Of a DNA stretch of 64,000 nucleotides, positions 1 to 64,000 are shown piece by piece. The position numbers and the translations under genes were made by a program. The first letter of the stretch is position 1. Each line of letters starts with the position of its first letter. Below the pieces are notes generated by a model, which saw only the letters and a program-made list of their open reading frames with translations, ran no database searches and was not told the origin of the DNA. Source of the stretch: Candidatus Parcubacteria bacterium (GTDB lineage: Bacteria > Patescibacteriota > Patescibacteriia > UBA1558 > GWA2-36-10); contig JABJNO010000025.1 of assembly GCA_018664825.1 (NCBI GenBank), forward strand, positions 3,022 through 67,021. The letters are read 5' to 3'.

Positions 1-31
1 AAATATCGAAAGATTGCCGCCTGAATTAATA

Positions 32-66
32 CCCCGTCTATTTCTTATATTGGACGGGGTTTTTTA
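32..66 (+). terminator. rho-independent terminator of a gene ending upstream of the window
   Basis: Stem CCCCGTC (32-38) / GACGGGG (53-59) followed by T-run 60-66. Confidence 0.55.
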
Positions 67-78
67 TTTTGCTAATAT

Positions 79-108
79 TTGACAAAAGTTTTCAAAACTA
101 GGTAAGAT
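79..108 (+). promoter_or_regulatory. putative sigma70-type promoter for the 157..837 gene
   Basis: TTGACA at 79-84, ~17-18 nt spacer, TAAGAT-like -10 at 103-108. Strong SD AGGAGG at 149-154 before ATG 157. Confidence 0.35.
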
Positions 109-156
109 AAGCACACTCCTTTGCATTTATAAATTGAAACTTAGACACATAAGGAG

Positions 157-837
157 GTGGTCATGAGAGGCCAAAAATGTCATTGTCTAAAATGTACCAA
201 GCCGAGAGTACTTACTAGACATCACGTGTTTCCGGCCAGGTTCTTTAAAATAAGAAAGAAAGGAGTAGGAATTCCAGTAACCTGGGTCTGTCGTACCTGT
301 CACGATGTTTTGGAAATTTGGATTCCCAAAGTTGAGATTTTGGACAGGACAGACTACTTGGTTATTTTTAATAGCTGGTTATTTTGGGAAAACGGTGCCC
401 ACAAAAGCAAACAAAGACGAATCAATGATATATTTACCTCTCTTAGAGACAATGGTCCTAAGATAATCACCAGTCCAGCAGACAGAGACTGGTCAAGCAT
501 GGGACACTGTGTATCGTGTGGTAATCGTCGTCGTTTGTTTACTTACAATGTTTTCCCGCCAGATATTTATGGAAATGAAATAGTCAGTCCATACATCAAG
601 GTCTGTGCTACTTGTTTTATGGCCCTTGAAGAAATGACGCCAGCAGTCCGCTTGCCCAGGAGGAGTGACTATATTTTACTCGCTCAATCATTTCTTTATC
701 GTCAGCATGGTCATAAAGCCCTGAGAAAACTTTTGAAGAAAATTGGTCCAATCATAGGAGTACAAAACCAAAGAGTTCGTCATAAGTTTTTTCCTGACGA
801 TAGTCCTTTCAACGATCTTATTCGCCCTATTCAATGA
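157..837 (+). CDS. small protein with tandem HNH-endonuclease-like zinc-finger motifs (first copy canonical, second degenerate)
   Basis: Repeat 1: CLKC...HHVFP...VCRTCH matches the CxxC...HH..P...CxxCH HNH signature. Repeat 2: CVSC...YNVFP...VCATCF carries the same spacing with catalytic His residues replaced. Ends with TGA stop. Confidence 0.5.
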   Translation: MVMRGQKCHCLKCTKPRVLTRHHVFPARFFKIRKKGVGIPVTWVCRTCHDVLEIWIPKVEILDRTDYLVIFNSWLFWENGAHKSKQRRINDIFTSLRDNGPKIITSPADRDWSSMGHCVSCGNRRRLFTYNVFPPDIYGNEIVSPYIKVCATCFMALEEMTPAVRLPRRSDYILLAQSFLYRQHGHKALRKLLKKIGPIIGVQNQRVRHKFFPDDSPFNDLIRPIQ

Positions 838-852
838 ATGGGGCGATTGTAT

Positions 853-888
853 CCCGTGTTTTTATTAAAAAGCACGGGATTTTATTTT
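853..888 (+). terminator. rho-independent terminator
   Basis: CCCGTG (853-858) / CACGGG (873-878) hairpin followed by a T-rich tract. Confidence 0.5.
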
Positions 889-974
889 AGAACAGTATTT
901 TGCGCTCTTGAAATATTTTTTAAATTAATGTATACTACTGCTGTTATTTTAATTAATTACTAAGAAAAAAGTAT

Positions 975-2294
975 ATGAACCAAAAACTGAAAGGATTAAT
1001 TTTCTTTATTTTGGAGATCGCTGTTATTTCTGCGATTTTGTATTTTGTGAGAGGTAAATTGGTAGACTCTCATCATCATGAGGTAAATACTTATTTACCA
1101 ATGTTGATTGATATTGCCTTTTTGGGTATTTTTGCTAGTTTTGGCGGTCGTTTGGCCAAGGCTCTAAAAATTGCCCCTATGGCCGGTAAAATTATTATAG
1201 GTATTATGGTTGGACCTGCTTTGTTGGGAGTGGTAGATCCTTATTCTTCTGGTGTAGAGCTAGCTAGGTTGGCTGGTGTGTTATTTATATTATTTGAAGC
1301 TGGGCTTCATTTTGATATGGAACTTTTGAAGAAAAATATTGGCATTGCTACTGCAGTAGCCTTTGGTGGTGTTTTGATTCCATTGCTTTCATTTGCAGCT
1401 CTAGGACATTATGTAATAGGTTTAGAATGGTTACCAAGTATTTTCTTGGGAGGTATTTTTACAGCTACTTCAGTTGGACTATCTGTCGAAGCCCTGAAGA
1501 GAGCTGGTAAACTAGAAACAAACATCGGTAATCAGATTGTAGGCGCGGCTGTGATTGATGATATTTTGGGTGTTATTATTTTGACAGTTTTAGCCAAGAT
1601 GTCTTCTACTGGAGGAGAGCATGGAGTAGAGGCCGCTGGCATGAATCCTTTTGTAATGTTGGCTATTGGTGTTTTGGTATTTTTGTTTGCCACCTATGCT
1701 CTATGGACATGGGGTATCGCTGATAAGATTGCCAAATATTTGAACAATCAGTATTCAAGCAACAGTACTGGCATTTTTACTAGATTTTTCTTTTTTATGT
1801 TGATGCTAGGTGGTTCTCTGGCTGCTATTTTGGGCTTAGAGCCTGTTTTGGGAGCCTTTGGTATAGGTGTAGTCCTATCAAAGGTAGATAACGAAATAAA
1901 GCACAGTGCTTGGGACAAGATAGAGGGCTATATGCATATTTTTGTGGGAGCCTTTTTGGTAAGTATTGGTACTATGTTACCCAGAGAAGCCCTGATGGAC
2001 TTCAAAGTCTGGATGTGGGCAATACTATTTACTATCTTGGGTTTTGTTGGTAAATATATCGTTCGTTGGTTCTTGAAAGATAAAAACGATGGTAAGCTCG
2101 TCGGTCTAGCCATGTCTATTCGTGGTGAAGTAGGGCTGGTATTTGTGGCGGTAGCCTTGGCTAATCATGCCCTAGATGAAACCATGGCCTCAGCTTCGCT
2201 CTTGGCTGTAATCCTAGTGACTGTCTTGGGAGCAATTCTATTTGAAAAAGAAGTCAATAAACAGATGGCTGAAGAGAAGAAAATAGAAGAGTAA
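975..2294 (+). CDS. monovalent cation:proton antiporter (CPA/Na+-H+ exchanger family) membrane protein
   Basis: About 12 predicted TM helices. Gly-rich helices (GIMVGPALLG, GGIFTATSVGLS, GNQIVGAAVIDDILG) are typical of Na+/H+ exchanger-KefB type transporters. Confidence 0.6.
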   Translation: MNQKLKGLIFFILEIAVISAILYFVRGKLVDSHHHEVNTYLPMLIDIAFLGIFASFGGRLAKALKIAPMAGKIIIGIMVGPALLGVVDPYSSGVELARLAGVLFILFEAGLHFDMELLKKNIGIATAVAFGGVLIPLLSFAALGHYVIGLEWLPSIFLGGIFTATSVGLSVEALKRAGKLETNIGNQIVGAAVIDDILGVIILTVLAKMSSTGGEHGVEAAGMNPFVMLAIGVLVFLFATYALWTWGIADKIAKYLNNQYSSNSTGIFTRFFFFMLMLGGSLAAILGLEPVLGAFGIGVVLSKVDNEIKHSAWDKIEGYMHIFVGAFLVSIGTMLPREALMDFKVWMWAILFTILGFVGKYIVRWFLKDKNDGKLVGLAMSIRGEVGLVFVAVALANHALDETMASASLLAVILVTVLGAILFEKEVNKQMAEEKKIEE

Positions 2295-2313
2295 AATATT
2301 ATATAATTTAAAA

Positions 2314-2356
2314 CCATCCACCCGTTCGACTTTGCTCAGGGTGGGTGGTTTTTTTA
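2314..2356 (+). terminator. rho-independent terminator
   Basis: CCATCCACCC / GGGTGGGTGG stem with a T7 run at 2349-2356. Confidence 0.6.
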
Positions 2357-2403
2357 TTGGCTATTTTATGGTAAAATAAACATAATATTAAAGATAAAAA
2401 AAT

Positions 2404-3432
2404 ATGCTCACAGTTTGGTTTATTGTTTTTGCGGCTAGTATCTGGGTTTTGGTAAAATCAGCAGATTATTTTACTGACTACGCAGAAAAACTGGGCAAGA
2501 TTTTTAATCTACCAAATTTTATTGTAGGCGTCATGATAGTGGCTGTTGGTACATCTTTACCTGAGTTTGCAACTTCTATAGTTGGTGCTTATAGAGGAGA
2601 GGCAGAATTTTTGAGTGGTAATGTACTCGGTACAGTGATAGTCAATATTTTATTGGGATTGGGAGTGGCTGTATTGTTTGTCCGTAAAAAAGCTGTTTTT
2701 GATTGGGATATAGTATCAAACGACCTGCCATTTTTTGCGGCAGCTATTTTTTTGGTAATTATTACTTTATCAGATGGTAAATTTACCTTTGTTGAAGCTT
2801 TGATATTTTTGGCTGGATATATAGTTTATATTTTTTATGCTTACCATATTCAAAAATCTATCAAGGAAAAAGCAAAAGAAAAATTTGAAAAACAGCAAAA
2901 AGAAGAAATCAAAAGTGATATAGCAGAAGTAAGTAGCGGTAAAGATCATGGTCATCATGAAAGGGATGCTGCCAAACGAAAAAAAAAGGTTTTGAAAATT
3001 GTTTTCTTTTTGAAAATAAGTTTGACTATTGTAGCGGTTAGTTCAAAATTTGCGGTTGAGGCCGTAATCAATATAGCGGGCATGTTAGGACTTGCGACTC
3101 CTGTTGTTGCGGCTAGTTTGGTGGCTCTGGGCACTTCTTTACCAGAGATTATAGTAGCTATTTCAGCGGCTCGTAGAGGTAATTTTGATATGGTAATTGG
3201 GGATATTATTGGTTCAAATATTTTTGACTTATTTGTCATATTTGGAGCAGTTGGATTATTTGCGGAGATTACTATTAGTAGAGATATGTTTATTATCTTG
3301 GGATCATTTTTGGTGGGATCATTTTTCTTGATGTGGTTAGCCTTTATAGACAAAAAAATGACCAAGACAGAAGCAGTTATGTTTATTTTGATTTACATAC
3401 TATTTGTAGGTAAATTATTTAATATATTTTAA
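2404..3432 (+). CDS. Ca2+/Na+ antiporter, CaCA family (YrbG-like)
   Basis: Two internal alpha-repeats, GTSLPEFATSIVGA and GTSLPEIIVAISAARRG...GDIIGSNIFD, separated by a charged cytoplasmic loop. This is the diagnostic CaCA architecture. Confidence 0.8.
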   Translation: MLTVWFIVFAASIWVLVKSADYFTDYAEKLGKIFNLPNFIVGVMIVAVGTSLPEFATSIVGAYRGEAEFLSGNVLGTVIVNILLGLGVAVLFVRKKAVFDWDIVSNDLPFFAAAIFLVIITLSDGKFTFVEALIFLAGYIVYIFYAYHIQKSIKEKAKEKFEKQQKEEIKSDIAEVSSGKDHGHHERDAAKRKKKVLKIVFFLKISLTIVAVSSKFAVEAVINIAGMLGLATPVVAASLVALGTSLPEIIVAISAARRGNFDMVIGDIIGSNIFDLFVIFGAVGLFAEITISRDMFIILGSFLVGSFFLMWLAFIDKKMTKTEAVMFILIYILFVGKLFNIF

Positions 3433-3447
3433 AAAATAAAAAAAAAT

Positions 3448-5070
3448 ATGGACGAAGTACAAAATCAAACTCCTCAAACACCACCTCAGCCAGTAGCGCC
3501 TCAGGCTGTGGCTAGTCCTGATCCAAGTGTACAACCAGTCAAAAGTAAAAGTAACAAGTCAAAGATTATTTTAGGAATAATTTTGTTTGTTGTTTTGGTT
3601 GTAGTTGGTGTAGGTGGTTGGTGGTATTATGCTTTTGGTAAAGCATTTTTATTAACCAACAGCGCAGAATTTCCTTGGGGTGAAGAAGTAAAAAATTATA
3701 AAACAACCACAGATTTTAAATTTTCTGTCCAAGGGATTACAAAAAATGAAGAGTTTACAAATGAAGTAGGGGGCATGTTTGGTCCTCAGGATAGTTTTGG
3801 TATTAGTGGTACGATAGCCCAACAAAACATTAGCGACAATTTTTCTAGTGAAGCAACATATGTCGTTGATTATGGAGATGCCTTTTCTTTGAATCTGGCT
3901 GCCAATTTCAAATTGATTGATAGCATCATGTACATCAATCCAGATTTGACTGCTTTAGAAGCTTTGCCGTTGCCATTTGAGCTAGACCTGGACCTTAAGG
4001 GTACTTGGGTTGAAGTTCCTGGTGACATGTTTGTGCAAGACGATGAAGATTCTCCTGAGCAAGAAGCCTATTCAGAAAGATTTGATAATTTTATAGAGAA
4101 ATTAGAAGATATGGACGCCTTAGGATTCAAAGATCCTCATGAAACCAAAGATAGTTCTCAGGGTAAATTGATGAAAGTAAATTATACAATAGATGGCACC
4201 CAGTTAGATGGTATAGTGATGGCCTCTATTGAATCTGGTCTTACTTCGGCTTATGATATCGTGCCAAGTGAGCTTAGTGGTGATGAGCTTAATGCAATGA
4301 TTAGTGGAGACAAAGAAGAGTTTGAAAAATTTAAAAAAGAAAATGAAGAGCAGTGGGAATTGATGAAACACTATCTTTCTAATATCACATTATCTGCTTG
4401 GATAAATACCAAGACAAAAAATATTCAGGTTATGGAATTGGTGGGTGAAAATCTACCAATAGATTTGGAAGAAGACAAGGGTACAATGAGTTTTACAATA
4501 AGTTCTTTTTATGAACCAATTGAAGAAATGACCATCGAAAAACCAACCGACACCATGACTGCCGAAGAGTTGATGACTGGTATAATGACTCAGATTATGG
4601 GTGGCGGAATGATGCCTGAGCAAGCAGTCGTTGATACCGATGGTGATGGCCTGAGTGATGATATGGAATTTTATTATGGTACAGAAGTAGCAAATCCTGA
4701 TACCGATGGTGATGGCTATCTTGATGGCGAAGAAGTTTTGGGCGGCTACAATCCAAATGGAGAGGGTCTTTTAGAAGAAGAAGAGGATTTATTTGGAGGA
4801 GAAGTTTTTTATAATACCAATGAAGAGGCTTGTGTAGCCACTGGTGGAACATGGGGATCAACAGACGAGGCTACTAATATTGCCTGTGCTGCTGTTGTGG
4901 TAGAAGATTTCGAAGATCCATATGATGGCTATGACACCTGTGAAAAAAAGAGAGGGTGTAGGTGGGATTTATATGAAGGCAAATGCGCAAGTGTATCAAA
5001 TTATTGTTCTTGTTCTAGTGGTACTGAATACTATATTTCGGGGAATGATTTATTTGTAGGGTGTCAATAA
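3448..5070 (+). CDS. membrane-anchored secreted protein with C-terminal thrombospondin-type-3-like Ca-binding module and Cys-rich tail
   Basis: Pro/Gln-rich N-terminus, single TM (ILGIILFVVLVVVGVGGWWYYAF). DTDGDGLSDDMEFYYGTEVANPDTDGDGYLDGEEVLGGYNPNGEG module (nt ~4625-4780). Terminal 90 aa rich in Cys. Confidence 0.5.
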   Translation: MDEVQNQTPQTPPQPVAPQAVASPDPSVQPVKSKSNKSKIILGIILFVVLVVVGVGGWWYYAFGKAFLLTNSAEFPWGEEVKNYKTTTDFKFSVQGITKNEEFTNEVGGMFGPQDSFGISGTIAQQNISDNFSSEATYVVDYGDAFSLNLAANFKLIDSIMYINPDLTALEALPLPFELDLDLKGTWVEVPGDMFVQDDEDSPEQEAYSERFDNFIEKLEDMDALGFKDPHETKDSSQGKLMKVNYTIDGTQLDGIVMASIESGLTSAYDIVPSELSGDELNAMISGDKEEFEKFKKENEEQWELMKHYLSNITLSAWINTKTKNIQVMELVGENLPIDLEEDKGTMSFTISSFYEPIEEMTIEKPTDTMTAEELMTGIMTQIMGGGMMPEQAVVDTDGDGLSDDMEFYYGTEVANPDTDGDGYLDGEEVLGGYNPNGEGLLEEEEDLFGGEVFYNTNEEACVATGGTWGSTDEATNIACAAVVVEDFEDPYDGYDTCEKKRGCRWDLYEGKCASVSNYCSCSSGTEYYISGNDLFVGCQ

Positions 5071-5106
5071 TATTTATATATAAAAATAAAAATAATTTTT
5101 TAAAAA

Positions 5107-8100
5107 ATGGAAAATCAAAATTATCAACCGGTAAATTTACCAGAGTCCCAACCGGCTCAAGTGCCACCGAGTCATACTCCGCCACCGCAGGCACCGCAGG
5201 CACAAAAGCCTCACAGAGGAATGTCAAAGAAATCAACTGGTATGATAGCTGTATTAGCTTTTATACTTTTGGTAGTTGGGGGAGGTGCTTATGCTTTTTT
5301 CTTTACAGACTTGAAGTACAAAATACCTTGGCTCAGACCAGATGAGTCTCAACTAGTCAATTTGATGTATAATAGATTGTCCACTCTAGATGGGGCGGAT
5401 TTTTCTGTTGAGTACAATCTCTATGTAGCAGACAGAGATCAGGATATTATAGGTGATAGTGGCAACAGTAAGAGTGAAAGGGAGATGAGAAATTTGGCCT
5501 ATGACGTCCGATCATACTTGGCCAATCCAAAATCAGTCTTGACTAGATGTATAAATGATGGCGGAGAGCTTTTGCATGATGGTAAAAATACCTGTGATGG
5601 TGATGATAAACCCAAAAAAGACACTACAATGTGCAAGGGTGCTGATGGTAAAGTATATACTGCTATATGGGCAAGTCTAGAGGAAAAAGAATGGGAATAT
5701 CAAGATGATTGTGATTTTTCAAAAAATGAATTAGGCAATGTCACTTGGTCATATTCTGCAAAATCAACTTATAACGAAGATGCAGTTGAGTGTACGGAAG
5801 TTGGGTGTATTTTGGCAAGAGAAAACGATACATTAGATTTAAACACATCAGATGCCTTGATGTTTGCAGCTGGCAATTATTTCCAAGAAATTTTGGAAGA
5901 ATTAGAAGATCAAATTCCAAAAAACTTTGATGCCAAATTAGAATTTTCTGGTAAAGGATTTTCTATTTCCAATAGAGAAAAAGGAGAAAAATATCTACCC
6001 GATATAGAAGTTGGCCTAAAAGGTGAGGGGGATTTTTCTTCTCTGAGCGTAAAGTTGGATTTAGCAGCCAAGGTGGTAGATGATAAATTTTATTATAAAG
6101 TAGATAGTTTCCCAATGTTGGATATCACCGAAGGACATATGGGAGAATGGATAGAGATGGATACCGAACAAAATAGATCGTTTGCTGATATAGTGCCTGA
6201 GTATCAAGAAGAGCAAAAAGAAATTATTGATGATTTTCGTAATTTTATAGCTCAAACAAAAGATTATGATATTTTAGAGTTTGTTCCAAACGGTAAAACC
6301 ATCAAAATAGAAGGGGTGACCAGTAAATTATTTGATGTGACAGTAAAGGCGGAAAATATTCCTACTTGGTTAGAAGATGTTGTTAAAAAGGTTAGAGATA
6401 ATCAAGAGAAAATTGTAGATTCAGGCTTGATGGATATAAAGATAGAAAGCTCTGATGAAATGACCGAAGAAGATAAGGTCAAAATTGTAAATTATATTAA
6501 TAAGACATTAAAAAATTTAAATATTACAGCTGGTATTAGCACCAACACAGGGGACTTGATGTATTTGGAATTATTCTCCAGAATTTTACCAACAGCAGAT
6601 TCCAAAAAATTTGCCGATAAACAATTTAATTCTGTTTTAAAAATAAAAGCCTGGAATCAAAATAGTCCTTCAAAGATAGAGGCGCCCGGCGAATTTATCA
6701 GCTATGATGAGATTGATCAAGAAAAAAAGGGCTTGGATGATTTGGAGTATGCTGATTATAAACAATCAATGAGAATTACCAGTGTCCGACAAGATCTGGA
6801 TAAATACTATAAAGAGCACAAAAAATATCCAGATGAATTGAAAAAAGCTACCAAGCAGTATAGAGACTTGATTACAGATAAGGAGTATAAATATAGTGTA
6901 GATGGCAATAATTATGCCCTGATCTATACCATGAACAACACTACTATTCCTCCAGGGCAATTGAATAATAAACCAAGTAGTGCTGGCAGTGCTGGTGAAT
7001 GGGGATACAACGACTTGGATTCTGTTAATTTGGGTTATCCGGGTGGTTATGACAGAAGTGCTAGTTATAAAAGATTTTATTCCTATAATTATGTTTTAGA
7101 AAATTATTTATATTGGCATAGTGGTGAAAATCAAGCTGATCGTTATTCTCCTGTTGCTGATCAACATAAAACATCTGATAAGCTTGTCGTTGAGGGGGAT
7201 TATACAGATCACGATGTTTATGTAGCTGTTACTCAGTCCAAAAATATTAGAGCTATTTTGAGCACACTCAAAAACAAAAAGAGCTCAGATGGTAAATATC
7301 CAGATAATATAGATCCAGAAGAAGATCGTGAAATAGGTAAATATTATTATAATAACTTTAGTTATTGTGAAGATTTGATGACCAGTAATAAATGTGATTA
7401 TAAATCAATTAATAATGGCGAAGATTTTGAGCTCAAAGTAAATTTTGGAATGGATAGTTCAGGTATTGCCAAGAGCCTCTCTGGCTATAACTATGTTACT
7501 GTTTTTGATAAAGGTATAAATACTTTCAATGAATTTTCTACTGTTGATGCCAACAAGGACACAGATAGAGATGGCTTACTTGATATAGACGAGCTCAAAT
7601 ATGGCACAGACATAAACAACAAAGACACAGATGGTGATGGCTATTATGACGGTGAAGAAGTCCGTGGTGGTTACAATCCATTGGGATCTGGACTTTTGGG
7701 ACAAGAGGGTGAGCAAGTTGATCAAGGGGAGACAATCACTGGGTATTCTGTTCCTGATTTTAGCAAAGATTGGTATAGAGGAGATAAAGATGCTGGGCTT
7801 ACAGTTATTACTTTTTCTGATGTTGATTGTCCTTTTTGTGCTAGGTTTCATACTACTATGAATGAGGCGCTAGATTATTATGAGGGCCAGGTAAATTGGA
7901 TTCATCGACATTTTCCTTTGACAACCTTACATCCTGACGCCAAAAAAAAGGCTCATGCAGCTGAATGTGTAGGTGAGCTTGGAGATAGTGAAGATTTTTG
8001 GGCGTTCTTGGATTATGTTTTTGAAAATAGTGAAAGTTTGGCAGATCTTGATACTTATGTAACTACTATTGGTATAGATTCTGCCAAGTTTAAAGCTTGC

Positions 8101-8277
8101 CAAGATAGTGGAAAGTATAATTCAAAAATAGAAACACAGGCAACAGAGGCTCAGGCAGCCGGAGGTAGAGGGACTCCATTTAGTGTAGTAATAAAAAATA
8201 ACAAGGTAGTGGCTGAAATTCCAGGAGCCTTGCCTCTGGAGAGTATAAAGGCAACCTTGAATCAATTTGTAGAATAA
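5107..8277 (+). CDS. large membrane-anchored secreted protein with TSP3-like Ca-binding module and C-terminal DsbA-like thioredoxin domain
   Basis: N-terminal Pro-rich tail plus TM. DTDRDGLLDIDELKYGTDINNKDTDGDGYYDGEEVRGGYNPLGSG (nt ~7558-7680). C-terminal ~165 aa match the DsbA/Thioredoxin_4 pattern: VITFSDVDCPFCARFH (CxxC active site), HRHFPL, AAECVGE, GTPFSVVI. Confidence 0.6.
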   Translation: MENQNYQPVNLPESQPAQVPPSHTPPPQAPQAQKPHRGMSKKSTGMIAVLAFILLVVGGGAYAFFFTDLKYKIPWLRPDESQLVNLMYNRLSTLDGADFSVEYNLYVADRDQDIIGDSGNSKSEREMRNLAYDVRSYLANPKSVLTRCINDGGELLHDGKNTCDGDDKPKKDTTMCKGADGKVYTAIWASLEEKEWEYQDDCDFSKNELGNVTWSYSAKSTYNEDAVECTEVGCILARENDTLDLNTSDALMFAAGNYFQEILEELEDQIPKNFDAKLEFSGKGFSISNREKGEKYLPDIEVGLKGEGDFSSLSVKLDLAAKVVDDKFYYKVDSFPMLDITEGHMGEWIEMDTEQNRSFADIVPEYQEEQKEIIDDFRNFIAQTKDYDILEFVPNGKTIKIEGVTSKLFDVTVKAENIPTWLEDVVKKVRDNQEKIVDSGLMDIKIESSDEMTEEDKVKIVNYINKTLKNLNITAGISTNTGDLMYLELFSRILPTADSKKFADKQFNSVLKIKAWNQNSPSKIEAPGEFISYDEIDQEKKGLDDLEYADYKQSMRITSVRQDLDKYYKEHKKYPDELKKATKQYRDLITDKEYKYSVDGNNYALIYTMNNTTIPPGQLNNKPSSAGSAGEWGYNDLDSVNLGYPGGYDRSASYKRFYSYNYVLENYLYWHSGENQADRYSPVADQHKTSDKLVVEGDYTDHDVYVAVTQSKNIRAILSTLKNKKSSDGKYPDNIDPEEDREIGKYYYNNFSYCEDLMTSNKCDYKSINNGEDFELKVNFGMDSSGIAKSLSGYNYVTVFDKGINTFNEFSTVDANKDTDRDGLLDIDELKYGTDINNKDTDGDGYYDGEEVRGGYNPLGSGLLGQEGEQVDQGETITGYSVPDFSKDWYRGDKDAGLTVITFSDVDCPFCARFHTTMNEALDYYEGQVNWIHRHFPLTTLHPDAKKKAHAAECVGELGDSEDFWAFLDYVFENSESLADLDTYVTTIGIDSAKFKACQDSGKYNSKIETQATEAQAAGGRGTPFSVVIKNNKVVAEIPGALPLESIKATLNQFVE

Positions 8278-8293
8278 TACAAGATAACAAAAA

Positions 8294-8326
8294 ACACCCC
8301 AAGCAAAATCGAGGGGTGTTTTTTTA
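8294..8326. terminator. bidirectional rho-independent terminator between convergent genes
   Basis: ACACCCC / GGGGTGT hairpin flanked by an A-run (8286-8293) and a T-run (8320-8326). Confidence 0.6.
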
Positions 8327-9646
8327 TTTTATATAGTTTAGTGGATTTTTTCTTACTTCGTTGACCCTTACTTCAAAGTGAAGGTGAGGCCCAGTTGACC
8401 AACCAGTATTTCCTATCAAGGCGATGGTTTGTCCACGAGAAACACTATCACCAGCGTTGACTAGTAACTGGCTAGAGTGAGCATAGAGAGTTTTGATGCC
8501 ATTGCCGTGGTTGATTACTACATTGTATCCGTAGCCTCGAGACCAGCCAGATCTTTCTACTTTGCCGGCTTCGGCTGCATATATAGGTTTACCAGTTTTG
8601 TCTCCAACATCTAGCCCACTATGTCCCCAGTGATAATATTGAGTAATACGTTTGCTGATAAGTGGCCATAAAAATTTTGTGCCAGTATTTATGTTGGCGG
8701 CAGGTGGAACATCTTTGTCACTATATACAGGGGCAGGAGGCTTATAAGAAGAAACAACTCGAGTTGGTTTTACACCATTTGGTATAAAGAGTAGATCACC
8801 AACAGCAATGTCTCCAGCATCGGCTAGTTTATTTATTTCTACTACCTCAGAAGCTTCTGTTTGATATTTTTTGGCAATAGCCAAGACGGTATCTCCTGAT
8901 TTTATTTCGTGGCTAATACCAGATGTAGGTAGTATGCTCAGTTTTTGTCCAGGACGAATAGTACTATTCCAACTAAGTTCATTTTCCCAAAGTATAGTAC
9001 TGACAGAAATATTATATTTTTCGGCAATTTTACCTATCACATCACCAGGTTGTACGACATAATCAATAGGACCTGTCCTGCCGGCGGGTGTATTACCGGA
9101 GCCTATACCCGTATCTTCTGGATTGAGTAAGACCAGGCTACCAGAGTCAGTAGAAAAATCAGCATTATCTATATAATCATCTTCAAAATTTGGATTGTTG
9201 ATCACGAGCTCTTGGACATTACCCTGCTCTTCGAGGTAGTTTACAATTTTTGGTTGGTTTATCGCTGGACCTTCTTCTTCGATTAGCTCACTCCATTGCT
9301 CTTCGTCGGCAGTCACCAGAGAAGAGAGTAGAGTACGACTGGCATATTCATCAGTATTGTATCCTTGGGCAAAAATTGTATTGGTAGTGACAGCTATCAA
9401 TACAATGGCTACTCCAATACGAGGTAAATATCTTTTTATAAAATAAAGATAGTTTATATTTTTAATATTTGAGTTTTTTATTTTTATTTTGCTAAGAAGT
9501 AAAGTCTTGTAACCAAACAAAATAAAAGGGAAAATAGTAAATTTTCCTATGTTCAACAAAATCCAGCCCAAAAACCTGCCTCCACGGCCTGATTTTGTTC
9601 TTAGCCACATGACTCCATCGGCTGTTTTTATAGCCAATTTAGTCAA
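8324..9646 (-). CDS. LysM-domain M23 (LytM-type) peptidoglycan endopeptidase
   Basis: Two LysM motifs (YVVQPGDVIGKIAEKYNISVSTI and HEIKSGDTVLAIAKKYQ). C-terminal M23 signature HSGLDVG...YNVVINHGNGIKTLYAHSS...GNTGWSTGPHLHFEV. The annotated N-terminus is translated from AT-rich low-complexity DNA, so the true start is probably downstream near the signal peptide RIGVAIVLIAVTT (~9430). Confidence 0.85.
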   Translation of the reverse strand: MTKLAIKTADGVMWLRTKSGRGGRFLGWILLNIGKFTIFPFILFGYKTLLLSKIKIKNSNIKNINYLYFIKRYLPRIGVAIVLIAVTTNTIFAQGYNTDEYASRTLLSSLVTADEEQWSELIEEEGPAINQPKIVNYLEEQGNVQELVINNPNFEDDYIDNADFSTDSGSLVLLNPEDTGIGSGNTPAGRTGPIDYVVQPGDVIGKIAEKYNISVSTILWENELSWNSTIRPGQKLSILPTSGISHEIKSGDTVLAIAKKYQTEASEVVEINKLADAGDIAVGDLLFIPNGVKPTRVVSSYKPPAPVYSDKDVPPAANINTGTKFLWPLISKRITQYYHWGHSGLDVGDKTGKPIYAAEAGKVERSGWSRGYGYNVVINHGNGIKTLYAHSSQLLVNAGDSVSRGQTIALIGNTGWSTGPHLHFEVRVNEVRKNPLNYIK

Positions 9647-9820
9647 TAATTTCTTGATAATTAAACTTATATACTTATCTTAATTTTTATCTATTTTTGT
9701 AATATAAATAATAACATATCATCATCAAAAATAACAGTCAAGGGACAAAATGAGCCCGATTTTTGTATTTGATTTTTTAGCTAACAAATGATAAAATTCT
9801 ACTATAATTTCATTATTTTT

Positions 9821-12682
9821 ATGGTAAAAAAGACAGATTATAATCCTAACCGCATTGATGCCAAATGGCAAAAATTTTGGGATAAAAATAAAACATATAC
9901 AACTCCTGATAAAAAGGGAGATAATTTTTATGCTTTGGTAGAATTTCCTTATCCTTCTGGTGATGGATTGCATACAGGGCATTTACGTTCTTATACTGCC
10001 CTGGATGTGATATCTAGGAAAAAAAGGATGGAAGGTAAAAATGTTTTGTATCCGATGGGATTTGATGCTTTTGGATTGCCAGCTGAAAATTTTGCTATCA
10101 AGACAAATACAGCTCCCGAAATAACTACAAAAAAAAATATAGCCAATTATATATCTCAGATGAAGAGCGTTGGTTTGAGTTTTGATTGGGACAGAGGCTT
10201 TTCTACCACTGACCCAGATTATTATCGGTGGACTCAATGGATTTTTATCCAAATGTTCAAAAAAGGCCTAGCTTACAAATCAGTAGAAAATATCAATTGG
10301 TGTAATTCATGTAAAATTGGCTTGGCCAATGAAGAAGTTGTTGCTGGAGTTTGTGAGCGTTGCGGGGGAGAGGTGGTCAAAAAAGAAAAAGAACAGTGGA
10401 TGCTCAAGATTACAGAATATGCAGATAGACTGATAGACGGACTTGATAATATAGATTTTCTAGAATCTATCAAAAAACAACAAAAAGATTGGATAGGCAA
10501 GAGCGAGGGAGCGGAGGTTGATTTTAAAATAAAAGATACAAAAGAGACATTAAAAGTATTTACCACGCGTCCTGATACCTTGTTTGGGGCTACTTTTATG
10601 GTACTTGCTCCTGAACATCCGAACGTTCATGCTTTGGAAGGTAAAATTAGCAATTTAGTAGAAGTAAAAAAATATATATCTCATGCCAAGAAAAAGACCG
10701 ATGAAGAACGAGGCGCTGAGGACAAGCCAAAAACTGGCGTTGAGCTAGAAGGTATCAAAGCTATCAATCCAGTCAACAATGAGGAAATTCCTATTTTTGT
10801 AGCTGATTATATTATGATGGGTTATGGCACAGGAGCTATCATGGCTGTACCTGGACATGATCAACGTGATTATGACTTTGCCAAAAAATATAATTTGGAA
10901 ATTCGAGAAGTAATAGAGCCTTTATTTAGCAAGAACGAAGGCAAGGATGCTTTTCGAGAAGATGAAAAGATTATTGAGAGAGATGCAGCTGTCTGTGTAG
11001 TCAAGCACTGGAAAGAAGATAGGTATATTTGTTTGCAGTGGAAAAATGTAGACTGGCATGGACTGATTGTGGGTGGCATCAAAGACGGAGAAGATGCAGT
11101 GGAGGCTGCCAAAAGAGAAATAGAAGAAGAAACTGGTTATGCTAGCGCCAAATTTGTCAAAGAACTTGGTGGTAAAATACATGCTCAGTTTTATCAAACC
11201 TTGAAAAAAGAAAATCGCCGAGCTCATTTTCATGGATTATATTTTGAGCTTGAGGATGACAAAAATGTTGGTATTTCTGAAAAAGAGCAGGCTATCCATG
11301 ATGTAAAATGGATAGATAAGGATCAAGTAGAGAGTTTTCTCAATGTACCAGACATGAAGCTAATGTGGAGAAGACTACATGAGTGCGAAGCTTATAGTGG
11401 AGACGGGATTGCAGTAAATTCTGGAGAGTTTGATGGTCTAGAAACACTTGAGTTCAAACAAAAAATAACAAAATGGCTGGAGAAAAATAAAGTAGGCAAG
11501 TCAGCTACAAATTATAAATTGCATGATTGGATATTTTCTCGTCAGAGATATTGGGGTGAGCCAATTCCAATGATAAAATGTACAGAATGTGGGTGGTTAC
11601 CAGTGCCAGATGATGAGCTACCGGTTACTTTGCCAAAAGTGGATGACTTCAAGCCTGGTGATGACGGAGAGTCTCCGCTGGCCAAGATGATTAGTTGGGT
11701 AAATACCACTTGTCCCAAGTGCGGTAAGTTTGCCAAGCGCGAAACTGACGTCATGCCAAACTGGGCTGGCTCAAATTGGTATTTTATTCGTTTTTGTGAT
11801 CCAAAAAACAGCCAAGAACTTGTAGATAAGGAAAAAGCCGAAATGTGGTTACCGGTTGATTGGTACAACGGCGGCATGGAGCATACTACTTTGCATCTTT
11901 TGTATTCTCGTTTTGTTTTCAAATTTTTATTTGATATTGGTGCAGTTCCAAAGAGTATTGGTGATGAACCATACAAAAAAAGAACAGCCCAAGGTATGAT
12001 TTTGGGTGAAGGTGGTATCAAGATGTCCAAATCAAAAGGCAATGTCATCAACCCAGATGATTATGTAGCAAAGTATGGGGCTGATACTCTGAGGGTATAT
12101 GAGATGTTTATGGGTCCTTTTGATCAATCGATTGCTTGGGACGACAAAGGTGTCAAAGGAGTACATAAATTTTTGAATAAAGCTTGGAGTTTACAATATA
12201 AAGTTGGGAAGTCAGACGTTGATCAAGGTACTCTTCATAAGAGTATCAAAAAGGTTAGCGAAGATATTGATAATATGCGTTTTAATACTGCAATTTCTCA
12301 GCTTATGATTTTATCAAATGAGCTAGATAAACAATCAAGTATCCCGAAAGATATTTTTGAAAAATTCGTTTTGATATTATCTCCATTTGCGCCGCATTTG
12401 GCAGAGGAGCTTTGGAATAGCCTAGGTCACAAAGATAGCTTGGCTCATGAAAAATGGCCTAAATATGATGGAGGTTTGGCCAAAGATGATAGTATTGTGA
12501 TTGGTATCCAGATCAATGGCAAAGTCAGGGACGAGATTGAGCTGCCTACTGATACAGAGCCAAGTAAAGAAATAGAAAAACAGATTTTATCTCAAGACAA
12601 AGTCAAGAAGCATATTGGAGATAAAAAAATTGTAAAATTTATACACATTAAAAATAAAATAATTAGTATCGTAGTAAAATAA
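9821..12682 (+). CDS. leuS: leucyl-tRNA synthetase carrying an inserted NUDIX hydrolase domain
   Basis: HIGH motif (HTGHLRSY), editing-domain motifs (TTRPDTLFGAT, GTGAIMAVPGHDQRDYDFA) and KMSKS (KMSKSKGN). About 160 extra residues (nt ~10919-11395) between the editing domain and the catalytic-core re-entry contain a NUDIX box GGIKDGEDAVEAAKREIEEETGY. Start set at the second ATG (9821) because the first 11 codons overlap a TATAAT -10 element. Confidence 0.9.
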   Translation: MVKKTDYNPNRIDAKWQKFWDKNKTYTTPDKKGDNFYALVEFPYPSGDGLHTGHLRSYTALDVISRKKRMEGKNVLYPMGFDAFGLPAENFAIKTNTAPEITTKKNIANYISQMKSVGLSFDWDRGFSTTDPDYYRWTQWIFIQMFKKGLAYKSVENINWCNSCKIGLANEEVVAGVCERCGGEVVKKEKEQWMLKITEYADRLIDGLDNIDFLESIKKQQKDWIGKSEGAEVDFKIKDTKETLKVFTTRPDTLFGATFMVLAPEHPNVHALEGKISNLVEVKKYISHAKKKTDEERGAEDKPKTGVELEGIKAINPVNNEEIPIFVADYIMMGYGTGAIMAVPGHDQRDYDFAKKYNLEIREVIEPLFSKNEGKDAFREDEKIIERDAAVCVVKHWKEDRYICLQWKNVDWHGLIVGGIKDGEDAVEAAKREIEEETGYASAKFVKELGGKIHAQFYQTLKKENRRAHFHGLYFELEDDKNVGISEKEQAIHDVKWIDKDQVESFLNVPDMKLMWRRLHECEAYSGDGIAVNSGEFDGLETLEFKQKITKWLEKNKVGKSATNYKLHDWIFSRQRYWGEPIPMIKCTECGWLPVPDDELPVTLPKVDDFKPGDDGESPLAKMISWVNTTCPKCGKFAKRETDVMPNWAGSNWYFIRFCDPKNSQELVDKEKAEMWLPVDWYNGGMEHTTLHLLYSRFVFKFLFDIGAVPKSIGDEPYKKRTAQGMILGEGGIKMSKSKGNVINPDDYVAKYGADTLRVYEMFMGPFDQSIAWDDKGVKGVHKFLNKAWSLQYKVGKSDVDQGTLHKSIKKVSEDIDNMRFNTAISQLMILSNELDKQSSIPKDIFEKFVLILSPFAPHLAEELWNSLGHKDSLAHEKWPKYDGGLAKDDSIVIGIQINGKVRDEIELPTDTEPSKEIEKQILSQDKVKKHIGDKKIVKFIHIKNKIISIVVK

Positions 12683-12691
12683 AAACAAAAA

Positions 12692-13849
12692 ATGCCCCTA
12701 ATTGATGATTATAAAAAAATAGGTTTTTCCAAAGGACTAATTTCTTTGTGGTTTGGAAAAATGTTTTTAGATTTTGGTGGTAATATTTTTGCTCTATTTT
12801 TCCCTATCCTATTGTATACTCATTTTGAGAGCTACAATTTGATGATTGCCTATTTTGTATTGGGGTCAATTTTTTATTTTTTTGCAGCTCCTCTGGGAGC
12901 CAAAGCAATGAATGTCATTGGTATCAAAAAGAGTATTTTGATTTCCAATATTTTCCGGATTCCTTATTTTTTGGCTATATACAAGTTTCCAGAAGAACCT
13001 TTGTTGTATGCTGCTATAGCTGTTGTTTCGGTCACATTTATGCGCAGCTCTTTCTGGCTACCCTTTCAGACGGATAGTGCCAAATTTTCTAGCAAAAAGA
13101 ATAGAGGCAAACAGTTCAGCGTTATATTTTCTATTTCCTCAGCCTTGGCGATTGTAGCACCGATAATAGGTGGATTTATTTTGGACACTTGGGACTTTGG
13201 AGTTTTAGCTATAGTCTCTCTGTGTGTTAGCTTGCTATCAACAATTCCGTTTTATTTTTTACCAGAAACCAAAGAAGAGGTTTCTTGGAGTTATCGAGAG
13301 ACGTTTAAATATTTTTTTCATCCTTTCAATCGACGCATGGTAGTGGCCTATATGTCTGATGGGGCAGTAGGGGTGATCGGTGGTGTATTTTGGCCATTAT
13401 TTATTTTTTCTATCTTTGATGAAAAGTTCAAAGCCCTAGGTCTAGTGTCAGGTGGAATTTTGTTGGTTGGTATGGTTTTACGTTTGGTGATGGGTGGTTT
13501 ACTTGATAAGTTCAAAAAAGTAAAACTGGTAAAAATTGGTACTTTTTTGAGTTCAACTGCCTGGTTATTGAAAGCTGCCGTAGTGACAACTTTTCATGTT
13601 TTTGCAGTTTCTATTTATCATACCTTGGCTATGATAGTTTTGCGGACATCTTTGGATACCCTAGTGTATGAAAAAGCGGCTGATAGAGGACATTATATTG
13701 ATGAATATACCCTAATCAAAGAAATGTCTATCCATCTGGGTAGGGTATTGATATTGTTGTTGATTGCTGGGTTACTAATATTTTTACCGATGCAAGCAAC
13801 GTTTATTTTGGCTTCAGTAGCTACATTATTTATTATCTTACTTAAATAA
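12692..13849 (+). CDS. polytopic membrane transporter, MFS-like (about 12 TM)
   Basis: Hydropathy pattern throughout. Paralogous in architecture to 14473..15648. Confidence 0.45.
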   Translation: MPLIDDYKKIGFSKGLISLWFGKMFLDFGGNIFALFFPILLYTHFESYNLMIAYFVLGSIFYFFAAPLGAKAMNVIGIKKSILISNIFRIPYFLAIYKFPEEPLLYAAIAVVSVTFMRSSFWLPFQTDSAKFSSKKNRGKQFSVIFSISSALAIVAPIIGGFILDTWDFGVLAIVSLCVSLLSTIPFYFLPETKEEVSWSYRETFKYFFHPFNRRMVVAYMSDGAVGVIGGVFWPLFIFSIFDEKFKALGLVSGGILLVGMVLRLVMGGLLDKFKKVKLVKIGTFLSSTAWLLKAAVVTTFHVFAVSIYHTLAMIVLRTSLDTLVYEKAADRGHYIDEYTLIKEMSIHLGRVLILLLIAGLLIFLPMQATFILASVATLFIILLK

Positions 13850-13851
13850 GA

Positions 13852-14460
13852 ATGGAAGAAATCAGATTGACTAGAGAGAATCGAGTAATTACTTTGCAGA
13901 AAGCTCTGGATGTTTTGAGAGGAGGAGGATTGGTTGTTTATCCTACAGAAACTTCATATGGCTTGGGTTGTGATTTTTACAACAAAAAAGCTATAGAAAA
14001 AATTTACAAAGTAAAAGAGCGTGAGGCTGGTAAGCCTCTTTCTGTGATAGTGCCAGATTTTGTTTACGCTACTTCATTGGTTGATTTTTCAGATGCAGCT
14101 AGAAGATTGGCTATGGAAAATTGGCCAGGACCACTGACACTGGTATTGCCTTTCAAATATTCTGATTGGCAAGGACATAGTGATAAGTATTTGGCCTTGC
14201 GTGTATCGAATCATCCTTTGGCCGGAGACCTGTCTATAAATTTTGGCAATCCGATAGTAGCGACGAGCGCCAATATTTCTCAAAAAGGTGATAGTTATGA
14301 TCCTTATTTTATAGTAGATCAGTTCAAGCAACAAAAATTAAAACCAGACCTGCTCATCAATGTGGGTGAATTGCCAAAAAAACTTCCTTCTACTATCATA
14401 AAAGTAGATGGAGATGATGTAGAAATTTTGCGACAGGGTGGATTGGAAATAAAAATATAA
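13852..14460 (+). CDS. tsaC: L-threonylcarbamoyladenylate synthase (YrdC/TsaC family)
   Basis: LVVYPTETSYGLGCD...KIYKVKEREAGKPLSVIV...LALRVSNHP...IVATSAN are YrdC/Sua5 signature motifs. Size ~200 aa. Confidence 0.8.
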   Translation: MEEIRLTRENRVITLQKALDVLRGGGLVVYPTETSYGLGCDFYNKKAIEKIYKVKEREAGKPLSVIVPDFVYATSLVDFSDAARRLAMENWPGPLTLVLPFKYSDWQGHSDKYLALRVSNHPLAGDLSINFGNPIVATSANISQKGDSYDPYFIVDQFKQQKLKPDLLINVGELPKKLPSTIIKVDGDDVEILRQGGLEIKI

Positions 14461-14472
14461 AAAAATAAAAAT

Positions 14473-15648
14473 ATGCTTCATTTTATTAAAAGTTTTTTGC
14501 CACATAGCATGAAACGTCAGGTTAAAGAGCTCTTTGTCTCTACCACTTTAGTCAACTTTGCTTTGGCTATGGTAATAATTTTTGAGCCGATTTATTTGTA
14601 CAAGATAGGTTACAATCTGCAACATATCATGCTTTTTTACTTGATTGTTTATCTTGTTTATTTTTTTATTATACCTTTTGGTGGAAAGTTTTCTCGAAAA
14701 TTTGGCTATGAGATAGGCCTCTTGGTAGGTACATTTTTGTATATAGCTTTTTATGTGGGGTTGTTTTTTATAGATCAGTTTCCGATGTTATTTTATATAG
14801 TACCACTTGTATATGCCCTACAAAAGACTTTTTATTGGCCAGCTTTTCATGCTGATTTTGCCCATTTTGCTGACAAAAAAGAAGAGGGCAGAGAAATTAG
14901 TGCTATGAACGCAGCTTCTTCGTTGGTTTATATCATTGGGCCTGTTTTGGCTGGTTTTATCATATCTCAATGGGGTTATGGAGCCTTGTTTACAGTTGCT
15001 TCTATTATATTTTTAGCTTCCAATATCCCTACTCTTATTACCAAAGAAAAGTTTAATCCAACTTATTTTTCTTATCGTCAATCCTATAAAAATTTGATAA
15101 AAAAAGAAAATCGTCAAAGTTTGTTTGCTTATGTAGGCTTTGGTGAAGAGCTGGTGGTGATGGTTGTTTGGCCAGTATTTATATCTATTGTGATTGCTGA
15201 TGTGTTCAATTTGGGCTTGGTAGTCACATTAGCCACTCTGATTACCACTGTGGTCACCCTGTATGTAGGCAAGCTTAGTGACTCAAAAGATAAAAGAAGT
15301 ATTTTGTCTTGGGGTAGCTATATTTATTCACTGGGTTGGTTTATTAGAATATTTATTGGCAGTACTGTTGGTGTATTTTTTGTAGATACTTTATCTCGTT
15401 TTGGTAAAAATATTATTTCTATTCCACTTATTGCCCTGACCTATGAAAAGGCCAAGGATGTAGAAGAGGGTAAGAAAAAATCAATTATGAGTAGGATCAT
15501 GTTTTTTGAGATGAGCCTAGTAGCTGGAAAATTATTAACTATTATAGTTATTTATTTAGCCTTATTCTTTATTGGAGACGAAATATTAGCTTTCAAAACT
15601 ACATTTATTTTGGCTGGTGGTATGACTTTGCTTTATATACTTTTATAA
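14473..15648 (+). CDS. polytopic membrane transporter, MFS-like (paralog of 12692..13849)
   Basis: About 12 TM helices with similar N-terminal arrangement to the upstream paralog. Confidence 0.45.
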   Translation: MLHFIKSFLPHSMKRQVKELFVSTTLVNFALAMVIIFEPIYLYKIGYNLQHIMLFYLIVYLVYFFIIPFGGKFSRKFGYEIGLLVGTFLYIAFYVGLFFIDQFPMLFYIVPLVYALQKTFYWPAFHADFAHFADKKEEGREISAMNAASSLVYIIGPVLAGFIISQWGYGALFTVASIIFLASNIPTLITKEKFNPTYFSYRQSYKNLIKKENRQSLFAYVGFGEELVVMVVWPVFISIVIADVFNLGLVVTLATLITTVVTLYVGKLSDSKDKRSILSWGSYIYSLGWFIRIFIGSTVGVFFVDTLSRFGKNIISIPLIALTYEKAKDVEEGKKKSIMSRIMFFEMSLVAGKLLTIIVIYLALFFIGDEILAFKTTFILAGGMTLLYILL

Positions 15649-15649
15649 T

Positions 15650-16483
15650 ATGACAAAAGACGAACTACAATTTTTATTAAAAAAATACAATTTGACCCCA
15701 AACAAGATCAGGGGGCAGAATTTTTTGGTTTCAGATGAGGTTTTGGACGATATTATAGTGGGTTCACAAGTTAACGATACGGATTTGGTGATAGAAGTCG
15801 GCGCTGGTTTAGGGGCTTTGACCCAAAAATTGACAGAAAATGCTGAACAAGTAGTATCTTTGGAAATAGACAAGAATTTGGCTAGACCTCTAGAAAAAAT
15901 AGTAAATCTGACAGATAATTTGGAGATAATCTGGCAAGACATTTTATCTTTTAGCGAGGGGCAGGTAGCTGATGTGTTGTCTAAGTATAAAAAAAGTAAA
16001 TATAAAATAATTGCCAATATACCATATTATCTTACGGGCAAGTTTATCCAAAAATTTTTGACTATAAAATATAAACCAAGCAACATGACCCTGATGGTCC
16101 AAAAAGAAGTGGCCGAAAGGATCATAGTGGGGGATGGTAAACATAGTAAGCTATCTTTGTCAGTGGCTCTATATGCTGAGTCTAAGATAGTAAGAATCGT
16201 AGAAAAAAATAATTTTTATCCTGCTCCAAAAATTGATTCGGCTATAATCCAGATAGATAATATAAAAAATTGGGACTACGATGTTGAAGAAAAAAAAGTT
16301 TGGCAATTGATAAAATTGGGCTTTGCTAGTAAGCGTAAAAAACTGATCAATAATTTGGCAAATGAAAAAAGTTTTGATAAGGATAAATTGAAAAAAGTTT
16401 TCGAAAAATTGGACTTGGACGAGACCATTCGAGCAGAAAAAATTACTGTAGAAAATTGGCTAAAATTGGCTAAAAATTTGTAA
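15650..16483 (+). CDS. rsmA: 16S rRNA (adenine1518/1519-N6)-dimethyltransferase
   Basis: RGQNFLVSDEVLDDII, VIEVGAGLGALTQKL (SAM motif I), ANIPYYLTGKFIQKFL (motif IV NIPY). Confidence 0.85.
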   Translation: MTKDELQFLLKKYNLTPNKIRGQNFLVSDEVLDDIIVGSQVNDTDLVIEVGAGLGALTQKLTENAEQVVSLEIDKNLARPLEKIVNLTDNLEIIWQDILSFSEGQVADVLSKYKKSKYKIIANIPYYLTGKFIQKFLTIKYKPSNMTLMVQKEVAERIIVGDGKHSKLSLSVALYAESKIVRIVEKNNFYPAPKIDSAIIQIDNIKNWDYDVEEKKVWQLIKLGFASKRKKLINNLANEKSFDKDKLKKVFEKLDLDETIRAEKITVENWLKLAKNL

Positions 16484-16496
16484 AAATAAGGGATCT

Positions 16497-16535
16497 TCAA
16501 AAACAACTTTATTAGAAGTTGTTTTATTTTTTAAA
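16497..16535 (+). terminator. rho-independent terminator after rsmA
   Basis: AAACAACTT / AAGTTGTTT hairpin followed by a T-run. Confidence 0.55.
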
Positions 16536-16614
16536 AAAAAGTTGGAGTTACTAAAAAGTCCTTTGGAAATTTGAGAAATTTATGTTATAATAAACATAAT
16601 TCAAAAGTTAATTA

Positions 16615-17403
16615 ATGGCAAAGAAAAATTTTAAAATTCAGGACTATCATAACTCTGAAGATGATCCAAAAGAATCAGCTGATTTTTTGCAACGAGCAAA
16701 TTTGGTAAAACAAAGTGATAGTCACAACCACAAGGTTATTTGGCCTTTTTTAATTTTAAGTATTTTTTTGGTTGCCTTTGGTTTTAGATTTATGTATGGC
16801 AATATCACTGATTCAGTTTCTTATGATGTGCCAGAGTGGGTAGAAGAAGAATTTGCACAAGAAACCGATGCGGAATTAATTGCTAAAATGCAAAAAGATG
16901 ACACAGACGAAGATGGTCTGAGTGATTATCAGGAGCTATATCAATATCATACCAGTATGTTTTTGGCGGATACAGATAGTGATGGCTATACAGATTATGA
17001 AGAGGTCACTTCTGGCAATGACCCGGCATGTCCAAGTGGACAAAGTTGTAATTTGCTCAAATTGATTACTCCTAAGTCAAAAATTAGTGAAGTGATTGAG
17101 GGTGTGGTTGATAATGATGATTTATCTATTGAAGATGCTGCCTTGGCAGAGTTCAAGAAATTTTTGTTGGACAATGGCATGACCCAAGAAGAGCTAGATA
17201 CCTTAACTGATCAAGAACTATTGGTAATCTTGGTAGAAGTGGGTAATCCAGAGGGTGTACCGATGGATATTTTGAGCAGTGAAACAACTCCTGAACAAGT
17301 CAGGAATTTTTTACTTAGTCAGCCAGATGCTGATGAAGAAGAGATAAATAGTCTCACAGACGAAGAATTAGCAGAGATCAAGGAAATTTTATTAACTCCA
17401 TAA
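16615..17403 (+). CDS. small membrane-anchored acidic protein with TSP3-like Ca-binding module (first gene of giant-protein operon)
   Basis: TM at aa ~43-60. DTDEDGLSDYQELYQYHTSMFLADTDSDGYTDYEEVTSGNDPACPSG. 27-nt gap to the next gene. Confidence 0.5.
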   Translation: MAKKNFKIQDYHNSEDDPKESADFLQRANLVKQSDSHNHKVIWPFLILSIFLVAFGFRFMYGNITDSVSYDVPEWVEEEFAQETDAELIAKMQKDDTDEDGLSDYQELYQYHTSMFLADTDSDGYTDYEEVTSGNDPACPSGQSCNLLKLITPKSKISEVIEGVVDNDDLSIEDAALAEFKKFLLDNGMTQEELDTLTDQELLVILVEVGNPEGVPMDILSSETTPEQVRNFLLSQPDADEEEINSLTDEELAEIKEILLTP

Positions 17404-17430
17404 TTTTTAAAATAAAACTAACATAAAAGC

Positions 17431-20400
17431 ATGAAAAGCTACAAAAAAATTCTCTTATTAATTATAGCTATTTTACTAGCTGTTACCCTCATTTTCCCAA
17501 GATTGACCAGAAGTCAATTTGCTACCGTCGATCAACCTTCAACGTTGGGAAACATTTGGAACAAAGTAGAAACGGCTTATGACAAAATTCAGGGTATAGT
17601 TGGGGCTGAACTAGCAAACCGTACTTTTGAAATGTTTTTCAATAGTCTAGCTTATGATGTGGCCACCGAGCTAGCCGAAGGTGGAGCGGGCGGCAAACCT
17701 CAGTTTCGGACAAAGACCATAGGTGAGTATATGGGTAACGCTGGCGGAGCAGCTGTCGGTGAGTTTATTGGTACTCTAAGTGAACAAGCTTTTGAAGATT
17801 TGCGTGTAAATCTCTGTAGTCCAAATGCACTTTCAGTAAAACTTACCTTGTCACTTTCATTGATAGACGAAGAAGCTCCTCCGAAACCGGCTTGTGATTG
17901 GCGTAGGATTCAAAGAGATTGGGGTGATTTTGCTGATAACTTATCTGCTGATTTGATAAAATTCCAGCTTGACCCAAAGAGGGGGGCTACTAGTACTAGG
18001 GCATTTTTCCAGAGTTTTACTATGGAGCAAAGTGATTATGGTGCTTATGCTATATTATTTCAAAAAAAAGAAGAGAAAAAAGAAGAAGCTATAGACGCCA
18101 GTAAGCTTAGTGCCGAAGAGTGTCAGGGGTATCTTGATAAAGCAACTCCAATTACAGATGAGGTAATTACACATTGTTCAGTCACCCAGAGCATGAGTAC
18201 TATGCAATGGTTTATGTCTTGGTCTGCTCAATCTCAAAAACAATGGGAGAAAAAAAATGCAGCTACTAGCAAGAAGTTGGGTACCATCCTAAAAGATGCT
18301 GCTGGTAAATTTTATAGTACTTTTACTTCAAAATTGATGAACAACTGGATCAAAAAAGGAATGTGGTCCTTGTATGATTTATTTGATGGCAATGGTGGTG
18401 GAAAATACAGAAAGGGTTTGATAGAAGCTTTGCGTGGTGATTCTAATATTCGTCAGCCTCGTAATGCTGATATTTTCAAGGAGTTCAAAAAAATAGAGAT
18501 AGTAAAATTGGACGATTATAGTTTTATGGATGATTTCTCTATTTGTCCACCAGAAAAAGATCTAAGAAAACCAGACAACTGCGTGATTGGTACAGATTTT
18601 GTCCAAGCTATTAATTCCAAAAAAACACTGAACGAAGCAATTGCAGAGGGTCTAATAGATCCAAAAACACCCTTGATTAGTCCAGAGGATTTGAATAAAA
18701 ACACTAGCGATAATTGTTATAAAGATAGTTTGTGCTATAAAGATTTGATTAAACTAAGGAAAACCAATGTCATACCAATTGGTTGGGAGATAGCAGCTCA
18801 AAGAAGTTCAGTAGCTTCTCCGGTAAGTTTGGCAGAGGCTATAGAGTGTTTTGAGGATGCTCCAAACTCAAATTGTATTCATGACACAACAGCGGTTTAT
18901 GATATAAATGGAGTTCCGCATAATCCTTTTTATCATTTAGTGGATGGTGATTGGGTGCTCAAAGCTCCAAAATCAAGTTGTGAGGCTTTGGTTTATGCAC
19001 CAGTCTTGGAATCATCACAAAGTACCAACCGTCAACAGTATTGTGCTGATATGACGGTCTGTCTACGTGAAGATGAAAATGGAAATTGTCTTGATGGACA
19101 ATATGGATATTGTACTAAATCAGAGAATATTTGGCGTTTCCGTGGGGATATGTGTGATGATGGTGATATATACAATGGTTGCCTAACTTTTGAAAGTAAT
19201 TATGTAGATGATCCGGGCTCATTTATAGAGAGTAGTTTGGAATATTGTAGTGCTGATCAAGCTGGGTGTAAGCGTTATTCCCAGGAAGTAACAAATAGCG
19301 GAGAATGGTCACTGGGAGTCATATATGTAGATCCAAATGATTTATATTTAAATAGAAGAGAGGAGTCTTGCAACGAAGAGTTTGCAGGTTGTTCTGAATA
19401 TATAGTTTTGGCTCCAAATAGAGGGGTCAATCTTGTGGCAAATGCTGGTTTTAATAATATGGATGGTGATTCGGATGTACCCTTTCCAGATGGTAGGCCA
19501 GATGGTTGGATTGATTTGGCTACTGGCGAAGATAGTGATGGTGTAGAGTATGATGGTGATAGAATAGCCAATGGATATCCGTGGGGAGGCTCGCCTCATG
19601 CGGGTACAGAAAGTCTTTATCAAACAATACCTCTTGTAGAAAATACTACTTATAGGATTTCAGCTTCTGCTGGTAGATATAATAACGCGGTAGCTTCATC
19701 AGGAAGGATATCGATATTATTGTGTGATGTTACGGGTAACTGTGCCAATAATAGTTTGGCAAAGCCTTTGGCAGATGGCGGAGATTGTACTATACCAAAT
19801 CCAGGAGACAACAACCCTAATCTAACTATTTTCCCACCTGCTAGCGGGGAAATGGAGAGGGCAAGTTGTTCTTTTACTACCAATAGTGCAGAAATCGGAG
19901 AAGCACAGTTGTATGTTGTGTCAAACGGTTCAAATGCTAGTTGGTTTGATAATATTAAAGTAGAAGTTGTTGGTGGTCCTGAGATGGCAGCTAGCTCTTA
20001 TACAGAATACGGTGTTGGTGGGGTAGTATATATGAGCGGTAGCACTTTTATGTGTGAACGAGAAGAAGTGGGTTGTCAAGGCTATACTCCTGTTAACGGA
20101 GGCCCTATGGTACCTGGTACTATTTCTGAAGGAGATTTATGTCCTAATGAATGCGTGGGTTATTCTACTTTTGCTCAGCAACCAAATATATATGATATTA
20201 TGGAAGATCCAGCTTCAAATCCACCAGTAGAGTATTATAATTTTATTCCAGATACTGCCAATAGTTGTCCAGATTCAGAAATTGGCTGTGAAGAATTTAC
20301 AAATCTTGATGAAGTAGCTCAGGGCGGTGAAGGAAGAGAGTATTATAGTTTCTTGCGTCAATGTGTAGAGCAGGACTTGGCTGCTACATTTTTTACCTGG

Positions 20401-23400
20401 GAAGGCAACGATACAACTGGTTACCAGATTATTACTAGAGATTTATTGGGTAGTGAAGTAGTTACTTTTCTTCCAGATGGAGTAGCTCCATGTACAAATA
20501 TTGCCCCAGGAGGCAATGTTTGCCAGGACACTATCGGTGTTCCTGCGATTTGTGGTGACGAAACTCCAGCTGATCCAACCGATGATCCAGATGTTGATCC
20601 AAATTGTCGTGAATATTTTGATACTACTGGACGTTCATATTTCCGTTTTCAAGACAGAGTTATTTATGCAGACAATGATTGTCATGACTATAAGAGGACT
20701 TCTACTGGGCAAATATACAAAGCTATCCCTAGTAGGAGCATTGCTTGTTCAGCCGAAAACGATGGCTGTCGCTCATACTATGGTAACGCAGCTAATAATT
20801 TGAGAGAAATTTTCTCAGATAATTTTGAGGTGGATATGTACTATTGGGAGGATGCCGCAGGACCAGCGCTTGCGTTGTCTCAGGAGTCACTGAATGACGG
20901 AGGGCAATCTTTGAGAACTCAAACAGGTGGAGTGATATTCAAAGATTTACTTGCTGCTGGTGCTCAGGTATACAATGAAAAAGAATATGAACTTTCTTTC
21001 TGGATGAGGGCAAACGCACCTTTGTCTGATATGCAGGCTAGCCTTCTTGCGAATGATGGAGCCAATCCTTTGGTTATTGTTCCTATGGTAGATCCAGCGG
21101 ATGCCAACTTTAGAAATATTGGAGGAGGCACTTGGAATTATTATACTACCTCTGTATATGTAGATACCCTTAATATTGATTTAAACAATCTTGTAGATTT
21201 ACAGTTGAGACTTTCCTTTAATGGGGGGATAGTGGATGATATTTTCTTGGACAATGTTACGATGAGAGAAGTGTATACTCATCTAGCGGTTGTAAAAGAT
21301 TCTTGGGACACTCCAGTGTCTTGTGATACCCCATACGAAGGTTATCATCTAGGTTGTCAATCTTATATAGATACAAATGGAGCACCTTATAACTTAAAAT
21401 CGTTTTCACACCTATGTAGAGAAGAGGCGATAGGTTGTGCTCCGGCGATTGATACTCAAAACTCAACTTATCCTTTTAGTGAGGAATTCAACACGGGTGA
21501 TTTATCACGTATTACCGTACCAGCAGACAGCTTGACTTTCTTGGTGCCAAATTCTGAAAATTATTGTCCGGAAAATTATAAGGGTTGTAGTGCCCTGGGC
21601 TTGCCTGATGATTCTCTCAATCCATCTTCTTTTGAGACTGTCTACAAAATGAATGACCCAGACGCATACGGAGCTACTTTGTGTGAATTTGAGGGTCTGG
21701 ACTGCGAAGAGTTTAATTCAGCCAAAGGTACGTATTATTTCAAGATTATTTCAGAGCAAGGCAGCTGTAGTTATTTACAAAATGTTTTGATAAATGACGG
21801 CTCAAATGATCAATTGATAAATGGTTGGTTCAATAATTTTTCTATTGCAAATGATACAAATATTGGTTGTTCTGATGATGGAGATGGCACAATAGAACAA
21901 TCAGATTATGACTTTATCTGGGACCATTGTACTGGTCATCCAGATGTCCACACAGAACAAGAATGTACGGTTGGTGGATGGTTTTGGGAAAATAGCCAAA
22001 CAGCCGCTTCTTGTCCACCAGACAGAGATATGTGTACAGCTTTTAGAGATCCACAAGATCCAGTTGGTTGTGATCCAAACATCCAAGATAGAAATATAGA
22101 AGGGTACTGTAGTGATTTTGCGCATACTGATGAAAGTGCTTGTCGTTCAAATGGTGAGACCTGGACTCCTGCTTGTGATGAATATTATTATTATAAAAAC
22201 GATAAAATAGACGAGACTTCTTGCAACGGTCAAGTCGATAGAAATAGTGGCTGTATATTATTGGCAGATGCCAATAATTGGAATGGCGAGCATTCAGAAG
22301 TAGCTTTGTATTATGATAGTAATCAAAGTTATGATCTAAATGTATCTAGAAATCAGCCATACAGTCCGACTACTTGTAATCCTGATATTGATCCAACGTG
22401 TACTTTGGATGCAAATCTTTTGGTCAGAGCCTCAAAGGACAGGCAATGCGCCGAATGGCTAACTTGTAAATCGTCTACCGCAGTGTTCAATAAACAAACA
22501 AATGATTATGATTTGATTTGTGATGGCCTTGATTCTTGTGTTGAATTTGACGATGACGACACTAGCCTTACTAGTTGTAAAAAATGGGCAGATTATAATG
22601 AGACCAATACAGAGGCTTTGACGGCAGAGGTATACCAAACTCGAACTACTGGTAGGTACAACCATCTGGATTGGAGTGATTTTGAATATACTGGATATGC
22701 TGTACCGGATATGCTACCACCTAGTGAATTGGTTACTTACAATTTTGGTGACGAGGATAATCCAGAACCACGTTTGACTTATAGTGTTTGGGATAGCGTG
22801 GCTATCAATACAAGATTTTATGATGCTTGTGTGATCGCCTCTGATCCTGCTCAGCCACTAAATGACGCTGTTTGTACAGCTGAAATATCTGGGGAGAATT
22901 TTTATGGAGATTGTGAAGATGGTATTTGCTGGGTAAACCCAATGGCTCAAAACACTGATATAGATCAATTTCAAGTAGAAACTAGAGGTTACGCCACACC
23001 AAGCGCTCCTTTTCCAGCAGCTATTTCTCCTGGATTGGACAAATTACAGGCTTACAGTAACGCCAATGAGTGTGACGCAGATGAAAATGGTTGTGAGGCA
23101 GCTTATGTCAAAGTGACCTATGGTGACGCTTTGGGTAGCGCTACTGTTTTCCATTATCCGAAAGGATATTCGCCTATTCCTGGTAGTATTTGTACAATGG
23201 GGCGCACTAATGCTGGAATTATATGTACTGAGAATAGTCAGTGTGATTCTGCCTCTGGTAGATTTGATGGTCAATGTGCTCAAAAGACAAAAGAAGAAAC
23301 ATTTTTCAATTGGCAGGGAGTTTGTATGGAAAAAGATAAATCAGAAACTCTAGTCAAGGATAACGAAGACAGTAATAGCTGTAATATATGGTATCCAACT

Positions 23401-26253
23401 GATAGTATAGATGGTATAAGTAGCTTATTCAACAACTTTCGTGAAGCTGGTTATCATGCTGAAGACGGTAATGATGCTTTATTCTGTGCTGTAGCTGAGC
23501 CGTTTGAATTTACTGAAGATACTTATTTTTGTGGTCATACACAAAGTACTGGAGGTCTTACTGTGTGTACGGTTTTGATAAAAGTACCAGCTGGAGCTAT
23601 GGTGAGTTTGTCAGGTATTCAAAATTATGGTGATGAGATAGTAAATGGTTACTTAAGAAACTATGCCGACCATGCCTTTGACGAGCCGATAGATTATAGT
23701 AGTGAATATTCAGGCGCAAGCTTTCCAAATGGCTTTGGTGTAGATTGGGTTGAGAAAAATGGTGTTGGTCCAGATGTATACTATAATCCAAATCAAACAA
23801 CTTCGTGTACGCACTATAATAATTATGATAGTTTGCCAGTGAGCTTTGGTGATGGATATGACTCATTTTTCCGAGATATGGATTTTACTGATGATGATAT
23901 ACCACCGATGAATGATATTCCAGTGATTCCATTTGGCAATGTAGCTGAAGTATTCAATACCGGAGTAACTAGTAATGCCTCTGGTCCAATAGATATATAT
24001 TATTATGATGAAGAAGTTTCTGATAATGGTAATTTTTCTTATACTGCCGGTATTTTGGTACCTGGTGCTGAGCGTTATCATTACGGAATAAGTACTATAT
24101 ATGATGGTAATGTAGTGGCCGATGTTGGCAAGAGCTGTGAAGACAAATGTAGAAATGATTGGGGTGTTTTCTATTGTCCTGACGGCTGGCACGAATCTCT
24201 ACTAAGGAGAAAATACACAGGTTCAAAATGTAAAACATGGGGACCTCGTGAACATTGGAGTTTCCGTTATTGTAATCCAGGCGACCATAACTATTATGTA
24301 AAGGCAGAATATCCACCAACTATGGCACCACCAGCTCAGTGTTCTGAATATGATTGTGGCGCAGCCAATAAAGGACTTAGTTGTTTACATACACCTGGTA
24401 GTACATATAATGACATGTTAACCGCAGTTATTGGCTCTTCCTATAGTTGGATGCTTCCGGTTGATATTGATCCGAATCCAATGGTCACTACTTATAGAGA
24501 TAGATTACCTATACCTAATATGGCATTGGCTGGATTACCTCAATATTGTTATAATAATCCAAACTGTCTATATATATATTGTGTAGAAAGAGCTAGTGTA
24601 TCAAATGATTATTGTAGTGAATTTGGTGAAATAAGAGAAAATACAAATGCAGATGGTGTGGTCACTAGTATTAGTATTATCGAATGTCTGGACAATCTTT
24701 ATGAAACAGACCCTGAAAATGGCGTTCAAGCATTCAAGGTAAAAGATGACACTGATAACGTAGATCCAAACCTTGGCTGGCCACTGGCTATTGACTTAGG
24801 TCTTTTGGATCAAGCCTATAATACAGATTTTGCTTGTTATAATGTATCAAATTCAACCAATCCAATATACGATGGTAGTATTAATAACGAGCTGACATGT
24901 AACAACACATTAAATAGATCTTGGCTAAACAGGGGCTCAGTACAGCCTGCCTTTATGGGTTGCCTGGAGTCTGATGTGGGCGTAGACTGCTCTACTAATT
25001 TTGCAATGGCCCCTGCCAATAGATGCTATTGGTGGAGAAGAGGAAATTGGATAGCTCCATACTATTGTAGTTCTGTCTATGCTACCACGAGAGATGGTGC
25101 AGATTGTACGGGTCTGGAATGTTTCCAACAATGTAGGATAGTGACTGAGCTTGATTCAGAGGGTGATAGGTCTTATGTGCGTACTGATATTTGGTGGAGA
25201 AACGAAGAAAGTACTACTCGTTTAGTGACAGACAACTGGACTTCCTATTATTATCACAACAATACTATTGGTTATGGAGTAGCCAATGGTAATGTAGATT
25301 GGGACAACATCAATGATAATGCAATTCCAGATGAGTTTGGTGATCCGGGTTCATTTGATACTTTTGGTGCTGCTAAGAATAGTATAGGAGATCAAAAATT
25401 ATTTGCTCGAGCACCACTTGATAGTACAAATAATTTTTCAGAGTACTTGACTGCTCACTTCTTTAGTTTTGTATCTGGTACTCCAGAGCCAGTTGTTGAT
25501 GCTTATGCTTTGGCCGAAGATCAGATGGAGTATCTATTTTTCAGAACCTTTAATTTTGAATGGAGATGGGACTTACTCACTAGTCAATATACATATATTG
25601 AGCCAGATACTGCGTACTCTGTAAATTTACGTACTGTAGAGATGCCAAACGGAAACAACAACAATCCATTTGCCGGGGCAGAGTTTGACCCGGTTGTGTA
25701 CAAGAGTTGTGAAAACAAGCTATGTCCAATCACAGATTTGGCAGGAGAGATCCAAAGCTATGAGCACGGTATCACGGTCAATAACTCAAATGTCGGTAGA
25801 ATAAATGGACACGAGTCATTGTTTGTGTCTACCAAGTTTTTCTATTATGCTCACCCGGATCATATGCCTATCGTAGATGTGGGAGTGGTTTGGGGTGATC
25901 AGGATGTCAATCTTGTTTCATCAAATCCTGGTAAATATAAAAATAGTTTGGAAACCTGTGATCCTAATTGGATGGCAAGTCCACCAACAGGCTTTGTCCT
26001 TGGATTTGGTGGTACCGTGGGTGCTTGTCAGGTAGGCTATAAAGTATTTTACAATGATTATGCATATGATGCAGATCCACATGATCCTACAGTAGGACAT
26101 CCTTGTAATGGCGCTACTTATGATATAGCTGCTGGGCCAACTCCAGCTATCAGTGATGCTTCTTGTTTCCGCCCAGGTATTAGAGTAGAGGATAGATGGG
26201 GTCGTGAAACTACAGCTTATTATGATGATTGGATAGTTATCCATAGAAATTAA
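17431..26253 (+). CDS. giant (2940 aa) cysteine-rich extracellular/surface protein
   Basis: Uninterrupted 8.8-kb ORF. N-terminal signal/TM (ILLLIIAILLAVTLIFP). Very high Cys, Asn, Asp and Gly content typical of giant surface proteins of CPR-type genomes. Confidence 0.8.
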   Translation: MKSYKKILLLIIAILLAVTLIFPRLTRSQFATVDQPSTLGNIWNKVETAYDKIQGIVGAELANRTFEMFFNSLAYDVATELAEGGAGGKPQFRTKTIGEYMGNAGGAAVGEFIGTLSEQAFEDLRVNLCSPNALSVKLTLSLSLIDEEAPPKPACDWRRIQRDWGDFADNLSADLIKFQLDPKRGATSTRAFFQSFTMEQSDYGAYAILFQKKEEKKEEAIDASKLSAEECQGYLDKATPITDEVITHCSVTQSMSTMQWFMSWSAQSQKQWEKKNAATSKKLGTILKDAAGKFYSTFTSKLMNNWIKKGMWSLYDLFDGNGGGKYRKGLIEALRGDSNIRQPRNADIFKEFKKIEIVKLDDYSFMDDFSICPPEKDLRKPDNCVIGTDFVQAINSKKTLNEAIAEGLIDPKTPLISPEDLNKNTSDNCYKDSLCYKDLIKLRKTNVIPIGWEIAAQRSSVASPVSLAEAIECFEDAPNSNCIHDTTAVYDINGVPHNPFYHLVDGDWVLKAPKSSCEALVYAPVLESSQSTNRQQYCADMTVCLREDENGNCLDGQYGYCTKSENIWRFRGDMCDDGDIYNGCLTFESNYVDDPGSFIESSLEYCSADQAGCKRYSQEVTNSGEWSLGVIYVDPNDLYLNRREESCNEEFAGCSEYIVLAPNRGVNLVANAGFNNMDGDSDVPFPDGRPDGWIDLATGEDSDGVEYDGDRIANGYPWGGSPHAGTESLYQTIPLVENTTYRISASAGRYNNAVASSGRISILLCDVTGNCANNSLAKPLADGGDCTIPNPGDNNPNLTIFPPASGEMERASCSFTTNSAEIGEAQLYVVSNGSNASWFDNIKVEVVGGPEMAASSYTEYGVGGVVYMSGSTFMCEREEVGCQGYTPVNGGPMVPGTISEGDLCPNECVGYSTFAQQPNIYDIMEDPASNPPVEYYNFIPDTANSCPDSEIGCEEFTNLDEVAQGGEGREYYSFLRQCVEQDLAATFFTWEGNDTTGYQIITRDLLGSEVVTFLPDGVAPCTNIAPGGNVCQDTIGVPAICGDETPADPTDDPDVDPNCREYFDTTGRSYFRFQDRVIYADNDCHDYKRTSTGQIYKAIPSRSIACSAENDGCRSYYGNAANNLREIFSDNFEVDMYYWEDAAGPALALSQESLNDGGQSLRTQTGGVIFKDLLAAGAQVYNEKEYELSFWMRANAPLSDMQASLLANDGANPLVIVPMVDPADANFRNIGGGTWNYYTTSVYVDTLNIDLNNLVDLQLRLSFNGGIVDDIFLDNVTMREVYTHLAVVKDSWDTPVSCDTPYEGYHLGCQSYIDTNGAPYNLKSFSHLCREEAIGCAPAIDTQNSTYPFSEEFNTGDLSRITVPADSLTFLVPNSENYCPENYKGCSALGLPDDSLNPSSFETVYKMNDPDAYGATLCEFEGLDCEEFNSAKGTYYFKIISEQGSCSYLQNVLINDGSNDQLINGWFNNFSIANDTNIGCSDDGDGTIEQSDYDFIWDHCTGHPDVHTEQECTVGGWFWENSQTAASCPPDRDMCTAFRDPQDPVGCDPNIQDRNIEGYCSDFAHTDESACRSNGETWTPACDEYYYYKNDKIDETSCNGQVDRNSGCILLADANNWNGEHSEVALYYDSNQSYDLNVSRNQPYSPTTCNPDIDPTCTLDANLLVRASKDRQCAEWLTCKSSTAVFNKQTNDYDLICDGLDSCVEFDDDDTSLTSCKKWADYNETNTEALTAEVYQTRTTGRYNHLDWSDFEYTGYAVPDMLPPSELVTYNFGDEDNPEPRLTYSVWDSVAINTRFYDACVIASDPAQPLNDAVCTAEISGENFYGDCEDGICWVNPMAQNTDIDQFQVETRGYATPSAPFPAAISPGLDKLQAYSNANECDADENGCEAAYVKVTYGDALGSATVFHYPKGYSPIPGSICTMGRTNAGIICTENSQCDSASGRFDGQCAQKTKEETFFNWQGVCMEKDKSETLVKDNEDSNSCNIWYPTDSIDGISSLFNNFREAGYHAEDGNDALFCAVAEPFEFTEDTYFCGHTQSTGGLTVCTVLIKVPAGAMVSLSGIQNYGDEIVNGYLRNYADHAFDEPIDYSSEYSGASFPNGFGVDWVEKNGVGPDVYYNPNQTTSCTHYNNYDSLPVSFGDGYDSFFRDMDFTDDDIPPMNDIPVIPFGNVAEVFNTGVTSNASGPIDIYYYDEEVSDNGNFSYTAGILVPGAERYHYGISTIYDGNVVADVGKSCEDKCRNDWGVFYCPDGWHESLLRRKYTGSKCKTWGPREHWSFRYCNPGDHNYYVKAEYPPTMAPPAQCSEYDCGAANKGLSCLHTPGSTYNDMLTAVIGSSYSWMLPVDIDPNPMVTTYRDRLPIPNMALAGLPQYCYNNPNCLYIYCVERASVSNDYCSEFGEIRENTNADGVVTSISIIECLDNLYETDPENGVQAFKVKDDTDNVDPNLGWPLAIDLGLLDQAYNTDFACYNVSNSTNPIYDGSINNELTCNNTLNRSWLNRGSVQPAFMGCLESDVGVDCSTNFAMAPANRCYWWRRGNWIAPYYCSSVYATTRDGADCTGLECFQQCRIVTELDSEGDRSYVRTDIWWRNEESTTRLVTDNWTSYYYHNNTIGYGVANGNVDWDNINDNAIPDEFGDPGSFDTFGAAKNSIGDQKLFARAPLDSTNNFSEYLTAHFFSFVSGTPEPVVDAYALAEDQMEYLFFRTFNFEWRWDLLTSQYTYIEPDTAYSVNLRTVEMPNGNNNNPFAGAEFDPVVYKSCENKLCPITDLAGEIQSYEHGITVNNSNVGRINGHESLFVSTKFFYYAHPDHMPIVDVGVVWGDQDVNLVSSNPGKYKNSLETCDPNWMASPPTGFVLGFGGTVGACQVGYKVFYNDYAYDADPHDPTVGHPCNGATYDIAAGPTPAISDASCFRPGIRVEDRWGRETTAYYDDWIVIHRN

Positions 26254-26283
26254 TAGGGAGATAAAATTATAAATATATTAAAA

Positions 26284-28854
26284 ATGACAACACTCGAAAC
26301 TTATCCATTGGTTAAAAAACCATTCAAGAAAATTACAGCCAATAAATTTTGGATCGCCTCCATGGTTTTTGCTGTTGTATTATTGTTGCCCCAAGTTGTT
26401 TCGGCGGGTATGGGAGACAAAATAGCAGTGGGAATTGGACAAATAGTGTACTACATAGGAGTTGCTTTTCCAGCTTGGATTTTGATGATAGAGCTAAAGT
26501 TATTGCCAATGATTGGTCAATACAACGACTTTACCCGTGAAAATGGTGTAGTGGTAGGTTGGACTGCTTTACGAGATTTGGCCAATATGTTTTTTATACT
26601 TATTTTACTCATTATTTCCTTTGCTACTATTTTGCGTATTGATCGTTTTGGTTATCGTCAGTTGTTGTCAAAGTTGATTATTATGGCTGTACTGATCAAT
26701 TTTAGTATGACCATAACTGGTCTACTGATTGATTTTTCGCAGGTAATAATGCTTACTTTTATTGATGCCGTAAAAGACGTGACAGCTGGAAATATTATGG
26801 TATCCCTAGGTTTGGGAAGTATTACGTCTTTTGGTGAACAAACAGGTAGTGTCCAAGGGATAGATTTTTTAAAGGCAGTACTTTTGGGATCAGTCATGAT
26901 GGTGATTGCTGTGGTTGTAGTAGCCGCTTTTATGCTTGTATTGACTGCTAGGATTGTAAAATTATGGATTCTAATAGTAGTTTCTCCGATGGTATTTTTG
27001 GCTTATGCTTTTCCTCTTACAGAAAAATATTATAGTCAGTGGGTAGATGAGCTTACCAAGCAGTTGATTTCTGGTCCGACCTTGGCATTTTTCTTGTGGC
27101 TTTCTTTTACTATTGTAGGTAGTGGGAATGTATCTGACAATTTTACAAAATATGCTCCACCGGGTGACAATGGCTCAGAGATAAGTGCAGCAGCTAGTAC
27201 GCCAAATATTGTAAATTATGTGATTAGTATATCTATGTTGGTAGGCGCCTTGGGATTTGCAGCCCAACAAAATAGCGCCGCCGCTGCTTTGTCAAACAAA
27301 TTTAAATCTGGTTCAAAGAAGCTTGGTGGAATGGCAGCTAAGCGTGTTTGGCAAGGTGGAAGATCTGCAGGTGGTGCAGGTGGCGTCAAAGGCGCATTTG
27401 TTTCTGCAGGTGGTGTGGTTGCGGGTAAACTCAGGGGACTTGGTGTTGGTATGCAAGGTAAAGATAAAGATGGTAACGATAAAAAAGGTAAGGGCAATGC
27501 TGTTCTTAGGAAGGTTCTTGGTGGTGCGGGTCGTAAGGCCGAAAGGGCTGGCATAGAAGGCGAGGCACACTCGGCTGCCGCAGCTTCTACTCGAGACAAA
27601 GGAATGCAAGAGGCGATGAAGAATATGAATCCAGCTCAGCAAAAAAGATATCTTGAGTTAAAAGGTGGAGACAAGGAATCTGGTGCAGCAAAAGGAAGGT
27701 TTAGTGGAGGTGATTCTGCTAGACGTCTTATGATTCAGATGAACATGGATTCTGGACACTATGATACAGATGCTGGTGCTGAACAAGTGCAAGATGATTA
27801 CAAATTTTTAGAAGAGAGAGGTGGTATGGAGTCTCACGAAACAATGAAAAAAATGAAATCAAAGTACGCTGTTTTGGATGATTCTAGTGAGGCTGACATA
27901 GCCAAGGACATTGCTACTGGTAAAGTAGAATCAGTTGACTTTAGTGGATGGCAGATGCCCGATGGAAGTATAAATACTAACGCCAGGAAGAAAATGGATG
28001 CTTTGGTAGATGGTATGGATTCAAAAGATTTACAGGCTTTGTTTGATAGGATGAACAAGCGCCAGCAAGATGCTTTCAAGGATGTGATGGCGAATATGGA
28101 GGCTCAGGATATAGGCTTGACCAAGGGAGTCAATGCTGATGGATCTACCAAAGAAGATGATAAAACACACAAAGCTAGAATGTTTATGATGAATAATGAT
28201 GCCAAGGGTTCTACGGCTTTATTTGATAAAATTGCAGCCAAAATCGGAGCTACTGGCACAAGCTCAGCTGATAAACTTAAATTCGAAAAAACGCGTGATA
28301 GCTTGGCAACTGCTAGAAGTGGTACCAAGTTTGATACTTCAACTTTACTCAAAGCAGATGCCGGCTCTTCATACGTGACGTCGATGGCAGGTTTATTGAC
28401 CGCTGGTCAATTGGGTACCGTAGCTAGTGAAGGTACCAGGGAGCAGAGACAGGCAGTTGTTGACGAACATATTACGGGTGGAGGACAACATTTATCTACT
28501 ATTTTAGCCAACAAACCCTTGGGAGACCTTATCAATGAAACAACTATACAACAAAATTTTAAAAATCAAATAGATGCTGCGCCTGATCCAGCAGTAATGG
28601 CCACAAAGTTGGCCAAGGGTAATTTGAATTTTGCTCAACAGGTATATCCTGATCCAAAAGACTTGGCTAAATTTATCAATGATAATCTAAAAGTTGATGA
28701 GGCAGTAAAGATAGATACATCAGAACTAAAAAAAGCCTGGGTGCATCTAGATGTTGCTATGCAAACTGCCCTTGAAAAGAAGGGTGTTACTGGCCCTGGC
28801 GGCTCTAGTGGTTCTGGTGGTGGCGGAGCAAATACAGGTGGAGGTGGTATATAA
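26284..28854 (+). CDS. polytopic membrane protein (~8 TM) with Gly-rich linker and long hydrophilic C-terminal tail, with TrbL/VirB6-like topology (speculative)
   Basis: N-terminal 330 aa strongly hydrophobic. GGRSAGGAGGVKGAFVSAGGVVAG Gly-rich region. Hydrophilic 500-aa tail ending GGSSGSGGGGANTGGGGI. 30 nt downstream of the giant protein. Confidence 0.45.
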   Translation: MTTLETYPLVKKPFKKITANKFWIASMVFAVVLLLPQVVSAGMGDKIAVGIGQIVYYIGVAFPAWILMIELKLLPMIGQYNDFTRENGVVVGWTALRDLANMFFILILLIISFATILRIDRFGYRQLLSKLIIMAVLINFSMTITGLLIDFSQVIMLTFIDAVKDVTAGNIMVSLGLGSITSFGEQTGSVQGIDFLKAVLLGSVMMVIAVVVVAAFMLVLTARIVKLWILIVVSPMVFLAYAFPLTEKYYSQWVDELTKQLISGPTLAFFLWLSFTIVGSGNVSDNFTKYAPPGDNGSEISAAASTPNIVNYVISISMLVGALGFAAQQNSAAAALSNKFKSGSKKLGGMAAKRVWQGGRSAGGAGGVKGAFVSAGGVVAGKLRGLGVGMQGKDKDGNDKKGKGNAVLRKVLGGAGRKAERAGIEGEAHSAAAASTRDKGMQEAMKNMNPAQQKRYLELKGGDKESGAAKGRFSGGDSARRLMIQMNMDSGHYDTDAGAEQVQDDYKFLEERGGMESHETMKKMKSKYAVLDDSSEADIAKDIATGKVESVDFSGWQMPDGSINTNARKKMDALVDGMDSKDLQALFDRMNKRQQDAFKDVMANMEAQDIGLTKGVNADGSTKEDDKTHKARMFMMNNDAKGSTALFDKIAAKIGATGTSSADKLKFEKTRDSLATARSGTKFDTSTLLKADAGSSYVTSMAGLLTAGQLGTVASEGTREQRQAVVDEHITGGGQHLSTILANKPLGDLINETTIQQNFKNQIDAAPDPAVMATKLAKGNLNFAQQVYPDPKDLAKFINDNLKVDEAVKIDTSELKKAWVHLDVAMQTALEKKGVTGPGGSSGSGGGGANTGGGGI

Positions 28855-28891
28855 ACCCACGTGAATAATAAGTTTTATTTTTGATACATAA

Positions 28892-30151
28892 ATGGAGGAC
28901 GAACTACAAAAATTACCAGTCGAGGTAAAGGAGGTTATTTTTAGTCAGGATTTTGTAAAAGCAAATAATGATATTGTTGATAAGTTTTCTTTCAATAGGG
29001 CTCAACAGGAGCTTATTTTAAGTTTGGAAGAATCTTTATTTTTAAAAAAGATCTCTCCCTTGGACTTGTCTTCTGAATTGGAGGATTTGGAGAGGGCGGA
29101 TTATTATGATTTACGAAAAGTAGGCTTAGAAATTGCTCTCAATATTTTGTGGCCATTACAAGAGTATCTCAAAACAGTGGATAGGCTTATTTTACGCTTG
29201 GGTGGTAAAGTGCCCAGATTGATTCGTCTCAAACGGACACCAGTCCAAAAAAAAGTATTTCCTGATCTCCACAAGGGCTATGTCAGGGAAATGATAAAAG
29301 AGTTTGATGATTTCAAAGATTTGAGGCTGACAGCAAAAAAAATTATAGATAAAAGTGGTAGGTTGGTAATTTCTAGTATTGATAACTGGATAAAAGATTA
29401 TATTCATTTTTTGGGAGCTGGTTATCACAACTCTTTACAACGGTCTCAGTACTTGGCCAAATCACCAAATGTCAAAGCTCTCAATTTGGCAGAAAAAGAG
29501 CTTATGCGTCATTTTATAACTTCTTATGATGACAACGTTGAGATTACCCTAGAAAACAAAAGTGGAGTATTGGTTGTAATAGAGGAGGAAGAAACTTCAA
29601 AAGAACGGGGTGTAAAAAAACCTACGGAAATAAAAATAGACAAAGTTGTTGCTAATTTGCAAAAACAATTGACTGCCCTAGAAGCTGACATTATGCCCAC
29701 TGATTTTATACTTTCAGAAGCAGAAAATGATATCAAAAAATTGGGAGATGTTTTGTGGAAGGCGGTTGGATTGCAAGATAAAAATAAAGTTCTAAGCTGT
29801 CTCAAGGTGATGGTTGAAAAAAAGTTTTTGGATAGTATGCTAGTTGAAAATAATAGGTTTAAAAATATTTTGAAAAGATTTGTAAATATCACCTATGGGA
29901 TTGAGGCCGAGAGAGGACTGTCTCAAAACAGTGACAAGTTGATTGCTAGACGTTTATTTTTGCAAATGTTATTGGCTGATAAATTGCGCCTAAAAGAACG
30001 TGAGGCAACATTGCTATCTTTTTATCTGACAAATTTGTTGCCAGGTTCGGGGCAAGTTGTATATTTGGATCAAAATGACGGTGAGCTCAAGTGGAGGGAG
30101 ATACACTCATCCGCTGGGCATCTGGCCTGGGTTGATCAAGTGACAGGATAA
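28892..30151 (+). CDS. hypothetical cytoplasmic protein (last gene of giant-protein operon)
   Basis: Long ORF with no recognisable motifs. Confidence 0.4.
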   Translation: MEDELQKLPVEVKEVIFSQDFVKANNDIVDKFSFNRAQQELILSLEESLFLKKISPLDLSSELEDLERADYYDLRKVGLEIALNILWPLQEYLKTVDRLILRLGGKVPRLIRLKRTPVQKKVFPDLHKGYVREMIKEFDDFKDLRLTAKKIIDKSGRLVISSIDNWIKDYIHFLGAGYHNSLQRSQYLAKSPNVKALNLAEKELMRHFITSYDDNVEITLENKSGVLVVIEEEETSKERGVKKPTEIKIDKVVANLQKQLTALEADIMPTDFILSEAENDIKKLGDVLWKAVGLQDKNKVLSCLKVMVEKKFLDSMLVENNRFKNILKRFVNITYGIEAERGLSQNSDKLIARRLFLQMLLADKLRLKEREATLLSFYLTNLLPGSGQVVYLDQNDGELKWREIHSSAGHLAWVDQVTG

Positions 30152-30182
30152 AAAAATTCAAGCTGCTGGCTTGAATTTTTTG

Positions 30183-31349
30183 TTATTTTATTTTCCAAAT
30201 TGTTATTTCTCGGTGAACTTTTTGATTGGGTCGATGGTATATCAGAGGCTTACCTACTAGCTCGAAACCTAAGTTTTGGATTATTTGTTTGTCTAGGGTA
30301 TGGAGTTGTTTATCATGGATATCAAATATCGGGAAAATAAATACTATTTTTCCAGATTTCTTTAATATTTTTTTGAATTGTTCAAAAGCATCATTGTACA
30401 ATTCTTGTAGTTCGTTTCTTATTTTATCTAGATGAGCTACACTTTTTTGTCTTTGAATAAAGCGAGCATCACCCATGTATGGTTCACTGACAATCAAGTC
30501 AAAATATTCATTAGAAAAACTTCTACTAATACTTTTTATATTGATTTTATTTATTTTTGGTTTGATTTTGAGGTTGAAAGTTTTGATTAGCCAGTCAGTA
30601 TTGGCTATAGCATCATTTACTGCCTTGTCAGAAACATCTGTACCGTATATTTTTTCAAAGCCCAAAAGCATCGCCTCCTGCAAAACAGTTCCAGATCCAC
30701 AGAAAGGGTCGAGTATTGTCTTATTTCGCTCAGAACCAGCCAAATTTAGCATCATTTGAGCCAATTTTGGAGGTAGCATGCCCGATTTGTCGTCTCGATT
30801 GGGTCTTTTCATGTCTCGTAGACCATATTTGGCAAAATCTTGAACAGCCTCGGTAATCCCTAGGATCCACTGCTCATCTTTTTTTATCACAACGAGCTCT
30901 GAACCAATCAATTTATTTTTTGTGACAATCACAGATGATAGTTGTTCTTCTCGGCTACTGACCAAACGAATTTTATGTTTTGATTTTAATTCTCTTTTTA
31001 TATCCAGGGCAATAGACTGGATGATGCTATATTCTTTGTGACTACCATCATAAAGGCTAAAGCCAAAATTTGTCTTTTGCTCGTTGGATAGGGGGATATT
31101 TTTTATCCAAAAACTTGCCAAATCTTCGAGACTTTTTAGTTTATCCAAGAGCCTGGCAACTTTTATAGTACCGCCCAAATTCTTCATGATTTCTTTGGCT
31201 TTGGACTCACTTTCTATAATCAAAAAATTACTTCCTGTCTCTAAGATTTTATTTGGTGAAGAACCTAGCCAGTTGGTTGCTTCTTGGCGAGCCAAATCAG
31301 TAGATTGACCCAATATTAGTATATATTTGTTCACTTGTTTAGAAATCAA
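30183..31349 (-). CDS. putative THUMP-domain RNA N2-guanine/N6-adenine methyltransferase (Trm11/RlmL-like, UPF0020 family)
   Basis: MLPPKLAQMMLNLAG...ILDPFCGSGTVLQEAMLLG (motif I) and IVSEPYMGD (motif IV). Confidence 0.55.
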   Translation of the reverse strand: MISKQVNKYILILGQSTDLARQEATNWLGSSPNKILETGSNFLIIESESKAKEIMKNLGGTIKVARLLDKLKSLEDLASFWIKNIPLSNEQKTNFGFSLYDGSHKEYSIIQSIALDIKRELKSKHKIRLVSSREEQLSSVIVTKNKLIGSELVVIKKDEQWILGITEAVQDFAKYGLRDMKRPNRDDKSGMLPPKLAQMMLNLAGSERNKTILDPFCGSGTVLQEAMLLGFEKIYGTDVSDKAVNDAIANTDWLIKTFNLKIKPKINKINIKSISRSFSNEYFDLIVSEPYMGDARFIQRQKSVAHLDKIRNELQELYNDAFEQFKKILKKSGKIVFIFPIFDIHDKQLHTLDKQIIQNLGFELVGKPLIYHRPNQKVHREITIWKIK

Positions 31350-31568
31350 TAGTTATTTTGTTCCGCACCCAGTAAGAGTGGCGGGATTCATAGGTACATA
31401 ATAGGTTAAATAGTGGATTTAGGCAACTTGCACAACCTTGACTTAAGGTTTTGGATATGTTAGAGTATTCAAAGTCTAATAGATCTTTATTTTAATTAAC
31501 CAAGTCTGTTTTGCTTTATGCAAAGCAACCCTTGATTCATCAAGAAATCAAGGTAATTAGGTAGATTT

Positions 31569-32060
31569 ATGAATTACGAACTATCTTTTATTATCAGTTC
31601 TGCAATTCCAGAAACAGAACATGATAAAGTACAACAAGAGATTTTGAGCTACATAGAAAAAGCTGGAGCCAAAATTTCTAAACAGCCACAAGTGATTGGC
31701 CGTCGAAAATTAGCTTATCCTATCAAAAAGCAAAAACATGGGTTTTATGTGTTTTTGGAATTTGAAACAGAGGATAAAACAGGTTTTGTAGAAATGGAAA
31801 CCAAGATTAAACATAATCCTGGTATTTTACGACATTTGCTTATCAAAAAAGATGTAAAAGTGTCAGCTGTGGCACCAGAAGTCAAACAAGCAAAGCCTAC
31901 CAAGCCAGCTTTTGAAGCCAAGCCAAAAACAGAGGAGAAGTCCGAGGAGAAGCCTCAAGAATCAGAAGCAAAGCCTGTTACTGAGGAAATCAAGCTTGAC
32001 CTAGGAGATATCGACAAAAGATTGGATGAGATACTGGGTTCTGATCCAAAAGTAGACTAA
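31569..32060 (+). CDS. rpsF: 30S ribosomal protein S6 (with Lys/Glu-rich C-terminal extension)
   Basis: MNYELSFIISSAIPE...GRRKLAYPIKKQKHGFYVFLEFE. Conserved rpsF-ssb-rpsR order. Confidence 0.85.
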   Translation: MNYELSFIISSAIPETEHDKVQQEILSYIEKAGAKISKQPQVIGRRKLAYPIKKQKHGFYVFLEFETEDKTGFVEMETKIKHNPGILRHLLIKKDVKVSAVAPEVKQAKPTKPAFEAKPKTEEKSEEKPQESEAKPVTEEIKLDLGDIDKRLDEILGSDPKVD

Positions 32061-32084
32061 GTAGATTATTAAAGAGATAATCAT

Positions 32085-32555
32085 ATGAATTTAAACAAAG
32101 CAATGGTCATAGGAAATGTAGTTCGCGATCCTGAAATGCGCTCTACAAACGGTGGCCAAAATGTTACTTCTTTTTCAATTGCCACCAATATGGTTTGGAA
32201 AGATCAAACTACTGGTGAGAAAAAAGAAAAAGCTGAATTTCACAATATTGTAGCCTGGAGACGTTTGGCTGAAATTAGTAGCCAATATCTAAAGAAGGGC
32301 AGTAAAGTTTATATTGAAGGTCGTTTACAAACCAGGTCTTGGGATGATCCAAATGGTGTCAAAAGATATCGTACAGAGATTATCACCGAAAACATGATCA
32401 TGCTTGATAGAGCAGGAGCCAATGTTGACGGAGGAGACGGTGGCTATACAGCTCAGCCAGCTCCAAAACAAGATGCGCCTGTACAACAACAAGCACAAAA
32501 AACTGATAACAATGTAAGCGAAGAAGAAATCAGTATTGAAGACATACCATTTTAA
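32085..32555 (+). CDS. ssb: single-stranded DNA-binding protein
   Basis: OB-fold motifs (MVIGNVVRDPEMR...FHNIVAWRRLAEI...YIEGRLQTRSWDD) and acidic C-terminal tip EEISIEDIPF. Confidence 0.9.
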   Translation: MNLNKAMVIGNVVRDPEMRSTNGGQNVTSFSIATNMVWKDQTTGEKKEKAEFHNIVAWRRLAEISSQYLKKGSKVYIEGRLQTRSWDDPNGVKRYRTEIITENMIMLDRAGANVDGGDGGYTAQPAPKQDAPVQQQAQKTDNNVSEEEISIEDIPF

Positions 32556-32575
32556 TAAATTTTTAAGTTTTAATT

Positions 32576-32794
32576 ATGCATAAAAAATTAATTAACAAAT
32601 ATTGCTATTTTTGTGTTAACAATATTTCACATATTGATTATAAAAATTGGCAACAACTACAAAAGTTTACCTCTTCTTATAACAAGATTGTTCCAAAAAG
32701 AAGAAGTGGAGCTTGTTCAAAACACCAAAGAAAGTTGACTACCGGTATCAAGAGAGCTCGTTTTATGGCTCTATTACCATTTGCTGCAAAATAA
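32576..32794 (+). CDS. rpsR: 30S ribosomal protein S18
   Basis: CYFC...IDYKN...LQKFTSSYNKIVPKRRSGACSKHQRKLTTGIKRARFMALLPF. Confidence 0.9.
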   Translation: MHKKLINKYCYFCVNNISHIDYKNWQQLQKFTSSYNKIVPKRRSGACSKHQRKLTTGIKRARFMALLPFAAK

Positions 32795-33356
32795 TATGTT
32801 ATCATTGAGTGATTTAAAATTAGGTAAGGTGATTAGTGTAAACAATGATCCGTATCAAATAGTTTTTACCCAACATATAAAAGTAGCCCGAGGTGGAGCA
32901 GTTGTTAAAACCAAATTAAAAAATTTGGCTGGTGGTTCTACTTTGGAAAAGACGTTTAATGGTTCGGATAGTATAGAGGATGCTGACATCGATCATCGTA
33001 AAGCAAATTTTTTGTACACGACTGATGATGATTATTTTTTCATGGACAACGAAGATTTTGAACAATTTCAATTTGCCAGTGACGTTTTGGGTGATATGAC
33101 AAAGTATTTGGTTGAAGGACAAGAAGTTGATGTTTTGATTTTCAATGACAAGCCAGTTTCTGTGGCATTGCCAACCAAGATTACTCTAAATGTAAAATCA
33201 GCCCCTGAAGGAGTCAAGGGAAATAGTGCCGGAGCAGTCACCAAGGTAATAGTTTTGGAAACGGATGTAGAAATAAGAACTCCACTTTTTATAAAGGCCG
33301 GAGACAAGGTGGTTGTCAATACTGAAACAGGAGAATACGTCGAAAGAACACAATAA
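32781..33356 (+). CDS. efp: elongation factor P
   Basis: LKLGKVISVNNDPYQIVFTQHIKVARGGAVVKTKLKNL... KOW/OB domains, ~190 aa. Overlaps the rpsR stop. Confidence 0.85.
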   Translation: MLQNNMLSLSDLKLGKVISVNNDPYQIVFTQHIKVARGGAVVKTKLKNLAGGSTLEKTFNGSDSIEDADIDHRKANFLYTTDDDYFFMDNEDFEQFQFASDVLGDMTKYLVEGQEVDVLIFNDKPVSVALPTKITLNVKSAPEGVKGNSAGAVTKVIVLETDVEIRTPLFIKAGDKVVVNTETGEYVERTQ

Positions 33357-33370
33357 CTTTTTATAAAAAT

Positions 33371-33410
33371 AACCTTCGAGGTTAAAAAAACCTCGAAGGT
33401 TATTTTTTTT
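33371..33410 (+). repeat. REP palindrome pair acting as the efp terminator
   Basis: AACCTTCGAGGTT (33371-33383), AAAAA loop, AACCTCGAAGGTT (33389-33401), then T-run. Same 13-mer as the repeats flanking the RAYT gene at 42.5-43.2 kb. Confidence 0.8.
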
Positions 33411-33480
33411 GTTTATATTGGTAATTAGCACTTAAATATGTTATAATATAAAACGAATGAACAACAATATAAAATAAAAA

Positions 33481-35019
33481 ATGCCAACATTAAATAATAC
33501 TAAAAATCAAACTTCTTCAAAAGATAATTGGTCTGATAATTTATTAATCAAGGATAAAGGTGGTAAATTGCACCACTTGAATTCATCAAATAAAGATAAA
33601 AATGTTGGTTCTTTTAGTAAAAAAAGTACAGAAATTGATCATAATTTGAGCTTAGCACCAGCTGATGATAGTTTTTCTGCCAATCAACTTATCGATGGTA
33701 CAGCCGAGACCAGGGCGGATCTTGTGTTTCACCCAGAAGATGATCAACAACTAAAAAAAATTGCCAAAAATATACCTCTCGATGGTAGTAAAAAATACAG
33801 CATTGATAAAATAGCGGAGAGGATAATCGAAAAGCAAGGATTAAAATTTGATACTGGAAATAAAAAGTTATTTATTGATATTCTTTTTGATTTTTTTCGT
33901 AATCGTAAAAAAGCATCAGGAGTACGAGAAATTTTATCTAGTAAAATAAAATCTGCAAAAAAGAGCCTAGCCTTGGAAGTTGTTGATAATATAGTATCCG
34001 TGATCAAAGGTATAAAGGCAAAAGTAGATTCTCAAAGTGGTCTAGTGGTTAGGATGTCAGAAATAGAAAAACCTCCTGTTAAAATTCAACCAGAAATTAC
34101 ACAAAAAATATTACCAGAAATTGGACCACCAAAAGTTGTTTATGATTTGGACGAAGAGGCAGATACTAGTGATATTCAAGAATTGGCTAAATTTGTTGGT
34201 GATATTCCAAAAGAAAAATTTGAAATTCCGGATAAAAAAGCACCTATTGTCAAAGATTTGGAGTCAGATTTGAAAGAAACATTGGAAATAGAAAAAGAGT
34301 TACCCAAAGATATTGAACAAGCTCCAAAGAAAGAAGAAGAGGAAAAGCCTCAGCCTATTCCTGTCAAAATTGTTGAGCCGCCAAAGCAGGAGCCAAAAGA
34401 AGACGTGGTCCTTGCCAAGGTTGCAGATGACAAGAAAGAACCAGGTGGAGGATTTGAAATTCCGGATAAAAAAGCACCTATTGTCAAAGGCTCTGGACAA
34501 ATCAAAGATCAGCCAAAACCGATTAAAAGTTCAGCTACACACGCCAAGGGACTTGAACAAATCAAAAAAGAACCAGTGACCGCTTCTTTGCCAAAAGTTG
34601 TTCGTCCTATGCAGGATGCTAAAAATCAGATTAGTGATGTAAAAACTCAACCAAAACCAGCACCAATGGCACCAAGAGCTGTTCCTAAACATGCTTTGAG
34701 TGGACCGGTGCAAGAGTTACAGGTTTTGGATTTGCACAATTGGAGAAATTTGGGTGACGATGCAGATAGTAGGGCTGAGAGATTGATGGAAAAGATAAAT
34801 ATGTTAGAAGAAGAATCGTTTACCAAAAAAGCCCAAGGTATAGATGCTTGGAGAAAGAGTCCTGTTCATCAAGAATATTTGGAGTTAGGGGCAGAGAGTA
34901 TGGGTCAGGGTAAAGAAGTATCAACCTTGATTACCGAATATGAGCAACAAGGTAAAGAAACCTTATCAATAGAAGAATTTGCCGCTGTATCTGATTTAAA
35001 TAAAAAATTAAGGTTCTAG
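33481..35019 (+). CDS. hypothetical Lys/Pro/Glu-rich low-complexity protein with internal duplicated FEIPDKKAPIVK segment
   Basis: Long ORF. Repeats at aa ~240 and ~330. Immediately upstream of the T4SS-like genes. Confidence 0.4.
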   Translation: MPTLNNTKNQTSSKDNWSDNLLIKDKGGKLHHLNSSNKDKNVGSFSKKSTEIDHNLSLAPADDSFSANQLIDGTAETRADLVFHPEDDQQLKKIAKNIPLDGSKKYSIDKIAERIIEKQGLKFDTGNKKLFIDILFDFFRNRKKASGVREILSSKIKSAKKSLALEVVDNIVSVIKGIKAKVDSQSGLVVRMSEIEKPPVKIQPEITQKILPEIGPPKVVYDLDEEADTSDIQELAKFVGDIPKEKFEIPDKKAPIVKDLESDLKETLEIEKELPKDIEQAPKKEEEEKPQPIPVKIVEPPKQEPKEDVVLAKVADDKKEPGGGFEIPDKKAPIVKGSGQIKDQPKPIKSSATHAKGLEQIKKEPVTASLPKVVRPMQDAKNQISDVKTQPKPAPMAPRAVPKHALSGPVQELQVLDLHNWRNLGDDADSRAERLMEKINMLEEESFTKKAQGIDAWRKSPVHQEYLELGAESMGQGKEVSTLITEYEQQGKETLSIEEFAAVSDLNKKLRF

Positions 35020-35023
35020 ATTT

Positions 35024-35485
35024 ATGCAAGATAAATTTATAGTGCCACAATTTATTGATTCAGAGGATAAGATTTGGGGACCGATTACTGTTCGTCAGTT
35101 TATTCTGGTTATTGTTGGAGGTTTATTTATTTTTTTAGCCTATAAATTTTCAGATTTTACTTTGTTTTTATTGCAAACTATTTCGATAGCTATATTTGTT
35201 GGTTTATTTGCTTTTTATAGAGTAAATGGAGCTCCTTTTCATCTTTTTGCCATAAATGTAATTCAAACTTATAAAAAACCAAAAATTAGAGTTTGGTTAA
35301 AAGAGTATATTCGAATAGAGCAAATAAAAAGCAAAGAAGAGGGAAAGGTAGAAAAAATTATTCCTCGTAGACCTTTTATTGCCCAAAGCAAACTTTCGGA
35401 GTTATCTTTGATTATAGATACGGGTGGCATTTATAAAGGAGAACAAAGGGCCAATGGTTTAAATAATGTAGAAGTAAAGAAATAA
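35024..35485 (+). CDS. PrgI-family (VirB3-like) small membrane protein of type IV secretion systems
   Basis: N-terminus FIVPQFIDSEDKIWGPITVRQFILVIVGGLFIFL matches the PrgI pattern (VPKDI..E.KI..GLT.RQ followed by two TM helices). Sits directly before VirB4. Confidence 0.55.
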   Translation: MQDKFIVPQFIDSEDKIWGPITVRQFILVIVGGLFIFLAYKFSDFTLFLLQTISIAIFVGLFAFYRVNGAPFHLFAINVIQTYKKPKIRVWLKEYIRIEQIKSKEEGKVEKIIPRRPFIAQSKLSELSLIIDTGGIYKGEQRANGLNNVEVKK

Positions 35486-35495
35486 TTGATAATAT

Positions 35496-36176
35496 ATGAA
35501 GAACAAAAAATTAGCAGGAGGCAAGCCAAATCAATCAACTCAAAAATATTTAGATATTGCAGAAATTCGAGATGATATCGTTATTTTAAATGACGGTACT
35601 GTTCGGGGAGTATTGTTGATATCATCTATCAATTTTGATTTAAAATCTGAAGATGAACAAAGAGCGATTATTGGTGGGTATGTTAGTTTTTTAAACACCC
35701 TGGATTATCCTTTGCAGATAGTTATCCAATCTAGGCCTTTGAATATTGATGATTATTTAGATAGGTTAAAAAAGGTAGAAAAAGAGCAGACCAATGAATC
35801 TCTTCGTATGCAGACAGTTGATTATCGACAATTTATCAATGAGCTGCTTACTTTGGAAAAGATTATGAGTAAAAAGTTTTTTGTAGTTGTACCTTATCGT
35901 CCAGTTAGTGACAAAAAGAAAGGCTTTATTGATAGATTTGGGTCTGTATTTTCTACAGCCAAAGTAGTCCAGTTGAGCCGTAAAAGATTTGATGAATTTA
36001 ATAGCAAAGTAAATAAACGTTGTGATTTTGTGATGTCTGGTTTGGCTAGTCTTGGTCTCAGGAGTCAGAGACTAAATACTCAGGCCTTGATTGAACTTTA
36101 TTACAATAGTTATAACCCAGATTTATTCCAAAGACAGCCTTTGGAAACAATGGATAAATTAAGAGTGGAAACATAA
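35496..36176 (+). CDS. VirB4/TrbE N-terminal domain encoded as a separate ORF
   Basis: YLDIAEIRDDIVILNDGTVRGVLLISSINFDLKSEDEQRAIIGGYVSFLNTLDYPLQIVIQS aligns with the N-terminus of VirB4 proteins (YLPY..HLSDHIVLLEDGS...I.G..FE...). Stop TAA at 36174-36176, next ATG at 36178. Confidence 0.55.
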   Translation: MKNKKLAGGKPNQSTQKYLDIAEIRDDIVILNDGTVRGVLLISSINFDLKSEDEQRAIIGGYVSFLNTLDYPLQIVIQSRPLNIDDYLDRLKKVEKEQTNESLRMQTVDYRQFINELLTLEKIMSKKFFVVVPYRPVSDKKKGFIDRFGSVFSTAKVVQLSRKRFDEFNSKVNKRCDFVMSGLASLGLRSQRLNTQALIELYYNSYNPDLFQRQPLETMDKLRVET

Positions 36177-36177
36177 A

Positions 36178-38109
36178 ATGTTTGGATTTAAAAAAATAAA
36201 AGAAGCAACCTCTAATCAGGCTAAGCAAGCAGGGCAAGTTGCCAACGCGTCTCAATCTGCTTTACCTCCCACCAAAGAAAACAAGGGGCAGGTAATGGAA
36301 AAAGACAAGGCTTTGTTGGAGGCAGAAAAAGTATTTAGAGAAGGCGTTGTAAGTGTGCGTGATGTGATAGCACCAGCTGCTTTCAAAGTAGATAGTAATT
36401 TTTTGAGACTCAATGATGTCTATGTGCGGACATTGTTTGTGATGACTTATCCTAGGTATGTGACCATTGGTTGGTTTGCTCCGATTATCAACGAGAGCCT
36501 GACCTTGGATATTGCTATGTTCTTTTATCCTCTGGATATTCAGTTGGTTTTGAAGCAATTGAGAAATAAAGTAGGTACAATGGAGGCTCAGATTATTTCT
36601 GATCATGAAAAAGGTGCTCCGCGTGATCCGATTGCCGAAACTGCCCTTCGAGACATTGAAGGTCTTAGAGATGGCTTGAGCCAGGGTACAGAAAAGTTTT
36701 TTCAATTTTCTTTGTATGTCACTATTTATTCAAAAGATAAAGATGAGTTAGAAACAGCTACTGATCGTATTGAAAATTTATTGGGCATGCAGTTGATTTA
36801 CTCTAGAAAATCTTTGTTTCAATCAGAGCAGGGATTCAACTCTACTTTGCCCTTGGGTAATGATGAATTATCTATTTCTACAAATATGAATAGTTCGCCG
36901 ATTGCATCTTCTTTTCCTTTTGTGTCTAGTGAGCTTACTTCAGATGAGGGTATTTTGTACGGTATAAATAGACATAACAATAGTTTGATATTATTTGATA
37001 GATTTAGCTTGCAAAACGCCAATATGGTAGTTTTTGCTACATCTGGTGCTGGTAAGAGTTATGCTATTAAGCTAGAAGTATTACGTTCAATGATGATAGG
37101 TTCGGATGTGATTATTATTGATCCAGAAAATGAATATAGACATCTTTCAGAAGCTGTAAATGGTGCTTATATCAATGTTTCTCTAAATTCAGAAAGTAAA
37201 CTAAACCCTTTTGATTTACCAAGAGGAGTAGGAGGAGAAAGTAAGCCAGAGGATATATTGAGATCTGCGGTCATCACCTTGAAAGGTTTGATCCGTTTGA
37301 TGATTGGTGATGTGACAAATGCAGAAGATTCTCTGCTTGATAGGGCATTGCTCGAAACTTATGCCAAAAAAGATATTACAGCAAGTAGTGACCTTTCAAA
37401 TATAGAACCACCTTTGATGTCTGACCTTGAAGAGGTATTACTTAGTATGGAAGGCGGAGAAGATATGGCCTTGCGCATCAAAAAATATACCGAAGGTACT
37501 TTTTCTGGACTATTCAATAGCCCAACCAATGTTCAGGTTGATAATCAGCTGATTATTTTTAGTATTAGAGATCTAGAAGATGAGCTGAGGCCTATTGCGA
37601 TGTATGTAATTGTAAATTATATTTGGAATATTATCCGTAGTGAGCTCAAACGAAGGATTTTGGTAGTTGATGAGGCCTGGATTATGATGAGGCACGAAGA
37701 TAGTGCCAAATTTATGTTTGCCCTAGTAAAACGTTGTCGAAAATATTATCTAGGTGTGACGACTATTACCCAGGATGTAAATGATTTTCTTACCTCTCCA
37801 TTTGGTAATGCTATTGTGACCAACTCTTCTATGCAAATGTTGCTCAAACAATCACCCGCATCTATTGGTCTTATTCAAAAGACATTTATGCTTACTGAGG
37901 GTGAAAAATATCTATTATTGGAATCTGGTGTTGGTGAAGGAATATTTTTTGCCGGATCAAAGCATGCGGCTATAAAGATACAAGCTTCGTATACAGAACA
38001 TCAGCTAATTACTTCTGACCCTCGTCAATTGTTGGAAATTGAAGAAGCCAAAAAAGAGTTTGAAGAGGCAATGATGCTGGAAGCAGAAGGTGGTACTACC
38101 AATGTTTAG
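36178..38109 (+). CDS. virB4: VirB4/TraC-family type IV secretion ATPase
   Basis: Gram-positive-type VirB4 N-region (VYVRTLFVMTYPRYVTIGWFAPI), Walker A ATSGAGKSYAIK, Walker B ILVVDEAW (DEAW hallmark of VirB4), C-terminal TITQD motif. Confidence 0.85.
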   Translation: MFGFKKIKEATSNQAKQAGQVANASQSALPPTKENKGQVMEKDKALLEAEKVFREGVVSVRDVIAPAAFKVDSNFLRLNDVYVRTLFVMTYPRYVTIGWFAPIINESLTLDIAMFFYPLDIQLVLKQLRNKVGTMEAQIISDHEKGAPRDPIAETALRDIEGLRDGLSQGTEKFFQFSLYVTIYSKDKDELETATDRIENLLGMQLIYSRKSLFQSEQGFNSTLPLGNDELSISTNMNSSPIASSFPFVSSELTSDEGILYGINRHNNSLILFDRFSLQNANMVVFATSGAGKSYAIKLEVLRSMMIGSDVIIIDPENEYRHLSEAVNGAYINVSLNSESKLNPFDLPRGVGGESKPEDILRSAVITLKGLIRLMIGDVTNAEDSLLDRALLETYAKKDITASSDLSNIEPPLMSDLEEVLLSMEGGEDMALRIKKYTEGTFSGLFNSPTNVQVDNQLIIFSIRDLEDELRPIAMYVIVNYIWNIIRSELKRRILVVDEAWIMMRHEDSAKFMFALVKRCRKYYLGVTTITQDVNDFLTSPFGNAIVTNSSMQMLLKQSPASIGLIQKTFMLTEGEKYLLLESGVGEGIFFAGSKHAAIKIQASYTEHQLITSDPRQLLEIEEAKKEFEEAMMLEAEGGTTNV

Positions 38110-38134
38110 TTTTAATAAAAAATAACATAAATAT

Positions 38135-38707
38135 ATGGATGAACAACAAAAGAAAAAAGCTTTTTGGTTGGCAGTAATAATTTTGATTGTTATTGGAGTA
38201 TTATTTTTCTTCCTAGTAATTAGGGACAAGAATAATACAGAGATTGAGGCAGAGGGGGATGAAGGAATACCGGAGTTTCAAGTACCTAGCGCAAACATCA
38301 AATTTGATCCAGAATTGCCACCCGTTGCTACCAATGCAGAGTTTTCAGCTATTAATTTGGCAAAAAATTATGTAGAGAGACTTGGTAGCTGGTCTACAGA
38401 CAATCAACTGCACAATTTGGAAGAATTAATACCACTTAGTTCAGCCAAGATGAGAATCAACTTGGATAGTGTAGAGGCAGATTACAGTAATGATGATTTT
38501 AGTGGTATTACAACCAAGAGTTTGACTACTGAGGTGTTATCCATGGATGAAAAATCTGCTGAGATAATAGTTGGTACACAGAGGATAGCTACAAGGGAAG
38601 AAAAGTCAAAGAAAGGTGTAACCGAAAATGTATATACACAAGAAGCAAAGGTAAGTCTGATAAAATCAGGCAATACTTGGCTAGTTGATGAAGTTGAGTG
38701 GCAATAA
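38135..38707 (+). CDS. N-terminally anchored hypothetical protein (possible VirB8/TcpC-like bitopic component)
   Basis: Single TM (FWLAVIILIVIGVLFFFLVI) plus ~150-aa extracytoplasmic domain. Position right after VirB4. Confidence 0.3.
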   Translation: MDEQQKKKAFWLAVIILIVIGVLFFFLVIRDKNNTEIEAEGDEGIPEFQVPSANIKFDPELPPVATNAEFSAINLAKNYVERLGSWSTDNQLHNLEELIPLSSAKMRINLDSVEADYSNDDFSGITTKSLTTEVLSMDEKSAEIIVGTQRIATREEKSKKGVTENVYTQEAKVSLIKSGNTWLVDEVEWQ

Positions 38708-38731
38708 TTTATAATTATTAAGAATAAGAAT

Positions 38732-39022
38732 ATGGCAGAGGTACAGATCAGGGAATTGGAAAAAGAAATAAAAGACCAATTAGATAGAATTTATAAATTA
38801 TTGGATGAAAAGAAAAGTGCGGAGTTTATTAAGATAGAGTATAAAAGGGTTGTTGAGTTAATCTCTCAAAAGTATTTATTGATGAAGGATGAGATGCAAA
38901 AGAGAAAAAATCAAACAGACCCAACCGAATTTGCTAAACAAATGGCAGGCTTGGATGCACATTATAAAGATGATGTAATTGCAATTGCTGTCGGCATTGA
39001 TAATACATTAGAAGGTAAATAA
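38732..39022 (+). CDS. small coiled-coil hypothetical protein
   Basis: 96-aa ORF with charged heptad-like sequence in T4SS-like cluster. Confidence 0.3.
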   Translation: MAEVQIRELEKEIKDQLDRIYKLLDEKKSAEFIKIEYKRVVELISQKYLLMKDEMQKRKNQTDPTEFAKQMAGLDAHYKDDVIAIAVGIDNTLEGK

Positions 39023-39037
39023 TTTTAGACAGAAGCT

Positions 39038-40135
39038 ATGGTTGGTCCTGGGAACATTTCAATGCCAATGCAGTCCTATCTACAAGGTGCTTTGGGTACT
39101 ATGGTAGGTGAGGTTTTGAGTGATGTCATGATAAGTGATTATGATATCCAGGCTTTTAAAGAGGGTGGCAAAAAAGATATAATGAAAACGGCTCTAGTGA
39201 GGGCCGTTGGTAAACTTACATCTTCTTTGACCTATGGCATGGTTCATGGTGGCGATATTCAAAATTATCGAGAAACTGGCTCTTTGAAAGAAACTTTGAT
39301 GAAAAAGGACCTGGTCGGAATGGCTCTGACTGCGGCTACTATAGCAATGCCTCAATTGGCTATAGCCACAGCAGTAGCTAGGAGAGTTGGTCCAGAGATT
39401 ACAGCTGAAGATATAGCCAAAAAAGCAGGCGAAGCAAAGGCTGGTATCCAGAGCAGGGTGATGGATTTAGAGATGGATCTTATGGAGGAGGATCCGGAGA
39501 TTGCAGATGCTTATGATCCCAACTTGGATCCGGACTTTCAAAAATCTAGAGAGGCAGGTGGTTATGTGCCTCCTGGTAATGAGAGGACAGTAGGGCGTCA
39601 GCTGAGAGCGATGCAAAAAGGTTCTGGTGATGATGACAATCAACCAGATTCAGGTGAGGACTCAGGTGAGGGTAAGGAGGGTGCATCACCCGATGGAAAT
39701 GAACAAAGTAAAATGAGAGCCTTAAAAGGAGAAAAGAGTAAGGCTCAAGCCAAAAAAAAGAAACAAGCTCAAGCCAAAGCCAAGAAACAACTTGAGGCAA
39801 AGATAAAAAAGAAGATAACCGACATGGCTCTTAAGGCAGGATTTAGGACGGCGGCAGCTGGCTCAGCAGCCACGTTGATAGGGCTTGTTGTTACTTATAT
39901 ATTGTGGGCTATTCAAATTATTGCTGGTAACTGGCTCAAATCACAAATAATTCCACCACTTGGTTTAGGAGAGAGGATTGCATTTGGTGTTGTTACATTT
40001 ATTATGGTACTTGCAGTTATTATCGCTTTTATTTTTGTCATGTTGACCTTTGTGTTGATGAATGGATGGGTTATAGCACTTAGTTATTTTGGTTCAGAGA
40101 TGGTATTATTTTTTAAAGATTTTTTAGGAATGTAA
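39038..40135 (+). CDS. hypothetical protein with Lys-rich region and C-terminal multi-TM anchor
   Basis: KAQAKKKKQAQAKAKKQLEAKIKKK stretch followed by 3 hydrophobic helices at the C-terminus. Confidence 0.4.
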   Translation: MVGPGNISMPMQSYLQGALGTMVGEVLSDVMISDYDIQAFKEGGKKDIMKTALVRAVGKLTSSLTYGMVHGGDIQNYRETGSLKETLMKKDLVGMALTAATIAMPQLAIATAVARRVGPEITAEDIAKKAGEAKAGIQSRVMDLEMDLMEEDPEIADAYDPNLDPDFQKSREAGGYVPPGNERTVGRQLRAMQKGSGDDDNQPDSGEDSGEGKEGASPDGNEQSKMRALKGEKSKAQAKKKKQAQAKAKKQLEAKIKKKITDMALKAGFRTAAAGSAATLIGLVVTYILWAIQIIAGNWLKSQIIPPLGLGERIAFGVVTFIMVLAVIIAFIFVMLTFVLMNGWVIALSYFGSEMVLFFKDFLGM

Positions 40136-40154
40136 TATAAATTAAAATTTTTAT

Positions 40155-41378
40155 ATGGATATTAAAAAATTGTTAGTAGTAATTGGATTTATAGTCCTAG
40201 TAGCATTAGTAGGCTTTGCTTTGTATTGGGTATTTTTTAAACAACCAAACGAAGAAAGAATATTACAAAATTACAACGGTGGAACAATACCTTCGGGCAA
40301 TGAGGGGAATCTAAATGTTGTAAATGATGACAATGCTAATAATGATCAAACTTTACCTTGGCAGGAATATTTGGAGGACAAAGTGTCGCCAGTTGCTGCT
40401 GGAGGACTTACCCAAGTGACTAGAATCACTGATTCAGAAGTCAGTGGGGTCATTTCTGGTATAGATGGAATACAATATTATGATGAAGAGGCTCAACAAT
40501 TTTATCGTATAAACGAAAAAGGGGAGGCAGAATTGATGTCCAACAACAAATTTTTTCAAGTTGAAAATGTAAATTGGGCCAAGTCAGGCAATAAGGCAAT
40601 ATTAGAATATCCGGATGGTTCAAATATTTTGTATAATTTTTCAAATGGAAAACAAGTGACTTTGCCACCGGAGTTGGAAGATTTTGGCTTTAATACTATT
40701 GGTAATCAAATAACAGCCAAGTGGATTGGTAATAATGATGATAACAATTGGTTGATAGCTGCCAATGATGATGGTTCTGGTATGTTTTTGTTGGAGCCTT
40801 TGGGTGATCAAGCACACAACACTCAGATGGGATTTTCTCCTGACAATCAGGTAGCTGCTTTACATAGAAAATATATTGATGCTCAGAGACAACAGGTATT
40901 TCCAATAGGTCTACATGGGGAAAACCTAAAAGCCTTTACAGTCAATGGATCGGGCTTTGTATCCGAATGGTCCCCAGAAGGAAATTCTATGATTTATAGT
41001 GTTTACCATGAAGATACAGATTATATGCCGAGTATGTATGTGACCAAAGGTAGTACATCTGAATTGGGAGATATAAAGATATCTTTGAATGTGGCTACAT
41101 GGCCTGAAAAATGTACTTTTTCAGGAGAAAGTACACTGTATTGTGCGGTTCCTCAGGGCTTACCTAGGGGCGCTGGTATGTATCCAGAAATAGCCCAGGA
41201 ATATCCTGATAATTTTTATCATATAGATTTGGAAAGTGGTACAAAAACATTAATTGCTAGTCCTATAGGAGACAGTGCTAGTTATTCGGCCAATGGTTTG
41301 TCTGTATCTGACGATGGATCATTTTTGTATTTTATTGATCAAAATACAGGCTTATTACAAAGTATTAGATTAAAATAA
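40155..41378 (+). CDS. N-terminally anchored beta-propeller (TolB/PD40-like repeat) protein
   Basis: TM (LLVVIGFIVLVALVGFALYWVFF). Repeated W/F-SP(D/E)G motifs (NWAKSGNKAILEY, GFSPDNQVAALH, EWSPEGNSMIYSV). Confidence 0.45.
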   Translation: MDIKKLLVVIGFIVLVALVGFALYWVFFKQPNEERILQNYNGGTIPSGNEGNLNVVNDDNANNDQTLPWQEYLEDKVSPVAAGGLTQVTRITDSEVSGVISGIDGIQYYDEEAQQFYRINEKGEAELMSNNKFFQVENVNWAKSGNKAILEYPDGSNILYNFSNGKQVTLPPELEDFGFNTIGNQITAKWIGNNDDNNWLIAANDDGSGMFLLEPLGDQAHNTQMGFSPDNQVAALHRKYIDAQRQQVFPIGLHGENLKAFTVNGSGFVSEWSPEGNSMIYSVYHEDTDYMPSMYVTKGSTSELGDIKISLNVATWPEKCTFSGESTLYCAVPQGLPRGAGMYPEIAQEYPDNFYHIDLESGTKTLIASPIGDSASYSANGLSVSDDGSFLYFIDQNTGLLQSIRLK

Positions 41379-41384
41379 TATATT

Positions 41385-42440
41385 ATGAAAAAAACAATTT
41401 TTGGACTATTATTTATTTCTTTTTTTGCATTGTTTTTTGTCTTCACTGTTAGTGAGGTCAATGCAGAGATTGTTTTCGAACCAAATGTCAGAATACCAGG
41501 TACCTCATTTGGAGGATCGGTAATAATTTCTGCCGAAGATAACTCCATAGGCCTTTACATAAAGGCTCTGTACGAATATGGAGCGGTATTTGTAGGAGCG
41601 GTAGCTATGTTTATGCTTGTCTTTGCTGGCTGGCAGTGGCTGATGGCTGCTGGCTCATCAGACAAAATTGGACGAGCCAAAGAAACAATAAATGGTACCT
41701 TGATAGGGTTGATATTGTTGTTTGGTGGTTATTTATTGTTATCACAAATCAGTACAAATTTGGTTGAGTTCAAGGATATCAATATTGTACCATTGGATTT
41801 GGAGACTACTAGTGATGAGACTTGCGATACCATGAATCAAAGGATTAAGAATGGCACAGCTCCTGATTATATACCTACAACACTTATAGATCCTGCCTCA
41901 AAGTATGCTTGCGGTAAGCCTTATCCTGTATGGAAAACAAATGAAGATGGTACGACTGATTTTAATAATAAAGAGGCAGATTGTACGTATAACCTTTCTA
42001 GCATAGACTCATCAAGATGTAGAGCCAAAAAGAACGGAGAGGAATTATGGAGTAAAGATTGTGTTTCTGTGCCTGATCCAGCCTATCCTTGTAAACAGTT
42101 GTCTGGTAATTGTACTTGGATTTTTTCTGGTAACAATAGGCCAGGTAACAAATGTGAAAATTATTTGAATAAGGATTGGTGTATTTCTAACTATTGTCGT
42201 ACTGAGCATCCAGAATATGAATGTGGCCTTGATCAAAACAATCCTAGAGCAAAATGTGAGCTCTTGGACAATGTCTGGTGTAATAGTAGTGAATATTGTG
42301 ATTTTGACGGTTCAAATAAATGGTGTTGCGAGGATAGCGGTGGTACTGATTACTGTCGTATAGACAAAACAGTTGATAGTGATAGAGGTAATCCGGATAA
42401 CAACAATGATAATATAACAGATAATTGTAGAACTATATAA
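41385..42440 (+). CDS. VirB2/TrbC-like pilin domain fused to a C-terminal cysteine-rich domain
   Basis: Signal peptide, then two hydrophobic helices separated by a short basic loop (AVFVGAVAMFMLVFAGWQWLMAAG - SSDKIGRAKETINGT - LIGLILLFGGYLLLSQI), as in VirB2 pilins. Followed by ~210 aa with >20 Cys. Confidence 0.4.
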   Translation: MKKTIFGLLFISFFALFFVFTVSEVNAEIVFEPNVRIPGTSFGGSVIISAEDNSIGLYIKALYEYGAVFVGAVAMFMLVFAGWQWLMAAGSSDKIGRAKETINGTLIGLILLFGGYLLLSQISTNLVEFKDINIVPLDLETTSDETCDTMNQRIKNGTAPDYIPTTLIDPASKYACGKPYPVWKTNEDGTTDFNNKEADCTYNLSSIDSSRCRAKKNGEELWSKDCVSVPDPAYPCKQLSGNCTWIFSGNNRPGNKCENYLNKDWCISNYCRTEHPEYECGLDQNNPRAKCELLDNVWCNSSEYCDFDGSNKWCCEDSGGTDYCRIDKTVDSDRGNPDNNNDNITDNCRTI

Positions 42441-42449
42441 AATAAAAAA

Positions 42450-42474
42450 CTACCCAGAGATGGGTAGTTTTTTT
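42450..42474 (+). terminator. rho-independent terminator
   Basis: CTACCCA-GAGA-TGGGTAG hairpin followed by T7. Confidence 0.65.
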
Positions 42475-42508
42475 AACCTTCGAGGTTGGATGTCCAACCT
42501 CGAAGGTT
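42475..42508. repeat. REP palindrome pair (5' flank of RAYT)
   Basis: AACCTTCGAGGTTGG-ATGT-CCAACCTCGAAGGTT, a 15-bp perfect stem. An additional single copy TGTCCAACCTCGAAGGTT sits at 42563-42580. Confidence 0.8.
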
Positions 42509-42619
42509 AAATTTGACGTAAATTAATTTATAGTCTACTCTAAAAAAGAAGAAAAGCGATTTTGTCCAACCTCGAAGGTTAGATAAGGTCGGTTATTTAT
42601 ATAATTTACCTTATTTTTT

Positions 42620-43189
42620 ATGCCAAATAAATCAAGGAACATTTATGCAGGTAACTATTACCATATTTATAATAGAGCAGTAGAGAAGAGAACTATATTT
42701 TATAGTGAAAGTGATTATGAATATTTTATTTCTAAAGCTATCTTATATAAAGAAATGACGGAGGTAAAGATATTGGCTTATTGTATTTTACCAAACCATT
42801 TTCATTTTTTATTGAAAGAACCAAAATCAACCTCGAAGGTTGAAATCTCGGCAATTTCTAAATTTATTTCTCTTTTGTCTAATTCATATACAAAACATTT
42901 TAACTTAACCAAGGAACATTCTGGTAGGCTGTTTCAGGGGCCATTCAAGTCTAAGTTAGTAGATGATGATAGTTATTTGAAAGTTTTATTAAACTATATA
43001 AATTTGAATCATTTAAAACATAAAATAACTGACAAAGTTAATGACTGGCCTTATAGTTCACATCATAATTATGTAGGGAAGTGGAAATATAATTTGATTG
43101 GGAAAGATTGTATAGTTGATTTTGAAGAATATAAACAGGTTATAAATTATTATAAAAATAGTTTATCTAGTTTATACGAAGAATTTTAA
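42620..43189 (+). mobile_element. REP-associated tyrosine transposase (RAYT, IS200/IS605-like Y1 HuH transposase)
   Basis: HuH motif LPNHFHFLL and C-terminal YINLNHLKH...NDWPYSS (catalytic Tyr, NPV-like motif and WPxSS typical of TnpA_REP). Gene contains one REP copy internally (42829-42841) and its stop codon overlaps another (43189-43201). Confidence 0.75.
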
Positions 43190-43201
43190 CCTCGAAGGTT
43201 G
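43189..43201. repeat. REP copy (3' flank of RAYT, between RAYT and recG)
   Basis: AACCTCGAAGGTT. Confidence 0.7.
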
Positions 43202-43203
43202 AT

Positions 43204-45273
43204 TTATTCCAAGTGCATTTCATCTTGTAGTTTCTTGATAGTTTCTACGATTTCATGTTGATATTTTTTGTCTTTCAAGACCAATTTTGCCCATTTTTGG
43301 GCTTTTTTTATTAGCTCGATATCTGATAATTTAGCTATTTTTAGCTTCATTAGGCCAGTTTGTTGGGTACCAAATATTTCTCCCGAGCCACGTAGCTCGA
43401 GGTCAAGCTCAGCTAGCTCAAAGCCATTGTTTGTTTCTGATAGAGCCTTGAGCCTTTCTTTGCTAAGTTGAGAATCGTCGGTAGTAAATAGCATACAAAA
43501 ACTTTCCAAATCATTGCGTCCTATCCTACCACGGAATTGGTGTAGCTGGGACAGGCCAAATCTCTCGGCACTTTCTATCATCATTAGTGTAGCATTTGGA
43601 ATATCCACACCAACTTCTATCACGGAGGTAGCTACCAATATTGGGAATTTATTATCCTTGAAATCTTTCATGATATTTTCTTTTTCTTCTGTTTTGAGTT
43701 TGCCGTGTAAATATCTTATTTCTATGTCAGGAAATATTTCTTCGTTTAGTTTTTTGTATTCTTGTTGGACTGACTTTACACCCAAGACGTCACTCTCATC
43801 TATAAGCGGACAAATCACAAAAGCTTGTTGTCCTTTTTTTATTTTATCCAAAATAAATTTATAGGCATCTTTTCTTTTTTTTTCTGGTACCAAAAATGTT
43901 TTTATTTCTTTTCGGCCAGCGGGCTTTTCTTTTATCAAGGATATATCGAGATCACCATATAGAGTCAGGCTCAAGGTACGGGGGATAGGTGTAGCAGTCA
44001 TAGATAGTAGGTGGGGTACGTGGTCGTCTATATTTTTATTTTTTATAGCCTGCCTTTGAGCTACTCCAAAACGATGTTGTTCGTCTATTACAACTAGTCC
44101 TAGGTTTTTAAAATTTGTTTTTTCTTGGATCAAGGCATGAGTACCAATTACCATCTTGATTTTACCAGAGGCGATATCTTTGTTCATTTTTGCCCTGGTC
44201 AGTTCGGTACCATCAGCCAAGACTTTTTTGACACGAGTAAGTAGGGCTATTTGTTTATGAAATTTTTTGGGAGCCAAGTCTTGGATTGACCCAAGGTGTT
44301 GATGAGCTAGTATTTCGGTGGGAGCCATAATAGCTGCTTGAAAACCATTGATAATTGTATTGAGAGCAGTCAACATAGCTACAATCGTCTTGCCTGAGCC
44401 CACATCACCCTCAAGTAGTCTATTCATGGGTTGTTTTTGGCTCAAATCAGCTAGGGCGTCATAGAGAGATTTTTGTTGGTCTACGGTAAGTTTGAAAGGT
44501 AAATCTTTTATTATTTTATTTAAAAATTTATCATCAAGCGGGATAACATAGCTGGGTTGGGATTGATAGTTTAGTTTGGCTAATTGATATTTTGCCTGTA
44601 GATAAAACAACTCTTGGAATTTTAATCTAGCAACTGCTTTATCCAGACTTTGTTGGTCGTTTGGAAAGTGTATTTCTTGTAAAGCTTCATGAAGCCAGGG
44701 AAATTTTTCTTGATTGAGTATATCTACTGGTAGCGGGTCATCTTCATAAATACCAGTCTTGAGAGCTCTGTCCATTAAAAAACGCAGTTGTTTTTGGGTA
44801 ATTTTACCACTAAGATGATATATGGGAACCAGGCGGGCACTGTGCAGAGGATTGTCTTTCACTTTTTCATAAGTTGGGTTGGTCATTTGCCAGATTAGGT
44901 TTTTTTGTTGGACCTTGCCACTCAAAAAAACTTCATCGCCACGGCTTAGCACTTGGCTGACAAATTTTTGTCGAAACCAAATAGCCTTCATACTATCAGT
45001 TGTGTCAGAGGCCAAAATTTCAGTAATCATCATTTTTTGTTTACGTGAACGATAACTACGGATATTGTCTATTTTTACTCGGACGGTTGTTATCTGATTT
45101 TCTTCTAGATCATCTATGTCTTTTATTTGACTCAAATCATCATAGCGAAAAGGAAAATGCCAAAATAAATCAGTAATAGTGCTGATTTTCATTTTTTTGA
45201 AACTAGCGCCAAGAGTATTTGTCATGGCGTGTAATTGCTCTATATTTTGCTTTGACTCGGTATTTTTTGGCAT
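43204..45273 (-). CDS. recG: ATP-dependent DNA helicase RecG
   Basis: Walker A LEGDVGSGKTIVA, DEQH box VVIDEQHRFGVAQR, helicase C-terminal motifs (QFRGRIGR), N-terminal wedge region. 689 aa. Confidence 0.85.
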   Translation of the reverse strand: MPKNTESKQNIEQLHAMTNTLGASFKKMKISTITDLFWHFPFRYDDLSQIKDIDDLEENQITTVRVKIDNIRSYRSRKQKMMITEILASDTTDSMKAIWFRQKFVSQVLSRGDEVFLSGKVQQKNLIWQMTNPTYEKVKDNPLHSARLVPIYHLSGKITQKQLRFLMDRALKTGIYEDDPLPVDILNQEKFPWLHEALQEIHFPNDQQSLDKAVARLKFQELFYLQAKYQLAKLNYQSQPSYVIPLDDKFLNKIIKDLPFKLTVDQQKSLYDALADLSQKQPMNRLLEGDVGSGKTIVAMLTALNTIINGFQAAIMAPTEILAHQHLGSIQDLAPKKFHKQIALLTRVKKVLADGTELTRAKMNKDIASGKIKMVIGTHALIQEKTNFKNLGLVVIDEQHRFGVAQRQAIKNKNIDDHVPHLLSMTATPIPRTLSLTLYGDLDISLIKEKPAGRKEIKTFLVPEKKRKDAYKFILDKIKKGQQAFVICPLIDESDVLGVKSVQQEYKKLNEEIFPDIEIRYLHGKLKTEEKENIMKDFKDNKFPILVATSVIEVGVDIPNATLMMIESAERFGLSQLHQFRGRIGRNDLESFCMLFTTDDSQLSKERLKALSETNNGFELAELDLELRGSGEIFGTQQTGLMKLKIAKLSDIELIKKAQKWAKLVLKDKKYQHEIVETIKKLQDEMHLE

Positions 45274-45331
45274 ATAGATTGAATAAGCTGAACATATTGT
45301 TCAGCTTAGGGAGTTTATTATTTGATGTAAC

Positions 45332-45895
45332 TTATAACTTTAAAAGACGGGATATACCCTCGGAGTTGGGTATTTCTTCTTTGTTCAAGTCTTCGTCCAA
45401 ATAATTTAATAATATTTTTCGGACAGCAACTGGATTTTGATCTTCTAGGGGGATAGTGAGTAGTTGTCCAAGAGAGCTTTTTGGTTGTAGGTAGAGACTT
45501 TTTATTTGCGGAGGATAGTAGAGTATATAAAATCTCTTGAATTTTTCAAATTCCAAAAATTTACCATGCAGGATAATGCCATCTTCAGCTATGATAACTT
45601 CGATATTTTCAGGGTGTTTCTTTTCTGTAAGAAAATACATGACTAAGAAAAACAAAATAATAACTGCAAAAAGAGGATTGTCTGAGAAATAAGAATATAC
45701 AAGCATTGCTATAGTGACTATTACTAGGAGAACATACCACCATTTTCCTCGTTCATGTTTGTGAAATTCAGGGAATTCCCAAGCAGCCATGATTTTACCA
45801 AATTCTTTTTCTACTGCCTCACCAAAAGTTTCGGGGCCATCAAAAAATTCTAAATCTTCTTTATTTTGCTCACTTTTTTCTTTATTTTTTACCAT
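45332..45895 (-). CDS. hypothetical membrane protein (2 TM)
   Basis: WWYVLLVIVTIAMLVYSYF and LFAVIILFFLVMYFL helices. No recognisable motif. Confidence 0.4.
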   Translation of the reverse strand: MVKNKEKSEQNKEDLEFFDGPETFGEAVEKEFGKIMAAWEFPEFHKHERGKWWYVLLVIVTIAMLVYSYFSDNPLFAVIILFFLVMYFLTEKKHPENIEVIIAEDGIILHGKFLEFEKFKRFYILYYPPQIKSLYLQPKSSLGQLLTIPLEDQNPVAVRKILLNYLDEDLNKEEIPNSEGISRLLKL

Positions 45896-45968
45896 ACATT
45901 TTTATTTTATAATGTAGCTATATTATAACATAACTAGGCCAATTTATCTATAAAGAGGGCAAGGGGGC

Positions 45969-45997
45969 TTGCCAAAAGGTATAAAATATACTATTAT
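45969..45997 (+). promoter_or_regulatory. putative promoter of the tRNA cluster
   Basis: TTGCCA (45969-45974), 17-nt spacer, TATTAT (45992-45997), ~20 nt upstream of tRNA-Ser. Confidence 0.35.
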
Positions 45998-46018
45998 GTA
46001 GCAGTCTTCGACATATTT

Positions 46019-46106
<88 letters not shown>

Positions 46107-46243
46107 TTCGATTCGCTTTTGCTTTGCAAAAGCTCACTCATGGTCTACGGTGCTAAAATAGCACCTCCAACCAGTTTATTTATAGAATCGAATGTCCTGA
46201 GCGAAGTCGAAGGACAGGAGACATTGAAATATTATTATTGCTA

Positions 46244-46319
46244 GTCCTCGTAGCTCAGTGGATAGAGCGTTTGGTTGCGGTCCAAAAGGTCGCAGGTTCG
46301 ATTCCTGCCGGGGACACCA
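46244..46319 (+). tRNA. tRNA-Arg (anticodon read as GCG), encoded CCA
   Basis: 76-nt cloverleaf: acceptor GTCCTCG/CGGGGAC, D-arm GCTCAGTGGATAGAGC, anticodon stem TTTGG/CCAAA with loop TTGCGGT, T-arm GCAGGTTCGATTCCTGC, ACCA. Anticodon assignment by hand. Confidence 0.65.
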
Positions 46320-46390
46320 AGCTTCGACAAGCTCAGCTTGGATAAGCTTGTCCTGAGCGAAGCCGAAGGGCATTATATTATCAACCAAAT

Positions 46391-46482
46391 GGAGAGGTGG
46401 CAGAGTGGTTGAATGCGGCACCCTGCTAAGGTGTTATTCCGTTTATTCGGGATCGAGGGTTCGAATCCCTCCCTCTCCGCCA
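46391..46482 (+). tRNA. tRNA-Ser (anticodon GCT), long variable arm, encoded CCA
   Basis: Acceptor GGAGAGG/CCTCTCC, anticodon stem GCACC/GGTGT with loop CTGCTAA, long extra arm, T-arm GAGGGTTCGAATCCCTC, GCCA. Confidence 0.8.
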
Positions 46483-46560
46483 CTTCGTGCTAGCACGAAG
46501 ATATTAAAAACAACTTCATTAGAAAGCTGTTTTTTTTTGATAAATCAAAAATATAATATT

Positions 46561-46591
46561 AAAAAACTATCCTGCGAGGGATAGCTTTTTT
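46561..46591. terminator. bidirectional terminator
   Basis: A6-CTATCC-TGCGAG-GGATAG-T6. Confidence 0.5.
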
Positions 46592-46619
46592 ATGTATCTT
46601 GTTTGATAGCTATAATTTG

Positions 46620-46895
46620 CTATACATTTTCCACACCAAGATCTCGTGCTATGTTTTTTAATGCTTCTACGGTAGTCATGACTTCATTTGTGTCAGTTAC
46701 AGTTTCCAAGTGTGCCACTAATTCGACAGCTTTTGCTTTTTTTCGTTCAACCTCTCCTTGTGCTACACTAGCTTCTCTTTCATCCACCAAGTTAGCATCT
46801 TCTCCTAATTACTCAACTGATGAATCTTCAATTTGTTTTAGTAAATCAAGTCCTGTTTCTTTCATTTTTCTCAAATCCTCTGCTGGATTTGGCAT
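46620..46895 (-). pseudogene. small ORF (28 + 62 codons) interrupted by a single in-frame TAA; possible pseudogene or two tiny genes
   Basis: Minus-strand frame from ATG 46895 reads MPNPAEDLRKMKETGLDLLKQIEDSSVE-TAA-LGEDANLVDEREASVAQGEVERKKAKAVELVAHLETVTDTNEVMTTVEALKNIARDLGVENV-TAG. Both halves have protein-like composition. The plus-strand ORF 46603..46929 is its antisense. Confidence 0.25.
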
Positions 46896-46982
46896 TGTGT
46901 CAAAACCTATAAAATATTTACGTTACTAATTATATAATTCTTAATAAAAGCTTAACAAAAATCTTATACTCTCGCAATACTA

Positions 46983-49046
46983 CTATTCCATACCCAAGAA
47001 ATCTTTTTCTGTCTTAGTGATATAAGATTTTAGATCCTGTAAAGAGCTAGCCAATTGTTCCGGGTTACTATAACTTGCTTGTATGCTGGTAGTTATGGTA
47101 GATAGATTTGTCCTATCTTCATCGTCGGTTTCGTCCAATATATCTTCGTTAAATTTGGCTATAGCTTCGACTACTTGCTGTTGATCTAATTCCGGATTAG
47201 CCAATACTCTTTCTAGAGCACTGATTTCATCTCGAATAGAAATATGTGTAATTTCTTCCATGACTACTTCAATTTCAGTACTAGCCTCACTGAAACTATC
47301 ACCAAAATCAAAGTTTGCTTTATCACTAATAAAAGATAACTCTGCCATCAAAACTTTTTTTTCTTCGGCAGAATCGGTTTCTCTAATTTTTCTAACAACA
47401 ATCCCTAGCTCTGCCATATGCTCTTTGGATATACCAAAATCCTCCATGGCCTTGGTAAAAGCTTTGATAGACATTTTATCGCCAAATAAATTGCCGAGCA
47501 AGGCTTGAGCTTGGGAAATTTCCATTTTAATCTTAGGGATTATTTTGCCAGCTACCTCCATCATTTCTACTCCTTTGACCACACCAGAAAATTGCCCCAA
47601 AGTCATATCTACGGTAACGGGACTAAATTGATTTTCAATAGCATCCAAATAACCTTTTCGCCTATCAGGATTTTGCTCTTTGCCTGCTATACCTCTTAAT
47701 TCCTCTTTATATTTATCTAGCATGATAGTATCTATTTTTCCATTATGAATCTCAGCATAAAGTTTCACTTTTTGAAGTACACGCATCACATCCGTTGAAC
47801 GGAAAAACGCAGGACATTTTATTTCGGCTGTCACTCCTAGGGCATCAACGGTAGAAGTGATAGATCTGACGGTGTCACGATTTATATCTTCAATTTGATC
47901 TGTAGATGGATATTCGGACATCACGTAGCTATGTTGTAAAATACCTTCGCGAATCATCTCATAACCCTCTTCACCAAATTTATCTATATAATAATCAGCG
48001 TTGTCTTCGACATATCTAGTACTAAACAATGGATGATCTTTGGAAGCATCAAAACTACCCTTAGCTTGAGCTACGCCAGCAGCATATCCTATATCATGAT
48101 CTATGATAATTTGACGAATTATAATTTTGTCTTTGGCAGAAACACGATCTCCCAAGCCATCCATCATGCTGTCAGCTATATTCATATTACCTTCCAAAAT
48201 ATGTCGCGTACCATGATCTGATCCAGAAAACACTCTCTTATCAAGAGAGGTTTGATAAACAAGTTTTCGAGCATTATCTTGAACCAAAGATTGAATTGTT
48301 TCGATGGTAGCCTCAGGATAAGCCTCTTGATATTGTTTAATATAAATACTCGATTCTCTTTCTATTAATTTAGCTTCTGATTCTTCAATAGAAACTTCTG
48401 GGCTATCAATAAATTCTTGCAACTCCTCACTGATAGCTGCCAAAATTTGTTCAGTATCGACTGCTTCAGGAATTTCTTTTTCTTTTACATTCAAATATAA
48501 CATCATGTCAGAATGAAAAGCTTCTGGATTGACTGCGCCAGAATCAATTTTTTGTTGTAATTCTTCATAGGCATTCAATTGCGCTTCTTCGTGTTCGGCG
48601 ATAGTTTCAGCCCCCTTATGATGCCTACTGACCAGTCCCTTAGCATAATCTTCTTTAGTTTTGGCTCTTAGTTCCATCAATTCCTCCTCGCTACTTCTAT
48701 CTATAAGACTAGATATTTCCTTAATTTGTTCAGAGTGACTAGTATTTATTTCGTCAATTTCTTGCTGCACAGTCAATAATTCAGCTTGTCCATTTTTCAA
48801 GTCTTCCTCTGTACCTCCGACTGATTCTACGATACTAGTTAAAATATTATTATTTTCTTGCTGCATAGTATCCACTTCTGCTGCTCTATCAGAAAGATCT
48901 TCAAGAGTTGCCTCTACATATTCCCTAAAATTTTCTTGACTTTCAGCTGCTTGATCTGCTAGTTGATCCAAATCAAGCTCAGTTTCTTGATCCTGACTTG
49001 GTTCTTCAATATTTTCTACTGCTGATAATTTGTCTTCTTTAAGCAT
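46983..49046 (-). CDS. acidic coiled-coil protein with putative HD-domain phosphohydrolase core
   Basis: N-terminal 250 aa highly acidic/coiled-coil. Central GSDHGTRHILEG and IIDHDIGY resemble the H...HD metal-binding motif. Confidence 0.4.
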   Translation of the reverse strand: MLKEDKLSAVENIEEPSQDQETELDLDQLADQAAESQENFREYVEATLEDLSDRAAEVDTMQQENNNILTSIVESVGGTEEDLKNGQAELLTVQQEIDEINTSHSEQIKEISSLIDRSSEEELMELRAKTKEDYAKGLVSRHHKGAETIAEHEEAQLNAYEELQQKIDSGAVNPEAFHSDMMLYLNVKEKEIPEAVDTEQILAAISEELQEFIDSPEVSIEESEAKLIERESSIYIKQYQEAYPEATIETIQSLVQDNARKLVYQTSLDKRVFSGSDHGTRHILEGNMNIADSMMDGLGDRVSAKDKIIIRQIIIDHDIGYAAGVAQAKGSFDASKDHPLFSTRYVEDNADYYIDKFGEEGYEMIREGILQHSYVMSEYPSTDQIEDINRDTVRSITSTVDALGVTAEIKCPAFFRSTDVMRVLQKVKLYAEIHNGKIDTIMLDKYKEELRGIAGKEQNPDRRKGYLDAIENQFSPVTVDMTLGQFSGVVKGVEMMEVAGKIIPKIKMEISQAQALLGNLFGDKMSIKAFTKAMEDFGISKEHMAELGIVVRKIRETDSAEEKKVLMAELSFISDKANFDFGDSFSEASTEIEVVMEEITHISIRDEISALERVLANPELDQQQVVEAIAKFNEDILDETDDEDRTNLSTITTSIQASYSNPEQLASSLQDLKSYITKTEKDFLGME

Positions 49047-49048
49047 AT

Positions 49049-49234
49049 TTATATATTATTAATACCTTCTTTAATTTTTCTTATTTTTTTATCTTCTATA
49101 TTCTTAACTGTTTTACTCATGATATTCTTTTGTTTTTTTTGAAGGGCTCGCAATTTAATCAAATAGTCCTCGTGAAGAGCCTTGATTTCATTGACCTTAT
49201 TTTGCAAATCTGTTCTTGATATTTTAGTATCCAT
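49049..49234 (-). CDS. small basic coiled-coil protein (tandem paralog 2)
   Basis: 61 aa. Shares ISRT..LQNKVNEIKALH / ISQEELKRRSQEIAKLH and IMSKTVKNI / IISRTVSDI pattern with 49237..49455. Confidence 0.35.
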   Translation of the reverse strand: MDTKISRTDLQNKVNEIKALHEDYLIKLRALQKKQKNIMSKTVKNIEDKKIRKIKEGINNI

Positions 49235-49236
49235 AA

Positions 49237-49455
49237 TTATTTTTTTAAAAAAGAAAGTAATCTTTTGATAAAGTTTCTGCGCTTAGTTTTGTTTAATTCT
49301 TGGCGATTTTGTATGTCACTGACTGTTCTAGAAATTATATTATCTTGCTTAATACTTAAATTATCCAAGTTTTTTTTCCAAGCAGCATGAAGTTTAGCAA
49401 TTTCTTGAGAACGACGCTTTAGTTCTTCTTGTGAAATATTTGTATCAATTTTCAT
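49237..49455 (-). CDS. small basic coiled-coil protein (tandem paralog 1)
   Basis: 72 aa, similar to the downstream 61-aa ORF. 3-nt gap between them. Confidence 0.35.
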   Translation of the reverse strand: MKIDTNISQEELKRRSQEIAKLHAAWKKNLDNLSIKQDNIISRTVSDIQNRQELNKTKRRNFIKRLLSFLKK

Positions 49456-49613
49456 AAAATAATTATACTAATATCGTTCTTCTGAGTCAAGTGAAGAATG
49501 TTCTTAAAAGAATCTCTTATTTTTTCAAATGACTTGATAATGCACGAGGATCTATTGATTTATAAATAAGAATAGTGTAGAATCTCCTTACCAGAATTAA
49601 CGGTTGGCGGTTC

Positions 49614-49741
49614 CAGCACGAGGAAGCCCGCCATTCGACTCGTCATAACTTTGTTATGACTCGCTCATAGTCTTCGACCACTCTTTGCTTTTGTAAATAC
49701 TTAGTGTCGAATGTTCTGAGTGAGCAGAGCGAACCAAGGGG
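49614..49741. repeat. ~128-bp structured repeat, copy A (upstream of thrS)
   Basis: GGCGG..CAGC..GCCCGCCATTCGACTCGTCATAACTTTGTTATGACTCGCTCAT(A/G)GTCTTCGACCACTCTTTGCTTTTGTAAATACTTAGTGTCGAATGT(T/C)CTGAGTGAGCAGAGCGAACCAAGGGG. 2 mismatches vs copy B over the 116-bp core. Confidence 0.85.
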
Positions 49742-49803
49742 CACGAGAATTTCGTGCTAGCACAATGAACTAAGCACCCAAATTGGGTGTTTTTGTCTTG
49801 CTA

Positions 49804-50019
49804 TTGGACTTTTATCAAAAAAGGTATATAATAAATAATGATTTAAGATGATTGGAATAGCTACCAACTATTCTTCTGTAAATATTACAGAATCCTTGTA
49901 GTAAAGGGCTAAATCAAAAATTAATGATAAAGAGGCTTGGGTTATTATAATACTCAGGCAACTTGGGTGGAACCGCCCCTAATTGGGGTCCCGAGACTTA
50001 ATAAGTCTGGGGTTTTTTT
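49804..50019 (+). promoter_or_regulatory. thrS leader: promoter plus T-box-like riboswitch with intrinsic terminator
   Basis: TTGGAC (49804-49809), 17 nt, TATAAT (49827-49832). Candidate specifier ACC followed by A (49863-49866) in loop context AATAGCTACCAACTATTC. T-box core GGGTGGAACCGC (49965-49976) matching AGGGUGGNACCGCG. Terminator CCCGAGACTT-AAT-AAGTCTGGGG plus T7 (49990-50019), 21 nt before the thrS ATG. Confidence 0.5.
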
Positions 50020-50040
50020 ATCCAAAATTAGTAAAAAAAT

Positions 50041-51795
50041 ATGCAAAATAACGAAAAAATACACAAAATACGTCATTCATTGTCTCATATCTTGGCTATG
50101 GCCATATTACGTAAATTTCCTGATGCTCAATTGGCCATTGGGCCAGTTATTGACAATGGCTTTTATTATGACTTCCTTTTGCCAGATAGTTTGTCTGAGG
50201 CTGATTTACCAAAGGTAGAAAAAGAAATGAAGAAAATAATTTCTCAGAAAATAAAATTTGAGAAAAGTGTTATTAGTAGAGAAGAGGCCTTAAAGAAATA
50301 TGAAGAACAAAATTTTAAAGTAGAGCTAATCGATGATTTGCCAAAAGACGAAAAAATAAGCTTTTATTCTTCTGGAGACTTTACTGATCTTTGCGCTGGG
50401 CCTCATGTAGAATTTAGTACCGAGATCAATCCCAAAGCTTTTAAATTGACTTCTACTGCTGGTGCTTATTGGCGTGGTGATGAAAACAGGCAAATGTTGA
50501 CTCGTGTGTATGGTGTAGCTTTTGAAAATAAAGAAGAGTTAGATGAATACCTAGCTGTTCTAGAAGAGGCCAAAAAGCGTGATCACAGAAAACTTGGTAA
50601 AGAATTAGATTTATTTTCTTTTTCAGATTTAGTGGGTTCTGGTCTGCCACTTTGGAGTCCCAAAGGAACAGTTATTCGTAATGAATTACAAAAGGCTCTA
50701 CTTGAAATTAGTACAAAATACGGTGTCACTCCGGTGACTATTCCTCATATTGCTAAACGAAAATTATATGAAATATCTGGACATGCTGAAAAATTTTCTA
50801 ATGAATTAATAAAAGTTATTAGTCATTATGGTGAATTTGTTATGAAGCCAGTCAATTGCCCTCATCATACCCAAATATATGATTCTCGACCACGTAGCTA
50901 TCGTGATCTACCGATTCGCTACATGGAATCAACCATGCAATATCGTGATGAAAAACCAGGAGAAATATCTGGTCTGACCAGAGTTCGTTCTATCACAGTA
51001 GATGATGGTCATACCTTTTGCCTACCCGATCAAATCAAACAAGAGGCCAAAAATTTAGCAAGTATTATCAAAGAATTCTACGGTAATTTAGGTTTATTTG
51101 GCCAGCACTGGGTTTCACTTTCAGTTCGTGATCCAGAAAAACCAGAAGCTTATATTGGCGACTTAAAGGATTGGGAAAAAAGCGAAAAAATGCTAGCTGA
51201 ATTATCTGACGAATTAAAACTTAATGCTAAACGTGTAGAGGGCGAAGCTGCTATATATGGGCCTAAGTTAGACTATATGTTTAAAGATTCATTAGGTCGA
51301 GAATGGCAATTAGCTACTATTCAGCTTGATTTTGCTATGCCCAAAAGATTTGAATTGACCTATACAGATAAAGATGGCAAAAATAAAACACCCGTCATGA
51401 TTCATCGGGCTATTCTTGGTTCCTATGAAAGATTTTTGGCTATATTAATTGAGCATTATGCGGGAGCTTTTCCAGTTTGGCTAGCCCCAGTACAGATAAA
51501 AATTATTTCTGTTGGAGAAGGTCATATTGAATATTGTCAAAAATTGGCTACTAAATTTATGGCCGAGAACATACGTGTTGAGCTAGATACTTCTGATGAA
51601 ACAGTCGGCAACAAAATACGTAAATCATCTCAGGAAAAGATATCATACACCTTGGTAATTGGTGACAAGGAGATGGATTCTAAAGATTTGGCTGTTAGAG
51701 TACGTGGTAAAAAAGATTTATTAAATATTGACCAAGAAGAATTTATCACAAAAATAAAAACAAACATAAAAAATCGTAGTTTGGAGCTTTTATAA
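50041..51795 (+). CDS. thrS: threonyl-tRNA synthetase (lacks N-terminal TGS domain)
   Basis: Class II motifs. Editing-domain start RHSLSHILAMAI...AIGPVIDNGFYYDF. HRAILGSYERFLAILIEHYAGAFPVWLAPVQ. C-terminal anticodon-binding domain. Confidence 0.9.
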   Translation: MQNNEKIHKIRHSLSHILAMAILRKFPDAQLAIGPVIDNGFYYDFLLPDSLSEADLPKVEKEMKKIISQKIKFEKSVISREEALKKYEEQNFKVELIDDLPKDEKISFYSSGDFTDLCAGPHVEFSTEINPKAFKLTSTAGAYWRGDENRQMLTRVYGVAFENKEELDEYLAVLEEAKKRDHRKLGKELDLFSFSDLVGSGLPLWSPKGTVIRNELQKALLEISTKYGVTPVTIPHIAKRKLYEISGHAEKFSNELIKVISHYGEFVMKPVNCPHHTQIYDSRPRSYRDLPIRYMESTMQYRDEKPGEISGLTRVRSITVDDGHTFCLPDQIKQEAKNLASIIKEFYGNLGLFGQHWVSLSVRDPEKPEAYIGDLKDWEKSEKMLAELSDELKLNAKRVEGEAAIYGPKLDYMFKDSLGREWQLATIQLDFAMPKRFELTYTDKDGKNKTPVMIHRAILGSYERFLAILIEHYAGAFPVWLAPVQIKIISVGEGHIEYCQKLATKFMAENIRVELDTSDETVGNKIRKSSQEKISYTLVIGDKEMDSKDLAVRVRGKKDLLNIDQEEFITKIKTNIKNRSLELL

Positions 51796-51896
51796 TTAAT
51801 TGTTTAGATCCAAGCAAATAATAAAAAATAAGGTGCTCTAATATTTTTTGATTTATAAATAAAAATCCCTTAGATAGGGTTAACTTATGGCGGCTT

Positions 51897-52024
51897 CAGC
51901 CCGATGTAGCCCGCCATTCGACTCGTCATAACTTTGTTATGACTCGCTCATGGTCTTCGACCACTCTTTGCTTTTGTAAATACTTAGTGTCGAATGTCCT
52001 GAGTGAGCAGAGCGAACCAAGGGG
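51897..52024. repeat. ~128-bp structured repeat, copy B (downstream of thrS)
   Basis: 98% identical to copy A over the 116-bp core. Starts with hairpin ATGGCGG...CCGCCAT. Confidence 0.85.
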
Positions 52025-52111
52025 TAGGAATACCATTGTTTGTGGTATTTTTTGTTTACAAACAGATTAATATTAGCTATGATAATTATATTGAGTATTT
52101 AAAATAAAAAT

Positions 52112-52285
52112 ATGGGAAAAGAAAAAGGAGCTGAAGGCGCAATCTATGGATTGGGTTTTATCGGTGCAGTAGTGTATTATATTCAACATGCAGATTCTTT
52201 TGCAACTGGAGTTATAGGCTTTCTAAAAGCATTGGTTTGGCCAGCAATGGTCGTGTACAAAGTGCTTGAATATTTGAATATGTAA
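52112..52285 (+). CDS. small hydrophobic protein (57 aa, 2 TM)
   Basis: MGKEKGAEGAIYGLGFIGAVVYYIQHADSFATGVIGFLKALVWPAMVVYKVLEYLNM. Followed by hairpin terminator 52294-52316 shared with convergent comFC. No SD. Confidence 0.3.
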   Translation: MGKEKGAEGAIYGLGFIGAVVYYIQHADSFATGVIGFLKALVWPAMVVYKVLEYLNM

Positions 52286-52312
52286 ACTAAAAATACGGCG
52301 TAAGCCGTATTT

Positions 52313-52987
52313 TTAGTTTTTGGCAATTACTAAACAGATTATTTTTTGGTGACCAATATTTTTGAGGGCTAACGCCGCTTGATTGAGAGTGGAACCAGTT
52401 GTAGCTATATCATCTATCAAGACTATGCTAGGGGCGTCGTGAGTTAGGTCTGTGCTCAAAGCTTCAAAAACTCCTTTTACATTTTTTTGTCGAGCTGTTT
52501 TTGATAGCTGAGCCTGAGTCTTTGTTTGCTTGATGCGTTTCAAAAGAGGGGAGTATTTCAGATCTAGCTTTTTGGCTAGTTTTTTTGCCAAAATTTCTGT
52601 TTGATCAAAGCCGCGTTGTTTTTTCTTTTTATTATGTAGAGGTATGTTGCTTATGATTGTATTTTTATCAAGCCCAGCTCTACGGGCTTGCTTTTCTAAA
52701 ATAGTTACCAAAAAATCAGCCATATTTTCTAAATAAGAATATTTGTATTTTTTTAGTATCTTTTGGACTATTTCATTTTGGTAATCACAGCAAACTAGAC
52801 ACTCTTCAAAATAAAAGTTATCTTCAGGCCATTTTATAGTAGCTTGTTCTTTGAGGATTATGTCATTTAGACAATAAGCACAACAAATAGAGCCCTCTCT
52901 ATTGCATCCTAGGCAAAATTGAGGCCAAATAAAATCAAGTAAATTTTTTAGTAAATTTATCATCGCTTTTCTTCTTATGTTTTTCAA
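52313..52987 (-). CDS. comFC: ComF family protein (ComFC-type phosphoribosyltransferase-domain competence protein)
   Basis: N-terminal Zn-finger CLGC...CCAYC plus PRTase motif VLIDDIATTGSTLNQAA. Confidence 0.75.
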   Translation of the reverse strand: MKNIRRKAMINLLKNLLDFIWPQFCLGCNREGSICCAYCLNDIILKEQATIKWPEDNFYFEECLVCCDYQNEIVQKILKKYKYSYLENMADFLVTILEKQARRAGLDKNTIISNIPLHNKKKKQRGFDQTEILAKKLAKKLDLKYSPLLKRIKQTKTQAQLSKTARQKNVKGVFEALSTDLTHDAPSIVLIDDIATTGSTLNQAALALKNIGHQKIICLVIAKN

Positions 52988-52989
52988 AC

Positions 52990-55464
52990 CTATTTAATCG
53001 CTATTTTTCCTTTTTGAACTTGCACGGTTATTTTTTTGGTATTTTGATTGTTCAACAAATGGGTAGCTACTGGATTGGTGATGTGCTGGTCTACTAGTCT
53101 TTTTAGGCTACGAGCACCTTCTTTGACTGGGGTCTTGGTTTTTAGGATGTGATTTACCACTTTACCATCAAATTCGATGCAAAGGTTTTGTTCAAACAAT
53201 TTTTCAGCTAGTGATCCAATTTCTTTTTTTACTATCCGTCGAGCAGATTTTTTGTCCAATGAATCAAAAGCAATGATATTGTCCAAACGATTGGTAAATT
53301 CAGGAGGGAAACGCTTGTGTAAAGACTTGGTTATTTTTTGTGTAGTATTTTTAAAATTCTTTTCTTTCTCTTCTTTACTTTCTATATCAAATCCCAAATT
53401 TGCTTCTTGGTTGAATTTTTCCAAACCAATATTTGAAGTCATTACTATGATACAATTACGGAAGTTTACTGTCCGTCCAGTAGCATCTGTCAGCTCTCCT
53501 TCTTCCAAAACAGGTAATAAAAGGTTAAATACTTCTTTGTGAGCCTTTTCTATCTCATCAAATAAAATCAGCGTGTAGGGCTTGTTTTTTACTATGTCAG
53601 TGAATTTGTTGCCTTCTTTGTAGCCAACATAGCCAGCTGGTGCGCCAATTAGTTTGGAAATATTGAATTTTTCAGAAAATTCGGACATATCTATGCGAAG
53701 CATGTTGTGTTGGCCACCAAATACATGATGAGCTATTTGTTTGGCTGCAAATGTCTTGCCAACTCCACTTGGTCCCAAAAACATAAAAGAGGCCATTGGT
53801 TTGTTTTTGTCTTGTAGTCCAGTTTTTGATTTGCGGATAGTTTGAGAAATAGTAGACAAGGCTTTTTCTTGTCCAAAAATTTCTTTAGCAATATTTTTTT
53901 CTAGATCAAGTAATTTTTTACCTTCATTGGTACTAATAGAGGATAGAGGTACGCCAGTCATGTCGGCAATAATTTCTTTTATGTGTTGGCTGCTGATATT
54001 ACCCAAAGAATTCTGACTCATCTCTTCTTCTTTGTTTTTTAGGCGAGCCAATTCTTTTAGTAAAGTATCTTCTCTTTTTTTATGCTCTAGTGCCTCGATA
54101 TATTCTTCATTGTAGATAGATTGTCTTTTTGTGTTTTGAATGACGTCTATTTCATCTACTAGTTTTTTGATTTTTTTACTCAGACTTTTTTTGGTATGTC
54201 TTACCTTGAAGCGAGAAGCCGCTTCATCAATCAGGTCGATAGCCTTGTCTGGTAATTTTTTGTCTGGTAAAAATCTTTTACTCAAAAGTACAGCATGCTT
54301 CAAAGCATCTTCGTCAATAGATACCTTATGAAATTTTTCATAATTTTTTTTGATGCCTTGTAATATTTCGTAGGTTTCATCTTCGGTTGATTCATCTATT
54401 ATAATAGATTGGAAGCGTCTTTCTAAGGCACGGTCGCTTTCTATGTGTTTTTTGTATTCTTCAAAAGTAGTAGCTCCAATACAACGTAAATGACCTCTAG
54501 CTAAGGCGGGCTTCAAAATATTAGCCGCATCTAGCGAACCACTAGTAGCGCCAGCACCCATGATAGTGTGCAATTCATCAATAAACAAAATGGTATTTGG
54601 ATTGCTTTTTATGTCGTTTATGACCTGTTTTAAGCGGTTTTCAAACTCTCCACGGTACATTGTGCCGGCTATTAAAGAAGAAATGTCTAGATTCAGAATT
54701 GTTTTGTTTAGCAAGACATCAGGAACCTTATTTTCGGTAATTCGTTTGGCTAGACCTTCTATAATAGCGGTTTTACCAACTCCGGGGTCACCCAGGAGGA
54801 CGGGATTATTTTTAGTGCGACGTGATAATATCTCTATCAAGCGATCAATCTCTCTAGCCCTACCTATCACAGGATCGATATCTTTTTGGATTTCTTTGTT
54901 GGTGAGGTTTACAGTAAAGTTTTCCAAGGTGTTTGATTCTTGATTGTGGTCATCAAAAATATGATCAACTTCTTTGATTTCATCTTCAGCTGCCAAGTCA
55001 CTAAACTTGGAAGTGCTTTTCATGATTAGATTTAGATGTTGCCTCAGGCTGTGTGTATTTATTTTTGCTTTTTGCAAAGTTTTGGTAATATTTTCATTTT
55101 CACTATGACTCAATCCCCACAAAAGATGCTCGGTACCAATATATTTGTGTTGATGTTTATAAGCTGTGATGACAGCTTTTTCAATAATTTTTTGAGATTC
55201 ATCAGAGGGCTGAGGCATAATTTCAGCATCAACAGAAGCATTTTGGTGGCTACTCATAATGGTAATGGAATTTGCAAAAGCAGGGTCGATTTTTTGTTTT
55301 ACCAAAATATCAGATCCTAGCGATCCTTTTGTTTTTACCAATGAAATCAATAGATCCTGTGGTTCAATAAACTCTCTTTTCTTGAAGTAGGCAAGATTTT
55401 GAGCATTGATCAGCACCTTTTTGAAGTGGTATGTGAATTTGTTTAGTATATTATGTGATTGCAT
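52990..55464 (-). CDS. clpC: Clp/Hsp100 AAA+ chaperone ATPase (ClpC/ClpB family)
   Basis: Clp_N repeats. NBD1 Walker A VLLGDPGVGKTAIIEGLA, Walker B ILFIDELH. NBD2 FMFLGPSGVGKTFAAKQIA. Short middle domain favours the ClpC type. Confidence 0.85.
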   Translation of the reverse strand: MQSHNILNKFTYHFKKVLINAQNLAYFKKREFIEPQDLLISLVKTKGSLGSDILVKQKIDPAFANSITIMSSHQNASVDAEIMPQPSDESQKIIEKAVITAYKHQHKYIGTEHLLWGLSHSENENITKTLQKAKINTHSLRQHLNLIMKSTSKFSDLAAEDEIKEVDHIFDDHNQESNTLENFTVNLTNKEIQKDIDPVIGRAREIDRLIEILSRRTKNNPVLLGDPGVGKTAIIEGLAKRITENKVPDVLLNKTILNLDISSLIAGTMYRGEFENRLKQVINDIKSNPNTILFIDELHTIMGAGATSGSLDAANILKPALARGHLRCIGATTFEEYKKHIESDRALERRFQSIIIDESTEDETYEILQGIKKNYEKFHKVSIDEDALKHAVLLSKRFLPDKKLPDKAIDLIDEAASRFKVRHTKKSLSKKIKKLVDEIDVIQNTKRQSIYNEEYIEALEHKKREDTLLKELARLKNKEEEMSQNSLGNISSQHIKEIIADMTGVPLSSISTNEGKKLLDLEKNIAKEIFGQEKALSTISQTIRKSKTGLQDKNKPMASFMFLGPSGVGKTFAAKQIAHHVFGGQHNMLRIDMSEFSEKFNISKLIGAPAGYVGYKEGNKFTDIVKNKPYTLILFDEIEKAHKEVFNLLLPVLEEGELTDATGRTVNFRNCIIVMTSNIGLEKFNQEANLGFDIESKEEKEKNFKNTTQKITKSLHKRFPPEFTNRLDNIIAFDSLDKKSARRIVKKEIGSLAEKLFEQNLCIEFDGKVVNHILKTKTPVKEGARSLKRLVDQHITNPVATHLLNNQNTKKITVQVQKGKIAIK

Positions 55465-55473
55465 ATTTTTTTA

Positions 55474-56349
55474 TTACATTTTTCTCAACGCACTTACTCT
55501 TTCTTGTATAGGAGGGTGGGTTGAAAAGAATTTATTTTGTTTTTTCTTTCCCTTGAACGGGCTTGAGATATAAAGATGGGCGGTTGCTTTGTTGGCATTT
55601 TTGAGAGGAGTATTTTGTTTGCTGATTTTTTCCAAAGCCGTAGCCAGACCTTCTGGGTAGCGAGTAAGTAAAGCTCCTGATGCATCTGCCAAAAATTCTC
55701 GTTTTCTAGATACTGCGAGTTGGATAAGTTTGGCGAAAAGAGGGGATAGTACAGCTAGTACCAGGCCAACAATCAATAAAATACCATTGCCTTTGTTGTC
55801 GTTACCTTTTCGGCCTCTCCAAAAGAAACTACGTAACATCCAATCAGCCAGGAGAGTGATTACTCCAACGCAGACAATCACAATCATCATCAAACGAATA
55901 TCATAGTTTTTTACATGGGATAGTTCGTGAGCTATCACACCTTCGAGCTCTTGATTTTCTAGGCCATTGATAATGCCGGTGGTCAGGGCAATAGAAGAGT
56001 GCTCAGGATCACGTCCAGTAGCAAAAGCATTCATAGCTGGATCATTGATAATGTAGACTTTGGGCATTGGTATGCCAGCGGTGATTGATAGATTTTCTAT
56101 CATCCGCCAGACATAGGGATTGTCGTTCTTTTTTATAGCCTTGGCACCCGCTTGAGCAAGGGCAATTTTGTCTCCACCAAAAAAACTTGTTAAGCTCATG
56201 ATTATGGCTAAAGCTAGCGCAAAAAATATCATAATATAACCATCTTGGGAATAGATACTCCAGGCCCAACCAAGTCCAACGATGACCAAAATAAACAGGG
56301 TCATCAAGAGGATACTTTTTCTCTTATTACTATCAATTTGTTGATACAT
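55474..56349 (-). CDS. htpX: zinc metalloprotease HtpX (M48 family)
   Basis: HEXXH motif VIAHELSHVKNYD. 4 TM. Classic htpX-lemA adjacency. Confidence 0.85.
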   Translation of the reverse strand: MYQQIDSNKRKSILLMTLFILVIVGLGWAWSIYSQDGYIMIFFALALAIIMSLTSFFGGDKIALAQAGAKAIKKNDNPYVWRMIENLSITAGIPMPKVYIINDPAMNAFATGRDPEHSSIALTTGIINGLENQELEGVIAHELSHVKNYDIRLMMIVIVCVGVITLLADWMLRSFFWRGRKGNDNKGNGILLIVGLVLAVLSPLFAKLIQLAVSRKREFLADASGALLTRYPEGLATALEKISKQNTPLKNANKATAHLYISSPFKGKKKQNKFFSTHPPIQERVSALRKM

Positions 56350-56412
56350 TTTTTATTTTTAATTCAGTTTAATATAACAATATTGCTGGTCTTTTGTCAA
56401 TCATAAAACCGC

Positions 56413-56445
56413 CCTTCGGCTAGCCGAAAGACGGTTTAAAAATCT
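56413..56445 (-). terminator. hairpin terminator after lemA
   Basis: AAACCGCCCTTCGGCTAGCCGAAAGACGGTTT, a long imperfect palindrome. Confidence 0.45.
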
Positions 56446-56447
56446 AT

Positions 56448-57005
56448 CTAGAATTTTACCTTAACGTTTTCTTTCTCTTCTTTGTTTTCGATTTCAAAGA
56501 AATCCCATGCTTTGAATTTGAGCATACCAACAATCATGTTGTTTGGGAAAATCTGAACCTTGGTATTGAAATCACGAACTTGTCCATTATAAAATCTTCG
56601 TGAGGCCTGAATTTTATTTTCAGTGTCAGAAATTTCATCTTGTAGCTGTAAAAAGTTTTGTGAAGCTTTTAGGTCTGGATAACCCTCAGCCACAGCAAAC
56701 AAACTTTTTAGAGTAGAGGACAACATGTTTTCCGCCTTACCCTTTTCTCCGATGCCTTTGGCCTGCATAGCAGAAGACCTAGCTTCGGTGACTTTGATTA
56801 GGACATCGTTTTCATGCTTCATGTATCCTTTGACTGTTTCCATCAAATTTGGAATCAAGTCATAACGTCTTTTTAGTTGGACATCGATATCTGACCAAGC
56901 TTCTTTGACGCGGTTGTTCAATTTGATCAAACCATTGTAGACGCCAATTAGCCATAGGACAATCAAGACCACTACAACCAATATGACGATAAGTGCTGTA
57001 CCCAT
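56448..57005 (-). CDS. lemA: LemA family membrane protein
   Basis: LIGVYNGLIKLNNRVKEAWSDIDVQLKRRYDLIPNLMETVKGY. Start taken at internal Met (MGTALIV...). The longer ORF 56448..57116 adds a non-conserved extension. Confidence 0.8.
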   Translation of the reverse strand: MGTALIVILVVVVLIVLWLIGVYNGLIKLNNRVKEAWSDIDVQLKRRYDLIPNLMETVKGYMKHENDVLIKVTEARSSAMQAKGIGEKGKAENMLSSTLKSLFAVAEGYPDLKASQNFLQLQDEISDTENKIQASRRFYNGQVRDFNTKVQIFPNNMIVGMLKFKAWDFFEIENKEEKENVKVKF

Positions 57006-57154
57006 AATAATAAATTTAATTGTTAAAGCAATTAATATAATTTTACTAAATCTTAGAGCTTTTGGCAATCTTTGAAATATTTTTATTTCAGACTGAAATG
57101 TGGTATAATATATCAAGAAATCGGAACAAAAAAATAAAAGTTAAAAATAAAAGT

Positions 57155-59260
57155 ATGTTCAAAAAAATCAATCATTGGCATTTGTCAATTTTAGTACTAA
57201 TAGCTTCGATTTTTGGTTTAATATTGGTACAAAAAGTGGTATTTGCACAATGGGAAGATCCGATTGGTTTACCTGGAGAATCAGGAGATTGGCATTTTGT
57301 AATCAATCCATTGGCTGAGGATTTAGAAATGAATAATTTTAAAATTTATGATACAGACCTAAGTATTGATCCTGCAGCTACTGACAAAATTTTGGTAAAT
57401 GACGGAAATATCAGGGTGACCAATGGACAGATTTGTCTCAATGGAGAGTGTCAGATTACCTGGCCATCTGGCGGGGGAAGTGGTGGATATTGGACAGAAA
57501 ATCCAGCTGACAGTACAGAAATTTATTATAGTGCTGGTAATGTAGGCATCGGCACATCCGATCCACTTCACAATCTATCTATTGTAAATACTACAGGAAA
57601 TCCAGAAATTACCTTTGATGATTTGGATGGAGATACTCATTGGGGCATTTACCATGATACAGGTAGCGAAGAATTGAGATTTTGGAATGATGGTACAAAT
57701 ATTTTATCTTTGAGAACTAATGGCTCAGCTGAGATGGGCTACAATACTGTCGCTACCGGAAACAATGCTATGGCTATTGGTATTGGTGCTCAAGCAACGG
57801 GAAATTATTCGGTTGCTATTGGTAATAGTGCTAGAGCTAGTGGGCAGACTTCTTTTGCTAGTGGATATCAAAGTAGGGCCACTCAAGACACTTCGACTGC
57901 TATAGGTTATTGGACAGTAGCTGACGGCCCTCAATCTGTAGCTATGGGCAGTCAGGCTAGCACGACTGCTTATTATGCAGTTGCTATAGGTAGATTGGTA
58001 GAGGCCAATGGCGCGGCTTCTGTGGCCATGGGTATAAGTTCAGTGGCTAATAGTAGTGGTTCAGTGGCTATAGGGCATCAAGTAACTGCCAATGGAGGTA
58101 GTTCTACGGCTATGGGCTACCAGACACGGGCAGTTGGAAATTATTCTTTTGCCGCAGGCTATGGCTCAGATGCAGTTGGAAATTATTCTTTTGTTGGTGG
58201 ACAAGACAACTGGGCTAGTGGTGCTGGTTCTACGGCTCTTGGTAGAGGAAATACAGCTAGCGGTGAAAAATCTTTTGCTGTTGGATTCCAAAATACAGCT
58301 AGCGGTCACGAATCAGTGGCTATGGGCAATGGTACTAGAGCTGAAGGTAATAACGCATTTTCTATGGGCGAAGATGCAGTAGCCGCGGGGCTAAATTCTA
58401 TAGCTATGGGACAAAATATACTCGCAAGTGGAATCAACTCTACAGTTATAGGCAGGGACGCAATTTCTCTTGGTATGGGTTCCGTTGCTCTTGGTCGTTA
58501 TTCAGAGGCTAGCGGTGATTATGCATTTGTATTTGGAGGAGGAGATAATATATCAGATACTGTGGCTAGTGGTAACTATTCTATAGCCATGGGTTTCAAA
58601 ACAGAGGCTACCAACAGTTATGCTGTAGCCATGGGTCAGGGCTCAATAGCTAGCGGAGAACATTCTGTAGCCATGGGAAGAAATACAAGGGCCTCAGGAG
58701 CCGCTTCTTTTGCCAATGGATATCAGGCAAACGCTGTAGGAGGAGTTTCTTTTGCTAGTGGTTGGATAGTAGATGCTGAAGGTCAATTTTCTACAGCAAT
58801 GGGCTATCAAACAAATGCTATGGGAGATTATTCTACGGCATTGGGTGTTTATGCTGATGCTAATCATAACAATTCTTATGTCATAGGCTTGGATGCGGGT
58901 AGTACTACTAGGTGTGAAAGTAGTATTGAAAATCAGTTTAAAGTTTGTGGTGATACATCTTTGGAGGGTGAGCTTTGTTTGAATGGAGATTGCATCAGTG
59001 ATTGGTCTACAGCAAGTAAATTAGAAGATTATAATATTGTTTGTACAGCTCCTAGTTTTGGTGGGGCGTGCTCTGTTAGTTGTGCGCCTGGCTTTGTACT
59101 TACATCTTGGGAATGTACAGATCATCTTGGTGGTTATTTACCGGGCGGAATTTGCATTCAAGGAGTCACAGAGGGTAGCATAATAGACACAGTAAGCCCT
59201 TTTGGTTGTCCAGATTCTCATGGTGATTGTGTTGGTAATGGAGTCTGCAGTAGACTTTAA
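57155..59260 (+). CDS. secreted surface/adhesin-like protein with Hep_Hag-type (YadA-head-like) repeats and Cys-containing C-terminal domain
   Basis: Leader MFKKINHWHLSILVLIASIFGLILVQKVVFAQWEDP. Tail-fibre-like motif GNVGIGTSDPLHNLSIV. About 20 copies of S/N-x-A-x-G-x-x-A-x-A-x-G repeats (NNAMAIGIGAQATGNYSVAIGNSARASGQTSFASG...). ICLNGECQITW and CLNGDCISDW motifs. Start at ATG 57155. Confidence 0.6.
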   Translation: MFKKINHWHLSILVLIASIFGLILVQKVVFAQWEDPIGLPGESGDWHFVINPLAEDLEMNNFKIYDTDLSIDPAATDKILVNDGNIRVTNGQICLNGECQITWPSGGGSGGYWTENPADSTEIYYSAGNVGIGTSDPLHNLSIVNTTGNPEITFDDLDGDTHWGIYHDTGSEELRFWNDGTNILSLRTNGSAEMGYNTVATGNNAMAIGIGAQATGNYSVAIGNSARASGQTSFASGYQSRATQDTSTAIGYWTVADGPQSVAMGSQASTTAYYAVAIGRLVEANGAASVAMGISSVANSSGSVAIGHQVTANGGSSTAMGYQTRAVGNYSFAAGYGSDAVGNYSFVGGQDNWASGAGSTALGRGNTASGEKSFAVGFQNTASGHESVAMGNGTRAEGNNAFSMGEDAVAAGLNSIAMGQNILASGINSTVIGRDAISLGMGSVALGRYSEASGDYAFVFGGGDNISDTVASGNYSIAMGFKTEATNSYAVAMGQGSIASGEHSVAMGRNTRASGAASFANGYQANAVGGVSFASGWIVDAEGQFSTAMGYQTNAMGDYSTALGVYADANHNNSYVIGLDAGSTTRCESSIENQFKVCGDTSLEGELCLNGDCISDWSTASKLEDYNIVCTAPSFGGACSVSCAPGFVLTSWECTDHLGGYLPGGICIQGVTEGSIIDTVSPFGCPDSHGDCVGNGVCSRL

Positions 59261-59307
59261 TAAGCATATAAAATTTTAAAATATAAAAAATTAAATAAAA
59301 TAAGAGT

Positions 59308-61152
59308 ATGTTGAAAAAAATTAATAGTTGGCATTTGTCAGTTTTGGTACTTGTAGCTTCTGTGCTGGGTTTGGTCCTAGTACAACAACAAGTATTGGCA
59401 CAATGGCAAAATCCTACTGATACACCAGGACAAGCTGGTGACAGTAGTCTAGTTTTAAATCCTTTAGTTGAAGATGTTGACCTTAGTGGTTCAAAATTTA
59501 CAGATAGCGCAAACGCTACTTTTGTACTTGAGCCAGGTGGTGTGACGGGTATGAATATTACGGGTACCGGCTATGGCATCAATGCCACAGGCGCTACTTA
59601 TGCAGGTTATTTCAATGGTGATATGCATGTTACCGGAGACCTTACTGTCGATGGATCTAGTCCAGGCGGCGCAGGTGGAGGCTTTTGGTTAGAAAGTCCT
59701 ACTGATCCTGGTGATATCTATTATGATGGTGGATATGTGGGTATTGGTACTTCAGATCCCGCTGCACCCCTACATATAATTAAGAGCGGTAGTCAGCTAA
59801 AAGTTACACCTGATTATATCTGGCACTTAAGTAATTCACGTTTCAAAATATCATCAGGCGGAGACGTGTCAATCAGGCCAGACAATAGTGAGTCTGCTTC
59901 ATCTACTTTTTCAGAGCTTGGTAGGCTTGGTATTCGTGTTGAAGACCCTGGCTATCCACTACATGTAAGAGATGATGATTCAACCTCAATATTGAATATA
60001 GATAACCAAGATGGTCATCTTTGGACAGGCACTCGTTTGGAAAGGGATGATCAAGAAAAATGGTTTATTGGTATGGACAATACTACTGATACTTTAAACT
60101 TTAGAGCTAATAATGCTACCAATACCGTATCAATCAATATTGATTCTAATGAAGCAGAATTGACTTTAGAATCTTATGAAAGATCATTTATAAATCTTCT
60201 TGTTTCAGATCCATGGGTTACTACTATTGATAATGTAGGTATTGATTTTACACGTAATAATTGGGCAACAGATCAATATACTGATTATAGGATGCTTGTA
60301 AACAACGGAGACTTTATTCTCAATTCATACTATCAAGATGTTTATAATCCTGTTCCCGCTATTGTTGGTACACCTTTGTTTATCCGAGATATTGGTTTGG
60401 GTACTGGTGGAAATTCTGTGGCTGGGTATATGGGTATCAACAAGACTGATCCTTCAGCACAATTGCATGTTTATGATGATGAGGCTGCTTCAGTTAGTGC
60501 AGACGGAGGAATAGCTATCTTAGGAAACAATGACAATGCCAGTGGTGGTGTCGGTGTGATTGGCTTGCAGACAAATGGCTCTGGAATCCCCAACGCAATT
60601 GGTGCACTGGGTATGAGTGGGCCAAATGGTTTTTCTAGTGGTAACTTAGATATTGGTGTTTTTGGCGCTGTTACCAATGATACAGCTTTAGGTGTTTATG
60701 GTTATAATAATTCTACTCCTGGCGGTGGCGGAGACTACACAGACAAAAGTGTCGGTGTACTTGGCCAAGGTCATTGGGCGGTAGTTGGTGATAGTACTAC
60801 TTCAAATGGACGTGGTGTTTATGCTGAGGGTTATTATGGTGTAAAAGCAAGGTCTACCGTGGCTGGTGGTTATGCTATCTACGGCGAAGAAGGTAGTGGT
60901 GACTATGCTGGTAAGTTTGTTGGTGATGTTTGGGTAGCCAGTGGTGGTGATCTAAAAATAGATGACTCCAATGCTAACACCCCTGCCTATCTTAGGCTTG
61001 ATGTCACAAGTACTGTTCCAAATAGCGTTGATTGTGATTCTGATGTTGATGAACCTGGTAGGATGGTATTTGATAATACTGCTAATGTTATATACATATG
61101 TACAGGTAATACTACTGGTTGGCAGGCCCTTTTCCCCAATACTGTGAAATAG
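59308..61152 (+). CDS. secreted surface protein, paralog sharing the N-terminal leader of 57155..59260
   Basis: MLKKINSWHLSVLVLVASVLGLVLVQQQVLAQWQNP leader (~60% identical to upstream gene over the first 65 aa). GYVGIGTSDPAAPLHII motif. Gly/Ser/Thr/Asn-rich, predicted beta-rich. Confidence 0.6.
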   Translation: MLKKINSWHLSVLVLVASVLGLVLVQQQVLAQWQNPTDTPGQAGDSSLVLNPLVEDVDLSGSKFTDSANATFVLEPGGVTGMNITGTGYGINATGATYAGYFNGDMHVTGDLTVDGSSPGGAGGGFWLESPTDPGDIYYDGGYVGIGTSDPAAPLHIIKSGSQLKVTPDYIWHLSNSRFKISSGGDVSIRPDNSESASSTFSELGRLGIRVEDPGYPLHVRDDDSTSILNIDNQDGHLWTGTRLERDDQEKWFIGMDNTTDTLNFRANNATNTVSINIDSNEAELTLESYERSFINLLVSDPWVTTIDNVGIDFTRNNWATDQYTDYRMLVNNGDFILNSYYQDVYNPVPAIVGTPLFIRDIGLGTGGNSVAGYMGINKTDPSAQLHVYDDEAASVSADGGIAILGNNDNASGGVGVIGLQTNGSGIPNAIGALGMSGPNGFSSGNLDIGVFGAVTNDTALGVYGYNNSTPGGGGDYTDKSVGVLGQGHWAVVGDSTTSNGRGVYAEGYYGVKARSTVAGGYAIYGEEGSGDYAGKFVGDVWVASGGDLKIDDSNANTPAYLRLDVTSTVPNSVDCDSDVDEPGRMVFDNTANVIYICTGNTTGWQALFPNTVK

Positions 61153-61190
61153 AATAGTTTTTAATAAATTTTTAAGACCCTAAAATATAA

Positions 61191-64000
61191 ATGAAAAAAG
61201 TTTTTCACTTTCATTTTTATAGTCGTATTGCTATTATGGCTGTTTTGGCTTTAGTGGTCTTTTTTTTACAATACTCAGCAAATATCGAGGCTCAGCAAAT
61301 ACCAAATAGTGTTCGATTGGCCGGCTGGGCTTGGTCAGATCAAGTTGGTTGGGTGAGTCTTAATTGTCGAAATGATTTTGATGGAGATGGTTTGATAGAA
61401 AATACCTGTGCTAGTGGGGGAGGAGTAGATTATTGGCTTGAAGTAGTTGATGTAAGTGGTGAATACCATGTCCAGGGTTGTGCTTGGGCGGGTGTTTCAG
61501 TAGATGGAAATCCTGGAAATGTTTTGGGCTGGATATGTTTCAATGACTGGAATGGAGCAGATACTCAAGCTCCTACAAATGGTATTAGAATAAACGATGA
61601 CATTGTAAATTCTCTTTGCTTTGATACTGCTGGTGGAGTTTGCAATACAAGTAATAGCTTTGCCTCAATAGCCAATCAAGAAGGTCAGTGTAATTCAGGG
61701 CCTTTTGAAGGAGACCCTTGCAACATAGATGCAGATTGTGGGGGAGCAGCAGGAAGTTGTGTGATACAACCCGATGCTTGGAAACTAGGATTTAATATTC
61801 AAGACCCAGTACCTGTCATAGACCCTGATTATCCTTCGGATAGCAATCCGTTAGAGGGTTGTTTTAATTGTCATATAGATAGGATAGCAGAGTGTACGGA
61901 CAATAGTGCTATAGATTGTTCGCTTGATGATGCCCTGTGTGACGTAGACGAGCTACGATGTGCTGGTAATACCAATGTATCTTGTACTCTGGCCACAGAA
62001 AATGCCGATTGTTATAGTGCGGGTAATTATGACTGGAGACCTTGTCAGGAGACAACTATAAATTATGGTGCTTGTATCCAGACGGGGCAAGAAGAAAAAT
62101 GTGAAAATTGTTTGGAATATTTTTATTATGAAGAGGGTGACTCAGATTTATATACAAATGGTTATGAGCATAGACGAATTTTAACAATAGACAACAATTA
62201 TGTAGCAGGAGCTTCAAATTATAATAATTTCCCAGTTTTAGTTTCTTTGACTTTGGATGATTTGAGATACTTTACTTCAGCCGGAGATGTCACTAGTCCC
62301 AATGGCTATGATATCGTTTTTACTCAAAATGCAGATGGAACCGGTCAACTAGATCATGAAATAGAAGATTATAGCTCAACGACAGGGGCTATACGTATGT
62401 GGGTAAGGATTCCTACTCTAGTAGCAGCCTCAGATACTACTTTTTATATGTTTTATGGCAATAATGCTATCAACACCTCTCAAGAAATAGGTGATGTTTG
62501 GTCAGATGGATTTGAAGCTGTTTATCATCTGGGAGATAATCTAGATAGTACAGCAAATAGCAATGATGGTACCTGGAACGGAAGTTTACCAGATAATTCA
62601 CTTGGTGCAATAGGTGATGGGCAACATTTTGATGGAGTAGATGATTATTTATTGGTGCCACATCATGGTTCAATATCAGGATTACCAGCAGTCAGTCTGT
62701 CGGCTTGGATCAATGTAGGTGCTTGGTCAAACAATTTAGGAGACATCAATTTTTTGGCTGCAAAAAGTAATTGGAGTAGTCAACGAGAATATAGAATAAG
62801 GCATCAGGGAAGTACGGGGCAGGTTTATTGGCAGGTGAGTGATAACGGGACAAATGTTGCGGAGACCACAGTAGATGATTCAAGTATTTCAGTTGGTGAA
62901 TGGCATTATTTGACGGGTACATGGCAAACAGGTGCAGACAATCTTATTTTTTATTTGGACGGTGTAGCTGTGGATACAAGTACTCTAACTGTGGCTTCTT
63001 TATTTGGTGGATCAGCTGATTTTGCTATAGGTAGTTCTGCGGACGGTGGGTCACTTGATGATAGAGATGATTGGGATGGATATATAGACGAGGTAAGGGT
63101 TAGCTCAATTGTACGCAGTAGTGATTATATTGCTACCGAATTTAGCAACCAAAGATATCCGGGTAATTTTATGACCGTTGGACTTGATGATCCGCGAGCT
63201 ATCGGGGGCCTAAAATACGTGATTGGAGGATATAGTTGTGAGTTGTGTACTATTGAAGACACAAACAACAATTGTGGTACCAATCCATACAATCTCAATA
63301 TAAATAGATGTGAGGTTTGTAATGATGGTGTTTATTATACTCCTGGGTTGATGATAGATCACAAATACAACAATATAGATTCAATAGTCGATCAGGTTGC
63401 AGGAGGCTGTGATATCAATCAAACAGATCCAGATATGGATGATTATTGCGAGGTTGGTTATATGTGTGGCTGGGGTTGGAATGCCTGGCAAGATGCAGGC
63501 GTAACGCAGGGATTGGGTTGGTTTCAGTTTGGAGCTAGGATAAATACCAGTACTAGGCCGTATTTTACAGCTGATAAGGGTAGTATATATTCTAGAGGTA
63601 GTGTTTTTAGCCGTTATAACGCTCCTTTTGGGAGGTACAACGCTAGTTATCTTATAGAATCTGGCGGCACTATTACCAATATAGTGAGCTCAACTACTTT
63701 GGCTGATTTATATCAAGGTGAGCTAGCCAACAGGCCTTTGCTAGATTTTTTCAATATAAAATCCAATAATAAATATACCAATGCCCTAGGTACTATAGAT
63801 TACCTGGGATTGACCAAGGTTTCTGAACAGATTTTGGGTACCGATTATAATAAATATAACTCAGAAATAATTACTAACCCAATATCACTAACGCTATCAG
63901 CCCCTATGGATGGAAAAGTGATATATTTTGATGACACTTATGGAAACGTAACTATAGATGCTTATGTAGAAGTACCTGTTGGTATTGACTCGGGAGCGTC
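61191..64000 (+). CDS. large secreted Cys-rich protein with LamG/concanavalin-A-like lectin domain (partial, runs off the 3' end of window)
   Basis: Open frame from ATG 61191 to window end with no stop (>930 aa), so absent from the ORF track. Signal peptide MKKVFHFHFYSRIAIMAVLALVVFF. Many Cys pairs. LamG-like block VYHLGDNLDSTANSNDGTWNG...LSAWIN...GEWHYLTGTWQ...IFYLDGVAVDTS. Confidence 0.6.
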   Translation, partial: MKKVFHFHFYSRIAIMAVLALVVFFLQYSANIEAQQIPNSVRLAGWAWSDQVGWVSLNCRNDFDGDGLIENTCASGGGVDYWLEVVDVSGEYHVQGCAWAGVSVDGNPGNVLGWICFNDWNGADTQAPTNGIRINDDIVNSLCFDTAGGVCNTSNSFASIANQEGQCNSGPFEGDPCNIDADCGGAAGSCVIQPDAWKLGFNIQDPVPVIDPDYPSDSNPLEGCFNCHIDRIAECTDNSAIDCSLDDALCDVDELRCAGNTNVSCTLATENADCYSAGNYDWRPCQETTINYGACIQTGQEEKCENCLEYFYYEEGDSDLYTNGYEHRRILTIDNNYVAGASNYNNFPVLVSLTLDDLRYFTSAGDVTSPNGYDIVFTQNADGTGQLDHEIEDYSSTTGAIRMWVRIPTLVAASDTTFYMFYGNNAINTSQEIGDVWSDGFEAVYHLGDNLDSTANSNDGTWNGSLPDNSLGAIGDGQHFDGVDDYLLVPHHGSISGLPAVSLSAWINVGAWSNNLGDINFLAAKSNWSSQREYRIRHQGSTGQVYWQVSDNGTNVAETTVDDSSISVGEWHYLTGTWQTGADNLIFYLDGVAVDTSTLTVASLFGGSADFAIGSSADGGSLDDRDDWDGYIDEVRVSSIVRSSDYIATEFSNQRYPGNFMTVGLDDPRAIGGLKYVIGGYSCELCTIEDTNNNCGTNPYNLNINRCEVCNDGVYYTPGLMIDHKYNNIDSIVDQVAGGCDINQTDPDMDDYCEVGYMCGWGWNAWQDAGVTQGLGWFQFGARINTSTRPYFTADKGSIYSRGSVFSRYNAPFGRYNASYLIESGGTITNIVSSTTLADLYQGELANRPLLDFFNIKSNNKYTNALGTIDYLGLTKVSEQILGTDYNKYNSEIITNPISLTLSAPMDGKVIYFDDTYGNVTIDAYVEVPVGIDSGA

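Follow-up and report, generated by a model that had tools for sequence, protein, structure and literature searches.

The window, as we call the whole 64-kb stretch of Patescibacteria (CPR) DNA analyzed here, encodes two large membrane-anchored proteins, ORF1 and ORF2, with ORF1 ending 36 nt upstream of ORF2 (Table 1). In ORF1, a P/Q-rich N-terminal tail is followed by a transmembrane (TM) segment (aa ~38-63), a β-rich core ectodomain, two TSP3 repeats, and a tail with eight Cys residues; ORF2 has a related core and TSP3 module and ends in a DsbA-like domain. ORF3, encoded further downstream, has only the TSP3 module in common with ORF1 and ORF2. A convergent gene for a LysM-LysM-Peptidase_M23 protein follows ORF2, and the GC-rich hairpin between them, with an A-run on one side and a T-run on the other, is probably a bidirectional terminator. 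Orthologues of the M23 gene occupy the equivalent position in several related loci (L001, L002, L003/L004, L006), making it a conserved neighbor of the ORF2 family.

Table 1 Features of the ORF1-ORF2 locus, ORF3, and the giant ORF in the window.
Feature	Position (nt)	Strand	Description
ORF1, scaffold protein paralogous to ORF2	3448..5070	+	540 aa
ORF1 core domain	3871..4590	+	aa 142-381; homologous to ORF2 aa 309-542
ORF1 TSP3 module	4633..4770	+	aa 396-441; two DxDxDGxxDxxE repeats and a GYNPxGxGLL cap
ORF1 Cys-rich tail	4828..5067	+	all 8 Cys of ORF1; variable payload behind the TSP3 hinge
ORF2, type-II anchored scaffold protein with C-terminal DsbA domain	5107..8277	+	1056 aa
ORF2 transmembrane anchor	5239..5304	+	aa ~45-66; preceded by P/Q-rich tail and KPHRGMSKK stretch; segment conserved in orthologues
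ORF2 six-Cys region	5548..5808	+	invariant C148, C163, C176, C202, C229, C234
ORF2 core domain	6031..6732	+	aa 309-542; common to the ORF1 family
ORF2 α/β repeat unit 1, possibly pseudopilin (T2SSG)-like	6733..6960	+	aa 543-618
ORF2 repeat unit 2	7201..7491	+	aa 699-795; invariant Cys pair C754/C763
ORF2 TSP3 module	7558..7698	+	aa 818-864; among the protein's most conserved stretches
ORF2 DsbA/Thioredoxin_4 domain	7759..8274	+	aa 885-1056; CPFC nt 7828-7839, Gly-Thr-Pro loop nt 8170-8178, C954/C998
GC-rich hairpin	8290..8326	.	A-run and T-run on the flanks; between convergent ORF2 and M23 genes
LysM-LysM-Peptidase_M23 gene	8324..9646	-	Cys-free; convergent neighbor of ORF2
ORF3	16615..17403	+	262 aa; TM anchor, two TSP3 repeats (nt 16900-17004), C-x6-C pair, acidic helical repeats
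Giant exported ORF	17431..26253	+	2940 aa, 110 Cys

A six-frame regular-expression scan of the window for D.D.D[GN]..D..E returned six matches, two each in ORF1, ORF2, and ORF3, where 0.01-0.03 (about 0.02) are expected by chance from shuffled DNA or shuffled proteins. These results confirm the claim of an earlier, sequence-only reading of this DNA that a module recurs in the three proteins: these ORFs, and no others in the window, carry pairs of bacterial TSP3 repeats. That reading had put the ORF2 module at aa 815-850; it is indeed present, but spans aa 818-864. The family differs from the one suggested: in a Pfam search the eukaryotic TSP_3 profile (PF02412) gave no match at E ≤ 0.1 in the three ORFs, whereas the bacterial profile TSP3_bac (PF18884) scores above the Pfam cut-off of 25 bits on ORF1 (29.9 bits, E = 5e-7) and ORF3 (28.6 bits, E = 1.2e-6) and falls 0.8 bits under it on ORF2 (24.2 bits, E = 3.1e-5). 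The ORF2 module contains two complete motifs whose residues are invariant in nine of nine orthologues, and it aligns with the modules of ORF1 (66% identity over 53 aa, E = 8e-16) and ORF3 (55% identity over 42 aa). The module is presumed to act as a calcium-binding hinge; in ORF2 orthologues that lack the DsbA domain, it forms the C-terminus of the protein. Other bacterial TSP3 proteins (PF18884), including OmpA-like proteins and M. xanthus CglD and MtsD, carry the same DxDxDGxxDxxE repeat in long arrays on outer-membrane or gliding-motility proteins, whereas ORF2 has two repeats placed as a hinge between scaffold and payload.

The same reading had assigned to ORF2 a C-terminal DsbA/Thioredoxin_4-like domain with a CPFC active site just after the module, and this assignment holds. 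Residues 888-1051 match Thioredoxin_4 (PF13462, E = 2e-20) and DSBA (PF01323, E = 4.8e-11), and a linker of ~20 aa joins the domain to the TSP3 module. The full-length AlphaFold model of ORF2 has a mean pLDDT of 54 and is usable for the DsbA domain only, where means over 10-residue blocks are 64-89. In this part of the model (aa 890-1055) the predicted secondary structure runs β-α-β, five helices, β-β-α, the order seen in DsbA, with CPFC (aa 908-911) at the start of a predicted helix (909-925). Foldseek ranks DsbA structures highest for the domain (target TM-scores 0.73-0.80). The predicted Thr-cis-Pro loop is G1022-T1023-P1024; the GTP triplet is conserved in all domain-bearing orthologues and in stand-alone relatives. 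All six domain-bearing orthologues keep the CPxC motif (CPFC in three, CPYC in three), the GTP loop, and the C954/C998 pair. Neither a CPFC or CPYC motif nor a Thr-cis-Pro loop tells an oxidase apart from an isomerase or a reductase. Profile matches and model together show a complete DsbA/MdbA-type domain with a predicted thioredoxin fold and an inserted α-helical domain, one that we would expect to work in the oxidase direction.

Among known structures, sequence searches of the PDB matched Pseudomonas aeruginosa DsbA2 (4n30), Corynebacterium diphtheriae DsbA/TsdA, and BdbD. DsbA2 and Wolbachia α-DsbA1 (3f4r) are the best matches in sequence and fold, and the alignment shows that 4n30 has CPFC too, along with the second Cys pair that ORF2 carries in its helical domain; in contrast to ORF2, these are soluble periplasmic proteins of diderm bacteria and are not fused to a scaffold. 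MdbA (Actinomyces oris, C. diphtheriae) and BdbD (Bacillus subtilis) are closer in setting, being DsbA-fold enzymes anchored on the outside of the membrane of cells that lack a periplasm; VKOR (for MdbA) or BdbC re-oxidizes them. The ORF2 domain matches MdbA (5c00) and BdbD (3eu3) with target TM-scores of 0.59 and 0.77, and C. diphtheriae DsbA (4pwo) is also matched; sequence identity to these small, single-domain enzymes near the membrane is 16-25%.

ORF1, ORF2, and ORF3 each have one hydrophobic segment with an excess of Lys/Arg on its N-terminal side; in ORF2 there are four K/R before the segment versus three after. This pattern is consistent with an N-in, single-pass topology that would place the C-terminal part of ORF2 outside the cell, and an outside location fits with the eight paired Cys and the TSP3 module of the ectodomain. 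The N-in, single-pass arrangement claimed for all three proteins is predicted on this basis. Their N-termini were also described as Pro/Gln-rich, which holds for ORF1 and ORF2, where P+Q make up 38-39%; in ORF3 the share is 10%. The view of ORF2 as a surface-tethered thiol-disulfide oxidoreductase of the DsbA type is supported, the tethering being predicted from these segments.

Between the core and the TSP3 module of ORF2 lie two α/β units that form an internal repeat (hhalign probability 94.5%, E = 7.6e-8). Their profile aligns with aa 571-645 of a distant relative, P0383 (probability 91.9%, E = 6.9e-7), and aa 566-638 of P0383 score 25.5 bits with T2SSG (PF08334), whose cut-off is 21. A direct search for a pilin or T2SSG identity, using ORF2 and 18 repeat units against Pfam and a profile against the PDB, returned no significant match, so the units may be pseudopilin-like solely by transitive support through P0383. 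We also considered ORF2 as a type IV pilin or pseudopilin and excluded this: its N-terminus lacks a prepilin peptidase site (G/FTLIE-type class III signal peptide) and instead has a 44-aa P/Q-rich tail followed by IAVLAFILLVVGGGAYAFFF. Given that there is no prepilin cleavage motif, ORF2 is not a pilin, though it could carry pilin-like head units.

The likeness of ORF1 to ORF2 extends beyond the TSP3 module, a point overlooked in the first reading. In addition to the anchor and module, the two families have in common a core of ~230 aa (hhalign probability 99.8%, E = 1.8e-29), and this profile comparison shows ORF1 and ORF2 to be distant paralogues. The AF2 model of ORF1 has a mean pLDDT of 72.5, with block means of 80-95 for most of aa 70-385; compared with the PDB by Foldseek, the core fold of this model has no neighbor at E < 1e-3. 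Resemblances to half-barrel proteins (S. aureus SAOUHSC_02783, ependymin-related proteins, and Csa1A) are weak (target TM-scores of about 0.3-0.4), and we therefore draw no function for the core. By homology, the two proteins are members of a Patescibacteria family of type-II-anchored scaffolds in which the slot behind the TSP3 hinge varies: the family's distant members carry a DsbA domain, no DsbA domain, or 8-Cys tails. We also asked if the ORF1-type and RWKCFC-type 8-Cys tails are homologous, and rejected this on an unconvincing alignment.

The slot also varies among the orthologues of ORF2. In three of nine (P0002, P0008, and P0009), including the closest relative, the DsbA domain is cleanly missing, with 55-78 nt to the next gene. 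One might imagine that the domain acts in cis, folding the Cys-containing ectodomain of its own polypeptide, given that the ORF2 ectodomain has eight invariant Cys and that enzyme and substrate would lie on one chain. Yet the three DsbA-less orthologues keep all eight Cys, P0362 carries the domain on an ectodomain free of Cys, and P0256, P0337, P0338, and P0383 have only two each. We consider action in cis very unlikely; the DsbA-less orthologues with all eight Cys and P0362 with none argue for an accessory domain that would act in trans.

The window leaves little doubt about the demand for such an activity. It encodes several Cys-rich exported proteins, one of them with 110 Cys, and in eight of the eight complete exported proteins that contain Cys, the Cys count is even; disulfides outside the cell are clearly something that this organism depends on. 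The giant ORF is a plausible substrate candidate for a DsbA, with no specific link to ORF2: the two are 9 kb apart, with LeuRS, two MFS transporters, Sua5, and KsgA encoded in between.

From this setting the sequence-only reading had drawn a dedicated extracellular disulfide-folding system for the giant and Cys-rich proteins, which would comprise ORF1, ORF2, ORF3, and the giant ORF, with the shared TSP3 module bringing the tethered oxidase to its Cys-rich clients. The close spacing of ORF2 and the 8-Cys tail of ORF1, the 66% identity of their modules, and the position of ORF3 directly upstream of the 110-Cys giant ORF speak for it, and the fact that the post-TSP3 slot holds either DsbA or an 8-Cys tail in the wider family hints at a pairing of enzyme and substrate. 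The comparative evidence points the other way. In L001, which is the closest relative and has the same synteny, the ORF2 orthologue has no DsbA domain and the ORF1 orthologue still has its eight Cys. ORF1 and ORF2 are adjacent only in the window and L001 among the orthologue contexts examined; other ORF2 orthologues lie after ParA/ParB genes or after Nramp and Lipoprotein_15 genes, and in the window ORF3 and the giant ORF are cut off from ORF2 by housekeeping genes. TSP3_bac is moreover a promiscuous module, found in many unrelated architectures (a search with ORF1 gave 1592 matches, among them proteins that combine it with sortase, OmpA, or M23 domains), so that its presence in two proteins does not tie them together in function, and we know of no interaction of TSP3 with TSP3. 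With an enzyme domain that is also 55-59% identical to a general, stand-alone CPR DsbA, a dedicated system is distinctly unlikely.

These stand-alone Patescibacteria DsbAs of ~250 aa have the same CPFC/CPYC motif, GTP loop, second Cys pair, and N-terminal β-strand (DW.RGD) as ORF2, and are likewise extracytoplasmic and membrane-tethered. They belong to an MdbA-like CPR family that is often VKOR-adjacent (fam000318; Meheust et al. 2019, PMC6744442); in a related genome (L005), a stand-alone dsbA gene lies beside a second DsbA gene and a VKOR gene. They differ from ORF2 in that each has a TM anchor of its own, followed by a short linker rich in Asn; in ORF2 a scaffold protein of ~860 aa with a TSP3 hinge takes the place of this anchor, and there is no VKOR in the vicinity. 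Indeed, a scan of the window's ORFs by Pfam or by Cys and TM content (ORFs ≥ 100 aa; ≥ 80 aa within nt 1-20000) found no VKOR, DsbB, or second DsbA, so that the partner is putative for the source genome.

To follow the origin of the fused domain, we compared neighbor-joining trees of the scaffold and of the DsbA domain (~170 columns). In the scaffold tree, DsbA-less members are nested within DsbA-bearing clades with 100% bootstrap, and a single ancestral fusion followed by losses only would be most parsimonious; the DsbA tree contradicts this. There, fused domains group with stand-alone enzymes: P0005-7 with P0062/81/87 (100%), P0003/4 with P0011/20/23 (83%), P0250 with P0044 (82%), and P0256 with P0069 (93%). 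A clade of fused domains only was recovered in 0 of 300 bootstrap replicates, and lineage signatures such as CPYC together with WVKGDSKA are common to fused and stand-alone forms; the window's own domain is weakly placed (31%). The trees show that the fused domains, as aligned here, are not monophyletic. Since each fused clade groups with stand-alone DsbAs, the domain is, on this phylogenetic evidence, repeatedly captured or homogenized by gene conversion, and also repeatedly lost. A first scan of species-representative genomes found no fused and stand-alone copies in one genome; a second scan for coexisting copies found three loci, all truncated by contig ends.

The dispensability of the domain in a third of the orthologues might suggest that the fusion arose by accident, through read-through from one gene into the next, and that no function of it is under selection. 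Against this, the same architecture recurs in at least nine clusters at 50% identity, the catalytic motifs of the fused domains are intact except in the variants P0254 and P0341, and the N-terminal anchor of the stand-alone enzyme is cleanly missing from the fused forms. An accident of this kind is extremely improbable.

Taken together, we favor, with some reserve, a reading in which ORF2 is an accessory, displayed copy of the lineage's general oxidase, carried on a scaffold by a TSP3 hinge and not dedicated to its neighbors. ORF2 would be an N-in, single-pass surface protein whose ~770 extracellular residues serve as the scaffold, made up of the six-Cys region, the β-rich core common to ORF1, and two pseudopilin-like α/β units. 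The two-repeat hinge and short linker would then present a DsbA/MdbA-type domain derived from the lineage's own membrane-anchored DsbA. The chemistry would most likely be unchanged, with Cys pairs of exported proteins oxidized in trans and the domain re-oxidized by a VKOR encoded elsewhere, and the fused oxidase would be held further from the membrane than the general one. The domain identities, the conserved catalytic motifs, the paralogy, the pattern of presence and absence, and the non-monophyly are shown by the data; from these we infer topology, calcium binding, the oxidase direction, the VKOR partner, and action in trans. Against direct recycling, a DsbA at the end of such an ectodomain may not reach a membrane-embedded VKOR.

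This awkwardness of VKOR recycling at a distance also favors a different reading, in which the displayed domain is an isomerase, a reductase, or a redox-active adhesion module that works far from the membrane and independently of VKOR. It could, for example, reshuffle the disulfides of giant surface proteins, or act on surface proteins of a host cell, as the bacterium is presumably episymbiotic. NCBIfam DsbG gives a weak match (E = 0.0011), ScsC structures are among the PDB sequence and Foldseek matches of the domain, and the scaffold has pseudopilin-like units; the Thr-cis-Pro loop and CPYC, the latter found in one clade here, also occur in DsbG and ScsC-type proteins. We nevertheless consider a non-oxidase unlikely: the domain nearly equals the stand-alone enzyme beside VKOR and is exchanged with or recaptured from it, which points to unchanged chemistry, and it has no dimerization domain of the DsbC, DsbG, or ScsC type.

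The fusion is new as a combination but familiar in its parts: an ordinary disulfide-forming enzyme, a presumed calcium-binding hinge, and a large membrane-anchored surface protein. A literature search found no description of a scaffold-TSP3-DsbA fusion. Other natural DsbA fusions found in an exhaustive search have other partner domains and come from other phyla; P0359, which like ORF2 is a larger membrane-anchored protein, reads as an N-terminal kinase-like part with a TM segment and three DsbA domains, and on inspection its sequence shows no visible TSP3 motif or scaffold core. The correction to the first reading has a more general side, in that a shared TSP3 module and nearness to Cys-rich genes are not evidence of a dedicated system.

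CPR bacteria attach to their hosts by large Cys-rich surface proteins and pili, which makes extracellular disulfide machinery central to their life, and ORF2 raises the question of how an oxidase located far from its membrane partner is recycled. More speculatively, and at present improbably, the scaffolds may serve as a platform for display, their post-TSP3 slot being a hot spot of domain exchange in which different lineages have repeatedly installed, or kept homogenized, their own housekeeping DsbA. The result would be a distal site of oxidative folding. Its substrates would be giant Cys-rich adhesins and pili that fold away from the membrane, in the zone of the wall or surface layer, or else surface proteins of the host cell, and it would need re-oxidation without direct VKOR contact. 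The repeated capture, homogenization, and loss of a domain at one architectural slot provides a clear, small example of modular surface-protein evolution.

The C-terminal part of ORF2, the 1056-aa protein, had been taken in the sequence-only reading for a DsbA/Thioredoxin_4-like domain with a CPFC active site. The HMM comparison proposed with that reading bears this out: aa 888-1051 match both Thioredoxin_4 (E 2e-20) and DSBA (E 4.8e-11) in Pfam. An AlphaFold model of ORF2 is confident in this domain only, and its best fold matches in the PDB are DsbA structures (Wolbachia alpha-DsbA1, P. aeruginosa DsbA2, C. diphtheriae DsbA/TsdA, and B. subtilis BdbD; target TM-scores 0.73-0.80), in agreement with PDB sequence searches. 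A thrombospondin-type-3 (TSP3)-like module does indeed recur in ORF1 (3448-5070), ORF2 (5107-8277), and ORF3 (16615-17403); in a six-frame scan, the motif D.D.D[GN]..D..E matched twice in each of these proteins and nowhere else in the window, compared to 0.01-0.03 matches expected by chance in shuffled DNA or shuffled proteins. All three match the Pfam family TSP3_bac, ORF1 and ORF3 above the curated cut-off and ORF2 0.8 bits below it, and the motif residues of ORF2 are invariant across its orthologues. Each protein has a single hydrophobic segment near its N-terminus, and Lys/Arg are more numerous ahead of it than behind it; the Pro/Gln-rich N-terminal tail ascribed to all three is found in ORF1 and ORF2, not in ORF3.

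Over 53 residues that take in the GYNPxGxGLL cap, the TSP3 modules of ORF1 and ORF2 share 66% identity, and the module is all that ORF3 has in common with them. When we compared alignments of the ORF1 family (14 sequences) and the ORF2 family (9 sequences) with hhalign, they matched with a probability of 99.8% (E 1.8e-29) over a homologous core spanning aa 142-381 of ORF1 and aa 309-542 of ORF2. Judged from these alignments, ORF1 and ORF2 are paralogues whose kinship extends beyond the shared module. In both families, a P/Q-rich cytoplasmic tail is followed by a TM segment rich in Gly and aromatic residues, a beta-rich core, a pair of TSP3 repeats capped by GYNPxGxGxL, and a C-terminus that varies. 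ORF1 is well modelled (mean pLDDT 72.5), but no PDB structure resembles its core with confidence. ORF2 adds a region with six invariant Cys and an alpha/beta unit of ~75-95 aa that occurs twice (internal repeat, hhalign E 7.6e-8). The profile of this unit aligns to aa 571-645 of P0383, a distant family member, in a segment whose score for T2SSG, the globular domain of pseudopilins, exceeds the Pfam cut-off. Given that ORF2 itself has no T2SSG match in Pfam or PDB profile searches and no prepilin signal, we call its units pseudopilin-like and no more than that.

A word-indexed search of 5.8 billion proteins returned only nine relatives of ORF2. The DsbA domain is found in six of them, with the motif CPFC or CPYC; the other three (P0002, P0008, and P0009) stop right after the TSP3 cap, and their genes are complete, with the next gene within 55-78 nt. 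An exhaustive profile search added more distant members of this scaffold, both with the DsbA domain (P0250, P0256, P0337, P0338, P0362, P0383, and P0341, whose 313 aa look like a piece of a longer protein) and without it (P0252, P0253, P0255, P0257, and P0269). An 8-Cys tail lies C-terminal to the TSP3 module in P0254 and in several members that lack DsbA. These mixed C-termini show that the slot after the TSP3 hinge varies: it is empty in some members and filled by a DsbA domain or a Cys-rich tail in others. The conserved tail of P0253, P0254, P0255, and P0257 follows TSP3 and ends in RWKCFC(Q/R/K), occupying the slot filled by the DsbA domain in other members. In P0254 (1134 aa), the TSP3 repeats and the tail come after a fused DsbA domain in which SPYC replaces CPxC; P0341 has GPFC, and these two domains may be monothiol or inactive derivatives. 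Many other proteins of 600-1200 aa (for example P0359, P0260, P0264, and P0300) match the profile in 3-5 separate stretches, best in the DsbA region, and may thus contain more than one DsbA domain; in P0359, a kinase-like N-terminal region seems to be followed by a TM segment and three DsbA domains with CPFC. Multi-domain DsbA fusions may be commoner than is usually noted.

The distribution of Cys argues against the domain acting in cis on its own ectodomain. DsbA-less orthologues retain all eight ectodomain Cys, whereas P0362 has a DsbA domain and lacks ectodomain Cys, making cis action unlikely.

The DsbA domain of ORF2 is 55-59% identical to stand-alone Patescibacteria (CPR) DsbAs of ~250 aa, each anchored by a TM segment of its own and carrying an Asn-rich linker. 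At one relative's locus (L005), a stand-alone gene has a VKOR gene and another DsbA gene as neighbours; published work (PMC6744442; also a preprint) describes the family as MdbA-like and frequently adjacent to VKOR. Two neighbour-joining trees of about 170 columns disagree with each other. The scaffold tree places DsbA-less P0002 as sister to the window protein and DsbA-less P0008 as sister to DsbA-bearing P0005, both with 100% bootstrap. In the DsbA tree, the fused domains form no clade: P0005-P0007 group with stand-alone P0062, P0081, and P0087 (100%), P0003 and P0004 with P0011, P0020, and P0023 (83%), P0250 with P0044 (82%), and P0256 with P0069 (93%), while a fused-only clade of the six orthologues appears in 0 of 300 replicates. 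Fused domains are 56-74% identical to some stand-alone DsbA compared to 43-53% to the fused domains of other clades, and CPYC with WVKGDSKA is a lineage signature common to both forms. This pattern reflects either repeated capture from a resident dsbA or homogenisation of fused and stand-alone copies by gene conversion; the P0005-P0009 clade additionally needs at least two losses (P0008 and P0009). The window's own domain is weakly placed (31%), so this conclusion holds best for the remaining clades.

The window resembles an unremarkable piece of chromosome from a CPR bacterium, with a GC content of about 0.36 and homologues named Patescibacteria, Parcubacteria, Komeilibacteria, or Falkowbacteria. 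Its genes include cation antiporters, LeuRS, two MFS transporters, Sua5, KsgA, S6, SSB, EF-P, RecG, ThrRS, ClpB-like and HtpX-like proteins, three tRNAs, and a type-IV-secretion-like cluster. In LeuRS, the editing domain (aa 233-390) is immediately followed by an inserted NUDIX hydrolase domain (PF00293, E 1.2e-13, aa 399-520), which is unusual for an aminoacyl-tRNA synthetase. Several exported proteins of the window are rich in Cys, with counts of 14 to 110 (see table). All eight complete exported Cys-containing proteins have even Cys counts (2, 2, 2, 8, 12, 14, 18, and 110), and cytoplasmic proteins mostly have 0-2 Cys, save those with CxxC pairs; together these counts fit active oxidative folding outside the cell. 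Domain matches of the giant exported ORF are limited to a weak CBM_4_9; the end of ORF3 lies 28 nt upstream, and the pair may be an operon. The YadA-head repeats are surprising, as the bacterium lacks an outer membrane.

Coordinates of features in the window and at relatives' loci
Feature	Location	Strand	Remarks
CPFC motif	ORF2 aa 908-911		
Gly-Thr-Pro loop	ORF2 aa 1022-1024		
Second Cys pair	ORF2 C954 and C998		
LysM-LysM-Peptidase_M23	window 8324-9646	-	convergent with ORF2
LysM-LysM-Peptidase_M23 orthologues	L001 6257-7585; L002 7312-8649; L003 13334-14674; L006 3170-3658		
LeuRS	window 9788-12682	+	
ORF3	window 16615-17403	+	
Giant exported ORF	window 17431-26253	+	2940 aa; 110 Cys
Type-IV-secretion-like cluster	window 33481-42440	+	
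PrgI family protein	window 35024-35485	+	in the cluster
VirB4/TraG-like ATPase	window 36178-38109	+	in the cluster
T4SS-pilin-like protein	window 41385-42440	+	18 Cys
IS200-like Y1 transposase	window 42620-43189		next after the cluster
YadA-head-repeat protein	window 57062-59260	+	membrane-anchored; 14 Cys; 12 repeats, E 9e-63
Exported ORF, >936 aa	window about 61191-64000	+	runs off window; 30 Cys
Small 125-156-aa gene	L002 4055-4444; L003 9570-9962; L006 1-378; L007 3396-3866		
SelR gene	L003 8079-8471		

The sequence-only reading combined the TSP3 modules and the DsbA domain, which stand, with a disulfide-folding system dedicated to the giant and Cys-rich surface proteins, which is not supported. 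P0002, the closest relative of the window's ORF2 (~65% identity), is encoded at locus L001, where the gene order matches that of the window (Na/Ca exchanger, ORF1 orthologue, ORF2 orthologue, convergent LysM-M23 gene); it has no DsbA domain, yet the ORF1 orthologue beside it keeps its 8-Cys tail. Nor is the synteny stable: among the orthologue contexts compared, ORF1 and ORF2 adjoin only in the window and L001, and other ORF2 orthologues sit after ParA/ParB or after Nramp, Lipoprotein_15, and a small gene. TSP3_bac, moreover, is fused elsewhere to sortases, OmpA, M23, and many further domains. A system dedicated to ORF1 or the giant ORF is therefore unlikely. Within the P0005-P0009 clade, the small gene, without a Pfam match, lies directly upstream of each ORF2 orthologue, where the window and L001 have ORF1. 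The methionine sulfoxide reductase B (SelR) gene ~1.5 kb upstream of fused P0005, adjoining Nramp, may be a coincidental redox-related synteny.

The only conserved neighbour of the ORF2 family is the LysM-LysM-Peptidase_M23 gene, convergent in five lineages (window, L001, L002, L003/L004, and L006). The window's copy has no Cys, is separated from ORF2 by a predicted hairpin terminator, and at 79% identity to that of L001 shows stronger conservation than ORF2. This neighbour hints at a cell-wall link rather than a redox one, though convergence of two genes counts for little as evidence; the scaffold is possibly linked to the cell wall or cell division.

The ORF2 domain is most likely an accessory form of the general oxidase of CPR bacteria, which the scaffold displays and which works in trans on proteins that are exported. 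The 64-kb window encodes neither VKOR nor DsbB, nor a second DsbA; by analogy with the relatives, VKOR would re-oxidise the fused domain. Placed at the tip of a long ectodomain, it may not readily reach VKOR, which makes an isomerase-like, reductase-like, or host-directed role a possible though less likely alternative to the displayed oxidase. We found no description of a DsbA domain fused to a TSP3 scaffold in the literature searched. What is new is a DsbA/MdbA-type domain that a TSP3 hinge joins to a CPR scaffold family not described before; the history of the fusion slot has been unusually dynamic.

What the first reader, a model, noticed from the sequence alone, without database searches (positions are those of the whole stretch)
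10919..11395. NUDIX hydrolase domain inserted inside leucyl-tRNA synthetase
The leuS product is otherwise canonical (HIGH, CP1 editing motifs, KMSKS). Between the end of the editing domain (…GHDQRDYDFAKKYNLEI) and the return to the catalytic core (…NSGEFDGL…YKLHDWIFSRQRYWGEPIP) it carries ~160 extra residues. In typical bacterial LeuS this linker is ~25 aa. The insert contains a textbook NUDIX box, GGIKDGEDAVEAAKREIEEETGY, matching Gx5Ex7REUxEExGU. Flanking beta-strand-like segments (AAVCVVKH, RYICLQW, HFHGLYFEL, HDVKWID) are consistent with a complete Nudix fold. An aaRS with an embedded pyrophosphohydrolase could plausibly act on Ap4A/aminoacyl-adenylate by-products or nucleotide alarmones, or proofread. 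I do not recognise this as a described LeuS architecture.
Basis: partly seen in the sequence, partly recalled or inferred. Interest (0 to 1): 0.65.

Follow-up and report, generated by a model that had tools for sequence, protein, structure and literature searches.

The report
Nudix hydrolase nested inside leucyl-tRNA synthetase
The leucyl-tRNA synthetase of this candidate-phyla-radiation bacterium carries a complete, apparently active Nudix pyrophosphohydrolase domain inside its editing domain; relatives of that domain recur in or next to synthetase genes of other tiny-genome microbes, and I found no published description.

Summary
Confirmed. The 964-aa leuS ORF (9788-12682) is continuous and canonical. 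About 156 residues (aa 378-533) replace an 11-residue surface loop inside the CP1 editing domain, not after it. The insert passes Pfam NUDIX (51.6 bits, cut-off 21.1), has a textbook Nudix box and folds confidently (pLDDT 91) into a Nudix fold.

It is not a one-off. Of the 120 closest LeuS relatives, 61 carry it, and 41 species-representative genomes have it at the same site. Copies occur at three LeuRS sites, up to three per protein, sometimes alongside an inserted serine-hydrolase domain. The same Nudix subfamily sits in a class II ProRS whose nearest named relatives are DPANN archaea. Stand-alone genes lie directly upstream of leuS, thrS or valS in 5 of 10 sampled cases. The catalytic glutamates are almost invariant across 224 copies. 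The insert appears to have been lost repeatedly, so it is an accessory function.

Best reading (inferred): an RppH/Ap4A-hydrolase-like enzyme tethered to the synthetase that clears adenylate-derived by-products such as ApnN. The substrate is untested. No paper found describes an aaRS-Nudix architecture, although the sequences are in public databases with automatic Pfam labels.

The parts
9788..12682 (+). leuS ORF: bacterial-type leucyl-tRNA synthetase, 964 aa. The probable true start is Met12 at nt 9821.
   Evidence: Continuous ORF. TIGR00396 scores 990 bits against a cut-off of 548. P0001 is 100% identical and 953 aa. Foldseek TM (normalised to the target) is 0.76-0.83 to T. thermophilus and E. 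coli LeuRS.
9971..9982 (+). HIGH-type signature (HTGH, aa 62-65) of the synthetic site.
   Evidence: H62, G64 and H65 are invariant in the 69-sequence alignment A1.
10484..10918 (+). N-terminal part of the CP1 editing domain (aa 233-377). It holds the T-rich motif TTRPDT (nt 10562-10579) and HDQRD (nt 10856-10870).
   Evidence: PF13603 aligns aa 233-390 to model positions 1-157 of 185. T260, R261, D263, T264, H357, D358, R360 and D361 are invariant.
10919..11386 (+). Inserted module (aa 378-533) that replaces an 11-residue CP1 loop (T. thermophilus residues 364-374).
   Evidence: phmmer alignment to 1h3n. Close Nudix-less relatives have 0-15 residues at this position.
10970..11377 (+). Nudix fold core (aa 395-530): three strands, the Nudix helix, three strands, then helices.
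   Evidence: DSSP on the AF2 models. Pfam NUDIX covers aa 399-520. Foldseek hits to Nudix enzymes.
11072..11140 (+). Nudix box GGIKDGEDAVEAAKREIEEETGY (aa 429-451). Catalytic residues are E435, R443, E444, E447 and E448.
   Evidence: Read directly from the sequence. Conservation across 224 domain copies: G1 221, E16 221, E19 216, E20 223, G22 222.
11387..11515 (+). C-terminal part of CP1 (aa 534 to about 576, containing NSGEFDGL), returning to the catalytic core (YKLHDWIFSRQRYWGEPIP).
   Evidence: Alignment to Tt LeuRS from residue 375 onward. The Pfam output reports a second PF13603 stretch whose coordinates it does not show.
12020..12034 (+). KMSKS loop (aa 745-749).
   Evidence: K745, M746, S747, K748 and S749 are invariant.
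12233..12565 (+). Anticodon-binding domain (aa 816-926).
   Evidence: PF08264, E=1.3e-21.

Best explanation
SHOWN.

- The window's LeuRS is a complete bacterial-type enzyme with intact synthetic and editing sites.
- A surface loop of its CP1 editing domain has been replaced by a full Nudix pyrophosphohydrolase domain whose metal-binding and catalytic residues are intact.
- The domain belongs to a small, distinct Nudix subfamily: 399 representatives among 1.84 billion proteins.
- That subfamily is tied to aminoacyl-tRNA synthetases. It is inserted at three LeuRS sites, inserted in a class II ProRS, and encoded as a stand-alone gene directly upstream of leuS, thrS or valS.
- It has apparently been lost repeatedly from LeuRS, so it is an accessory function and is not needed for aminoacylation.

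INFERRED.

- The domain is an active Mg-dependent hydrolase of the RppH/Ap4A-hydrolase-like kind.
- It works next to the synthetase to destroy adenylate-derived side products.
- The most likely substrates are adenylylated nucleoside polyphosphates (Ap4A, Ap3A, ApnN, p4A). Synthetases form these when the enzyme-bound aminoacyl-adenylate reacts with ATP or another NTP.
- Asymmetric cleavage would return AMP plus ATP to organisms that salvage rather than synthesise nucleotides.
- Tethering, or translational coupling of the adjacent gene, places the hydrolase at the source of the by-product.
For: Domain identity and fold.

Catalytic residues under constraint. E16, E19 and E20 of the box are kept in 216-223 of 224 copies, including second and third copies in one protein. 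Glu7 and Arg15 change together (E...R to Q...A/M). Both. Among 52 Nudix-bearing LeuS the insert keeps 42% mean pairwise identity, against 54-67% for the LeuS regions.

The LeuS active sites are invariant.

The association with synthetases recurs independently.
- Site A, B and C insertions, up to three copies per protein.
- ProRS with the domain: P0213 and P0271-P0274.
- Stand-alone genes 1-10 bp upstream of leuS: P0137, P0146 and P0145.
- A stand-alone gene 86 bp upstream of thrS: P0391.
- A stand-alone gene about 290 bp upstream of valS: L025.
- That is 5 of 10 sampled. Chance expectation is roughly 3% per gene, since about 20 of roughly 800 genes are synthetases (my estimate).

Nearest characterised relatives are nucleoside-polyphosphate and RNA-5'-end Nudix enzymes.
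- Lupin Ap4A hydrolase is the only PDB sequence hit for the window insert.
- By family profile: AvrM14, lupin Ap4A hydrolase and Dcp2.
- RppH models are hit by 33 of 33 members.
- By fold: Aquifex Ap4A hydrolase, CT771, Rv2985, RppH and MutT1.

Established chemistry. Synthetases make Ap4A/ApnN from aminoacyl-AMP plus NTP, and Nudix enzymes (RppH/NudH, MutT1, NUDT2) cleave them asymmetrically (PMC7705103, PMC10148737).
Against: - No substrate was tested, and Nudix specificity cannot be read from sequence at 14-21% identity.
- All matches to characterised families are far below their cut-offs. RppH models score about 33 bits at most, against cut-offs of 116-259.
- The specificity hairpin carries its own signature: an aromatic pair, then invariant K473, N476 and R477. 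It does not show the single tyrosine marker of ApnA hydrolases (PMC5389931).
- Some stand-alone members have other neighbours: fpg for P0160, and nothing informative for P0186, P0193 and L030.
- Repeated loss shows the function is dispensable or replaceable.
- Why LeuRS in particular is unexplained. High flux through LeuRS is only a conjecture.
Confidence: 0.42

Rival explanations
1. RNA 5'-end enzyme. The domain is an RppH/Dcp2-like pyrophosphohydrolase or decapping enzyme. Held near the acceptor end of the bound tRNA, it converts 5'-triphosphate, or Np4A/NAD-capped, tRNA or other RNA to 5'-monophosphate.
For: The best profile matches are RNA-5'-end Nudix enzymes. AvrM14 scores E=5e-7 and Dcp2 scores 4e-5. 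RppH and YtkD models are hit by 33 and 27 of 33 members. E. coli RppH is among the top fold neighbours. All three LeuRS insertion sites are around CP1 and the Zn module, which is the acceptor-end side of the enzyme. That placement is an inference from the domain order.
Against: Scores are far below the RppH cut-offs. RppH-type and ApnA-hydrolase-type enzymes are the same clade, so similarity does not separate the two readings. Bacterial tRNA 5' ends are normally made by RNase P (general knowledge). The stand-alone, gene-adjacent versions need no tRNA tethering. The ProRS insertion lies between the anticodon-binding and C-terminal domains.
Confidence: 0.18
2. Generic house-cleaning Nudix (MutT-like oxidised or non-canonical NTP sanitiser, or another metabolite) with no mechanistic link to aminoacylation. 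It would be fused to, or co-transcribed with, highly expressed essential genes in streamlined genomes only to secure expression.
For: P0160 lies 4 bp after fpg (MutM), a GO-system-like context. MutT1 and NudB are among the fold neighbours. The ProRS-Nudix locus L085 also encodes another Nudix and a MazG. Repeated loss from LeuRS shows it is dispensable. An unrelated serine-hydrolase domain uses the same insertion sites, as expected of permissive loops.
Against: The partners are not random essential genes. They are synthetases in every fusion found in the sequences examined (LeuRS at three sites, and ProRS) and in 5 of 10 gene neighbourhoods. MutT models are hit by only 3-4 of 33 members.
Confidence: 0.15
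3. Adenylate proofreading. The domain hydrolyses released or mis-activated aminoacyl-adenylates, acting as pre-transfer editing in cis or trans.
For: Every synthetase partner seen so far (LeuRS, ValRS, ThrRS, ProRS) is an enzyme known to mis-activate near-cognate amino acids and to edit. That is general knowledge; the partners come. In the window the domain sits inside the editing domain.
Against: Aminoacyl-AMP is an acyl-phosphate, not a nucleoside diphosphate-X. I know of no Nudix with this activity. HIT-family enzymes do that job (general knowledge). The CP1 hydrolytic site is fully intact, so no compensation is needed. The sample of synthetase partners is small.
Confidence: 0.07
4. Non-catalytic module. 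The Nudix fold serves as a nucleotide sensor (for example for Ap4A or ppGpp) or as a structural or tRNA-binding appendage that regulates LeuRS.
For: Non-enzymatic Nudix-fold proteins exist (PMC5389931). About 20% of copies replace Glu7 and/or Arg15 of the box.
Against: The metal-ligand glutamates (the RE..EE part of the box) are kept in at least 96% of 224 copies, even in multi-copy proteins. That is the pattern of an active enzyme. The Glu7/Arg15 changes are paired, which suggests a preserved structure.
Confidence: 0.05
5. Artefact: an assembly chimera, a frameshift, or a chance resemblance to the motif in a lineage-specific linker.
For: None found.
Against: The frame is continuous. The same architecture is found in many independent assemblies from NCBI, JGI, ENA and Logan. 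The HMM score is above the cut-off. The fold prediction is confident. There is no compositional break.
Confidence: 0.01

Closest known systems
Canonical bacterial LeuRS (E. coli 4AQ7/4ARC; T. thermophilus 1H3N/2BYT)
   Same: Same domain order and motifs: HIGH, ZN-1, CP1 editing domain with the T-rich region and catalytic Asp, Zn-2, KMSKS, anticodon-binding and C-terminal domains. TIGR00396 scores 990 bits. Foldseek TM (normalised to the target) is 0.76-0.83.
   Different: A 156-residue Nudix domain replaces an 11-residue CP1 loop. The leucine-specific domain is absent: Tt residues ~580-636 have no counterpart.
RppH/NudH (YgdP) and Nudix Ap4A hydrolases (lupin 1F3Y, Aquifex 3I7U, Chlamydia CT771 4MPO, M. 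tuberculosis Rv2985 9CXX)
   Same: Nudix fold and a complete Nudix box. These are the nearest characterised relatives by sequence profile and by fold. Their substrates, ApnA, are made by synthetases.
   Different: Only 14-21% identity. Scores are far below the family cut-offs. The subfamily has its own conserved residues: R398, W418, K473, N476, R477, H504 and W508. It has an N-terminal extra strand that the stand-alone members share. It is embedded in, or adjacent to, synthetase genes.
IleRS with an embedded N-acetyltransferase domain (NCBIfam NF040702, ileS_w_GNAT)
   Same: A precedent for a bacterial class Ia synthetase carrying an extra enzymatic domain. The model exists in NCBIfam.
   Different: A different synthetase and a different added domain (GNAT versus Nudix). 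The window protein matches that model only through the shared class I core: 66 bits against a cut-off of 1999.
Editing modules that occur both free-standing and fused (ProRS INS/YbaK/ProX, AlaX/AlaRS, ThrRS-ed). General knowledge.
   Same: The same evolutionary pattern. One hydrolytic module is found as an inserted domain in some lineages and as a separate, often adjacent, gene in others.
   Different: Those modules deacylate mischarged tRNA and have unrelated folds. Here the module is a Nudix pyrophosphohydrolase and the canonical editing site is retained.
Trans-acting clearance of synthetase by-products (ApaH, YqeK, NUDT2 for Ap4A; HIT/HINT for aminoacyl-AMP)
   Same: The proposed role, removal of adenylate-derived by-products, is the same (for the Ap4A enzymes; the HINT part is from my own knowledge).
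   Different: Those enzymes are separate, freely diffusing proteins. Here the hydrolase is covalently nested in the producer, or its gene is translationally coupled to the producer's gene.

Membership tests
Bacterial-type leucyl-tRNA synthetase (TIGR00396) | Whole-protein HMM score above the curated cut-off | tested here: met
   990.2 bits against a cut-off of 548.4, in two stretches split by the insert.
Bacterial-type leucyl-tRNA synthetase (TIGR00396) | Class I signatures HIGH and KMSKS | tested here: met
   HTGH at aa 62-65 and KMSKS at aa 745-749, invariant in 69 relatives.
Bacterial-type leucyl-tRNA synthetase (TIGR00396) | CP1 editing domain with the T-rich motif and the conserved Asp that anchors the substrate amino group | tested here: met
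   PF13603 scores 215.8 bits. TTRPDT at aa 259-264 and D358/D361 are invariant. Equivalence to E. coli T247-T252 and D342/D345 rests on my knowledge of that sequence.
Bacterial-type leucyl-tRNA synthetase (TIGR00396) | Leucylation and editing activity | not testable with these tools
   Needs biochemistry. Whether this is the only leuS in the genome could not be checked from a 64-kb window.
Nudix hydrolase superfamily (PF00293) | Pfam score above the gathering threshold | tested here: met
   51.6 bits in the whole protein and 55.3 bits for the insert alone, against a threshold of 21.1.
Nudix hydrolase superfamily (PF00293) | Nudix box Gx5Ex7REUxEExGU | tested here: met
   GGIKDGEDAVEAAKREIEEETGY at aa 429-451. 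The core glutamates are kept in 216-223 of 224 family copies.
Nudix hydrolase superfamily (PF00293) | Alpha/beta/alpha sandwich (Nudix fold) with the box on a loop-helix-loop | tested here: met
   AF2 domain model has pLDDT 91.3 and pTM 0.84, with the helix at model residues 67-79 carrying the RE..EE residues. Foldseek probability is 1.00 and TM (normalised to the target) 0.78-0.82 to 2azw and 3i7u. This is a predicted structure, not a solved one.
Nudix hydrolase superfamily (PF00293) | Divalent-cation-dependent hydrolysis of a nucleoside diphosphate-X | not testable with these tools
   Needs an enzyme assay.
RppH (RNA pyrophosphohydrolase; NF001934-NF001938) | Equivalog HMM score above the cut-off | tested here: not met
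   The best score is 33 bits against cut-offs of 116-259. All 33 family members hit the models but none reaches a cut-off. It is not a member, only the nearest named neighbour.
Nudix ApnA (diadenosine polyphosphate) hydrolases | Conserved tyrosine in the loop downstream of the box (X-loop) that stacks on adenine (Dunn et al. 1999, as summarised in PMC5389931) | tested here: inconclusive
   Aromatic residues are near-universal at box +17/+18 (F468-Y469 in the window). They are followed by invariant K473 and N476 and near-invariant R477 in the hairpin. Structural equivalence to NUDT2 Tyr87 was not established.
Nudix ApnA (diadenosine polyphosphate) hydrolases | Asymmetric cleavage of Ap4A to AMP + ATP | not testable with these tools
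   Needs an enzyme assay.
MutT (8-oxo-dGTP diphosphatase; TIGR00586, NF008044) | Equivalog HMM score above the cut-off | tested here: not met
   Only 3-4 of 33 family members hit these models at all, at E values of about 1e-5 to 1e-6.

The most novel reading that the evidence does not exclude
A previously undescribed class of synthetase-coupled accessory enzymes. A dedicated Nudix subfamily, sometimes joined by a serine hydrolase, has been recruited again and again to aminoacyl-tRNA synthetases that mis-activate near-cognate amino acids (LeuRS, ValRS, ThrRS, ProRS). Recruitment is by domain insertion or by operon coupling. The carriers are ultra-small-genome CPR bacteria, MAGs labelled DPANN archaea, and gut MAGs labelled as Bacilli relatives. 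The role would be at-source metabolite proofreading of adenylate chemistry (ApnN or aminoacyl-AMP clearance), or processing of the tRNA 5' end. If the substrate is ApnN, evolution has tethered the Ap4A destroyer to the Ap4A producer. That would be direct evidence that, in these organisms, Ap4A is treated as a damage by-product rather than a signal.
Probability: 0.3. Interest if true: 0.85.

Novelty: new variant of a known kind. Interest (0 to 1): 0.68.

Why it matters
Synthetases are among the best-studied enzymes, and extra catalytic domains in bacterial ones are rare.

Here a second hydrolytic active site is nested inside the editing domain and is conserved across many lineages. The same module was independently captured by a class II ProRS and is operon-linked to three other synthetase genes. 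That pattern is a strong guilt-by-association signal for a functional partnership that, as far as I could find, nobody has examined.

It gives a concrete experimental handle on two questions.
- Are Ap4A and ApnN by-products to be removed, or signals? This is debated in the Ap4A literature reviewed in PMC7705103 and PMC10148737.
- How do reduced-genome symbionts, which cannot make nucleotides de novo, limit nucleotide waste and toxic adenylates?

It also marks three permissive insertion sites in LeuRS, which is useful for engineering. And it flags that annotation pipelines sometimes down-name these proteins: the identical NCBI protein is called 'class I tRNA ligase family protein'.

Tried and rejected
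1. A word-indexed homology search with the insert alone returned nothing, although an identical protein is in the database. I treat this as a limit of the index, not as evidence of uniqueness.
2. The search for related loci with the 33-sequence domain alignment failed because no stretch was conserved enough. The single-protein scan that replaced it used the peptide EIEEETGY as one of its patterns. Box conservation in those loci is therefore not independent evidence, and I did not count it.
4. Mobile-element origin. No target-site-duplication-like repeats bracket the insert. There is no GC anomaly. There are no relatives in 50,697 phage records. Rejected.
5. A second Nudix of this subfamily elsewhere in the window. 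A six-frame scan with the family HMM finds only the LeuS copy. Nothing lies upstream of the window's own thrS (50041-51795).
6. The second Nudix directly upstream of leuS in L006 is a generic Nudix and not this subfamily. It was not counted.
7. Some apparent 'free' hits are LeuS or ProRS fragments (P0158, P0223, P0263). They were excluded from the stand-alone tally.
8. Ten literature searches (and reading in 20, 28 and 76) found no description of a Nudix-bearing or Nudix-linked synthetase. The Nudix-clan survey PMC5389931 mentions neither tRNA nor synthetase. The library lacks most subscription journals, so absence is not proof.
9. The geometry of the Nudix site relative to the synthetic site, editing site and tRNA could not be measured, because model coordinates are not exposed.


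Full report
**1.

The ORF 9788-12682 (+) is a single open frame of 964 aa. An identical 953-aa protein is deposited as 'class I tRNA ligase family protein [Candidatus Parcubacteria bacterium]' (P0001). The likely start is therefore Met12 (nt 9821), which fits the low-confidence first 12 residues of the model.

The protein scores 990 bits on the bacterial LeuS equivalog model, against a cut-off of 548. Pfam places a NUDIX domain at aa 399-520 (51.6 bits; cut-off 21.1). It lies between two stretches of the LeuS editing-domain model, whose first stretch stops at model position 157 of 185.

The Nudix box GGIKDGEDAVEAAKREIEEETGY (aa 429-451) matches the consensus exactly.

Alignment to T. thermophilus LeuRS shows that window residues 378-533 replace Tt residues 364-374. 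GC content does not change across the insert, and no repeats bracket it.

**2. It is a real, folded domain in an intact synthetase**

| Model | Mean pLDDT | Detail |
|---|---|---|
| Full length | 88.4 | 10-residue block means of 86-96 across the insert |
| Isolated insert | 91.3 | pTM 0.84 |

The full-length model superposes on E. coli and T. thermophilus LeuRS with TM (normalised to the target) of 0.76-0.83.

The isolated insert shows the Nudix order of secondary structure: strands, a helix carrying RE..EE, strands, then helices. Its best solved neighbours are small Nudix enzymes:
- E. faecalis MutT/nudix 2azw;
- Aquifex Ap4A hydrolase 3i7u;
- NudB, M. smegmatis MutT1 and E. coli RppH;
- Chlamydia CT771 and M. 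tuberculosis Rv2985.

Foldseek gives these a probability of 1.00 and TM (normalised to the target) up to 0.82, but only 14-21% identity.

In a 69-sequence family alignment the following LeuRS motifs are invariant whether or not the insert is present:
- the HIGH residues H62, G64 and H65;
- the T-rich editing motif (T260, R261, D263, T264);
- H357, D358, R360 and D361;
- KMSKS (aa 745-749).

**3. It is a family trait, not a singleton**

- Of the 120 closest LeuS relatives, 61 carry the domain. The named ones are Komeilibacteria, Parcubacteria or 'Patescibacteria group'.
- An exhaustive search of 1.84 billion representatives with the insert finds only 399 relatives at E<=1e-3. Most of the best 150 are LeuS proteins or LeuS fragments.
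- A limited scan of species-representative genomes found the same site-A architecture in 41 loci:

| Label as deposited | Loci |
|---|---|
| Patescibacteria lineages (Saccharibacteria, Kaiserbacteria, Nomurabacteria, Paceibacterota, Zambryskibacteria, Moraniibacteriota and others) | 17 |
| Archaea / Woesearchaeota | 3 |
| Gut or rumen MAGs labelled Bacilli, Erysipelotrichaceae, Tenericutes and similar (a coherent group, ~940 aa) | 16 |
| Other labels | 5 |

I did not verify these labels.

**4. Three insertion sites and several copies**

I dissected the hits with pieces of the window protein. The sites are:
- **Site A**, inside CP1. This is the window's case and the commonest.
- **Site B**, between the N-terminal Rossmann half and CP1. 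P0129 has only this one.
- **Site C**, after CP1, in or beside the Zn-2 module. P0174 has only this one.

Some proteins carry two or three copies. P0121 has B, B and A. P0175 has two tandem copies at A.

Domain copies mostly have nearest neighbours at the same site (A-A 141, B-B 10, C-C 3). Cross-site neighbours reach 67% identity, so copies have moved between sites.

On a neighbour-joining tree of the LeuS core (776 columns), Nudix-less enzymes nest at eight or more places among Nudix-bearing ones. Their residual loops are 0-15 residues long. An old gain followed by repeated loss is the simplest reading. The tree is distance-based, midpoint-rooted and has no support values.

**5. The domain looks catalytically alive**

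Across 224 aligned copies the key box positions are nearly invariant:

| Box position | Residue | Copies that keep it |
|---|---|---|
| 1 | G | 221 |
| 16 | E | 221 |
| 19 | E | 216 |
| 20 | E | 223 |
| 22 | G | 222 |

- Glu7 and Arg15 vary together (E...R to Q...A/M). This is what one would expect if they form a structural pair.
- The insert keeps 42% mean pairwise identity among 52 carriers, against 54-67% for the LeuS regions. It evolves faster than the core but is clearly constrained.
- Family-specific invariant residues outside the box are R398, W418, K473, N476 and W508. Near-invariant ones are R477 and H504.

**6. The link is to synthetases in general**

- **ProRS.** P0213 is an archaeal-type class II ProRS with this Nudix subfamily between its anticodon-binding and C-terminal domains. 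Four further clusters share that architecture. They nest among ~485-aa ProRS that lack it and whose named members are Nanoarchaeota or Woesearchaeota.
- **Stand-alone genes.** Proteins of 155-190 aa from the subfamily exist. They share the N-terminal extra strand seen at the start of the LeuS insert.
- **Their neighbours.** Ten were sampled:

| Stand-alone member | Neighbour |
|---|---|
| P0137 | ends 2 bp before leuS |
| P0146 | ends 1 bp before leuS |
| P0145 | ends 10 bp before leuS |
| P0391 | 86 bp before thrS |
| L025 copy | ~290 bp before valS |
| P0143 | in a metG-like ... leuS array |
| P0160 | follows fpg |
| P0186, P0193, L030 copy | uninformative |

With about 20 synthetase genes among several hundred genes, chance would give roughly 3% per gene (my estimate). 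Five of ten is far above that.

**7. Mechanism**

What is shown is an intact LeuRS plus an intact Nudix active site, with a recurrent physical or operon link between this Nudix subfamily and synthetases.

What is inferred is the substrate. The nearest characterised relatives by profile are:
- AvrM14, a flax-rust Nudix effector that I recall being reported as an mRNA-decapping enzyme;
- lupin Ap4A hydrolase;
- Dcp2;
- RppH, whose models are hit by 33 of 33 members.

All of these score far below their family cut-offs. This places the subfamily in the RppH/ApnA-hydrolase region of the superfamily, not among the ADP-ribose, CoA or NADH enzymes.

Synthetases of both classes make Ap4A and other ApnN when aminoacyl-AMP reacts with NTPs. 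Nudix enzymes cleave these compounds asymmetrically (PMC7705103, PMC10148737).

My best-supported reading is therefore at-source clearance and recycling of adenylate-derived by-products. I put it at about 0.4.

The rivals are:
- an RNA or tRNA 5'-end pyrophosphohydrolase (about 0.18);
- a generic sanitiser fused only for co-expression (about 0.15);
- aminoacyl-adenylate hydrolysis (about 0.07);
- a non-catalytic sensor (about 0.05).

The partners seen so far (LeuRS, ValRS, ThrRS, ProRS) are all enzymes that mis-activate near-cognate amino acids. That fits any by-product model, but the sample is small.

**8. Comparison with what is known, and novelty**

The protein is a member of bacterial-type LeuRS, and its insert is a member of the Nudix superfamily. 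The insert is not a member of RppH or MutT, because their cut-offs are not met.

NCBIfam's 'IleRS with GNAT domain' model shows that extra enzymatic domains in class I synthetases have precedents.

Ten literature searches, and the comprehensive Nudix-clan survey (no mention of tRNA or synthetase), turned up no description of a Nudix-bearing or Nudix-linked synthetase.

The sequences themselves have been public for years, with automatic PF00293 labels. One example is the LeuRS of Komeilibacteria RIFOXYC1_FULL_37_11.

I rate this a new variant of a known kind. It is of real interest to synthetase and Ap4A researchers and can be tested directly.

**9. Limits**

- No biochemistry was possible.
- Only the best 150 of the 399 subfamily representatives were visible.
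- Trees are distance-based.
- Taxon labels are as deposited.
- The species-genome scan was seeded with peptides from the window and so is biased towards close matches to the box.

Noticed in passing
Related proteins P0009, P0061, P0080, P0082, P0101, P0115, P0120, P0166, P0179, P0183, P0204, P0206, P0234 and locus L017 (not in the window): A serine-hydrolase domain (PF06821, alpha/beta fold, RBBP9/YdeN-like) is also inserted in these LeuRS proteins. It sits at site B (before or at the start of CP1) or site C (after CP1, near the Zn-2 module), alone or together with Nudix. Twenty-one of about 270 collected proteins have it. P0185 has two copies, and P0126 combines two Nudix domains with one serine hydrolase. 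An esterase beside the tRNA acceptor end could be a deacylase, but this was not tested.
   Followed up: partly
P0213, P0271-P0274; loci L085 (gene at 3720-5744) and L086 (gene at 5593-7524): An archaeal-type class II ProRS carries the same Nudix subfamily between its anticodon-binding and C-terminal domains. Its nearest Nudix-less relatives that carry names are Nanoarchaeota or Woesearchaeota (DPANN). L085 also encodes another Nudix, an AAA_18 kinase-like protein and a MazG nearby. L086 has a tRNA_bind protein just upstream.
   Followed up: partly
Loci L001-L003, L007, L010, L025 and the JGI 3300071358 contig: Stand-alone genes of the subfamily lie directly upstream of leuS (2, 1 and 10 bp gaps), thrS (86 bp, followed by miaA) and valS (about 290 bp). 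In L006 a different, generic Nudix gene ends 4 bp before leuS.
   Followed up: yes
Loci L032, L033, L035, L036, L038, L041-L047, L050, L051, L053: A coherent group of LeuS proteins of about 940 aa, with the Nudix at the same CP1 site, comes from gut or rumen MAGs labelled Bacilli, Erysipelotrichaceae or Tenericutes. Their box variant is GGTxxxGE..C..REIEEETGY. L043 has a degenerate KMSKS (KMGKR) and lacks the ZN-1 cysteines. The taxon labels were not verified.
   Followed up: partly
window 12020-12034 and flanks (aa ~740-745): The window's LeuRS lacks the leucine-specific domain. T. thermophilus residues ~580-636 have no counterpart.
   Followed up: no
window 17431-26253, 26284-28854, 28892-30151, 33481-35019, then 36178-38109: A run of very large same-strand ORFs (2940, 856, 419 and 512 aa) has no Pfam match at E<=1e-5. 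It is followed by a TraG/VirB4-like P-loop ATPase (PF19044). This may be a secretion, pilus or conjugation-type apparatus typical of CPR genomes.
   Followed up: no
window 5107-8277: A 1056-aa protein has an N-terminal transmembrane segment and bacterial TSP3 repeats. Its C-terminus is a DsbA/thioredoxin-like domain (aa 888-1051).
   Followed up: no
window 13852-14460 and 50041-51795: A Sua5/YrdC (TsaC, t6A synthesis) gene lies two genes downstream of leuS. A similar TsaC-like gene precedes the stand-alone Nudix in L030. The window also encodes a ThrRS (584 aa) with no Nudix upstream. tRNA-Ser, tRNA-Arg and tRNA-Ser genes lie at 46019-46482.
   Followed up: no
tool behaviour: The word-indexed protein search returned no hit for the 179-aa insert query, although a 100% identical protein is in the database. 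Short-domain queries can be missed by that index.
   Followed up: yes

Follow-up and report, generated by a model that had tools for sequence, protein, structure and literature searches.

A giant cysteine-rich protein encoded with an extended VirB6 homolog: a candidate surface module of the Patescibacteria T4SS

We propose, with a probability of about 0.55, that a four-gene operon in the genome of an ultra-small Candidatus Parcubacteria bacterium (CPR/Patescibacteria) encodes the surface and host-contact module of a Patescibacteria T4SS, in which a giant Cys-rich protein may serve as an adhesin. The operon lies in a 64-kb stretch of contig JABJNO010000025.1 (the window, that is, the whole stretch of DNA analyzed). 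A preliminary description had reported a four-gene operon with gaps of 27 to 37 nt, and the open reading frames, their exact coordinates, and the gaps (27, 30, and 37 nt in order, with 30 nt between the giant and virB6-like genes) were all borne out. The features of the operon, in window coordinates, are as follows.

16563..16591, + strand: promoter-like site, 24 nt 5′ of the first start codon (consensus scan)
16615..17403, + strand: 262-aa TSP3 membrane protein, first gene
17431..26253, + strand: 2940-aa giant secreted or surface protein, second gene
17431..17523, + strand: signal-peptide-like N-terminal segment of the giant (aa 1-31, hydrophobic aa 7-25)
19423..19980, + strand: first CBM-like beta jelly-roll of the giant (~aa 665-850; AlphaFold/Foldseek)
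20803..21285, + strand: second, CBM_4_9-like module of the giant (~aa 1125-1285; Pfam)
23578..26250, + strand: variable C-terminal third of the giant (aa 2050-2940; identity and Cys conservation)
26284..28854, + strand: 856-aa VirB6/TrbL-like protein, third gene
26284..27288, + strand: VirB6/TrbL-like polytopic domain (aa 1-335; Pfam in relatives and AlphaFold/Foldseek)
27289..28854, + strand: Gly/Ala/Lys-rich linker and 516-aa hydrophilic tail (composition and charge)
28892..30151, + strand: 419-aa cytoplasmic protein, fourth gene
30151..30181, strand not assigned: bidirectional terminator-like hairpin with a 14-bp stem and flanking A-run and T-run

The promoter-like site is sigma-70-like and TG-extended (TTGGAA-17-TGnTATAAT), and it is a consensus match only, in an AT-rich region (67 such sites found versus 50.6 expected). 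The terminator-like hairpin sits between the operon and a convergent methyltransferase gene. Judged from this sequence layout, the four genes are probably cotranscribed as one promoter-to-terminator unit. Conservation of the gene set is well beyond chance: the four genes are co-conserved in related genomes, and their order and orientation are kept in dozens of genomes at protein identities of 25 to 50%. The earlier observation of the operon is confirmed, and its interpretation is partly supported.

A cluster of PrgI/VirB3, TraC-like, VirB4, and pilin-like genes begins 3.3 kb 3′ of the operon, beyond a housekeeping block (methyltransferase, rpsF, ssb, rpsR, and efp).

33481..35019, + strand: 512-aa soluble pre-PrgI protein, sharing a conserved C-terminal domain with its counterparts at other loci
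35024..35485, + strand: PrgI/VirB3-like protein (Pfam PrgI, E 1.8e-10; two hydrophobic segments)
35496..36176, + strand: TraC-like 226-aa protein (orthology)
36178..38109, + strand: VirB4-like ATPase (Pfam P-loop_TraG, E 5e-28; AAA_10; DUF87)
38135..41378, + strand: three further membrane or secreted proteins (190, 365, and 407 aa) of the T4SS cluster
41385..42440, + strand: 351-aa VirB2/T4SS_pilin-like protein with a Cys-rich extension (18 Cys; Pfam)

The 226-aa protein of the window has no match in the Pfam copy scanned; its orthologs (72 to 76% identity) bear the precomputed TraC-like annotation PF26593. VirB4 is 82 to 83% identical to its counterparts in loci L001 and L002, and the gene for the 190-aa protein keeps its position in L001-L003. 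The T4SS_pilin match of the 351-aa protein (E 8.9e-5) scores 22.9 bits, under the cut-off of 26.6. The window showed neither a relaxase nor a coupling protein. The preliminary description had overlooked this cluster, and with it the fact that the operon makes up half of a T4SS locus. Patescibacteria carry a chromosomal, MPF-FATA-like T4SS (Quinonero-Coronel et al. 2025, PMC12102498), which is essential in Southlakia epibionticum (Wang et al. 2023, PMC10633639) and often has KsgA encoded near virB4 (PMC12102498). The window resembles these systems in its VirB4, PrgI/VirB3, VirB6, and VirB2-like pilin genes, in their chromosomal location, and in their proximity to ksgA.

The 856-aa protein is an "extended" VirB6/TrbL homolog. 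Within aa 17-329 it has about seven hydrophobic helices, and an AlphaFold model of aa 1-350 (pLDDT 81.6, pTM 0.76) retrieved R388 TrwI/VirB6 chains (PDB 7o3v, 8rt9, 8rtd) as all of the top seven Foldseek matches in the PDB (E 8e-3 to 0.24, probability 0.82 to 1.00), with modest TM-scores on target of 0.40 to 0.49. The TrbL/VirB6-like topology guessed at earlier thus extends to real homology, and the family is VirB6/TrbL rather than a known unrelated transporter family. Extended VirB6 proteins are homologs of 700 to 900 residues from monoderm MPF-FA systems and Rickettsiales, and both the size and the unstructured tail of this subclass fit the 856-aa protein (PMC12857230), in which a polytopic VirB6-like N-domain of ~330 residues precedes a long, low-complexity hydrophilic region. 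Unlike in that subclass, similarity to Pfam TrbL is visible via family members only: the window's own protein has no match at E 0.01, while 16 of the 42 members of its family match (best E 3.9e-7) and one ortholog (locus L005) carries a precomputed PF04610 annotation. TcpH of Clostridium perfringens pCW3 is another extended VirB6. The Gly/Ala/Lys-rich tail is a further difference, as it is conserved, and could be aligned, among close relatives only; its 516 hydrophilic residues include no Cys. Because the family profile matches no other open reading frame of the window, leaving this extended homolog as the sole VirB6-like gene in the 64 kb, the protein is likely a stalk or translocon subunit of the window's T4SS.

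The giant protein is conserved and disulfide-stabilized, with two CBM-like jelly rolls and a Sec-type N-terminus. It contains 256 Asp, 219 Asn, and 110 Cys (3.7%), so that an earlier count of "hundreds" holds for Asp and Asn and is overstated for Cys. Its relatives form 45 protein clusters of 2.5 to 3.8 k aa and span 501 or more GTDB species genomes (Komeili-, Nomura-, Uhr-, Kerfeld-, and Falkowbacteria), and the family is conserved in full length (~40% identity over ~2900 aa). All matches seen are restricted to CPR and have no assigned function, in agreement with the earlier view of such proteins as a recurring, uncharacterized CPR feature. Identity to the window protein is 0.3 to 0.55 in the conserved core (aa 1-2025) versus 0.14 to 0.28 over most of the variable C-terminal third, and it rises again to 0.32 to 0.35 over the final 150 residues. 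Among the residue classes, Cys is conserved best (mean conservation 0.79), with at least 90% conservation at 57 of 81 Cys in the core versus 5 of 29 in the variable third. The N-terminal segment had been called a signal anchor; a cleavable Sec-type signal peptide is more likely, given the family consensus P-x-P-A-x-A after the hydrophobic segment; the window protein's own cleavage site is degenerate. A sequence scan revealed neither an LPXTG motif nor a C-terminal hydrophobic segment, which would make retention of the giant at the surface non-covalent.

The two flanking proteins of the operon are smaller. The 262-aa protein is a predicted single-pass membrane protein: a cytoplasmic N-terminus precedes its only hydrophobic segment (aa 41-59), which is followed by two Ca-binding repeats of the TSP3 type (aa 96-107 and 119-130; Pfam TSP3_bac, PF18884, E 1.2e-6, 28.6 bits versus a cut-off of 25) and an acidic helical C-terminus. 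The paired motif, DTDxDGLxDxxE followed 22 to 23 residues on by DTDxDGYxDxEE, recurs in the window proteins at 3448-5070 and 5107-8277, as had been noticed before for a TSP3-like module common to these two secreted proteins. The 419-aa protein lacks hydrophobic segments, in keeping with its earlier placement in the cytoplasm, carries an invariant VDRLILRLGGKVP motif, and has no known domain in Pfam and NCBIfam scans. Its profile retrieves 1912 relatives, and its N-terminal half matches the N-terminal part of a 620- to 720-aa protein intervening between virB6 and prgI in loci L004, L064, and L079.

Across relatives, 55 loci are informative, having 1.5 kb or more of sequence 3′ of the giant gene; 42 of these carry a VirB6-like gene there in the same orientation, in 26 cases no more than 300 nt away. 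The TSP3 protein and the giant lead the virB6 operon in several dozen or more of the loci examined. These gene orders may reflect a physical or functional coupling of the giant to the T4SS. They could also be frozen synteny in genomes whose T4SS genes are dispersed among housekeeping ones, with the giant and its TSP3 partner forming a general envelope or attachment structure (a coat or a free adhesin) independent of the T4SS, an alternative that we regard as somewhat unlikely. Gene order carries less weight here than it would in most bacteria, because in these streamlined genomes unrelated housekeeping genes are equally syntenic: the entire 40-kb neighborhood is kept, including leuS, tsaC, ksgA, and rpsF-ssb-efp. 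The most constant part of it is the trio of ksgA, the small protein, and the giant (76 of 86 loci, in which a homolog of the 262-aa protein is directly 5′ of the giant). Thirteen of the 55 informative loci have no detected VirB6-like gene in the available 1.5 to 10 kb downstream of the giant, and in eight loci this gene is 3.7 to 8.2 kb away, with seryl-tRNA synthetase and M23 peptidase genes in between. Furthermore, large Cys-rich extracellular proteins with signal peptides and a proposed role in attachment have been reported from Peregrinibacteria (average 1655 aa), where they are strain-variable and tied to no machine (Anantharaman et al. 2016, PMC4736985). The giant shares their size, Cys content, and signal peptide; unlike them, it is conserved in full length at a fixed locus beside virB6. 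Against frozen synteny also stands the spacing of 30 nt between giant and virB6, within one putative promoter-to-terminator unit in the window and kept in closer relatives. Moreover, the block bounded by the small protein and the 419-aa protein stays intact where the housekeeping block is inverted (L023-25, L046, and L051, with both T4SS halves in unchanged place) or absent. The latter holds for L064, L073, and L079, where the T4SS halves are contiguous and the block runs on from giant and VirB6-like through a c419/p512-type protein (~700 aa) into PrgI, TraC-like, and VirB4.

The jelly rolls of the giant suggest what it might bind. Although the AlphaFold model is poor overall (pLDDT 56.7, pTM 0.31), it contains a beta-sandwich at aa 729-848 (pLDDT 60 to 75), and the best Foldseek matches of the model in the PDB are CBM16, CBM22, CBM4, and the Fbs1 sugar-binding domain (E 7e-6, TM-score on target 0.69 to 0.71). 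Foldseek reports no query coordinates, and we assigned the match to the first jelly-roll from the model and from the motifs N667/N671/F674 ... WFDNIKVE. The second module matches Pfam CBM_4_9 (PF02018) at aa 1127-1209 (E 1.5e-4), and 11 of the 16 relatives scanned match this family too (best E 6e-13). Like CBM families 4, 9, 16, and 22, both modules are beta jelly-rolls with an N-terminal N-x-x-x-N-x-x-F and a C-terminal [FW]-[FL]-D-N-[IV] motif; unlike them, they sit in a non-enzymatic Cys-rich scaffold, and the window's Pfam match scores 22.6 bits versus a cut-off of 25.9. On the strength of these fold and motif matches, the giant is a putative glycan-binding protein.

Modules of the CBM4/9/16/22 type usually accompany glycoside hydrolases (CAZy families). 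The giant might therefore be a secreted lytic or toxic factor, such as a polysaccharide-degrading enzyme or a pore-former, targeted to the host cell wall by its CBM-like modules and recalling what has been proposed for giant proteins of predatory Omnitrophota. This we consider improbable, even though M23 peptidase genes lie between giant and virB6 in some loci and Foldseek also returns phage tailspike and baseplate proteins and binary-toxin pore components. The latter matches arise via the same beta-sandwich and span just ~130 to 250 aligned columns, as expected of a common jelly-roll. Neither the window giant (Pfam, NCBIfam) nor 15 relatives (Pfam) showed a catalytic domain, a sequence search gave no PDB match, and ~1400 conserved core residues outside the two modules match nothing known.

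The least probable reading is that of the preliminary description, in which the 856-aa protein is the giant's dedicated export channel or anchor in a two-partner system apart from any secretion machine: the genes are adjacent and co-conserved, but the giant bears its own Sec-type signal sequence, the partner is the only VirB6 candidate for the window's T4SS genes, and in L004 its homolog directly precedes a 620-aa protein, PrgI, TraC-like, and VirB4 with no adjacent giant. That locus also implies that the T4SS can do without the giant in some lineages.

Under the T4SS reading, the four genes would form the 5′ surface module of a chromosomal, monoderm, MPF-FATA-like T4SS of the Patescibacteria type, with the remainder in the downstream cluster beyond the inserted housekeeping block. 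The giant would be exported by Sec, fold oxidatively outside the cell, and be held at the surface by the upstream Ca-binding TSP3 membrane protein, the VirB6 assembly, or both. Anchoring by the VirB6-like protein within the T4SS is possible; the giant's helical N-terminal 360 residues, which have a low-confidence model and no match to anything, would need to dock on VirB6. The giant would then use its CBM modules and variable C-terminal third to bind glycans of the host cell envelope, and would supply the target-cell contact function of the T4SS.

Elsewhere, this function belongs to VirB5 or the pilus tip in Gram-negative systems and to PrgB-type adhesins in Gram-positive ones. In R388, a VirB6 pentamer carries the extracytoplasmic VirB5 (TrwJ), which mediates target contact, and by analogy we propose the giant as a functional counterpart of VirB5 on VirB6; unlike in R388, no VirB5 homolog is present, and the giant is ~13 times the size of VirB5, with no detectable similarity to it. 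It resembles the PrgB/Asc10 class of pCF10 in being a large surface protein, encoded alongside a monoderm T4SS, with the potential to bring cells into contact, and differs in having no LPXTG sorting signal, no Pfam adhesin-domain match, and a high Cys content (PrgB-type adhesins are not known to be Cys-rich).

No publication that we found connects the giant with the T4SS. In the published Patescibacteria systems, which include no giant, "No adhesins, such as PrgB, were detected" (PMC12102498), whereas the virB6 operon of the window opens with the TSP3 protein and the giant. If our reading is correct, the giant would be a candidate for the host-contact part that the Patescibacteria T4SS was thought to lack.

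Four open reading frames on the forward strand, separated by intergenic gaps of 27, 30 and 37 nt, make up the operon, and putative transcription signals frame them.

Genes and putative transcription signals of the operon
16563-16591: sigma-70-like site with an extended -10, preceded by a hairpin; both lie in the 131-nt spacer after ksgA
16615-17403, + strand: 262-aa protein
17431-26253, + strand: giant protein, 2940 aa
26284-28854, + strand: 856-aa protein
28892-30151, + strand: 419-aa protein
30151-30181: 14-bp hairpin with an A-run on one flank and a T-run on the other, between the operon and the convergent methyltransferase gene

Given the promoter-like site upstream and the hairpin after the last gene, the four genes look like one transcription unit. 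The 856-aa and 419-aa proteins have the same sequences as HON36_06020 and HON36_06025, respectively. The preliminary description had placed all four reading frames correctly and its protein descriptions are essentially right; the “hundreds” of cysteines that it gave the giant come down to 110 (with 256 Asp and 219 Asn). Rfam and tRNA scans gave no match inside or beside the operon. The sole Rfam and ARAGORN matches in the window are a cluster of tRNA-Ser(TGA), tRNA-Arg(GCG) and tRNA-Ser(GCT) genes (46019-46482, + strand).

The 856-aa protein of the window itself has no match to Pfam TrbL/VirB6 (PF04610) at E 0.1 or 0.01. The Pfam family is matched by 16 of the 42 aligned family members (best E = 3.9e-7), and the ortholog in the related-genome locus L005 carries a precomputed weak PF04610 match. 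PDB sequence searches with the protein or with its family profile returned nothing relevant (profile matches such as TolA and SMC were dismissed as low-complexity matches of the tail). The approximately seven hydrophobic segments all fall within aa 17-329. From an alignment of 117 sequences, AlphaFold modelled aa 1-350 with confidence (pLDDT 81.6, pTM 0.76); the model is all-helical, with long helices at 21-39, 44-78, 87-116, 124-174, 192-241, 244-279 and 306-329. When this model was searched against the PDB with Foldseek, the best seven matches were all TrwI/VirB6 of the R388 T4SS stalk (8rtd_L, 8rt9_F, 7o3v_F/G/J/H and 8rtd_H; probability 0.82-1.00, E 8e-3 to 0.24), with modest TM scores on the target of 0.40-0.49. 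More than 236 homologs were found; those with a named source all come from Patescibacteria/CPR lineages or are called plainly “bacterium,” and conservation across them is limited to the N-terminal 330-350 residues. No second open reading frame in the window matches the profile of the VirB6-like domain, and a tblastn search of this domain against 72,556 plasmids gave zero matches.

Behind the polytopic domain, the 856-aa protein continues into a 516-aa hydrophilic tail rich in Gly, Ala and Lys. In overall architecture it resembles the “extended VirB6” class, whose members have 700-900 residues and unstructured regions (PMC12857230). The charges of the first 70 tail residues sum to +10, and the positive-inside rule would accordingly favour a cytoplasmic tail, although R388 VirB6 lies mostly outside the membrane (PMC12857230), counter to this reading.

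Scanning the other parts of the window with Pfam recovered the remaining T4SS genes, which the preliminary description had overlooked. They begin 3.3 kb downstream of the operon, beyond a methyltransferase gene (- strand), rpsF, ssb and efp, a housekeeping block that in related loci also contains rpsR.

T4SS cluster downstream of the operon
33481-35019: soluble 512-aa protein
35024-35485: PrgI/VirB3 (Pfam PrgI, E = 1.8e-10), adjoining virB4
226-aa protein, whose orthologs carry Pfam TraC-like
36178-38109: VirB4-type ATPase (P-loop_TraG, E = 5e-28; AAA_10, E = 7e-11)
three small membrane or secreted proteins
41385-42440, + strand: T4SS_pilin-like protein (E = 8.9e-5; 22.9 bits, under the cut-off of 26.6)

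In the window, prgI is located 6.2 kb downstream of the 856-aa gene and is followed by virB4, and in four related loci (L004, L064, L073 and L079) the VirB6-like gene directly adjoins the T4SS cluster. The gene set of the window matches the set published for Patescibacteria T4SS, which are kin of the monoderm MPF-FATA conjugation systems, are often found near ksgA and usually miss a relaxase and a coupling protein (PMC12102498). Likewise, neither a relaxase nor a T4CP family turned up in Pfam scans of the larger open reading frames of the 64-kb window. At 351 aa, the VirB2/T4SS_pilin-like protein is unusually long, and it contains 18 Cys (5.1%); it would thus be a pilin-like N-terminus with a Cys-rich extension, closing the cluster. 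An IS200-like Y1 transposase gene (42620-43189, + strand) directly follows this last T4SS gene.

The 419-aa protein has no hydrophobic segment, and neither the protein nor its family profile matches the PDB; Pfam and NCBIfam gave no match to the protein. It carries an invariant VDRLILRLGGKVP motif. Its profile recovers 1912 representative clusters, mostly as the N-half alone or the C-half alone, and no named Pfam domain was found in ten remote relatives of the family. The idea that the 419-aa protein and the 512-aa protein preceding PrgI are paralogs was rejected (hhalign probability 0.1; BLASTP E = 0.67). In genomes with contiguous T4SS genes, a protein of 620-720 aa is encoded between virB6 and prgI; its N-terminus matches the N-half of the 419-aa family, and its C-terminus matches the C-terminal domain of the 512-aa protein. 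Because of this shared N-half, the 419-aa protein is assigned, by sequence, to the same gene set, on its predicted cytoplasmic side.

These results establish that the 856-aa protein is a VirB6 homolog and a member of the T4SS gene set. We consider it highly probable that the operon as a whole belongs to the T4SS locus and that the 856-aa protein serves there as VirB6.

The giant belongs to a family of proteins of 2500-3800 residues with about 40% identity along their full length, which fall into 45 clusters in a protein search. When each GTDB species was represented by one genome, at least 501 genomes proved to encode a relative, and named lineages among 80 retrieved loci include Komeili-, Nomura-, Uhr-, Kerfeld- and Falkowbacteria. 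The title “uncultured Gammaproteobacteria bacterium” (TPA_asm) is given to many contigs that clearly come from Patescibacteria and share this synteny (L010, L011, L015, L023 and others), apparently a systematic labelling error at the source.

The core of the giant (aa 1-2025) is kept in all members, and the C-terminal third varies. No other residue class comes near cysteine in conservation (mean 0.79); among 16 divergent members, 57 of the 81 core cysteines are at least 90% conserved. The motif C-x6-GC-x2-[YF] is repeated about a dozen times, and, together with the cysteine conservation, this recurrence indicates an extracytoplasmic protein with structural disulfides. At the N-terminus lies a hydrophobic segment, after which the family consensus reads PxPAxA, a pattern like that of a signal-peptidase site. 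The motif [LIV]PX[TSA]G is absent from the entire protein, and no C-terminal hydrophobic segment is predicted. A second predicted hydrophobic segment, at aa 2042-2060 (score 1.69), was taken for a buried strand or helix and not for a membrane span.

Pfam CBM_4_9 matches the window protein at aa 1127-1209 with 22.6 bits, under the cut-off of 25.9, and matches 11 of 16 relatives at E <= 0.05 (best E = 6e-13). An AlphaFold model of aa 1-1200, built from 25 sequences, is poor overall (pLDDT 56.7), and we used only its beta-sandwich matches. The model contains a beta-sandwich at approximately aa 729-848, with a local confidence of only 60-75, and its Foldseek matches, which probably fall on this sandwich, are CBM16 (2zey, 2zex), CBM22 (4xup), CBM4 (1gui) and the Fbs1 sugar-binding domain (for the CBM matches, E runs from 7e-6 to 3e-4 and TM on target reaches 0.71). 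Both CBM-like regions have an N-terminal NxxxNxxF and a C-terminal [FW][FL]DN[IV] motif. As modelled, the giant carries beta jelly-roll CBM-like folds, and sugar binding is predicted. The helical N-terminal 360 residues and about 1400 other core residues match nothing known, and a PDB sequence search with the giant returned nothing relevant. Taken together, the signal-like N-terminus, the cysteine pattern and the CBM-like folds point to an extracytoplasmic, disulfide-stabilised protein.

The 262-aa protein encoded upstream of the giant is a single-pass membrane protein with two TSP3 repeats (PF18884, matched in two stretches with 28.6 bits, above the cut-off of 25), and the DxDxDGxxDxxE repeats are predicted to bind Ca; an NCBIfam scan gave only trivial TSP3-type matches. 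Two other secreted proteins of the window, of 540 aa and 1056 aa, contain the same two-repeat module with the same spacing, DTDxDGLxDxxE followed 22-23 residues on by DTDxDGYxDxEE. In the three proteins the paired motifs are located at aa 96 and 119 (16615-17403), 396 and 418 (3448-5070), and 818 and 840 (5107-8277). The shared module suggests a common unit for Ca-dependent docking or wall attachment. The 1056-aa protein (5107-8277, + strand) also has a C-terminal DsbA/thioredoxin domain (Thioredoxin_4, E = 2e-20) and is a candidate surface oxidoreductase that would fold Cys-rich surface proteins.

Elsewhere in the window, a 732-aa protein (57062-59260, + strand) has ten YadA_head repeat stretches (E = 9e-63) in this CPR genome; YadA_head is typical of trimeric autotransporter adhesins in diderm bacteria. 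The leucyl-tRNA synthetase (964 aa; 9788-12682, + strand) has a NUDIX hydrolase domain inserted after its editing domain (PF00293, aa 399-520, E = 1.2e-13), and the syntenic enzymes of loci L005 and L007 (801-804 aa) have no NUDIX match.

To describe gene order in relatives, we used 86 loci carrying a giant homolog. A homolog of the small TSP3 protein is located immediately upstream of the giant in 76 of the 86, and 7 of the remaining 10 are cut by contig ends. For the downstream genes, 55 loci with at least 1.5 kb of sequence beyond the giant were informative: 42 have a VirB6-like gene on the same strand (within 300 nt of the giant in 26 loci, within 2 kb in 8 and at 3.7-8.2 kb in 8), and in 13 it was not found in the available downstream flank. 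Where the distance is 3.7-8.2 kb, a seryl-tRNA synthetase gene intervenes in several loci, and in most a gene for an M23-peptidase protein stands just before virB6; the intervening genes of these Uhrbacteria-type loci, which include these two and others, were ruled out as giant paralogs. The M23 peptidase-domain protein of the Uhrbacteria-type loci is conserved, 570-820 aa long and encoded directly upstream of the VirB6-like gene (L028 23625-25697 and L065 21003-22904, with homologs in L030, L049, L052, L057 and L076). It could be an analogue of VirB1, the cell-wall hydrolase of T4SS. A LysM-M23 peptidase is encoded in the window at 8324-9646 (- strand). In locus L048, 2 kb downstream of the giant homolog, a 1917-aa protein with SpvB, TcdB-midN, RHS-repeat and FG-GAP matches (20897-26647) is a toxin-complex-like polymorphic toxin.

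Between the operon and the T4SS cluster, three arrangements proved informative.

Arrangements of the T4SS halves and the housekeeping block
Window type: block between the 419-aa gene and the gene preceding prgI
Inverted type: block (methyltransferase, rpsF, ssb, efp; window 30183-33356) inverted as a unit, in L023-25, L046 and L051
Contiguous type: giant, VirB6-like, a protein of the 419-aa/512-aa type, PrgI, TraC-like and VirB4 in succession, block absent, in L064, L073 and L079

Whether the intervening block is inverted or missing, the two T4SS halves keep their place, which argues that the halves belong together. The operon-like organisation is established, and so is the broad conservation of the giant family together with the genes around it.

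We propose that the giant would be exported by Sec and oxidised outside the cell; alongside this oxidation we point to the DsbA-domain surface protein encoded 9 kb upstream. The TSP3 membrane protein, the VirB6 assembly or both would hold the giant at the surface, where it may bind glycans of the host envelope and thereby supply the target-contact function of the T4SS. Published T4SS surveys have found VirB4, VirB3, VirB6 and pilins, and adhesins such as PrgB were not detected in the survey of Patescibacteria (PMC12102498). To the combined reading, in which the operon is part of the T4SS locus with the 856-aa protein as its VirB6 and the giant acts as a contact element, we assign a probability of roughly 0.55. 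Taken separately, the role of the giant as a T4SS adhesin or contact element falls slightly short of an even chance. A more specific version is doubtful, though conceivable: across a large share of the Patescibacteria, namely the lineages of ABY1 and Paceibacteria type (501 species genomes or more), a disulfide-knotted, lectin-bearing protein of 2500-3800 residues would be an integral extracellular T4SS component. The N-terminal helices of the giant would sit on the VirB6 platform in place of VirB5 or a pilus tip, and TSP3 would provide a Ca-dependent tether. The CBMs and the variable C-terminal third would read host cell-wall glycans and set host range, with recognition coupled to the opening of a secretion or uptake channel.

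The strongest competing explanation, itself rather improbable, is that the giant works independently as a surface coat or adhesin and shares only synteny with the T4SS. Gene order is weaker evidence than usual in these genomes because unrelated housekeeping genes are equally syntenic; on the other side stands the cohesion of the T4SS halves around a movable block. A CBM-targeted lytic enzyme or toxin would also use the CBM-like folds and is quite unlikely: Pfam and NCBIfam give only CBM_4_9 for the giant, with no recognisable adhesin domain either. That the 856-aa protein is a dedicated exporter or anchor for the giant, as the preliminary description suggested, is less likely still, its homolog in locus L004 standing immediately upstream of genes for a 620-aa protein, PrgI, TraC-like and VirB4 with no giant nearby.

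For the giant as a contact element, equivalence with known components would be a functional analogy only, since it differs from LPXTG-anchored adhesins of the PrgB type in having neither LPXTG nor adhesin domains and has no similarity with VirB5. Earlier publications already describe the Patescibacteria T4SS and, near virB4, its VirB6 homologs; large extracellular proteins rich in Cys have also been mentioned, in a general way, for CPR genomes (PMC4736985). In our literature search, we found no account of a virB6 operon led by a conserved, Cys-rich giant with CBMs and by its TSP3 partner; the system as such is of a known kind.

The T4SS is among the few machines conserved across Patescibacteria and is essential for epibiotic growth in the sole species tested (PMC10633639, PMC11665869, PMC12857230), Southlakia epibionticum (PMC10633639), and reviews call its role in the group completely unknown (PMC10633639, PMC11665869, PMC12857230). 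Even if the association is frozen synteny only, annotation gains, as an 856-aa “hypothetical protein” becomes the VirB6 of its genome. If virB6 is co-transcribed with a giant glycan-binding protein in hundreds of uncultured species, the giant would be a concrete candidate for host contact. The proposed role, if true, would give function by context to three large “hypothetical” CPR families (the giant, its TSP3 partner and the 419-aa superfamily of about 1900 representative clusters), and the variable C-terminal third and the CBM modules would be a marker for predicting host range from metagenomes.
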